A stretch of DNA of 32,000 nt from Telmatocola sphagniphila (GTDB lineage: Bacteria > Planctomycetota > Planctomycetia > Gemmatales > Gemmataceae). The notes below the pieces were generated by a model. It was not told the origin of the DNA, made no database searches, and saw only the letters and a list, made by a program, of their open reading frames with translations. Below, one piece after another: positions 1 through 32,000 of this stretch (the first letter of the stretch is position 1; each line of letters starts with the position of its first letter). The DNA lies in the NCBI RefSeq assembly GCF_018398935.1, contig NZ_CP074694.1:4920001-4952000 (forward strand), read 5' to 3'. A program made the translations under genes and the position numbers.

Positions 1-918
1 TTGACCGACCTGGGTCTGGTGAAGGAAGTCGATGGCGATTTGAACCTGACCAAGACCGGCCGCGGTCTGGGCACGCCCCACTTCATGGCACCGGAACAGT
101 TCCGTAATGCCAAGCACGCCGACGTCCGCTGCGACATTTATTCGATCGGCGCGACACTTTACATGATGGTCACTGGGGAAGTTCCATTCGGTAAAGTCGG
201 GCCGCTCGACTGCTGGATGAAGAAAATTCGCAACGATTTCACGCCGCCCCGGGAATTGAAGCCCGATCTGTCCGACCGGGTCGACTGGGCCATTCGCCGG
301 GCCATGAGTGGCGATCCCGATCAGCGACCGGCCACCTGCCGGGAATTCGTCGAGGATCTGACCGGGCTGACCATTCGCGCCAAAGCGCCGCAACAAGCCG
401 TCAACCCGAATGCCCAGACGATCGAAACGCCGACCACGAGCAATCTTCCCTGGTATCTTGTTTACAAGGACGATACCGGCGAAACCCATACGGTTAAAGG
501 CACTACTGACGGGATTCGCAAGGCATTGAAAGAAGGTTTGCTGGGGGATGCCGTGAATATTCGTGCCTGCCAGAGCAAGCAGGGGCCGTTCAAGTATCTG
601 AAGGATCACCCGGAGTTTCGCGATCTGGTGATCTCTCCGGCTCCGATGGAACAGCAGAAAAAGAACGTCGATCCTAATGCAGCCGTCGGAACCGCGCAAA
701 TGGAAATTGTGCCGCGCGATAACATGTACGAATCGGATGCGGAACGCGTCAGCATGAAGCGGATGCCTCAGCCGATGTTGTATCCGGGCAATAATACCCT
801 TCCGCCGCAGATCCCTTTGACGACTCCCAAAAAGTTCGACTGGGCTTTCTGGGGCATTATCGGCGCGGTAGTCATTGCCACCCTCACTACGCTAGTGGTA
901 TTCTGGCCGAAGAAGTGA
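1..918 (+). CDS. Ser/Thr protein kinase, C-terminal part (5' end cut by window edge), with a GYF-like domain and a C-terminal TM tail anchor
   Basis: The translation opens in the Hanks-kinase activation segment and APE region (DLGLVK...GTPHFMAPEQ...DIYSIGATLYMMVTGEVPF...DPDQRPA). A W-Y-x...GP-type segment (LPWYLVYKDDTGETHTVKGTTDGIRKAL..., ~nt 442-630) resembles GYF_2 domains. The last ~25 aa are hydrophobic (FWGIIGAVVIATLTTLVVFW) followed by PKK and the stop. Confidence 0.8.
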   Translation: MTDLGLVKEVDGDLNLTKTGRGLGTPHFMAPEQFRNAKHADVRCDIYSIGATLYMMVTGEVPFGKVGPLDCWMKKIRNDFTPPRELKPDLSDRVDWAIRRAMSGDPDQRPATCREFVEDLTGLTIRAKAPQQAVNPNAQTIETPTTSNLPWYLVYKDDTGETHTVKGTTDGIRKALKEGLLGDAVNIRACQSKQGPFKYLKDHPEFRDLVISPAPMEQQKKNVDPNAAVGTAQMEIVPRDNMYESDAERVSMKRMPQPMLYPGNNTLPPQIPLTTPKKFDWAFWGIIGAVVIATLTTLVVFWPKK

Positions 919-919
919 G

Positions 920-1861
920 TTAATTTCGGCTTCGCCAGTCGTTCAAAATGTCCTTCAACGTGCTATCCAGGGAATGCACCGGCGCCCAGCCGGTGGATTT
1001 CTTCAATTTCTCGACCTGAGTCCGGCTCACCAGCGTTTCCGACTGCCGGTTGCTTTCCGCTTTCTGACGAATTTCGATCTGCGCGGACGACAATTTGATG
1101 AGGCGATCAAGAATCTCGGCCATCGAATAGGTCATCCCGGTTGCGCAGTTGTAAGCTTCACCCGGCTGGCCTCGTTCCATCAGCCGCACGAAGGCATACA
1201 CCATATCGCGAACATCGGTGAGATCGCGCTGACCCGATAAATTCCCTGTCTCCAGAACCGGCGTTTGTTTACCGGACTCTATAGCCGCGATCTGGCGGGC
1301 AAAATTCGCAACGGCGTACTCGGCATTCTGTCCTGGGCCGATCTGATTGAACGGCCGCGCTCGAATGACTTCGAGACCGCACTCCTTCCAAATCTGATAA
1401 CCCAGAAGATCCGCCGCGGCTTTGCTCACGGCGTACGGACTGGCTGGCCGGAAAGAGGTTTTTTCGTCGAAGACTTCCCCCGGAGTTTCCGGGTCGCCGT
1501 AGATCAGCCCCGAGGAGGTGATGAGGATGCGCGTTTTTTGTCCCCAGTAACGCACCGCCGAGAAGAGCGTCTGAGTCACCTGCAAGTTGCCTTCCCAGGC
1601 CAGTTCCGGCTCGGTGAAGGAGCGGCCGTTGTGGGCATAACCGGCCAGATGAAAAATCCACTGCGGCTCGATGGAGCGCAACAGGCCGACCATCTCCTTG
1701 AGATTCAGCGGATCGGCCAGGTGCATGGTGAGTCCAGCCCGGGCAGAAAGCTTATCTCGGCTCCGGGAAGTCCCATGAATTTGATAGCTACCCTGCTTCA
1801 ACAGCAGTTCGACGAGATGGCTGCCGACAAAACCGGTGACGCCCGTAATCAGAACGCGCAT
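920..1861 (-). CDS. rmd: NAD-dependent SDR epimerase/dehydratase, most like GDP-4-dehydro-6-deoxy-D-mannose reductase (Rmd)
   Basis: 313 aa. It has an N-terminal Rossmann motif (ITGVTGFVGSHL), catalytic YAVSK, and ARPFNQIGPGQ and TGW.P...L..IL.DW segments colinear with Pseudomonas Rmd as I remember it. It lies 59 bp downstream of gmd on the same strand. The exact product (Rmd versus another GDP-sugar reductase) is not certain. Confidence 0.7.
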   Translation of the reverse strand: MRVLITGVTGFVGSHLVELLLKQGSYQIHGTSRSRDKLSARAGLTMHLADPLNLKEMVGLLRSIEPQWIFHLAGYAHNGRSFTEPELAWEGNLQVTQTLFSAVRYWGQKTRILITSSGLIYGDPETPGEVFDEKTSFRPASPYAVSKAAADLLGYQIWKECGLEVIRARPFNQIGPGQNAEYAVANFARQIAAIESGKQTPVLETGNLSGQRDLTDVRDMVYAFVRLMERGQPGEAYNCATGMTYSMAEILDRLIKLSSAQIEIRQKAESNRQSETLVSRTQVEKLKKSTGWAPVHSLDSTLKDILNDWRSRN

Positions 1862-1920
1862 AATTTATCTGCTATCGGGAAGGTTCTTGCCACGCTGCAC
1901 CACCGGCTTGCTAAATCCGT

Positions 1921-2913
1921 TCAAGCTGCCTTCGCGTATCCGGCATGGGCATTCCCCCGCAGCTTGGCGAGGTCGGAGAGCACCATCCGGCGGACCAATT
2001 CGGGGAAGCTGATCTCCGGCTTCCAGCCCAGATTCTTATTCGCCTTGGCCGGATCGCCAATCAGCAGATCGACCTCCGCGGGTCGGATGAAGGCGGGATC
2101 CAGCACCACGTGCTTCTTCCAATTCAGCCCCACGCAATCGAAGGCGATTTCCACCAGTTCCTGAACGCTATGCGTCTCGCCGGTGGAGATCACATAATCA
2201 TCCGGCTCGGCTTGTTGTAGCATCATCCACATGGCCCGGACATAGTCGGCGGCATGGCCCCAGTCGCGCTTGGCGTCGAGGTTGCCCAACCGCAGTTCGT
2301 TGGTCATACCTAGCTTGATGCGGGCAACGCCATCCGAAACCTTGCGGGTGACGAATTCTTTACCCCGGCGTTCGCTCTCGTGGTTGAAGAGAATACCGGA
2401 GACGCAGTACATATTGTAGCTCTCCCGGTAATTGATGGTGATCCAATGGCCATAGAGTTTGGCCACCCCGTACGGGCTGCGCGGATAGAACGGCGTCGTT
2501 TCGGTCTGCGGTACGGCTTGTACCTTACCGAACATTTCCGATGAGGAAGCCTGATAAAATCGGATGCGATCCCGGCCCAGAAGCTTGATGGCTTCGAGCA
2601 TGCGGGTGACACCCATGGCGGTGAATTCGCCGGTGAGCACCGGCTGCTTCCAGCTGGTGGGTACGAAGCTTTGGGCCGCCAGATTGTAGACTTCGCCCGG
2701 ATTGACTTCTTTGAGGACATCAATGAGAGAAAGCTGATCAAGCAGATCGGCCTGATGCAGATGAATTTTGTCAGTGAGGTGACCGATGCGTTCGAAATTT
2801 TCGGTGCTGGATCGACGGACGATGCCGTGAACCTCGTAGCCTTTGGTCAGCAGGAATTCTGCGAGGTAACTTCCATCCTGACCGGTAATGCCCGTGATTA
2901 GAGCTTTCTTCAT
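1921..2913 (-). CDS. gmd: GDP-mannose 4,6-dehydratase
   Basis: 330 aa. [59 protein letters not shown] and [10 protein letters not shown] are hallmark Gmd segments. Confidence 0.95.
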
Positions 2914-3063
2914 TGCACTTCCTTGTTGATCGAACCGCGCGCAAGCGTCGGCACCTTAATCCTGAGGTGACTCGGTTTTAACCCCGACGAGCAATTTGTG
3001 TCAATATGGAGTGCTCTGAAGCAAGTGCCGTGCTCAACTCAAATTGCCTGTTTTGACCATCCA

Positions 3064-3079
3064 CTACGGAAAACCGTAG
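3064..3079 (-). terminator. Small hairpin just downstream of the 115-aa ORF (ctacgg-aaaa-ccgtag)
   Basis: A perfect 6-bp stem with a 4-nt loop lies 7 nt after the stop at 3086. No U-tract follows on the minus strand, so this is weak as an intrinsic terminator. Confidence 0.2.
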
Positions 3080-3085
3080 CGAGCG

Positions 3086-3433
3086 CTAAACGAAGATCTC
3101 TTCCCCTTCCAAGTGGAATCGTTCCCCCTTCAGATCATCTTTCCAGACGTCGATTGCATTCCGAATTCGCTGCTGTGCTAATTGCATTTGACTGGCAACC
3201 ATTTGCTTCTGCATGCCCAGGATCTTTCCGAACCCTGGCAGAATGGAGAGGCATCCCGAAGGCTGGCTAAAACCGGCCAGACCGGTTTTCATGGCTTCGT
3301 ATTCGGAAATGGCATTGCGGATATACAGAAGCTTGGCCTTGCGGACCTCCTCGGGAGCCATGCCCGAAAGCCCGGCAATGAACATTTGCAGTTTTTCGGG
3401 AGACAGGGAGGAGGAGTGGGTCGGATCGTTCAT
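3086..3433 (-). CDS. Hypothetical small protein (115 aa)
   Basis: It is the longest ORF in this interval, with an ATG start and plausible soluble helical composition. The three overlapping + strand ORFs are R/G/P/S-rich and look antisense. No family recognised. Confidence 0.5.
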   Translation of the reverse strand: MNDPTHSSSLSPEKLQMFIAGLSGMAPEEVRKAKLLYIRNAISEYEAMKTGLAGFSQPSGCLSILPGFGKILGMQKQMVASQMQLAQQRIRNAIDVWKDDLKGERFHLEGEEIFV

Positions 3434-3651
3434 CGAGAGGACTCCTGATAATACCCCTTTATAGCGGTTCGGATCGGGAAAAGAGAAAAATTCAGGTCTG
3501 CGTCAGACTGTTGACCCGTATTTCAAGCCAAAAAGGCCCTTTGGGCGCTAAATTCCCGGCTTTTTTCGGCCGCGCTGTTGCCAGTTGATATGCCATTACT
3601 AACTTAAAAGGTTCCTAAATTAAGTTGAATTGGGTGAAAGGGTTCACTGAT

Positions 3652-3894
3652 ATGGTTCGCAAGAAGCTCAAACGCCATCCTTCGGATCGATGCCGCTTCT
3701 GCACTAAAGAAGGTTGTCCTCGTCCGGCTTTCGTGGATTACAAGGACGTCAGCAGCCTCAAGAAGATGTCCAGCCAGCAGATGAAACTGCACGGCCGGAA
3801 GCGTAATGCGATCTGCGCGGCGTTCCAACGAGCGTTGGGCACGGCCGTCAAGCGGGCTCGCTTCATGGCTCTGATGCCTTACGTCGGCGAGTAA
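3652..3894 (+). CDS. rpsR: 30S ribosomal protein S18
   Basis: MVRKKLKRHPSDRCRFCTKEG...VDYKDVSSLKKM......RKRN.ICAAFQRALGTAVKRARFMALMPY matches the conserved S18 core (CRF...IDYKD...L..AIKRAR.LALLPY). I moved the start to the ATG at 3652 rather than the track's TTG at 3625. Confidence 0.85.
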   Translation: MVRKKLKRHPSDRCRFCTKEGCPRPAFVDYKDVSSLKKMSSQQMKLHGRKRNAICAAFQRALGTAVKRARFMALMPYVGE

Positions 3895-3917
3895 TTTCCT
3901 TTTTCAGCCGCTCTTTT

Positions 3918-3939
3918 GCATCGGCCTTACTTCCGATGC
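3918..3939. terminator. Hairpin between convergent rpsR and the WD40 gene (gcatcgg-8 nt-ccgatgc)
   Basis: A perfect 7-bp stem lies in the 50-bp gap between the two convergent stop codons (3894 and 3945). There is no clear U-tract on either side. Confidence 0.3.
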
Positions 3940-3944
3940 GCGCC

Positions 3945-4910
3945 CTAATCGCAATCGAATACCACTACAAAACCTCGACTGGTCCCGCAGGCCAGTCTTA
4001 GTCCGTCCGGCGCGTAGGCCAAAGATGTGATCGCGCCCTGCGGCCAGGTGTACGTTCGCAGCAATCGGGCCGACGCGATGTCCCAGATCTGGACTGAGCC
4101 ATCCCGGCTTCCCGTGGCCAGATACTGCCCATCGGGAGAAGCCGCCAGGCAATTGACCGTGCTAATGGGTTCCATCAGATCGCCGTGAGGGCTCTCAGGC
4201 CGTTTGTCGGGTCCTAGCCGCCAGAGACTCACTTGCCTGGGTAGGGCGACCGCCAGATAAGCATCGTCGGGCGTCAGGATCATATCCCGAATCATGTCGT
4301 TGAAGGGAATCTCGGCCTGCTGAGATTGTTTGGTCGGCATCCAGAAAAAAGTTTGTACGATCCAATCGAGGGTCAGCTTATTTTTATCCTCTTCGGCGCT
4401 GTCGAATTGGGGATTCCAAAACCGTACCATTCCCTGTCGGGAAGCACTGATCAGCGTATTTCCATCGTCACTGAAGTGCAGGGCGACGATACGATTTTCA
4501 CTACTGCGGATGAGCGATCGCTCGTGGAGTTGGTTCAAATCAAAGCGGCGGATAACCGCCTGTTTCCAAATGGCTTTTCCCGCCACGCAGAGCAGATTCG
4601 TCTTGGGATCGAACGTCAAAGTGGAGCTGGTCCCGACCGGTCCGGAAAGAGGGAGCGATTCCATATTTCCATTGACCAGCCGATGCAGAACACCCTCGCG
4701 CGTGATGCCGATAAATTGCAGCGGTGGGCCCTGAATCAAAACCTGGTTGAAGGTGTATTCCTCGAAGGGATTGGGGTGAAGGCGCTCGCATTGGCTGCCC
4801 TGCCAGACGCGAACTTTACCCGAACGCTGTTCGTGGGCATACAGGGCCAAGCCGTCCTCCTGAAAGCGGAGATAGGTCACCCGCCCCAACCCCGCTTCGA
4901 GAAGGATCAT
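3945..4910 (-). CDS. WD40-repeat (beta-propeller) protein
   Basis: 321 aa. Repeated units have the D-G...L(A/V)(S/T)GS.DG.V..W(D/N) signature, for example FSDDGNTLISASRQGMVRFWN and ASPDGQYLATGSRDGSVQIWDI, plus YAPDGLRLACGTSRGFVVVFD. Confidence 0.85.
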   Translation of the reverse strand: MILLEAGLGRVTYLRFQEDGLALYAHEQRSGKVRVWQGSQCERLHPNPFEEYTFNQVLIQGPPLQFIGITREGVLHRLVNGNMESLPLSGPVGTSSTLTFDPKTNLLCVAGKAIWKQAVIRRFDLNQLHERSLIRSSENRIVALHFSDDGNTLISASRQGMVRFWNPQFDSAEEDKNKLTLDWIVQTFFWMPTKQSQQAEIPFNDMIRDMILTPDDAYLAVALPRQVSLWRLGPDKRPESPHGDLMEPISTVNCLAASPDGQYLATGSRDGSVQIWDIASARLLRTYTWPQGAITSLAYAPDGLRLACGTSRGFVVVFDCD

Positions 4911-4944
4911 GTATATGCTTTATTGAGAAGGAAGATGACGATGT

Positions 4945-5484
4945 TCAGATGTAAACTACCGCAGGATTCTTCTCTTTGCCGAGATTGGCGATACTGGCCA
5001 GGAGAGACTGAATCGCGGAACGGGTATAGTTGGACCTCAGAATAATCCCAATCAGTTCCGCAAAGTTGGTGTCATCGTGAGCAATAGCAACGCCATCAAG
5101 AGGAGTCTTAATCTTAATTTCCTTTGGTTCTTCCGTTATCGAAGCGTTAAACTTCCGAATCCCATGAATGTATTGGATGCTATTTTCGGGAATCAGATCT
5201 GCTTGCAATCCATCCGAAATGATTTTCAGCGGATAAATATCGGCTTTCTTCGAAGATGCTTGCAAAAGCGTTACTCTTCTCCCACCCAATTTTTTGGCAA
5301 CAATATCAAATTGAATCGTTTTGGTATTTTCCGCATCGGTTACCGTAATCTGCGCAGTGAGTTCACCCTTGGATCGGGTTTCCAAAGGACCGATCTGTTT
5401 CGTAAGTATGTTAATAGGGTCGAGAACTTCCCTTTGTGGGATAGAATCTCCCCACAAATCGTCGAGTTTCTCAGGCATTTTCAA
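4945..5484 (-). CDS. Hypothetical protein (179 aa), no recognisable domain; last gene of the low-GC patch
   Basis: ATG start 10 bp after the stop of the upstream EEP gene. It has balanced soluble composition and no TM or signal peptide. Overlapping + strand ORFs look like antisense junk. Confidence 0.65.
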   Translation of the reverse strand: MKMPEKLDDLWGDSIPQREVLDPINILTKQIGPLETRSKGELTAQITVTDAENTKTIQFDIVAKKLGGRRVTLLQASSKKADIYPLKIISDGLQADLIPENSIQYIHGIRKFNASITEEPKEIKIKTPLDGVAIAHDDTNFAELIGIILRSNYTRSAIQSLLASIANLGKEKNPAVVYI

Positions 5485-5494
5485 TCTCCCTTAT

Positions 5495-6331
5495 TTAGCT
5501 CAGCAAAGTAAATAATACCGCAAAATGATCGGAAATTCTACGGCCATTGGGCTGACCGGCTTCAGTGCTCATCGTTTCCCTACCATCGGAATCGATAATT
5601 TGAACATCCTGCAGCTCATCCATAATCTCTGGGCTCAACAGCACTTGATCTAGCATGTGCCAGCCCGGATTGACATGCTCTGCAGATTTATAAAAATAAG
5701 TGCCCGGAGGTCCCTGAGAACGATCTCCAAAATGAGACCACATCGGGTTGTAAAAGAGACGATATTCCTTCTGCTGTACGGTGCGTTTTTTGGCAGCTAA
5801 CTCCCTCGGCGAAACTGCGGCAAATTTAAGTGATGAGAGCATACCCGCGTCGTACGGGTTCATATTGAAATCGCCTACGATGATGGTTCTTAAGGAATGC
5901 GAAAACTGCGTCTCTTGAAGTCGAATTTGGTTAATGACTTCGCCTGCATGTTCGGAGATGGACTCTTTGTCCCAAAATTGGTGTGATGGGAAATGAACAA
6001 GGCAAAGTAGGAATGGCTTTTCTGCGAGCGCGACGTTCCAGATGCTGAGCCGATTGTCTGGTGTGTTATAAACCCACGAAATTTCTGTCGAAGCTACTCG
6101 ATATAAAACTTGGAAGCGGGGATTCACATTCTCAGCGATGACAAACTTGCTATTTGCGTTTCCTAGATTGAAATTTGACCAGTCGTTTGGCACCAATTTG
6201 GATTCGGCCAGCAAGAGGTAATCGATCTGATAATGCGCAACCATCCTCGACAAATGCTTGAGGATGTTCGTTTTCCGATCCTGCCAGGTAACAGCATCGT
6301 TTCCTTTGAGATTCCAAAATAAGAACTTCAT
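5495..6331 (-). CDS. Endonuclease/exonuclease/phosphatase (EEP) fold protein, catalytic motifs intact
   Basis: 278 aa. Ordered EEP motifs are present: FLFWNL (metal-binding Asn), LLLAE (Glu), LVHFPS (His), IIVGDFNMNP (Asp/Asn), MLDQVLLS (Asp) and RISDHFAVL (Asp-His). Confidence 0.8.
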   Translation of the reverse strand: MKFLFWNLKGNDAVTWQDRKTNILKHLSRMVAHYQIDYLLLAESKLVPNDWSNFNLGNANSKFVIAENVNPRFQVLYRVASTEISWVYNTPDNRLSIWNVALAEKPFLLCLVHFPSHQFWDKESISEHAGEVINQIRLQETQFSHSLRTIIVGDFNMNPYDAGMLSSLKFAAVSPRELAAKKRTVQQKEYRLFYNPMWSHFGDRSQGPPGTYFYKSAEHVNPGWHMLDQVLLSPEIMDELQDVQIIDSDGRETMSTEAGQPNGRRISDHFAVLFTLLS

Positions 6332-6411
6332 ATTCTGTGAGCGAGAGAGACTGAAGGATCAACTTTCTGCTATTCTTGCGAATCTTCAGCCAGAACACAA
6401 ACCCGTTTTCC

Positions 6412-7854
6412 TCACTTACCCAAATCCGGCGCTTCGTACCCTGTCACTCCCTCAGGTGCGATCAGCTTCGGCTTGAACTCTCCCGGAGCGATCTTGCACA
6501 ATTGGTTGTGCACGCGCTGCCGGTATTCGCAGGCCAGTGTTACCACTTCCTTCAACTCGGTATCGAGAATTTTCCCATCGGGATAGAGCAACTTGATCAG
6601 GCCGCTGCCGGTGCGCTCGATGGCCGTCTGATCGCGCTTGGTCAGACCGGGCTGTAAAGGAACCGTTCGCACCGTATCGGCGAAACTGTCTTCCCGCATC
6701 CGGCACAGGACTTCCCCGAAATAATCGGTTACAAAACCAACGCCGCTGGCGATCGAAGTCGGTGTGATCTTGGGGATTTCCCAGCCCGGCAGGTAAATGT
6801 GCATGCGGTCGTGGAAGGCACTGTCGATCAATTCCTTGGGCAGCGGTTCGAGCAAATTGTTGTATCTCGAATGCGGCTGATTCCCCTCGACATCGATATT
6901 GCCGGAGAACACCAATCCCGCATCGGTCGCAAAGGTCAGTGAGCCGCGCGAAAACTGACCCGATTCCATGTAATCCTTCATGACACTGATCATGGATTCA
7001 TCGTTGAAAGTCGTATGCGCAATCTCGTCGAAGATCACTACTTTGCGAGTGCCCAGGATGCCCACCTGCTTGGTGGAAAGATTGACGAACAGATTGGCCG
7101 GGGTTGCCTTGCCGCCTGAAATGACGAAACTGCGCGGCGACACATTGCGCAACAAAAAGGTCTTGCCCGTCTGACGCGGGCCCAGTTCCATCAGGTTGAT
7201 ATTCCGTTCCACCAGCGGCAATAATCGCGAGATCAACAGCAATTTCGTACGGCGGTCGGGAAACTTTTCCGGATTGTAACCGGCGCTTTGAAACATCAGA
7301 GCTAGCCATTCGTCCGAAGTGAATTTCAAACGCATGGCCTTGTGCGCTTCCACATCCGGCGGGCCGACCTGAAACGGCGTGAAGGATTCCAAAGACGAGG
7401 GAAAATTCTTATCGCTTTCCGGACTGTAGCGAATCTTGGCCGTGCCCCACATACCCCCCATCAGACCAGGGTATTGCTCCAGGAGCGAATTGCTGACGAT
7501 GATCTTGTCGTTCAGAACCGTCGTTCGCCCCAGAGCCAGGCGCTTTTTGAGATCGATATCGACATCAATACTATCGATGAACAGGATCTCGCCCGTTCGC
7601 AGCAGTTTAGCCTGCATCTGCTCGCGATCTTCCAGGGACGGCAGCAAAGCTTTGATCTTCGCCTGCACGTTGGCGATATCGGCTTTCCAGGTTTCCGGTT
7701 TGACGTACTTGGCGATCAGGTATTCCGACACAAATCGAGGCAGCCCCGTCAAAGTCGCCTGGGAAGCGAGCGATTTTAATACAACCTTGTCCCCGAGGGT
7801 CTCCAGGGCTTTTTTGTCGAGATCGGTCAGCTGATGTTCATCGTAAAGAGACAT
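6412..7854 (-). CDS. BrxL-like AAA+ ATPase (BrxL N-terminal and ATPase regions, no Lon-protease domain)
   Basis: 480 aa. Walker A is ELGPRQTGKTF and Walker B is KVVIFDEIA. The segments ISGGKATPANLF, MKDYMESGQFSRG, VFSGNI and DRMHIYLPGWEIPK are colinear with BREX BrxL as I remember it. The N-terminus (LGDKVVLKSL...LPRFVSEYLIAKY) resembles the BrxL N-domain. The ORF ends about 200 aa before the position where BrxL carries its Lon-like protease domain. Confidence 0.85.
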   Translation of the reverse strand: MSLYDEHQLTDLDKKALETLGDKVVLKSLASQATLTGLPRFVSEYLIAKYVKPETWKADIANVQAKIKALLPSLEDREQMQAKLLRTGEILFIDSIDVDIDLKKRLALGRTTVLNDKIIVSNSLLEQYPGLMGGMWGTAKIRYSPESDKNFPSSLESFTPFQVGPPDVEAHKAMRLKFTSDEWLALMFQSAGYNPEKFPDRRTKLLLISRLLPLVERNINLMELGPRQTGKTFLLRNVSPRSFVISGGKATPANLFVNLSTKQVGILGTRKVVIFDEIAHTTFNDESMISVMKDYMESGQFSRGSLTFATDAGLVFSGNIDVEGNQPHSRYNNLLEPLPKELIDSAFHDRMHIYLPGWEIPKITPTSIASGVGFVTDYFGEVLCRMREDSFADTVRTVPLQPGLTKRDQTAIERTGSGLIKLLYPDGKILDTELKEVVTLACEYRQRVHNQLCKIAPGEFKPKLIAPEGVTGYEAPDLGK

Positions 7855-7901
7855 GAATTTTCCTGGTTATCTGAAATAATTTCTTTCGACCGGCCAATCC
7901 C

Positions 7902-9092
7902 CTAGCCAAACACCGCATCGAGATCGGGGTTGTGTCGCATGTCGTTCGAAGGAGGCGCGGTCGGTTTTACCAACGGTTCACCAAATTTCGCAATCAAGGT
8001 CTCAGCCGCCAGACGAATCTTTTCGAGCTTGCGTTTAGCCGCCTCGATCAGCTCGGCGTCCATCCCGTGCAGTTTGGCGAGATCGTTCTTTTCGGTCAGG
8101 TTATTAAACTGGCGTCGAATCAAATCGACCGATAAATCGAATTTGGGATCAATATCCAAAATCTTCCGGCACTCCGCTTCACCAAGACCACCGGATACTG
8201 GTGTAGGAGCGGGAGCGGTCCCGGGAGCAGTCGGGATGATCGTTGCTCCTGAAGTCGACGTCGGCGAAACGCTCGGCTGATAGCTGGCGAACGGATCATC
8301 CGTTTTCGGTTTCGCTTTTTCTTTGTGCGACGCAGAGGCAGTGGAAGTAGTTGTGGCATTCGATGCCGGGACCGATTTGGGAGGCAAAGTCGGAATGATG
8401 ATCGCCCCCACTTTGGGAAGCGGCTGGGCCATCAATTCCTCACTAATTCCCGACGAAGCGTTGCCGAAGAGGCTATTCAAAAACGAGATTCGACGAGCCC
8501 CTTCTACCAGAGGCGTGAACTGATCTCGAGTCCGCTTCAGGGCATCAATCTCGGCTTTTGAGGTCAGGCTGCGCTGTTGGAGGGCGCGGTCAATGTCTTC
8601 CAGTTGCGCGAGTAACTCCGCCGCCCCGGGAACTTTACCGGCCTGCAGTTGTTGCTCGGACTTTTGACGAAGATCCTCAGCGGCATCGGTGATCCATTTC
8701 CACTTTGTCTCGGCGATGCCGGGAATCTTTCCGGTGGTCAAATTCTTCCAGCGATTGAAGTCGGTGAGATTCAGGTAGCCGGCTTTTTTCAGAGCATCGA
8801 TGGTGGCCGGGCCGATGTTGGGATAATCGTCGAGGGCCTCGACAGAAATCGATTTGAAGAAGTTGTCCCGGTATTGGGAACGGACTTTCTCTTGCTGCTC
8901 GTCCTTGTCTTTCTGCTCGTTACTGATTTGCGCTTGCGCGGTACCGATCTTCCGATCGATGTCTTCCAGTGCGGAGAGTACCCGGATTTTCCAAGCCCCG
9001 GCCGGGGAGGCGCGGAAACGCAGATAAAAGAAAGTAATCGCGCCGGCAGCGACCAGCACTAACAGCAAAATAATAATCAGGAAGGTATTCAT
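7902..9092 (-). CDS. Membrane-anchored protein: N-terminal TM, coiled coil, two helix-hairpin-helix-like motifs, P/T/S-rich linker, and a C-terminal J-domain-like helical region without HPD
   Basis: 396 aa. The N-terminal TM is MNTFLIIILLLVLVAAGAITFFYL. HhH-like motifs are NIGPATIDALKKAGY and IPGIAETKWKWI. The linker is low complexity (PPKSVPASNATTTSTASAS...TAPGTAPAPTP). The C-terminus (CRKILDIDPKFDLSVDLIRRQFNNLTEKNDLAKLHG...KLEKIRLAAETL) is patterned like a J domain but lacks the HPD tripeptide. Confidence 0.7.
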   Translation of the reverse strand: MNTFLIIILLLVLVAAGAITFFYLRFRASPAGAWKIRVLSALEDIDRKIGTAQAQISNEQKDKDEQQEKVRSQYRDNFFKSISVEALDDYPNIGPATIDALKKAGYLNLTDFNRWKNLTTGKIPGIAETKWKWITDAAEDLRQKSEQQLQAGKVPGAAELLAQLEDIDRALQQRSLTSKAEIDALKRTRDQFTPLVEGARRISFLNSLFGNASSGISEELMAQPLPKVGAIIIPTLPPKSVPASNATTTSTASASHKEKAKPKTDDPFASYQPSVSPTSTSGATIIPTAPGTAPAPTPVSGGLGEAECRKILDIDPKFDLSVDLIRRQFNNLTEKNDLAKLHGMDAELIEAAKRKLEKIRLAAETLIAKFGEPLVKPTAPPSNDMRHNPDLDAVFG

Positions 9093-9304
9093 GTTTTTAT
9101 CGTGCGGAAGCGAATTAGGCTTTCAAGTCCTCGGTGAAACTGTCCAGAATTTGCCGAGCTATTCGCCACTTTCAAGAACCCTATTTTAGCATTCTGATTA
9201 ACATAGCTTCAGAGAACTTCGAAAGAAAATCGCCCGCCTAGAGTATTAATTCGAAGATCTCGCGCCTGAATTTTCGTCTTCAATTCGATCTCAAGGAATT
9301 TCAA

Positions 9305-10336
9305 ATGGAATACCGGCAATTGGGTGGTTCGGGCTTCAAGGTACCGGCCCTGTGTCTGGGGACGGGTACCTTCGGCGGTGGAAGCGAATTTTTCAAACAG
9401 TGGGGAGCAAGCGATGTGGCGGAAGCTTCCCGCCTCGTCGATATCTGCCTCGAAGCCGGGTTGAACATGTTCGACACCGCCGATATCTACTCCGCCGGGT
9501 TGGCTGAGGAGATTCTTGGGGAGGCGCTCAAAGGCCGGCGCGATCAGGTGCTGATCTCGACCAAGGGCACCTTCCGTTTCGGCAAAGGTCCCAACGATGT
9601 CGGCTCCTCACGTTTCCATCTGATTCAAGCGGTTGAAGGAAGTCTCAAACGGCTCAAGACCGACTACATCGATCTCTACCAATTGCACGGCTTTGATGCC
9701 ATGACGCCGATCGAAGAAGTCCTCGGTACACTCAACGATCTGGTGCGGGCCGGTAAGATTCGTTACATCGGCTGCTCCAACTTCTCCGGCTGGCATCTGA
9801 TGAAATCGCTGGCGATTTCCGATCGCTACGGCCTGACCCGTTATGTCGCTCATCAAGCGTATTACAGTCTGATTGGCCGAGAATACGAGTGGGAACTGAT
9901 GCCACTGGGCATCGATCAAAAAGTGGGCGCCGTGGTCTGGAGCCCATTAGGTTGGGGGCGGCTAACCGGGAAAATTCGACGCGGTCAACCGCTGCCGGAA
10001 ACCAGCCGCCTGAAGAGCCAGCTGGTGGTCGATATGGGCCCGCCGGTCAACCAGGAATATCTGTTCAAAGTCGTCGACGCCCTCGATGAAGTCGCCAAAG
10101 AAACGGGTAAGACCGTGCCGCAAATCGCGCTGAACTGGCTATTGCAACGGCCGACCGTTTCCTCGGTAATCATCGGTGCCCGCAACGAAGAGCAATTGCG
10201 CCAGAATCTCGGGGCGATTGGCTGGAATCTGACCGCCGCACAAGTGGCCAAGCTGGATGCCGCGAGTGCCACGCCGCTGGCCTATCCTTACTGGCATCAG
10301 CGCGGCTTCACCGAGCGCAATCCCGCACCCGTTTAA
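9305..10336 (+). CDS. Aldo/keto reductase family oxidoreductase
   Basis: 343 aa. MEYRQLGGSGFKVPALCLGTGTFGG, FDTADIYSAG.AEEILG, DYIDLYQLH and IRYIGCSNFSGW are typical of AKR (Tas/YajO-like) proteins. Confidence 0.9.
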   Translation: MEYRQLGGSGFKVPALCLGTGTFGGGSEFFKQWGASDVAEASRLVDICLEAGLNMFDTADIYSAGLAEEILGEALKGRRDQVLISTKGTFRFGKGPNDVGSSRFHLIQAVEGSLKRLKTDYIDLYQLHGFDAMTPIEEVLGTLNDLVRAGKIRYIGCSNFSGWHLMKSLAISDRYGLTRYVAHQAYYSLIGREYEWELMPLGIDQKVGAVVWSPLGWGRLTGKIRRGQPLPETSRLKSQLVVDMGPPVNQEYLFKVVDALDEVAKETGKTVPQIALNWLLQRPTVSSVIIGARNEEQLRQNLGAIGWNLTAAQVAKLDAASATPLAYPYWHQRGFTERNPAPV

Positions 10337-10445
10337 TGCGAGTTTAAAAGTTGGAGGGGCTTCTCTCATAAGCTTTTCATTGAACAGGGGCTTCCAAAAC
10401 GGGTAGGCTATCGGAATCGATTTCACTCGCCCTGAGGGAGCCACT

Positions 10446-11660
10446 ATGAAAAATGCACTCCGTAACCGGCTGGTAGTTCTGGGCGTTATGCTGACACTCG
10501 GTACCAGTCCGCTTCACGCTCAGGATTGGACCCAATGGCGCGGCCCGGACCGCAACAACAAGGTCAGCGGTTTCACCGAGCCGAAAACCTGGCCAAAGAA
10601 CTTTACGGAAAAATGGAAAGTCACCGTCGGCGTCGGCGATGCTTCGCCAGTGCTGATGGGCGACAAGGTCTACGCCTACGGCCGGATCGGCAAGAAAGAA
10701 ACCTTATTCTGTCTGGACGCCACCACCGGTAAAGAACTCTGGAAAGACGCCATCGATGCTCCCGATGTGAGGGGGCCGGCCAGCGGACACCCCGGACCGC
10801 GCAGCTCCCCCGCCGCGGCCGATGGCAAAGTCTGCACCTTCGGCGTTGATGCCGTGCTGACCTGTTACGAAGCCGATTCAGGCAAGATTCTCTGGCGGAA
10901 AGAGACCAAAGGTCATCCCCGATTTTTCACTTCCAGCTCGCCGTTAATCGTGGACAAAATGTGCATCATCCACACCGGCTCCGAAGGGAAGGGGGCGCTG
11001 ACCGCGTTTAATCTGGCCGATGGCAAAGAAGTCTGGGCCTGGAATGGCGACGGACCTTCGTACTCTTCCCCGGTGGTGATGACGGTTGCGGGTACCAAAC
11101 AGATCGTTGAAATGACCGAGAAAAACATTGTCGGTATCTCGGCCGCGGACGGGAAGCTTCTCTGGGAGACGCCGTTCAAAGCCCGTTACAACAACTCCAC
11201 GCCGCTCGTTGATGGCGATACGGTCATCTACGGCGCGCCCGGCGTCGGCACCATCGCTTCCAAGATCACCAAGGAAGGGGATAAATTTACTGTCAAGGAA
11301 CTCTGGAAGAAATCCCAGGCTCCCCACAACTACAACTCCCCCACGCTCAAAGACGGCTTCATCTACGGCCTCTCGCCCAGCAAAAATTTCTACTGCATGA
11401 ACGCCAAGACGGGAGAAATCGTCTGGACCGATACCAACATTCGCGGCGAGTGCGGCGTTATCCTCGATGCTGGTTCGGTAATGCTATCGTTGCCGGGCAA
11501 TACCGATCTGGTGGCGTTCAAACCGAACGATAAAGAGTATCAGGAAGTGGCCAAGATTAAAGTGGCCGACACCGCCACCTGGACTTGCCCGATCGTGGCC
11601 GGGAAGAAAATTTTCGTGAAGGACAAGGATACCCTTCGGCTGCTGACCATCGAAGACTAG
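10446..11660 (+). CDS. Secreted PQQ-like beta-propeller repeat protein (BamB-like fold)
   Basis: 404 aa. It has a signal peptide (MKNALRNRLVVLGVMLTLGTSPLHAQ) followed by DWTQWRGPDRNN and repeated G..LW motifs typical of PQQ-enzyme-like repeats. GAGGGAG lies 5 nt upstream of the ATG. Confidence 0.85.
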   Translation: MKNALRNRLVVLGVMLTLGTSPLHAQDWTQWRGPDRNNKVSGFTEPKTWPKNFTEKWKVTVGVGDASPVLMGDKVYAYGRIGKKETLFCLDATTGKELWKDAIDAPDVRGPASGHPGPRSSPAAADGKVCTFGVDAVLTCYEADSGKILWRKETKGHPRFFTSSSPLIVDKMCIIHTGSEGKGALTAFNLADGKEVWAWNGDGPSYSSPVVMTVAGTKQIVEMTEKNIVGISAADGKLLWETPFKARYNNSTPLVDGDTVIYGAPGVGTIASKITKEGDKFTVKELWKKSQAPHNYNSPTLKDGFIYGLSPSKNFYCMNAKTGEIVWTDTNIRGECGVILDAGSVMLSLPGNTDLVAFKPNDKEYQEVAKIKVADTATWTCPIVAGKKIFVKDKDTLRLLTIED

Positions 11661-11663
11661 CGT

Positions 11664-12407
11664 TTAGCCTTCCTTGATTTCGATTCCCGATTTCTGCTTC
11701 GCCCACATCAATTCCAAAAGTGTCGCGATGCGGCGGACCGCATCCGGCACGGTCACGCCGCGCGTATGAATGTTGGCAATCAAATTGCGGTCCGCATCGG
11801 TCTGCCCGGCGTGCGGGGAGTAAGCCATATAGGCGGAAAGGCTTTCCGAAGTAGCTAATCCCGGGCGTTCCCCAATCAGAAGTACAACCGTCTTGGGCTT
11901 GAGAATCTCGCCAATAGCATTCAGCAACCCTACCCGGGCATAGCGAACCACGAAGGACCTACCGACCGACCAATGGCGGTTTTCAAACTCCTCGCTTAAA
12001 GCTGGTAGCAACGCCGGAACCTGCGACTCCACGGCCGTGCAGGATAAGCCATCGCCGATGACGATCTGAACATCCGCATTCATAGGACAATTGTTGAGGA
12101 TCAGCTCGAGGGCCTGCGGCGCGAACTTTCTCCCCAGGTCGGGCCGCAGTAAATATTCGTCCTTACTGCGGGCCTGACTTTGCACTTCAAACAGACCGAA
12201 GCGTTGGATCAGTTCTGGCCCCAATGCATTTTTCCAGTCGAGTTCACTGCGCACGGCATCGCGCGCGGCCGCATGATCGGCCCGCAACTGTAACGCGGTG
12301 GAAGTGCGATAAGCCGGCCCGCTTCGACCCACCAGCAGGCGGGCGGGCGTGCTCTGGAGAATCTGCCGGATGGGATCGAGGGGAACCAGTTCGGATTCCT
12401 CAGCCAT
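11664..12407 (-). CDS. eutC: Ethanolamine ammonia-lyase small subunit
   Basis: 247 aa. It is colinear with E. coli EutC: LRADHAAARDAV, YLLRPDLGR, DVQIVIGDGLS, VVLLIGERPGL..SESLSAY and IANIH. Confidence 0.9.
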   Translation of the reverse strand: MAEESELVPLDPIRQILQSTPARLLVGRSGPAYRTSTALQLRADHAAARDAVRSELDWKNALGPELIQRFGLFEVQSQARSKDEYLLRPDLGRKFAPQALELILNNCPMNADVQIVIGDGLSCTAVESQVPALLPALSEEFENRHWSVGRSFVVRYARVGLLNAIGEILKPKTVVLLIGERPGLATSESLSAYMAYSPHAGQTDADRNLIANIHTRGVTVPDAVRRIATLLELMWAKQKSGIEIKEG

Positions 12408-13875
12408 TGCGAATTTTCTCCTGGAAGTGGATGATCGGCGGACCCGGGAAATGCTTCCGGGCGTAGCCGTACCACACCGCCGTGAGCAGCACGGCCATAC
12501 CGCCTACCACCACAACCGCCCGGTCGTTGGGCGGCTGCATGCCGATGACAATCAGGCCCACACAACCCAGGACACTAATCAGCGACAGCGGACGATACCA
12601 ATGACCGAGATTCCAGGGACCGACTTGAGATTTCCACTGGCTGAAATTCCAAGCGCCGATGGCCGTGGGTAAAACGTAGGAAATGTAAAGAAAAACGGTG
12701 CAAACCGCCGTAATCGTTGCATAGACCGGCGTGTAAATCGTGAACAGGATGGAACTGAGACTGACGACCCAGATCGCCAGCACCGGGCTACGATGTCTCG
12801 GCGAAACCTTTCGCAGCCGATTGGAAAATGGCATCCCGCCATCGCGAGCGAATGCGAACGCGACCCGGGAAGTGGAAGTCACGGTGGCCAACCCACAGAG
12901 ATACTGCGCGAACGCTATAGCAACGAATAAGCCCCGCGCCAGGCCCGAAGGCAATCGCTCCTTGAGGACATAGTAGAAGACACCATCGCCTTCCTCGGCG
13001 GCCGATTTCATATCGGGAATGGCTAATACGATGGCCGACAGCAAAATCCATCCGAACAATCCGGAAACCGCTACCGAACGCAATATTCCTCGTGGCACCA
13101 GATGAGGGGCATCGTGGGTCTCTTCGGAAACGTGGGCCGAGGCATCAAAACCGGTGATCGTATAAGCCGGGAGCAAAAAGCCGAGGGCAAACAGCCAGAT
13201 CATCGATTCTACAGGTTCCCAGGTCGGATCCACTCCCTCTTTTTTCGGCAAGCCGCTGAAATTGGTGAAGGTAATCAGCCGCGAAAAATCCCAACCGCTG
13301 ATCGAAGCCAAAAGCACAATCACCAGCAGAATTGAAATGCCGAGAATCCACCAACCGCTGAAGTCGGTCAGCCGGCGCGTCCATTCGATCCCTCTATGGT
13401 TGATGAATGCCTGACTGAGCGTTACCAAAGTGACCGCGATCGCCTGAGTTTGCAGATCGAGCGGATCGGCCAGAAACGCTCCGGCGACAAAGCGGACCAT
13501 CCCGACATTGATGGCCGCGAGAACGGTGATCAAGCCGAGCAGATTGAACCAGGCCGTCGCCCAACCGGCGCCTCGGCCACCGAGTATTGCCGCCCAGTGA
13601 TACAGGCCGCCCGCGGTCGGAAAGGCGGAAGCCAGCTGCCCCATCGTCGCGGCCACGGCCAGGGCAAACAACGAAACCAACGGCCAACCTATACCGATGG
13701 ATGCCCCGCCCACCGAATCGAAGCCGACGTGAAAAGACGTGATCCCTCCCGCCAGGATGCAGATGATCGAAAGCGAGATGGCAAAGTTGGAAAAGCCTCC
13801 CAGGCAGCGCACCAACTCCTGGGCGTAACCTAGGCGGGCGAGGAGTTTGGCATCATCCGCATCGCTATCGGCCAC
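12400..13875 (-). CDS. APC-superfamily amino acid/amine permease (probable ethanolamine transporter by context)
   Basis: 491 aa with about 12 hydrophobic segments. The N-terminal L.R.LG....L....F.N..ISLSII and the AFPTAGGLYHWA motif are typical of APC permeases. It overlaps the eutC start by 8 nt and begins 13 nt after the eutB stop. Confidence 0.88.
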   Translation of the reverse strand: MADSDADDAKLLARLGYAQELVRCLGGFSNFAISLSIICILAGGITSFHVGFDSVGGASIGIGWPLVSLFALAVAATMGQLASAFPTAGGLYHWAAILGGRGAGWATAWFNLLGLITVLAAINVGMVRFVAGAFLADPLDLQTQAIAVTLVTLSQAFINHRGIEWTRRLTDFSGWWILGISILLVIVLLASISGWDFSRLITFTNFSGLPKKEGVDPTWEPVESMIWLFALGFLLPAYTITGFDASAHVSEETHDAPHLVPRGILRSVAVSGLFGWILLSAIVLAIPDMKSAAEEGDGVFYYVLKERLPSGLARGLFVAIAFAQYLCGLATVTSTSRVAFAFARDGGMPFSNRLRKVSPRHRSPVLAIWVVSLSSILFTIYTPVYATITAVCTVFLYISYVLPTAIGAWNFSQWKSQVGPWNLGHWYRPLSLISVLGCVGLIVIGMQPPNDRAVVVVGGMAVLLTAVWYGYARKHFPGPPIIHFQEKIRNG

Positions 13876-13888
13876 GCGATTCTCCTGT

Positions 13889-15304
13889 TCAGCCGGTAAT
13901 CATTCGAGACAAAGAATCCGTCAAAGCAGGCAGGCGATCGTTGAGAGCCAGTTTCCCGTGCTGAAACAGGCCGCGACTTTCCAGCCACTGGGCAAACTCC
14001 GGCGCGGGCTTCAATTGCAGAAGCGAGCGAACCAGAGCCGCATCGTGATAGCTCGTCGATTGATAATTCAGCATCACATCGTCGGAAGCCGGTACGCCCA
14101 TCACGTAGTTGCAGCCGGCGGAGGCCAGCAGAATCAGCAGATTATCGGTAGAATTCGCATCGGCTTCCGCGTGATTGGTGTAGCAAACATCCACGCCCAT
14201 TGGCAGGCCGAGCAACTTGCCCATGAAGTGGTCTTCGAGCCCGGCCCGAGTGATCTGCCGCTCATCGGCCAGATATTCCGGGCCGATGAACCCCACCACG
14301 CTGTTGATCAGGAACGGATTATAGGTGCGGGCCAGACCATAAGCTTGCGCTTCGAGCGTCAACTGATCGATGCCGTGATGAGCCTCGGCCGACAAAGCAC
14401 TTCCTTGTCCCGTTTCGAAGTAAAGGAATTGCTCGCCGACCCAATGCACATCGCGTCGGCGGTGATGCTCGCGAACTTTCTCGGCCGCTGCGGTCAATCG
14501 GTCGAGTTCCACGCCGAAGGAAGCATTAGCCTTCTGAGTTCCCGCGATCGATTGAAAAAGCAGATCGACGGGGGCTCCCCGTTCCATAGCGGCAATCTGC
14601 GTGGTGAAGTGGGCCAGGCAGCAAGCTTGCGTGGGCACTTGAAGGGTTTCAATAAGTCGATCCAGACCGCGCAGAATGGTCGATACCGCTTCGATGGATT
14701 CCGCCGCTGGATTAATGCCAATCACGGCATCCCCACACCCGTAAGCCAAACCCTCGAGTGCGCCCAAAAGGATTGCCGGGAGATCATCGGTGGGATGATT
14801 CGGCTGCGCCCGCACGGCAAAAACACCTTCTTCGCCAATAGTATTCCGGCAGCGGGTGACGATGCGAATTTTTCGGGCCACGTAAATGAGTTCCTTGTTG
14901 CTCATTAGCTTGGCGACAGCCGCGGCCATCGTCGGAGTGATTCCCCAGCGAACTTTCTCAAGCGCGGCTTGATCGGTCGGATCCTCCAGAAGCCATTCGC
15001 GGAATTGACCCACGGTCTGAGAGCGAATCGGCTGAAAAGGGGAGTTCTGGTGCGAACTGAAAATACGCCGGGTGACATCATCCAGATCGGGGTCTAACAG
15101 CGGCTTAGCGAGAATTTCCGAAAGAGGGAGATCGGCCAGCGCGAATTTAGCCGCGGCGCGCTGCCGTTCCGAGGTGGCCGCGATCCCGGCAAGTTGATCG
15201 CCCGATTTCGCTTCGTTGGCCTTGGCCAGCAGTTCCCGCAAATCCGCAAAAGCAAAGCGTTCCCCGCGCAGTATTGCCACGTATGCCATGTGACGCCGTA
15301 CCAT
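13889..15304 (-). CDS. eutB: Ethanolamine ammonia-lyase large subunit
   Basis: 471 aa. F.DL.ELLAKANE.KSGDQLAGIAA near the N-terminus and long colinearity with EutB. The start could instead be the second ATG, 15 nt downstream at 15289. Confidence 0.93.
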   Translation of the reverse strand: MVRRHMAYVAILRGERFAFADLRELLAKANEAKSGDQLAGIAATSERQRAAAKFALADLPLSEILAKPLLDPDLDDVTRRIFSSHQNSPFQPIRSQTVGQFREWLLEDPTDQAALEKVRWGITPTMAAAVAKLMSNKELIYVARKIRIVTRCRNTIGEEGVFAVRAQPNHPTDDLPAILLGALEGLAYGCGDAVIGINPAAESIEAVSTILRGLDRLIETLQVPTQACCLAHFTTQIAAMERGAPVDLLFQSIAGTQKANASFGVELDRLTAAAEKVREHHRRRDVHWVGEQFLYFETGQGSALSAEAHHGIDQLTLEAQAYGLARTYNPFLINSVVGFIGPEYLADERQITRAGLEDHFMGKLLGLPMGVDVCYTNHAEADANSTDNLLILLASAGCNYVMGVPASDDVMLNYQSTSYHDAALVRSLLQLKPAPEFAQWLESRGLFQHGKLALNDRLPALTDSLSRMITG

Positions 15305-15352
15305 CGGAGAGGGGATTTTGGAATCAGGGCATTGTATGGGCGCGGCCGAGGA

Positions 15353-16438
15353 CTAGCGATTGAGAATAGCGAGTTCCCGCACATTGCTCTCGGCCACTTC
15401 CCGGGAAATCAGACCCTGGTTCAGCAGATTGCGAATGGACTCATCGAAACTGAGCATTCCCTCGTTGCGATTGGTGATGAGATAGTTGTCGATACTCTCG
15501 AGTTTCGAATTGCGAATGGCGGTGGGAATTGGACCGGTGTTAATGAGCACTTCAATCGCCAGATGCCGTTTGGAGCCGACCTCCACATCCGGAAGGAGTC
15601 TCTGTGCCACGACTACTCGCAAACTGGAGGCCAGTTGGTAGCGGACATCCCGTTGCACATCCTGGGGAAAGAGATCGGCATACCGGCTGATCGCCCCTTT
15701 CGTGTCGCGCGTGTGCATGGTCGAAAACACCAGGTGCCCAGTCTCGGCCGCACTCAAGGCAATTTGCGCCGTTTCGCGATCGCGGATTTCGCCCACCAGA
15801 ATCACATCGGGATCTTGTCGCAAGCCGTATTTCAGACCGTCCGCAAAAGTGTGAACATCCACACCGACTTCGCGCTGGGTGATGACCGAATTCGGCTCCT
15901 TGGGATACTGATATTCAATCGGCTCCTCGACAGTGATGATGCGATAACCCCCCGTCCGGTTGAGCAGATTGACAATCATGGCCAGAGAGGTCGTTTTGCC
16001 GGAACCGGTGGCTCCTGTCACAATCACCAGACCATCGAGCAGATAGGCGATACGGTGACCCAGATCTTCCGGGAAGCCGGCCCATTCGAATTCAGGTATG
16101 ACGGTCGGGACGATTCGCAGGCAAGCCCCGAGATTTCCGCCCGAGTGAAACAGGTTGGCGCGGAAGCGGTTGCCATCGATTTCAAAAGAACAGTCGATAT
16201 TTTTCGATTCCAGCAGTCGATCAAAGACACTGGCGGGGCAAAGCGGTTTCAGGAGATTCTCCGTCTCCGCTTCCAGCAAAATTGGGCCGGGAAATTCGCG
16301 CAAATCGCCGTGCAGGCGCATGACAGGTGGGTACCCGGCAATTAAGTGCAGATCGGAGGCCCCGGCTTCCACCGCCCGAGTTAGCAAATCGCGAAGTTTC
16401 GCGGAAATTTCCGGGTTTATAGGCGTGAATGCGCTCAT
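15353..16438 (-). CDS. pilT: Type IV pilus retraction ATPase PilT/PilU family
   Basis: 361 aa. ASDLHL..G.PP..R..G.L, Walker A GATGSGKTTSLA, Walker B ILVGEIRD, TGHLVFSTMHT and the Asp/His boxes are present. Confidence 0.9.
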   Translation of the reverse strand: MSAFTPINPEISAKLRDLLTRAVEAGASDLHLIAGYPPVMRLHGDLREFPGPILLEAETENLLKPLCPASVFDRLLESKNIDCSFEIDGNRFRANLFHSGGNLGACLRIVPTVIPEFEWAGFPEDLGHRIAYLLDGLVIVTGATGSGKTTSLAMIVNLLNRTGGYRIITVEEPIEYQYPKEPNSVITQREVGVDVHTFADGLKYGLRQDPDVILVGEIRDRETAQIALSAAETGHLVFSTMHTRDTKGAISRYADLFPQDVQRDVRYQLASSLRVVVAQRLLPDVEVGSKRHLAIEVLINTGPIPTAIRNSKLESIDNYLITNRNEGMLSFDESIRNLLNQGLISREVAESNVRELAILNR

Positions 16439-16598
16439 ATTCTAACCTTCGCACCAATTTATATCTTTCCTCATCTTAATCCGGTTCCATGATGAGCTTA
16501 TGAGTTTTCGCCGGGCTTACCGGTCGGGGCGCTGATTCCGACTTTCCTCCAATCGCTATACTGATGAAGTTCGAAGGGTTTACTGGGTGGAAGTTTTG

Positions 16599-17900
16599 AT
16601 GTCTGATCTACGCGTCGCTCTTTTGGGTTGTGGAACGGTTGGCGGGGGGGTTGCCCGGATATTGCTCGAGCAACCCGAACGTGTCGCTACCCGCTCGGGA
16701 CGGAAAATTGAACTTAAGAAGATTGCCGTGCGCGATATTTCCAAGCCGCGGCCCGACTGCATTCCAGCTTCCCTGATCACCCGAAACGTCGCCGAGATCT
16801 TTGCCGATCCGACGATCGATGTTGTCGTCGAACTCATGGGCGGCACCGATATCGCCCGGGAATACGTTCTGCAGGCGTTGATGGCCGGCAAGCATGTCGT
16901 CACCGCCAATAAAGCTCTACTGGCCGAGCACGGCGTCGAACTGTTCGAGACGGCCCGCAAACATGACCGGGTCATTGCTTTCGAAGCCAGCGTTGCGGGT
17001 GGCATCCCGATTGTCGCCGCCATCGCCCAAAGCCTCACCGCCAATCAGATCACGGCCATTCAAGGCATATTGAACGGAACCAGCAACTTCATCCTCACGG
17101 CCATGTCCGAAAAAGGGATGAGCTACAGCGCCGCCTTGAAAGAGGCTCAGCGACTGGGTTACGCCGAGGCCGATCCGACGCTCGATGTCGATGGCTCGGA
17201 TGCAGCCGCGAAACTCTGCGTGCTGGCTCAACTGGCTTTCGGCCTGAATGTGACCGTGAAATCGATCGAACGATTCGGCATTTCTGAAATGAATTCAATC
17301 GATTTGAAATATGCTCAGGAGCTGGGTTACACGGTGAAACTTCTGGCCGAAGCCTGGCTCGATGGCAAGGATGTCGCCATGCACGTCGCTCCAGTGCTCT
17401 TGCGAAATACCGACATGCTGGCCCAGGTCCGGGGAGCGCATAACGCCATCCAGATCATGGGTGATGTGGTCGGCGAAACACTGTACCAAGGTGCGGGCGC
17501 GGGCGAGATGCCGACCGCCAGCGCGGTCGTGGCTGATATTATCGACCTCGCAGTGGGTCGGGCCCAGGCGACGTTCCAGGCGGCCAAGCTCTGGCAACCT
17601 TCGGGCAAAGGCTTCCGACTCCGACCTTCCACCCGGGTCCGCTCACGATTCTATCTGCGCGTTTTAGTGGCCGATAAACCGGGGATGCTGGCCGAGGTGG
17701 CCCGCAGTCTGGCCGATGTCGGGATCAGCATTTCCTCCGTGATCCAACACGAAGCCGTGGAAGAGCATCAAGGGGATGTGGTCCCGCTGGTGATCATCAC
17801 CCATTATGCCGAAACGGGCAAATTCCGCACGGCCCTGGAACATATCAACAGGCTGCCCGGGATTGCGGCCCCAGGCGTGCACTTCTCGATGGACGACTAA
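16599..17900 (+). CDS. hom: Homoserine dehydrogenase with C-terminal ACT domain
   Basis: LRVALLGCGTVGGGV NAD-binding motif, VVTANKALLA, ASVAGGIPI, GILNGTSNFILT, LGYAEADPT.DV.G.DAA.K, and an ACT-like tail (FYLRVLVADKPGMLAEVARSLAD.GISI.SV.Q). I set the start at the ATG at 16599; the track used the GTG at 16587. Confidence 0.92.
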   Translation: MSDLRVALLGCGTVGGGVARILLEQPERVATRSGRKIELKKIAVRDISKPRPDCIPASLITRNVAEIFADPTIDVVVELMGGTDIAREYVLQALMAGKHVVTANKALLAEHGVELFETARKHDRVIAFEASVAGGIPIVAAIAQSLTANQITAIQGILNGTSNFILTAMSEKGMSYSAALKEAQRLGYAEADPTLDVDGSDAAAKLCVLAQLAFGLNVTVKSIERFGISEMNSIDLKYAQELGYTVKLLAEAWLDGKDVAMHVAPVLLRNTDMLAQVRGAHNAIQIMGDVVGETLYQGAGAGEMPTASAVVADIIDLAVGRAQATFQAAKLWQPSGKGFRLRPSTRVRSRFYLRVLVADKPGMLAEVARSLADVGISISSVIQHEAVEEHQGDVVPLVIITHYAETGKFRTALEHINRLPGIAAPGVHFSMDD

Positions 17901-18748
17901 TTTTTCTTCAAATAGTCCCGCAGCGGTAGTAACGTGCCGGGCAGATTGTTATCGTGCGGCACGATCACCAGTCCATAATCGCGGACGTAAATTTCGATCT
18001 CCGTCTGATCTTCGATCAACAAAAACAGGGCGCCGAGACTCACGGGAGCTTCGGACTTGGGAATCTTGAAGTGGATCTTGAGGGCGTCATCCCCCTGGTC
18101 ACTCTGAAGCTTGGTTTGAATCAGAATTTTCGTCCCGGCCTTCTTCTGGAGTTCCGCCAGCCCTAACGCCAACGGCATTTCGAAGCTTTCGTCAAAGGTG
18201 AGTTTGGCGGCAAAATCCTTGTCGAGTTGTGCGACCAGATCCTTGGGTAATTGTTCTCGAGGATGGGCGACCGGCACGCTTTGATGCCGTTTTTCAACGT
18301 AATAGGGTGAGGCCGGTGCGTCGGCCGGCATCAAAGGAGCCACGCCCAAAATCTGGGTCAATTCCGCATTTTTGACCGTTTCTATCGCCACCGCTTTATT
18401 GCGGCTTTCCTCGGCAGCTTTCTTTTCGGCTGCCGGAAGGGCCGCGTTCTGAAGCTTCTCGTCGGCCTGACCGATCGTTTCCCGGGCTTTATCCCGTTCC
18501 TGCCGCACGGCCTGCAACTTGGAGGCCACGGCCAGTTTCACCCGCTTCAATTCGTTCTGAGCTTCGCGCATTTTGTTCTCGGCCAGTCGCAATTCGGCAT
18601 TGAATTGCAGCGCGGCGGCGAGTTGCTTGTCCGGATCGGCATCCAGAAGCCGGTTAACGTCGAATTTCTTGGGGGTTTCGGCGACCGGAGCTTGCGAAAA
18701 GGCCCAGCTCGATGTGAAAAAAATAAGTAGAAGAAATGTCCACTTCAT
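17897..18748 (-). CDS. Secreted coiled-coil protein, unknown function
   Basis: I trimmed the track ORF (to 18964) to the ATG at 18748. That ATG is preceded by GGAGG 6 nt upstream and opens a clean signal peptide (MKWTFLLLIFFTSSWAFSQAP). The middle is coiled-coil (AELRLAENKMREAQNELKRVKLAVASKLQAV). The C-terminal ~90 aa resemble the small secretin/STN-like alpha-beta modules common in Planctomycetes; this last point is weak. Confidence 0.7.
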   Translation of the reverse strand: MKWTFLLLIFFTSSWAFSQAPVAETPKKFDVNRLLDADPDKQLAAALQFNAELRLAENKMREAQNELKRVKLAVASKLQAVRQERDKARETIGQADEKLQNAALPAAEKKAAEESRNKAVAIETVKNAELTQILGVAPLMPADAPASPYYVEKRHQSVPVAHPREQLPKDLVAQLDKDFAAKLTFDESFEMPLALGLAELQKKAGTKILIQTKLQSDQGDDALKIHFKIPKSEAPVSLGALFLLIEDQTEIEIYVRDYGLVIVPHDNNLPGTLLPLRDYLKKN

Positions 18749-18912
18749 AGGTACCTCCAAAGGAAGTCGGTGCGGAATCGAATTACCTTCAGCAATTTGC
18801 CAATTGGTAGAATCCGTTTTACAGAAAGCTAATAAAAAATAAGCGCACGCCCCGGAGCACACCCAGGCCGAGAAGAAGCGGCTCTCCGGAGTTTTTGCCT
18901 TTCCTGAAATGA

Positions 18913-21900
18913 TTGTTAGACATTGGCGATCTTCAGATCCGGAAATGGTTGGAAGTGGAAGCAAATATCGAATTCGAAGCGGCGCGGGAAGCGCTGGATA
19001 AAGAACTGTCCCGAGTAGCGCCCGTCGCCCGACAGGTTCCCCTGTTTTGGTTACGGCGGATCATCCGTCGCCACCGTCAGATGCCAGCCTCCGCCGGACC
19101 GGCTCCCCACGAAAACGATTACTACATCAGTCGGGACGATCTGGAAAGCGTGGTCGATCCGCAGGAAATCGGCTTGCAGCAACCGCTGCCCGATCACATT
19201 CTTCTGCTGCCGGAATTGGACGAAGACGAGCTGCGCAACCGGCCCTACGACTGGCACCATCGCATCGAAGCGGCCCTGTTCCACTACATGCTCGACCTTC
19301 GCTTCGAGGAACGATTTCCCGATTTTGAATCGACCCGGGTGCTCTGGTCCATTATCGGCCGGTCGCAGCGCGAGGAAATCCGCCTGGTTCTTAACGAGCA
19401 GGGTCGGATCTTTCCCGAGGACGACTACTACACCCAGGTGGAAGAAACCGTCGGCCTGTTTCTCGAACTGTGGTACTTCGATCGCGAGCGGATGGACGAT
19501 TTCTTTCCCGGAATGTCGAACATCGCCGAGCTGGCAAAAATTTTCGAAGAAAAACTCGATTCAGCGCCGCTCGCCGAGGCCTGCCGCTTGCGCCTGAACG
19601 AACCGAAGAAAAAGCCGGGCGCTCCAGAAATTCAAAGGCCCAATTTCACCCACTCCGAACGCTCGAAACTGCAACTGCAAGCCGCCAAATCGGCCACTCA
19701 GGGCAATCTCGTTCGGGCCATGCTCATTCAGGAAAAGCTCGGGGAAACAGCCGAAGCGAACGCGATCCAGCAACAGTTTCTCACTCGTTTGAATAAAGCG
19801 CTGCCGCACGAAAAGGAAATCGACCTCACTTCCATCTGTACCAGCCTCCGCCAACAGGGCATCTCCTCGGAAGTTCCACTCGAGGCCAGGCTGCTTTTCG
19901 ATTTGCAGAACGTCTGCATCGACGTGGAACAGCCGATCTTTGCCGTGGATGTAATGGAGTCGGTTCTGACGCTGGGGCGCAAGCCGATCAAGCGCGAACT
20001 AGCTGATACGCGGGAAATCCGGCTAATCCGGCACCTCCGTTCCGCCTTGAAACACTCCGAGGAGATTTCCGATTTCGATTCTTCCCTGATCCCGCTGTCG
20101 CAATTTTTAAGCGAGATCATCCACGACCTGGAACATGCGGTACGGGAGAAAATCCGGCCGATTCTGCACAGTTCGCTCGAAGAAGTCGGTCTGGTGGCCA
20201 CCAATCTGCCGGAAAAAATTTCGCGCGACAAGTTGGTGGAAGAGATGCTTGACGCCATCGTCGAGCGGGGATTTTTGCGAATGGGCGATGTGCGCGACGC
20301 CATCGCTCGAAACCAGCTGAAACTCCAGGATGTCTCCGGTTTCAAAGAGTTCCTGCGCGGCGATGCCTTACTGCGGCTCAATTGGCTGCTGCCCTACAAG
20401 CTGGATGGGATTTACCAGCGTGGCGAAATCTACTTGCGCATCTTTCAACGCGCTAGTTCGGTTTTCTTCGGCACCATCAAGGGTCGCATCGTCACCAAGT
20501 ATCTGATAATGCCCTTTGGCGGCGCGTTTTTGTTCCTCGAAGGCATCCACCATTTCTGGGACGCCATCGACGGTTTTGCCCGCTTCTTTGTGAACAACCC
20601 CCGTCCCGAACATGTGGTGGATGGGGCCATGAAATCGGTCACCCAGCTGCTGCCGTTGCGCAAAGCTCTGGGAAGTGTCGGCCGGTATACCCCCGAAGAG
20701 CCTACCTGGGCCACGCTGCCCGCGGTGGTCATGCTGGGGATATTTCTGCTCGGCATGTTCTACATCCCGAACTTCCGCCGGGCGGTGTTTCAAGGAATCA
20801 CCAATCTGCTCTACCGCTGGCCGCGGGCTATTTTCGAAGCGCCGATCGTTCAGCGCGTCCTCCACAATCCGATTACCCGCTGGATCCGAAAATATCTGCT
20901 GGTTCCAACGGTTTCCGGCCTGTTTGCGGCGGTGCTGGCGCGCCTGTTGGGGGAAGAAGCCTGGTCCTGCGCCGGGTTGGGCTGCATGGTCGCCTTCATG
21001 ACCAGTATTTTCTTCCGCACGCGGACCGGCCGGGAGCTTGAGGAGCAGATCGACGAATTCATCGGGTACTTCTGGCATCGCTTCACGTTGGGCACCATCA
21101 TCGGAATTTTTGAAGCGATTTTCTACTTCTTCAAAAACGTTCTCGAACATATCGAACGGGGCATATACCTGGTCGATGAAACTCTTCGCTTCCGCGAAGG
21201 GCAAAGCCGGGTCGTCTATTACCTCAAAATGGTGGCCGGGATTTTCTGGTTCTTTCTGACCTACGTATTTCGATTCTGCTGGAACCTGCTGATCGAACCG
21301 CAAATCAATCCGATCAAGCACTTCCCGGTCGTCACCGTGTCGCACAAACTGCTGTTGCCGTTGATTCCGAACATCGCCGATTCCTTCGGCGTTTCGATAC
21401 AGACGACGACGACTGTAATCTTCGGCGTGCCGGGGATCTTCGGCTTCCTCGCCTGGGAGCTCAAGGAAAACTGGAAACTCTATCGCAGCAACGCCTCGCC
21501 GACGCTCGATCCGGTGGTCATTGGCTCGCACGGCGAAAAAATGCGACGACTCCTTCGCCCGGGGTTTCATTCGGGCACGATTCCCAAGATGTTCGCCAAA
21601 CTGCGGAACAGTCCCACCACCGGACGCATTCGAAAATTCCACAAACAGCTGCACCATATCGAAGAATCTTTGCACCATCTGATGGATCGGCTGATTCTGC
21701 CCTATCTCAAGGCCAGTCAGCGATGGGGCGAAGCGGGTAAACCGGTCCCGGAAGCGATCATCTGGATCGCCACCAACCGCATCGGCTTCGGCTTGTATCT
21801 CCCGGAAGTTGCCCCCGGCGATCCTCTGGAGTTGATGATCGAGGATCGCGAAGGATGTCTGGTGGCCTCCGTGATTCAACCCGGCTGGTTGCTGAAAATT

Positions 21901-22203
21901 CCCGAGAATGCCCAATCGGCCTTTTTCGACGTACTCAGCGCTGCCATGAAATTCGAGGGCGTGGCCGCTTTCAAGCCACACACCGCCTGGCAGGTGGGTT
22001 GCCGGGCCGAGCAGATCGAGATTACTTCAGACGGCCTGGTGATTCAGCAGAAAGATGGATCGACCACACCGATCACTCTGCCGCAAGCCTACATCGAAAA
22101 TTGTCCTTTGAGCTGGGCGGACTGGGTGCGCCAGTGGGAAAGGGATCAGCGGGGGGACACTCCGATTCCCCCACTTCTAATCCGACGGGAAATGTTCAAT
22201 TAG
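18913..22203 (+). CDS. Large multi-pass membrane protein (1096 aa), unknown function
   Basis: Uninterrupted 3.3-kb ORF. It has a ~520-aa helical soluble N-terminal part, about 7 hydrophobic segments between ~nt 20488 and 21465 (for example YLIMPFGGAFLFLEGIHHFW, LPAVVMLGIFLLGMFYI, MVAGIFWFFLTYVF, VIFGVPGIFGFLAW), and a ~240-aa soluble C-terminal part. The track start is a TTG; the true start is uncertain. Confidence 0.8.
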   Translation: MLDIGDLQIRKWLEVEANIEFEAAREALDKELSRVAPVARQVPLFWLRRIIRRHRQMPASAGPAPHENDYYISRDDLESVVDPQEIGLQQPLPDHILLLPELDEDELRNRPYDWHHRIEAALFHYMLDLRFEERFPDFESTRVLWSIIGRSQREEIRLVLNEQGRIFPEDDYYTQVEETVGLFLELWYFDRERMDDFFPGMSNIAELAKIFEEKLDSAPLAEACRLRLNEPKKKPGAPEIQRPNFTHSERSKLQLQAAKSATQGNLVRAMLIQEKLGETAEANAIQQQFLTRLNKALPHEKEIDLTSICTSLRQQGISSEVPLEARLLFDLQNVCIDVEQPIFAVDVMESVLTLGRKPIKRELADTREIRLIRHLRSALKHSEEISDFDSSLIPLSQFLSEIIHDLEHAVREKIRPILHSSLEEVGLVATNLPEKISRDKLVEEMLDAIVERGFLRMGDVRDAIARNQLKLQDVSGFKEFLRGDALLRLNWLLPYKLDGIYQRGEIYLRIFQRASSVFFGTIKGRIVTKYLIMPFGGAFLFLEGIHHFWDAIDGFARFFVNNPRPEHVVDGAMKSVTQLLPLRKALGSVGRYTPEEPTWATLPAVVMLGIFLLGMFYIPNFRRAVFQGITNLLYRWPRAIFEAPIVQRVLHNPITRWIRKYLLVPTVSGLFAAVLARLLGEEAWSCAGLGCMVAFMTSIFFRTRTGRELEEQIDEFIGYFWHRFTLGTIIGIFEAIFYFFKNVLEHIERGIYLVDETLRFREGQSRVVYYLKMVAGIFWFFLTYVFRFCWNLLIEPQINPIKHFPVVTVSHKLLLPLIPNIADSFGVSIQTTTTVIFGVPGIFGFLAWELKENWKLYRSNASPTLDPVVIGSHGEKMRRLLRPGFHSGTIPKMFAKLRNSPTTGRIRKFHKQLHHIEESLHHLMDRLILPYLKASQRWGEAGKPVPEAIIWIATNRIGFGLYLPEVAPGDPLELMIEDREGCLVASVIQPGWLLKIPENAQSAFFDVLSAAMKFEGVAAFKPHTAWQVGCRAEQIEITSDGLVIQQKDGSTTPITLPQAYIENCPLSWADWVRQWERDQRGDTPIPPLLIRREMFN

Positions 22204-22221
22204 TTTGCTAAAATAATTTGT

Positions 22222-23838
22222 ATGATTCGAACCCTTCGCACGATCGATCGCACTGAACGCGAAAACTACTCGGAAACGCTGCGCTTCCAGCAGCAGCTTC
22301 TGCAAGCGAAACAGCAGGATCCTTCTCGTCCGGACTACTTGGTCTTTGTCGAGCACGAGCCGATTTATACCACCGGCCGGGGTAAGGAATTGCCGCCGTT
22401 GGTTCCGGAAATTCCGCGGATCGAAGCCAAGCGCGGCGGGCAATCGACCTATCACGGGCCGGGCCAGTTGGTCGGCTACACCCTCCTGGATCTCAACCAG
22501 TCCGGCCGCGATCTGCACAAGTGTCTTCGCCGCATCGAAACCGCGATCATCGACACGCTGGTCGAAATCGGCCTGCCGGCCCGCAGTGTGGAAGGGGCCA
22601 CCGGTGCCTGGATTGGAGAAGAGAATCCTCGCAAAATCGCCTCCATCGGCATCGGCGTCGATGCCTGGATTACTTACCACGGGTGGGCGCTCAACTACGA
22701 TCTCGATCTGGCACCGCTTCGGGCCATCAACCCCTGCGGCCTGGATGCCAGCGTTTACACCACACTGAAACTGGAGTGCGAACGTTACGGACGGGAACTT
22801 CCCAGCCTGACGGCCCTCAAGCGCGATTTGAGCCGCAATCTCGCTCATCAGTTCGACCTGGAACTGGAAGCCAATGGCGAAATTCGGCTGACTGATGATC
22901 CGCGCAAACTGCCGGCCTGGCTGCGCGTGCAAACGCCCGGGACGCCCTCTTACAATCGCACCAAGGATCTGCTGCAAAAGCTCAAGCTGGTAACGGTCTG
23001 CGAAGAAGCACGCTGCCCCAACCACGGCGAATGCTGGAGCCATCGCACGGCGACCTTCATGGTCATGGGTGAACTCTGTACCCGCCGTTGTTCATTCTGC
23101 TCCGTGATGGACGGCACCAAGGAAAATCTTCAGCCGCTAGATACTACCGAGCCCGATCGGGTCGGCCAGGCGGTGAAAACCCTCGGTTTGCATCACATCG
23201 TCATCACCTCGGTGAATCGGGACGATCTTCCCGATATGGGAGCCGCACACTTCGATGCGACCGTTCGCGCGGTGAAGCGCTATCAACCGGAATGCCGAAT
23301 TGAACTCTTGATTCCCGATCAGCGCGGGCAACGGCCACTGGTGGAAAGCATTCTGCGCAGCGGGCAGGTGAGCGTACTGAATCACAATCTGGAAACCGTC
23401 CCCCGGCTCTATCCGACGGTTCGGCCCGGGGCCAAGATGGATCGCTCGCTGAACGTTCTGAAGTGGGCCAAGGATTTGCATCCGAAGATTCTCACCAAGT
23501 CGGGACTGATGCTCGGCCTGGGTGAGACCCGACACGAAGTTTACGAAGTGATGGATGCTTTACGCAGTGTCGGTTGCGACATTTTAACGCTCGGCCAGTA
23601 TCTGCGACCGACTGAGAAGCAACTGCCGATCGCTCGCTTTGTCACACCCGAGGAATTTGACGAATATAAACAGGCCGGGCTGGAGCGCGGCTTCCGGCAC
23701 GTCGAATCGGGGCCCCTGGTGCGCAGTTCGTATCACGCCTGGCAACACGTCGAAGGGGAAACGCCACCGCCCTATGAAGAACCGGCCTTCATCGAAGAGC
23801 CGTTGGAATTGCTCAACATCGGATTGCTGCGGCGCTGA
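22222..23838 (+). CDS. lipB-lipA: Bifunctional fusion: octanoyltransferase (LipB) and lipoyl synthase (LipA)
   Basis: Single 538-aa ORF. The N-terminal ~215 aa are LipB (VEHEPIYTTGRG, RGGQSTYHGPGQLVGY, catalytic Lys in RKIASIGIGV, catalytic Cys in INPCGL). The C-terminal ~320 aa are LipA (auxiliary-cluster CEEARCPNHGEC, radical-SAM CTRRCSFC, NHNLETV, GLMLGLGET, RSSYHA). Confidence 0.9.
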   Translation: MIRTLRTIDRTERENYSETLRFQQQLLQAKQQDPSRPDYLVFVEHEPIYTTGRGKELPPLVPEIPRIEAKRGGQSTYHGPGQLVGYTLLDLNQSGRDLHKCLRRIETAIIDTLVEIGLPARSVEGATGAWIGEENPRKIASIGIGVDAWITYHGWALNYDLDLAPLRAINPCGLDASVYTTLKLECERYGRELPSLTALKRDLSRNLAHQFDLELEANGEIRLTDDPRKLPAWLRVQTPGTPSYNRTKDLLQKLKLVTVCEEARCPNHGECWSHRTATFMVMGELCTRRCSFCSVMDGTKENLQPLDTTEPDRVGQAVKTLGLHHIVITSVNRDDLPDMGAAHFDATVRAVKRYQPECRIELLIPDQRGQRPLVESILRSGQVSVLNHNLETVPRLYPTVRPGAKMDRSLNVLKWAKDLHPKILTKSGLMLGLGETRHEVYEVMDALRSVGCDILTLGQYLRPTEKQLPIARFVTPEEFDEYKQAGLERGFRHVESGPLVRSSYHAWQHVEGETPPPYEEPAFIEEPLELLNIGLLRR

Positions 23839-23850
23839 GCGGTCGTTCCG

Positions 23851-24354
23851 TTAAGCGTTCGGCGCATCCACTCGGGTCGGTTTTGACCAAAAAATGTAAT
23901 CGGTATCGGTCGCCTGACCGCCCAGCTCGGCCACTGTTTGGGCGATTTGGCCGCGATGATACCAGGCGTGGCCGAAGGTTTGCGTGAGAACGCCTTCGAC
24001 ATTCCATCTCATCTGCGCGCCGGTTGGAAACTTCCATTCGAATTCCCGTTCCAGTTCTCGATCGTCGAGTTTTTGCAGGTAGTTGACCCAGGCCTCTTCC
24101 GTGGCATTTATTAATTGCGGAAGATCTTCCAAAGAAGTACTCGGAAACACTTCCGGAGGCACGGCCCAGTGACCGAGGCGATGCAGCCAGCGCTGTCGGG
24201 CGGCCACCAGATGCGCCATGCGGCCGACGGCGCGATGAAATTGCGGAGTCGGCCGCTTATCTTCGGGCACCGAATTCAGCATAACGAGCGTCTTGGCGTT
24301 GCAATCGCGTTCGTAGTCGTACCATTTGCGAAATCGATCTGGCATGGAAGTCAT
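23851..24354 (-). CDS. DinB-family (DinB_2-like four-helix bundle) protein
   Basis: 167 aa. Conserved His positions lie in a DinB-like pattern (MAHLVAARQRWLHRL ... FGHAWYHRGQI), with typical size. Confidence 0.75.
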   Translation of the reverse strand: MTSMPDRFRKWYDYERDCNAKTLVMLNSVPEDKRPTPQFHRAVGRMAHLVAARQRWLHRLGHWAVPPEVFPSTSLEDLPQLINATEEAWVNYLQKLDDRELEREFEWKFPTGAQMRWNVEGVLTQTFGHAWYHRGQIAQTVAELGGQATDTDYIFWSKPTRVDAPNA

Positions 24355-24389
24355 GGCGGTTCTCTTGAGAAGGAAGTCTGCGATCCATT

Positions 24390-25838
24390 TTAGGGTTTCT
24401 GGGGCTTTTCTTCCGTCAGGGACTTCCGCTTCTCGGGATTAAACAACCGGAAGCCGATGTCGAGTTTCGTCTTCAGGACTTCCGGGAGGCCACCATCATC
24501 GACGCCGTTCGCGCCGACACTATAAATCGTCAGACCTTCCTCCGTCTTTCGCATTCGCAATGGCTTATCCGACCACGGATCCTCAGGCACTTCCTGCAAA
24601 TACTCCGGAACCAACTCCTCCCAATTCTCCGGCCAACGATTCTTCGACTGCCGATAACGCTCCGCCGCCAACGCCGTTATCGCACAACGCAAATTCGCCT
24701 TCCAATTCAAATCGTGCCTTAGCATGGCGCAATGAGGAGGCATCCAATCATGACTTAACCACTTCGAAGCGGGAATATCCGGAAAAAAATCCACATCGAA
24801 CATTCCATGTCTTGTACGAATCTTCTCCATTTGCTTTTCCATTTCCGTCAAGCTCGCTCGCACCTGCGGACTGTTACTTTTAACTTGCTCGATCAGCTTC
24901 GTCATCTCCTCCAGCATGCTCGCCCGATCCGCCGGCGCATATATCGGATAACGCAACTGCATCAAATACTTCCTCAGTTCCTGCTTGCTCAAATTCCCCG
25001 GCCACTGTCCCACTTGACCGCATTCCTCACTCTTCTGCTGCATTTGCTTGAATTTCTCGGCCCTTTCAAAACGCAGACAATCGACAAGGGGATTCTGTTC
25101 GAGTATTCGCTCCATCTCTATTTGCAATTTTGCCACAACCTCACTCGATGGTAAGCTACAGGAGAGTACCTCTTCGAGGGCTACCACGCTTCGAAGTTCC
25201 CATACCCGAGTAACAAAAAGATTCGTCGAGAGGCCTTCTGTTGAGAGAAACTGAGGCCCTATTAAGAAGGCTCGGAGATCTTCGATTGACAAGTCGGGGG
25301 CATTCAAAAGCGTCTGCCTGCGAGCATCCCAAATAAGCCTAGAAGGTTCCAGAGAGAGAAATGTACCATCGGAAGACTGAAAACCTTTTCCGTACGACCT
25401 TATGTTATATCCCCATAGTATTGGCGTTTTGCGTTGGGGAGAATTGACGAGTTTACGCAGCTGAATCAATTCTTCTTCAATCTCTTTTTCAGATTCTAAT
25501 TTAAACTCCTCAATCTTAACTCGATAAGGTAGCGCCGACGAACTCGCGACGGCATAGTGACCCAAATCTTCCGAGGTGACACTAAAGTTGTAGAAGATCG
25601 ACTCGATTTTTTTCGAACCATTTTTTACATCGGGTACTTCTGGAAAGTTGGCAACTATTTGTTCCAAGGTCCAATCGGGATCGACCTGCTTCAATTCCGC
25701 CAGCATCCGATCTTCATAAGCACGCGACTGGCAGTACATGAAATAGCCGTAGCCGAATAAACTCCCTGCCGAGAGTAGAATCAACAGCAGAACATAAAAG
25801 CCGCGACGCAGCCAGCGATTGCGTGGAAGTATTCGCAT
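24390..25838 (-). CDS. Membrane-anchored protein with a GspG (type II secretion pseudopilin)-like C-terminal domain, paralog 1 of 3
   Basis: 482 aa. The N-terminus is MRILPRNRWLRR plus a TM (GFYVLLLILLSAGSLFGYGYF). The middle is helical. The C-terminus (AAERYRQSKNRWPENWEELVPEYLQEVPEDPWSDKPLRMRKTEEGLTIYSVGANGVDDGG) follows the GspG-type pattern (YP..l.eLvp.YL..vP.DPW...y.y.....g..i.S.G.DG.dgg). There is no prepilin G-F-T-L-x-E cleavage motif. Confidence 0.85.
   Translation of the reverse strand: MRILPRNRWLRRGFYVLLLILLSAGSLFGYGYFMYCQSRAYEDRMLAELKQVDPDWTLEQIVANFPEVPDVKNGSKKIESIFYNFSVTSEDLGHYAVASSSALPYRVKIEEFKLESEKEIEEELIQLRKLVNSPQRKTPILWGYNIRSYGKGFQSSDGTFLSLEPSRLIWDARRQTLLNAPDLSIEDLRAFLIGPQFLSTEGLSTNLFVTRVWELRSVVALEEVLSCSLPSSEVVAKLQIEMERILEQNPLVDCLRFERAEKFKQMQQKSEECGQVGQWPGNLSKQELRKYLMQLRYPIYAPADRASMLEEMTKLIEQVKSNSPQVRASLTEMEKQMEKIRTRHGMFDVDFFPDIPASKWLSHDWMPPHCAMLRHDLNWKANLRCAITALAAERYRQSKNRWPENWEELVPEYLQEVPEDPWSDKPLRMRKTEEGLTIYSVGANGVDDGGLPEVLKTKLDIGFRLFNPEKRKSLTEEKPQKP
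24435..24670. repeat. Near-identical 236-bp tract shared by the 3' ends of paralogs 1 and 2 (copy A)
   Basis: Hand alignment with 25896-26131 (offset 1461) gave 2 mismatches, at 24457 and 24651. Identity falls to about 65% immediately beyond 24670. Confidence 0.9.
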
Positions 25839-25871
25839 GCTTGGATTCCTTAGATGATTGATTTGCTTGTT

Positions 25872-27305
25872 TTAAGGGGTCGCCGAGCGCTTCTGGGGAT
25901 TAAACAACCGGAAGCCGAGGTCGAGTTTCGTCTTCAGGACTTCCGGGAGGCCACCATCATCGACGCCGTTCGCGCCGACACTATAAATCGTCAGACCTTC
26001 CTCCGTCTTTCGCATTCGCAATGGCTTATCCGACCACGGATCCTCAGGCACTTCCTGCAAATACTCCGGAACCAACTCCTCCCAATTCTCCGGCCAACGA
26101 TTCTTCGACTGACGATAACGCTCCGCCGCCAGGGCACCGATACCACAACGAATTGTCGATTTCCAATTGAAGTCGCTCTTCAGCATCCCTGTCAGGCTCG
26201 GTTTCAACAACGCGCTCATCCAGGTGGAGGGACGAACATTGCTGAAAGCATCGTTTTCCTCCTCCTGATTCTGTCTGGCTTTAGCTTCCTCTTTTTCTTT
26301 CTCCAATTCGGCCAAAGTCGTTTTCAATTCGGGACTGTTGTTTTTCAGCTGTTCGATCACCTTGGTAATATCTTCTAGCAAATGGGCGCGATCCGCCGGG
26401 GCATACATTGGATAACGGATGTTCAGAAAGAACCTTTTGATTTCGTTTCTGCTCACCGCCCCGGGCGGTCGGACGCCGTTGCTCAACTGATTGCCAATCC
26501 GCAGCATCATCTGATAGCTCGAGGCCCGTTCGAATCGAAAGCCATTTACGAGGGGATTCTTTTGAAGAGTTCGCTCCAGATCTTCCTGTAATTTCTTGAG
26601 CGTGCTTGCCGAGGGGGTGCTCCAGGCCAGTATTTGTTCGAGGGTGGCAACAGTATTATTTTCCTGCCCCCAGGAAACTATCACATAAATAAGCATGCCA
26701 GGCGTTCTCGAAGCTTGCGCGACCGCTAATAACGCTCGAAGATCTTCAATCGCCAGATCGGGGTTATTCAATAGAGCCTGTCGCCGAGCATCCCAGATCA
26801 AAAAGTAGGCCTGTTGCGTCAACGGAGGCGGCGTCTTGGTCCCGGTCATCGCATCTTGGCCCCAGGTGATCGGTATCCAACCCTGGGGATACTCCACTTG
26901 TTTGCGGAGTTCACTTAGAAATTCATCGAGCTCTTTTTTGAACTTCGGGTCCTGAAGCTGCGGAAAATTTAGAACGTCGAGTTTCGGTCGGCCGGGGAGC
27001 TTCACCTTATCCTGGGGTAGATCCGGAATCAGAGTGGCATCGATGGAAGAATACTTTTTCTGAAGGGCTTCCAGGTGAAGATAGCCATTTTTGTCATCGG
27101 GCAGATTCGGCGACTGGGCAATCATTTTCTCCCAGGCCCAATCGGGATCGATCTGATTCAGTTCCGCTAAAATGCGATCTTCGTATTTTGCCGATTCGCG
27201 ATAAACCAGATGCCGGTAGCCGTAAAGACCGGCACTCCCGAGGAGTACCAGAAGAAAGAGATAAAGGCTTCGACGCAGCCAACGATTCCGCGGAAGGAGT
27301 CGCAT
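25872..27305 (-). CDS. Membrane-anchored protein with a GspG-like C-terminal domain, paralog 2 of 3
   Basis: 477 aa. The N-terminus is MRLLPRNRWLRR plus a TM. The C-terminal ~78 aa match paralog 1 except for one residue (LDL versus LDI). The middle is divergent. Confidence 0.85.
   Translation of the reverse strand: MRLLPRNRWLRRSLYLFLLVLLGSAGLYGYRHLVYRESAKYEDRILAELNQIDPDWAWEKMIAQSPNLPDDKNGYLHLEALQKKYSSIDATLIPDLPQDKVKLPGRPKLDVLNFPQLQDPKFKKELDEFLSELRKQVEYPQGWIPITWGQDAMTGTKTPPPLTQQAYFLIWDARRQALLNNPDLAIEDLRALLAVAQASRTPGMLIYVIVSWGQENNTVATLEQILAWSTPSASTLKKLQEDLERTLQKNPLVNGFRFERASSYQMMLRIGNQLSNGVRPPGAVSRNEIKRFFLNIRYPMYAPADRAHLLEDITKVIEQLKNNSPELKTTLAELEKEKEEAKARQNQEEENDAFSNVRPSTWMSALLKPSLTGMLKSDFNWKSTIRCGIGALAAERYRQSKNRWPENWEELVPEYLQEVPEDPWSDKPLRMRKTEEGLTIYSVGANGVDDGGLPEVLKTKLDLGFRLFNPQKRSATP
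25896..26131. repeat. Near-identical 236-bp tract shared by the 3' ends of paralogs 1 and 2 (copy B)
   Basis: Partner of 24435-24670; see that entry. Confidence 0.9.
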
Positions 27306-27356
27306 AATGAAGGGGATCCCGAGGGGAACTTACAGTTTCTAGACGCCCGGAGTTGT

Positions 27357-27364
27357 TTTATATT
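27357..27364 (-). promoter_or_regulatory. Candidate -10-like element AATATAAA about 50 nt upstream of paralog 2
   Basis: The same octamer (minus-strand sense AATATAAA) occurs 52 nt upstream of the paralog 2 ATG and 50 nt upstream of the paralog 3 ATG. No convincing -35 element is present. Confidence 0.2.
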
Positions 27365-27394
27365 TCACGCTAACGTATCCCAAAAGCATTTCCT

Positions 27395-28876
27395 CTACGG
27401 CAGCGCTTTCCGCTTCTCCGGGTGGAACAGTCGAAAACCGACATCGAGCTTGAGGTTCAGAACCTCCGGAATGCCCCCGTCGTCGACCCGGTTCACCCCC
27501 ACGCTGTATATCGTCAACCCCTCTTGCGTTTTTCGCATTCGCAAAGGCTTATCCGACCACGGGTCCTGAGGAACCTCCTTCAAATATTGCGGAACCAACT
27601 CCTCCCAGTTCTTCGGCCAGCGACCGTTCGATTGACGAAATCGCTCCGCCGCGATTGCGCCGAGACCGCAGCGCAAATTGGCTTGCCAGCTGAAATGAGA
27701 TTTGATCATCGCGTAATAAGAAAGTTTACTTTGGCTGCTCAACCATTGCGAGGGAGGCATATTGTTGACGAATTCGCCATCGCCTTTTTTCTGGCTTTCT
27801 TGCATCTTCTCGATTTCACTTTCCCATTCCATCAAAATGGCTTTTATCTCGGGACTGTTGCTTTTGAGTAGCTCGATGGCCCTGGTCGTATCTTCCAATA
27901 GATGCGCGCGATCCGCCGGGGCGTACATTGGATAGCGGGAATTCAGCAAAAATCTATTGAAGGCGTTCAAACTCGCCGCGCCAGGCAGAGCGGGTCCATC
28001 GCTCATCGCAGCAGCAATTTGGGACATCTGTTGATAGTTTGAGGCGCGTTCGAATCGCAAGCCATCGACCAGGGGACATTGCTGAAGAGTCTTTTCCAGA
28101 TCGTCCTGTAACTTCAAGAGCTCTTGGGCGGATGGCGTGCACCAAGCGAGAATTTGTTCGAGCGTGGTGACGGAATTTTGCTCTATCTTCCGGGAGATCG
28201 CCTGAATGTAGAGGACGCCGGGTGTCCCGAAGGCGTGGGCTCCCGCGAGGGCAGCGCGGAGATCCAATATTGCCAGTTCAGGTGCATTCATGAGAGCTTG
28301 ACGCTGAGCATCCCAATTCAGCCAGGAGAGTGTCTGCTGGAACATGGATACGGGAGTGGCGGTTCCTTTCAACAGGTCCTCCCCCCGTGGGATCGGCATC
28401 CACCCCTGCGGATAATTTACCTGCTTGCGAAATTCCATCAGCAGTTCATCGAATTCTTTTTTAAACTCGGGATACTCAAGCAGGGGATGATCCAAATCTG
28501 CAAGCCTGGGCCGGGCGGGTAGTGGGGGTAAATTATTTGGAACCGGGCCAAGGGCGAGGGAGGTACTTTGAGGACTTAGAGAGGTGGTCATACTGATAAC
28601 AGGGCTATAGTTGGCGCTATACTTTGACAGAAGGGCTTTTAATCGGAGGTAGCCGTTGTGATCGTCGGGTAGATTCGGCGACTGGGCAATCATCTTCTCC
28701 CAGGTCCAATCGGGATCGATCCGACTCAGTTCCGCCAGCATCCGTTCTTCATAAGCCAACGATTGGTAATAGACGATGTAGCGGTAACCAAAAAGCGTCG
28801 AGCCGCCGAGGAGTACAAGCAGAAGCAGATAAAGACTTCGACGCAGCCAGCGATTACGGGGGAAAAAACGCAGCAT
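27395..28876 (-). CDS. Membrane-anchored protein with a GspG-like C-terminal domain, paralog 3 of 3
   Basis: I trimmed the track ORF (TTG at 28942) to the ATG at 28876, so the N-terminus (MLRFFPRNRWLRRSLYLLLLVLL) aligns with paralogs 1 and 2. This gives 493 aa. The C-terminus is AAERFRQSNGRWPKNWEELVPQYLKEVPQDPWSDKPLRMRKTQEGLTIYSVGVNRVDDGG. Confidence 0.82.
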   Translation of the reverse strand: MLRFFPRNRWLRRSLYLLLLVLLGGSTLFGYRYIVYYQSLAYEERMLAELSRIDPDWTWEKMIAQSPNLPDDHNGYLRLKALLSKYSANYSPVISMTTSLSPQSTSLALGPVPNNLPPLPARPRLADLDHPLLEYPEFKKEFDELLMEFRKQVNYPQGWMPIPRGEDLLKGTATPVSMFQQTLSWLNWDAQRQALMNAPELAILDLRAALAGAHAFGTPGVLYIQAISRKIEQNSVTTLEQILAWCTPSAQELLKLQDDLEKTLQQCPLVDGLRFERASNYQQMSQIAAAMSDGPALPGAASLNAFNRFLLNSRYPMYAPADRAHLLEDTTRAIELLKSNSPEIKAILMEWESEIEKMQESQKKGDGEFVNNMPPSQWLSSQSKLSYYAMIKSHFSWQANLRCGLGAIAAERFRQSNGRWPKNWEELVPQYLKEVPQDPWSDKPLRMRKTQEGLTIYSVGVNRVDDGGIPEVLNLKLDVGFRLFHPEKRKALP

Positions 28877-28925
28877 GGTGCGAATTCCGTTAAGGAATCT
28901 GACATTTTTTAGCGCCGATGGGCGC

Positions 28926-28933
28926 TTTATATT
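28926..28933 (-). promoter_or_regulatory. Candidate -10-like element AATATAAA about 50 nt upstream of paralog 3
   Basis: See the entry at 27357-27364; same octamer at the same spacing. Confidence 0.2.
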
Positions 28934-29079
28934 CCCTCCCAACGCTTCCCGAATGAAAACTGTTTGCGCCGGTTCGGGAGCGAAGAGAATTCAATTCATC
29001 GAATCGGGATCAATGCCCTGTTGCCGTAGGAGATCCCGCATTTTTCGCTGAGCCCGCCTTCGACAACGACAGCAAGGGA

Positions 29080-30036
29080 TTAGACGGAACGAATCAGGGC
29101 ACTGATCGATTCGTTATCGTGAATCCGGCGAATGGCATCGGCCAGCAGATAGTCGATGCTAAGCACCGTGATCTTGGGAATCGCCTTCTCCGCCGGTAAC
29201 GGAATACTGTCGGTAATGCAGATCCGTTCGATAGGCGCTTCCCGAAGACGGTGAATAGCCGCCCCGCACAGAACCCCATGCGTGGCAAAAACGTGGATTT
29301 CCCGAGCCCCTTTCATTTTGCAAACCTGCGCGGCTCCGCAGATACTGCCCGCCGTGGTGATCATGTCGTCGAACATGATGGCCACTTTGCCCTCAAGCGA
29401 AGCCCCGATCAGGTTGGCTTGCTCCGTCTCCGTGGGGCTGCTGCGGCGTTTATCCACGATCGACAACTCACCGCCCAGTTTCTTCTGATACTCGAGGGTC
29501 ATTTTCACCCGCCCCTCGTCGGGGGAGACGAATACCACATTTTGATCCATCAACCCCGATTGTCGAATGTGCTGAATAAAAACGGGTACCGCCATGAGGT
29601 GATCGACGGGGATATCGAAGAAGCCCTGAATCTGTGCGGCGTGCAGATCCATCGTCAGAACGCGATTGGCCCCGGCGGCGGTCAGCAGATTCGCCGCCAG
29701 CTTGGCGGAAATCGGTACCCGTCCCTGATCCTTGCGATCCTGCCGGGCGTAGCCGTAGTAGGGCAGCACAACCGTGACGCGTGCGGGGCTGGCCCGTTTG
29801 AAGGCGTCCAGAATCACCAGCAATTCCATCAAATTTTCATTCACCGGCGGGCAAGTCGGCTGCACGATGAAGACATCGCGACCGCGAACATCCTCTTCAA
29901 TTCGAACGGAGGTTTCCGAGTCGGGAAACGACTCGACGCGCAGATTTCCCAGACTATCGCCGAGATTGCGCGCAATGCGCTCTGCCAGGGGACGATTTGC
30001 CCGACCGCTGAAAACCCGGAGGTGATTGTGGTTCAT
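29080..30036 (-). CDS. prs: Ribose-phosphate pyrophosphokinase (PRPP synthetase)
   Basis: I trimmed to the ATG at 30036 (MNHNHLRVFSGRANRPLAERIA), giving 318 aa. FPD.E..VRIEE.VRG.DVFIVQ, VLPYYGYARQDRK, MDLHA.QIQGFF and DDMITTAGS are all present. The 77-aa N-terminal extension in the track is S/P/R-rich with no homology. Confidence 0.93.
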   Translation of the reverse strand: MNHNHLRVFSGRANRPLAERIARNLGDSLGNLRVESFPDSETSVRIEEDVRGRDVFIVQPTCPPVNENLMELLVILDAFKRASPARVTVVLPYYGYARQDRKDQGRVPISAKLAANLLTAAGANRVLTMDLHAAQIQGFFDIPVDHLMAVPVFIQHIRQSGLMDQNVVFVSPDEGRVKMTLEYQKKLGGELSIVDKRRSSPTETEQANLIGASLEGKVAIMFDDMITTAGSICGAAQVCKMKGAREIHVFATHGVLCGAAIHRLREAPIERICITDSIPLPAEKAIPKITVLSIDYLLADAIRRIHDNESISALIRSV

Positions 30037-30085
30037 AAAGAAATTTGTCTGATCCGCGGTCGGAGTTGTCAAGGAAAATGCGAAG

Positions 30086-30119
30086 GAACTGTTAAGCACC
30101 TGCGCATTTCTCGGGAAAT
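30086..30119 (-). terminator. Strong hairpin between the peroxiredoxin stop and the prs start
   Basis: gcacctgcgcatttc-tcgg-gaaatacgcaggtgc forms a 15-bp stem with one internal mismatch and a 4-nt loop, 24 nt downstream of the peroxiredoxin stop. The tail after the stem on the minus strand is only 'tt', so it is not a canonical U-tract terminator. Confidence 0.4.
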
Positions 30120-30142
30120 ACGCAGGTGCGGAAGAGGAAAAT

Positions 30143-30733
30143 TTATTTACTGCCGGCTTTGTGGAAATAGGCCTTCGATCCGGAGACGGTGGGCTTGATC
30201 GTGTCCCCACCCGGCTTCCAGTCGGCCGGGCAGACTTCGCCATGCTTCTCGACGAACTGCAGTGCATCGATGACGCGCAGCGTTTCGTCCACGCTCCGGC
30301 CCAGAGGCAGGTCGTTGATGGTGATGTGACGAACGATCCCTTCCTTATCGATCAGGAAGGTGCCGCGCAAAGCGATGCCGCCTTCCAGAAGAACGCCGTA
30401 GTCGCTGGCGATCTTCTTGGTGATGTCCGCGACCAGAGGATAGTTCAGATGGCCCAGGCCGCCTTCGGTACGGGGAGTCTTGATCCAGGCGAGGTGACTG
30501 AATTGGCTGTCGATCGAGCAGCCCAGCAGTTGAACGCCGCGCTTTTCGAATTCCGCCGCCTTGTCGCTGAAAGCGATGATTTCCGTCGGGCAGACGAACG
30601 TGAAGTCGAGAGGGTAGAAGAATAATACGACGTACTTGCCTTTGTAATCCGAAAGGCTGATCTGCTTGAATTCCTCTTTCACAACAGCCTGCGCTGTGAA
30701 ATTCGGGGCTTCCTTCTGTACAAATACCGCCAT
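30143..30733 (-). CDS. Typical 2-Cys peroxiredoxin (AhpC/Tsa/Prx1 family)
   Basis: I trimmed to the ATG at 30733, which has GGAGA upstream, giving 196 aa. The peroxidatic Cys is in [15 protein letters not shown] and the resolving Cys is in [13 protein letters not shown] and C-terminal YF motifs are present. Confidence 0.92.
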
Positions 30734-31057
30734 TGAGGTAATCTCCCTGTTGAGTTTTCGATTCAAGTTATGATAAGACTCTGCGACTCAACTTGGCCAG
30801 AGAACCGGTCCACGGCCGCGAGATAGCCCTCCGAGAGTTGTTCTGAGAAGCGGTTTTAAGCCGCCGGAAGCAGCCTCCAACTCTCAATTGCCGCCTTCAA
30901 TCGGCAAAACTTCCCCAAACTAACACTCACAAACCGCAAATCCGGGCAACCTGGCTTTATCGTCACAAGCTGCATTACCGATACGAATTGCAGAAGGCTT
31001 GGTAAGCGAGGCGATACTCGAAAATTTCCTCGACCCTGTAATCGGAGTGACAGATCC

Positions 31058-32000
31058 ATGAAACGGCAAATCGCAATCAAAACCCTTTCAGTTTCGCTGC
31101 TGGTTGCGGGTCTGGGCTGGAATGGGATTGCAAGTTCGATTCGCGCGGCCGAGCCGACTTACACCGCCAACCAGGTGATTTCCCTCCAGGAACCGGGCAA
31201 ACCGGCCCGCCTGTGCACGATTGTTTCCAGCAGCAAACAGTCCAACGGCAAAACGGTTTACACCGTGAAAGCCAATGATTCGGGCGAACTGCTGATGGTG
31301 AAATTCGACGCCAATACGACTAACATCGTGACGACCGAACCCAAGGATCCGCTCCTGTCGACCGTGAACGAAACTTTGAAGACCACCAATCCAACTCAGA
31401 AACCCTCCACCGCTTCCAGCGGCCATGAAACCAGCGGCCTGTTGAGCCGGTTGACTTTCAGCAGCTCCAAATCGACCACTGATACGAAAGCTCCTGCTTC
31501 CCCCACAGTGAATTCGACGATGACGGCCCAACCGGTGATCATCGACAATGCCCCGGTGGAAACCGTGCTTCGCCAGCCGCTGCCTTTGGATCCGAAAATG
31601 CCCCCGGCTGCGGAATTGATCCCTTCTCATCCGACATCTTCGGCCGCTACCCAGATTGTCCAAGTTCCCGTCGCGCCGGTAACTCCGGTCGCCCCAGTAG
31701 TGATGCGGCCAATTCAGGAACCGATTTCCGTAAAACCGATCATCCAGGCCCCCGCTCAGCTTCCCCGGGAAGTGCAGCTGCAAAGCGCCCTGCGGGATGC
31801 CCTGCAGCCTTCCGAACGCGAGTTGGCCGCCATGCAGCTGAGCCAGTCGACGAATTATCCCCCGGCCAAGCTGGCTCTGATGCATGCCGCCAAGGAAGAT
31901 CCCGCTCCGACGGTTCGGGCTTGCTGCCTCCGATGTCTCGTAAAAGTTGCCCCGGGCGACAACAAGGTGGTTTCATTACTCGAAACCGCCAAAGAGGATA
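31058..32000 (+). CDS. Secreted protein with a P/T/S-rich middle and a HEAT-like repeat, 3' end beyond the window (not in the supplied ORF track)
   Basis: I translated by hand from the ATG at 31058 and found 314 codons with no stop to the window edge. The frame checked out at 31141, 31501 and 31921. It has a signal peptide (MKRQIAIKTLSVSLLVAGLGWNGIASSIRAAEP). The end (EDPAPTVRACCLRCLVKVAPGDNKVVSLLETAKED) has a HEAT/PBS-lyase-like pattern. The overlapping minus-strand ORF 31088-31885 is R/G-rich and looks antisense. Confidence 0.6.
   Translation, partial: MKRQIAIKTLSVSLLVAGLGWNGIASSIRAAEPTYTANQVISLQEPGKPARLCTIVSSSKQSNGKTVYTVKANDSGELLMVKFDANTTNIVTTEPKDPLLSTVNETLKTTNPTQKPSTASSGHETSGLLSRLTFSSSKSTTDTKAPASPTVNSTMTAQPVIIDNAPVETVLRQPLPLDPKMPPAAELIPSHPTSSAATQIVQVPVAPVTPVAPVVMRPIQEPISVKPIIQAPAQLPREVQLQSALRDALQPSERELAAMQLSQSTNYPPAKLALMHAAKEDPAPTVRACCLRCLVKVAPGDNKVVSLLETAKED

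Follow-up and report, generated by a model that had tools for sequence, protein, structure and literature searches.

The region of Telmatocola sphagniphila studied here probably consists of two independent two-gene units that are neighbours by chance, as judged from the loci of their homologues. One unit is a BrxL ATPase with a partner gene directly upstream, and the other is a cassette of an EEP-fold protein and a small protein. The four genes lie in what is called the window below, that is, the whole 32-kb stretch of DNA that was analysed. The initial annotation had joined the ATPase, the EEP protein and the small protein into a three-gene module, and had named linkage among homologues as one way to check it. 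A comparison spanning about 120 related loci does not bear this module out. An EEP or 177-like gene was present at 0 of 21 related BrxL loci (16 of them with at least 1 kb of downstream sequence), and a BrxL ATPase at 0 of 52 EEP loci whose upstream sequence extends to 1.5 kb or more. The sole 'BrxL' HMM match at an EEP locus (L072) proved to be a weak Lon-like domain match on the opposite strand. The BrxL loci are surrounded by housekeeping genes and not by BREX genes.

Results and discussion

All three ORFs of the proposed module are found on the minus strand, downstream of a fourth gene on the same strand that encodes the 396-aa BrxL partner (7902-9092). They encode the BrxL protein of 480 amino acids (6412-7854), the EEP protein of 278 amino acids (5495-6331) and the small protein (4945-5478). 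The spacers of 80 bp (6332-6411) between brxL and the EEP gene and of 10 bp between the EEP gene and the small ORF had been read correctly. The mechanical ORF of the small gene begins at a TTG at 5484; family alignments correct the start to the ATG at 5478, giving 177 amino acids instead of 179 and a spacer of 16 bp.

The GC content falls to 42-47% in an island (4950-6350) lying exactly over the EEP and 177-aa genes, compared with 52-57% in brxL and 52-62% in the flanking genes. By its composition the cassette is foreign, a separate acquisition. It is bracketed by two copies of a 19-nt imperfect direct repeat (4901-4919 and 6353-6371, family D3 in the repeat search), the right copy lying inside the brxL-EEP spacer, with 15 of 19 positions identical. 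The repeat pair may be an insertion scar or may have arisen by chance. The site of the cassette in the window is between brxL and a WD40 gene.

The 278-aa protein matches PF03372 with 30.6 bits (Pfam cut-off 24.5), and its AF2 model (pLDDT 87) has the EEP fold. Its catalytic motifs, already described as intact, form the full set (N6, E42, H112, D153/N155, D227 and D267/H268) and are invariant in 31 homologues. The protein, encoded by the first gene of the cassette, is a putative Mg2+-dependent phosphodiesterase or nuclease. The best PDB matches of the model are TDP2 (E 1e-12), with a TM of about 0.58 that denotes general EEP resemblance only, and then LINE-1 endonuclease. Exonuclease III is a weak sequence-profile match (25 bits to TIGR00633 against an equivalog cut-off of 99). 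These nearest folds agree with the nucleic-acid-type character suggested earlier, and the modelled protein is closest to the DNA-acting branch of the EEP fold. A lipid or inositol phosphatase is not supported: the best matches in both sequence and structure are DNA-acting enzymes. The fold and the full catalytic set are shared with TDP2, LINE-1 ORF2p endonuclease and exonuclease III, but identity to these is 13-18%, and the family differs from them in its own motif, FYNPMW..GD..GPPGT, and in its obligate small partner.

In the 177-aa partner the N-terminal alpha-beta domain and the C-terminal helical hairpin are conserved and the stretch between them is variable; the alignment contains no catalytic-looking invariant residues. 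It had been left unassigned, and it matches no family in Pfam, NCBIfam, PADLOC or PHROG, while about 120 cluster representatives are related to it at E<=1e-3. The AF2 model is of good quality (pLDDT 86.6), and Foldseek searches with it against PDB and BFVD returned nothing below E 0.009. Folds of the dsRBD/YfiA-like, Gp1.2 and Erf/Rad52-like types were considered and set aside as weak local resemblances only. As the protein has no recognisable relative by fold, it can only be guessed to act as an inhibitor or adaptor.

The linkage between these two genes, the part of the proposed module that holds, is real. In 74 of 85 loci the small gene lies immediately downstream of the EEP gene. The proteins they encode co-evolve (Mantel r 0.75, reached by 0 of 999 permutations), the small protein being the faster-evolving partner. 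No third conserved neighbour of the cassette was found. The cassette is found as an autonomous unit in about 95 other loci, among them a second copy elsewhere in the same genome, which lacks BrxL and has diverged from the copy in the window. More than 540 metagenome matches were confirmed among the matches listed. Seventeen IMG/VR contigs encoding integrase, terminase and portal proteins carry the cassette at varying positions, for example between terS and terL. Bacillus plasmids carry distant homologues, some with a retron Eco8 system next to them and others with SIR2 and TIR genes no more than 7 kb away. The distribution across phyla is patchy and the insertion sites vary.

In these respects the cassette resembles two-gene toxin-antitoxin, abortive-infection and prophage 'moron' modules, which likewise are compact, tight pairs with patchy distribution, varied sites, prophage or plasmid carriage and a faster-evolving second component. 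It differs from them in that neither of its proteins matches PADLOC-DB 2.0 at E<=0.1, in keeping with the initial view that no named system fits. A literature search on EEP-based defence systems gave nothing relevant. The pair is an uncharacterised and unnamed cassette. As a best guess, it encodes a nuclease with a neutralising or targeting partner and would be a toxin-antitoxin-like or exclusion module. We infer that the EEP protein would act as a metal-dependent DNA phosphodiesterase or nuclease of the TDP2/LINE-1/ExoIII-like kind and that the small protein would bind it, either neutralising the enzyme until a trigger appears or directing it to its substrate. As accessory cargo of prophages and plasmids, the cassette would then work like a toxin-antitoxin, abortive-infection or exclusion module.

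The cassette might instead have no part in conflict and encode an accessory factor together with an enzyme for DNA repair or for the processing of DNA ends. The enzyme would remove 5' protein adducts as TDP2 does, or clean nicks and ends in the manner of ExoIII, and genomes and phages would carry the cassette for DNA maintenance. The structural matches to TDP2 and then LINE-1 endonuclease and the weak profile matches to ExoIII are compatible with such an enzyme, and DNA methyltransferase or RecT-type genes are found close to some phage copies of the cassette. The chromosomal surroundings fit as well: of 150 genes directly flanking the EEP cassette, most are metabolic or housekeeping genes, with PADLOC matches scattered and each PADLOC family matched by one protein, in a count made without a background control. 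On this count, residence of the cassette in a defence island is no more than a possibility. However, the structural resemblance is of the general kind noted above, and the patchiness, the variable sites, the carriage by prophages and plasmids, the two diverged copies in one genome and the fast-evolving obligate partner are together less characteristic of repair genes than of selfish or conflict modules. A role in repair is considered unlikely, though it is the strongest competitor to the conflict function.

The 480-aa protein contains GPRQTGKT, VVIFDEIA, MKDYMESGQFSRG and HIYLPGWEIPK, the first two being intact Walker A and Walker B motifs, and consists of an N-terminal DNA-binding region and an MCM-type AAA+ ATPase. 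Scores are above the cut-offs for BrxL_ATPase (PF13337, 366.7 bits, Pfam cut-off 25), BrxL_N (PF20442, 64.1 bits, Pfam cut-off 28.2) and the NCBIfam family TIGR02688 (425.8 bits, cut-off 329.3), which the initial annotation had tentatively and correctly named. The 675-position model TIGR02653 is covered at positions 3-459 only, with 348.9 bits against a cut-off of 628.25, and the protein ends at the linker that precedes the Lon domain, so the description of it as a BrxL lacking Lon stands. Close relatives of about 680 amino acids carry Lon_C. Identity to Gemmataceae BrxL of both lengths is 65-78%, and 65-68% to the full-length ones. In a distance tree the short forms fall into about 11 separate groups among the long forms, and the window protein nests among long Gemmataceae BrxL.

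The initial annotation had treated 7902-9092 as optional, but the conserved neighbour of this BrxL is exactly this upstream gene. Its product, 100% identical to Telmatocola sphagniphila KIH39_19830, is 46% identical to the protein encoded directly upstream of the closest BrxL homologue. In 15 of the 19 other loci with upstream sequence, such a gene immediately precedes brxL, ending 3-60 bp before it, and BrxL occurs without it in the remaining 4. The pairing recurs in Limnoglobus roseus, whose genome is complete, and at one more metagenome place. In 3 of 7 places located by the partner, the partner gene is present without BrxL. No other gene family, and no BREX gene, is common to the 21 related BrxL loci. 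Since the scan reaches close relatives only, nearly all of the BrxL loci sampled belong to a single bacterial family.

The 396-aa partner has an N-terminal hydrophobic anchor followed by an (HhH)2 domain (approximately residues 85-140), a coiled coil, a linker rich in Pro, Thr and Ser, a J-domain-like C-terminus and a tail, which in the family is the invariant RHNPDLDxVFG. Profile matches to the (HhH)2 domains of RadA/Rad51 and L32e have E-values of 1e-5 to 1e-4. The dN/dS ratio, about 0.17 against L001, indicates purifying selection. Most homologues contain a TerB domain, seen in the longer ones, that is missing from the copy in the window. Only four distinct loci with a short BrxL have usable context (the window, L001, L002 and L003). 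A correlated loss of TerB in the partner and Lon in BrxL was not upheld: in L002 the partner of a short BrxL does contain TerB, and a partner without TerB also occurs where there is no BrxL.

DjlA-type membrane co-chaperones have a membrane anchor, a TerB-like domain and a C-terminal J domain. The homologues of the partner are similar in having an N-terminal anchor, TerB and a C-terminus that aligns with the DnaJ J domain (hhalign probability 68%, E 4.7e-5, in register with HPD replaced), while Pfam and PDB profile searches gave no J-domain match. The J-like nature of the C-terminus is only moderately supported by these alignments. They differ from the DjlA type in the added (HhH)2 domain and invariant tail, in the loss of TerB in the window copy and in the replacement of HPD, which reads DPA in the family and NDL in the window copy. 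Given this replacement, stimulation of Hsp70 is unlikely. The membrane-anchored (HhH)2 partner, a putative DNA-binding protein, would hold the BrxL ring, which is ATP-dependent and encircles DNA, on DNA at the membrane or load it there. A literature search on BrxL with TerB and on TIGR02688 gave nothing relevant.

BrxL has been described as specific to BREX types 1 and 4 in a recent survey (PMC12839542), and the structure of BrxL from type 1 BREX is available (PMC10164562). The window protein and type 1 BrxL (TIGR02653) are colinear over the N-terminal DNA-binding region and the MCM-type ATPase, but the window protein lacks the Lon-like C-terminal domain, and the gene upstream is the membrane/(HhH)2/J-like gene instead of pglZ. 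No brxA, brxB, brxC, pglX or pglZ was found beside brxL in the window or conserved at the 21 related loci, and Pfam and PADLOC gave no match to PglX, PglZ or BrxA/B/C in any large ORF of the 32-kb window, as had been stated for it from the start. Type 4 BREX has a short BrxL without a C-terminal extension, together with BrxC, PglZ, PAPS reductase and DUF4007 (PMC12839542). The short BrxL of type 4 is similar to the window protein in having only DNA-binding domains at the N-terminus plus the ATPase. Membership in type 4 was nevertheless rejected because none of its partner genes is found among the scanned ORFs of the window and because the protein nests among long forms; in PADLOC it also scores higher on the long type-1-like model (PDLC02506, 407 bits) than on the 482-residue models (253 and 219 bits). 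The pair of 7902-9092 and 6412-7854 is, from its gene content and linkage, a predicted BREX-independent BrxL operon, known so far from Gemmataceae-type loci only.

The arrangement in the window could also mean that the BrxL pair is a conserved non-BREX defence core with an exchangeable downstream effector slot, filled here by the EEP cassette, which would act as nuclease effector of the DNA-loaded ring and replace the lost Lon domain. The EEP gene had indeed been noted to occupy the Lon position, and for this there is a published precedent, since in 1030 of 2913 type-1 BrxL an HKD nuclease is reported to take the place of the Lon domain (PMC12839542). These BrxL-HKD fusions resemble the window in placing a nuclease fold in the Lon position, but the HKD domain is fused and inside BREX loci, whereas the EEP gene is separate, belongs to an autonomous cassette and has no conserved link to BrxL. 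In the window, adjacency is the only evidence for such a replacement. Co-transcription of brxL and the EEP gene is possible, given the common strand and an 80-bp spacer in which no terminator-like or sigma-70-like site was predicted on the coding strand, by predictions that stood at background level and were uninformative.

At several other loci, too, brxL is tightly coupled to a following gene whose product works on nucleic acids or is of a kind found in conflict systems: an SF1 helicase that overlaps brxL or lies 8 bp away (L018, L024), an SMC-like ATPase at 38 bp (L016, L017) and an overlapping protein with a weak SUKH/SMI1 match (L001). Against an effector slot speak the other loci where the gene after brxL is a plain housekeeping one (ApbE, RNase R or exosortase, for example), the GC content that marks the cassette as a separate acquisition and the many loci where the cassette is autonomous, the second copy in the same genome included. 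In the other loci compared, the EEP cassette never adjoins BrxL. These observations make the effector slot rather improbable, and chance adjacency of two independent units is the preferred reading.

It is hardly credible that the short BrxL is a functionless, decaying remnant of a lost BREX system. BREX genes nearby and the Lon domain are indeed missing, and short forms arise in about 11 separate groups of the distance tree, but the protein keeps its ATPase motifs, its dN/dS against a short homologue of 78% identity is about 0.12, the short forms end at an exact domain boundary and not at random points, and full-length forms from the same family of bacteria likewise lie outside BREX and retain this partner gene.

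Conclusions

The value of the comparison is mainly corrective, in that comparative genomics does not back the three-gene system at which an adjacency in one genome had hinted. A more far-reaching proposal, possible but doubtful, is that both units are undescribed conflict systems: a BREX-independent Gemmataceae BrxL with an (HhH)2/TerB/J-like partner, perhaps with exchangeable effectors, and a widespread phage and plasmid family of TDP2/LINE-1-like EEP nuclease and small protein with a new anti-phage or toxin-antitoxin function. Challenge assays with phages and plasmids could reasonably include the EEP cassette. The BrxL clade, which occurs with and without Lon, outside BREX and with its own predicted membrane/(HhH)2 partner, contrasts with the restriction of BrxL to BREX in the survey (PMC12839542). 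Such a BREX-independent clade would give a simpler setting for asking what the BrxL ring does on DNA.

Results

On the minus strand, in transcription order, the 396-aa ORF (7902-9092) is followed by the gene of the 480-aa BrxL-type ATPase (brxL, 6412-7854), a spacer of 80 bp, the gene of the 278-aa EEP protein (5495-6331), a small ORF (4945-5484, counted from TTG) and, 34 bp further on, a WD40 protein gene (3945-4910). The remaining genes in the window are housekeeping genes (GDP-sugar dehydratases, aldo-keto reductase, eutBC, hom, a lipB-lipA fusion, prs and peroxiredoxin), together with several ORFs without assignment. The ORFs, motifs and Pfam and NCBIfam matches agree with the genes and family names of the initial annotation, and its claim that BREX genes are absent also holds, as no ORF in the 32 kb matches PglX, PglZ or BrxA/B/C.

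The initial annotation joined the ATPase, the EEP protein and the small gene in one candidate defence-like module. This is not borne out by the neighbourhoods of the homologs. No EEP or 177-like gene was found by tblastn at any of 21 distinct BrxL loci (L001-L003 from look-up, L008-L025 from a genome scan), 16 of which extend 1 kb or more beyond the 3' end of brxL, and no BrxL ATPase lies upstream of EEP at any of 52 EEP loci with at least 1.5 kb of upstream sequence. The sole BrxL HMM match near an EEP gene is at L072, where a weak Lon-like hit falls on the opposite strand.

The gene that accompanies brxL is instead the 396-aa one: among 19 loci where sequence upstream of brxL is available, 15 have a homolog of it ending 3-60 bp ahead of brxL. 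The complete Limnoglobus roseus genome and one further metagenome place show this arrangement too. The partner is absent at four BrxL loci and BrxL at three of seven places anchored on the partner, so the linkage is strong and not absolute. All-against-all clustering gave no other gene family common to the BrxL loci, and no BREX gene was seen among their large neighbours.

The gene after brxL differs among loci. In Fimbriiglobus it encodes an Upf1-like SF1 helicase (AAA_11/AAA_12), overlapping or very closely spaced, at L018 (11191-13143) and L024 (9658-11562), and a 1041-aa SMC/SbcC-like ATPase at L016 (11364-14489) and L017 (2138-5263). At L001 the next protein has a weak, sub-threshold SUKH/SMI1 match, and an ApbE, RNase R or exosortase gene is found downstream in other loci. 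The helicase and SMC-like loci hint that the position downstream of brxL is a variable slot. A weaker form of the original idea, in which this slot receives different effectors and is filled here by the EEP cassette, draws on the same loci and is considered improbable.

The motifs first noticed in the 480-aa ATPase are all present in its translation, which matches PF13337 (BrxL_ATPase) with 366.7 bits and PF20442 (BrxL_N) with 64.1 bits. TIGR02688 had been named as a possible family of BrxL-like proteins without a Lon domain, and this was right because the protein reaches 425.8 bits against a cut-off of 329.3 and aligns only to positions 3-459 of the 675 in the Lon-containing model TIGR02653. 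With PADLOC it scores better on long BrxL models than on those of 482 residues. Of the best 120 homologs (64-78% identity), 29 are short (about 480-545 aa), and 91 are long, having Lon_C and about 680 aa. The Lon domain has been lost repeatedly and cleanly, because the short forms break off at the linker preceding it, give or take a few residues, and a distance tree of the region common to both places them in about 11 separate groups that are interspersed with the long forms. A dN/dS of about 0.12 between the window BrxL and its 78% identical homolog at L001 shows purifying selection.

The product of the 396-aa gene is 100% identical to T. sphagniphila KIH39_19830. The family alignment shows an N-terminal hydrophobic anchor, an (HhH)2 region matching the N-terminal domains of RadA/Rad51 and L32e (E 1e-5 to 1e-4), a coiled coil, a proline-rich linker and a C-terminal domain of about 60 residues with an invariant tail, RHNPDLDxVFG. 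Most homologs have a TerB domain (PF05099), which is lacking in the window and L001 copies. In hhalign (probability 68%, E 4.7e-5), helices I-III of the DnaJ J domain line up in register with the C-terminal domain, which has DPA, or NDL in the window copy, in place of HPD. The J-like assignment is a lead only because no Pfam or PDB profile match backs it. The order of anchor, TerB and J-like domain is reminiscent of DjlA. No paper was found on BrxL together with TerB.

The EEP protein exceeds the PF03372 cut-off, and its catalytic residues are invariant in 31 homologs. It is predicted to belong to the nucleic-acid-acting part of the EEP superfamily because its model (pLDDT 87) is nearest to TDP2 (E about 1e-12, TM about 0.58) and next to LINE-1 endonuclease, with weak profile matches to ExoIII and nocturnin/angel. 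The same model and profiles do not support a lipid or inositol phosphatase, the alternative first raised for this protein.

The small ORF does exist and has no match among Pfam, NCBIfam, PADLOC or PHROG models, as initially described; its product is read as 177 aa rather than 179 aa, because about 120 cluster representatives found by exhaustive search (E<=1e-3) align from the ATG at 5478 (gene 4945-5478). The model (pLDDT 86.6) shows two helices and a multi-stranded sheet in the N-terminal domain and a helical hairpin at the C-terminus, while the middle part is poorly predicted; it has no significant match in PDB or BFVD. The invariant residues W9, P21, G38, Y82 and P83 do not look catalytic.

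Of the 85 loci where 450 bp or more follow EEP, 74 have a gene of the 177-aa family directly after it on the same strand, mostly at a few bases or overlapping, and no third gene is conserved. Distances within the two families are correlated (Mantel r 0.75, reached by 0 of 999 permutations), and the small protein diverges faster (mean 0.69 vs 0.58). A second pair in Telmatocola (L006, KIH39_20250 region, 10001-11315) has 46% identity, lacks BrxL and adjoins an aconitase-C-like gene and an RND efflux pump. EEP homologs numbered 264 at E<=1e-3 in a word-indexed search, annotated from several phyla, with at least 544 confirmed matches in metagenomes. Among 150 metagenomic cases the two neighbours on each side of the cassette were mostly metabolic, with scattered, single PADLOC matches, and so do not establish enrichment in defence islands.

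An EEP homolog is carried by 17 IMG/VR contigs. Integrase, terminase, portal and head proteins mark the viral contigs with the cassette as genuine (pro)phages, in which the cassette takes different positions: between terS and terL (L110), between a repressor and a tail-spike-like gene (L106) or beside a methyltransferase gene (L118). Distant EEP homologs (27-30% identity), each followed by an unannotated gene, are found on Bacillus mycoides plasmid pl395 (L123) and B. cereus plasmid p.1 (L124); one lies 1.4 kb upstream of a retron Eco8 effector and reverse transcriptase, and the other adjoins a DUF4365 gene and an integrase, with SIR2 and TIR genes about 7 kb off.

In the window, GC content is 42-47% over 4950-6350, compared with 52-57% across brxL and the partner gene and 54-62% across the WD40 gene, which speaks for a separate insertion of the cassette. 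The low-GC cassette is flanked almost exactly by a 19-nt imperfect direct repeat (15/19 identical; 4901-4919 and 6353-6371), the left copy of which overlaps the WD40 start codon. The repeat may be an insertion scar or chance and is only suggestive, because such short pairs occur by chance in 2 kb. The EEP-177-WD40 junction recurs with 99% identity on a peat metagenome contig.

Elsewhere in the window, 24390-28942 (minus strand) contains three paralogous ORFs in tandem (482, 477 and 515 aa; mutual identity 47-60%). All three have an N-terminal segment that is hydrophobic and match nothing in Pfam or PADLOC, and GC content there falls to about 48% at 25001-26000. One 538-aa ORF (22222-23838, plus strand) fuses a lipoyl/octanoyl transferase domain (LplA-B_cat) to lipoyl synthase (LIAS_N and Radical_SAM). 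Between the ethanolamine ammonia-lyase genes eutB and eutC (11664-15304, minus strand) lies a gene for an amino-acid permease (12400-13875), which overlaps the start of eutC. A 1096-aa ORF (18913-22203, plus strand) overlaps a 355-aa ORF on the other strand (17897-18964, minus strand), both lacking Pfam and PADLOC matches, and either may be a spurious antisense ORF. The ribose-phosphate pyrophosphokinase ORF (29080-30267, minus strand) has about 80 extra N-terminal residues ahead of Pribosyltran_N; its start may be miscalled in the mechanical ORF list.

Discussion

BrxL is described as specific to BREX types 1 and 4 in a 2026 survey, where type-4 BrxL lacks the C-terminal extension and an HKD nuclease takes the place of the Lon domain in 1030 of 2913 type-1 BrxL (PMC12839542).

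For the pair in Telmatocola, the membrane-anchored (HhH)2 partner might recruit or load the BrxL ring on DNA near the membrane, with its invariant C-terminal tail as a candidate docking peptide. Either defence or a chromosome function specific to the lineage would be consistent with the housekeeping surroundings, the genome-like GC content and the strong purifying selection.

The EEP protein would be a metal-dependent DNA phosphodiesterase or nuclease, and the co-inherited, faster-evolving small protein most likely binds it, keeping it inactive or targeting it. As judged from sequence comparisons, a toxin-antitoxin, abortive-infection or exclusion module fits the cassette better than a repair function because of its patchy spread, varied insertion sites and carriage by prophages and plasmids. 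The finding leaves a BrxL pair that is independent of BREX and has an undescribed partner, and an unnamed yet widespread two-gene EEP cassette.
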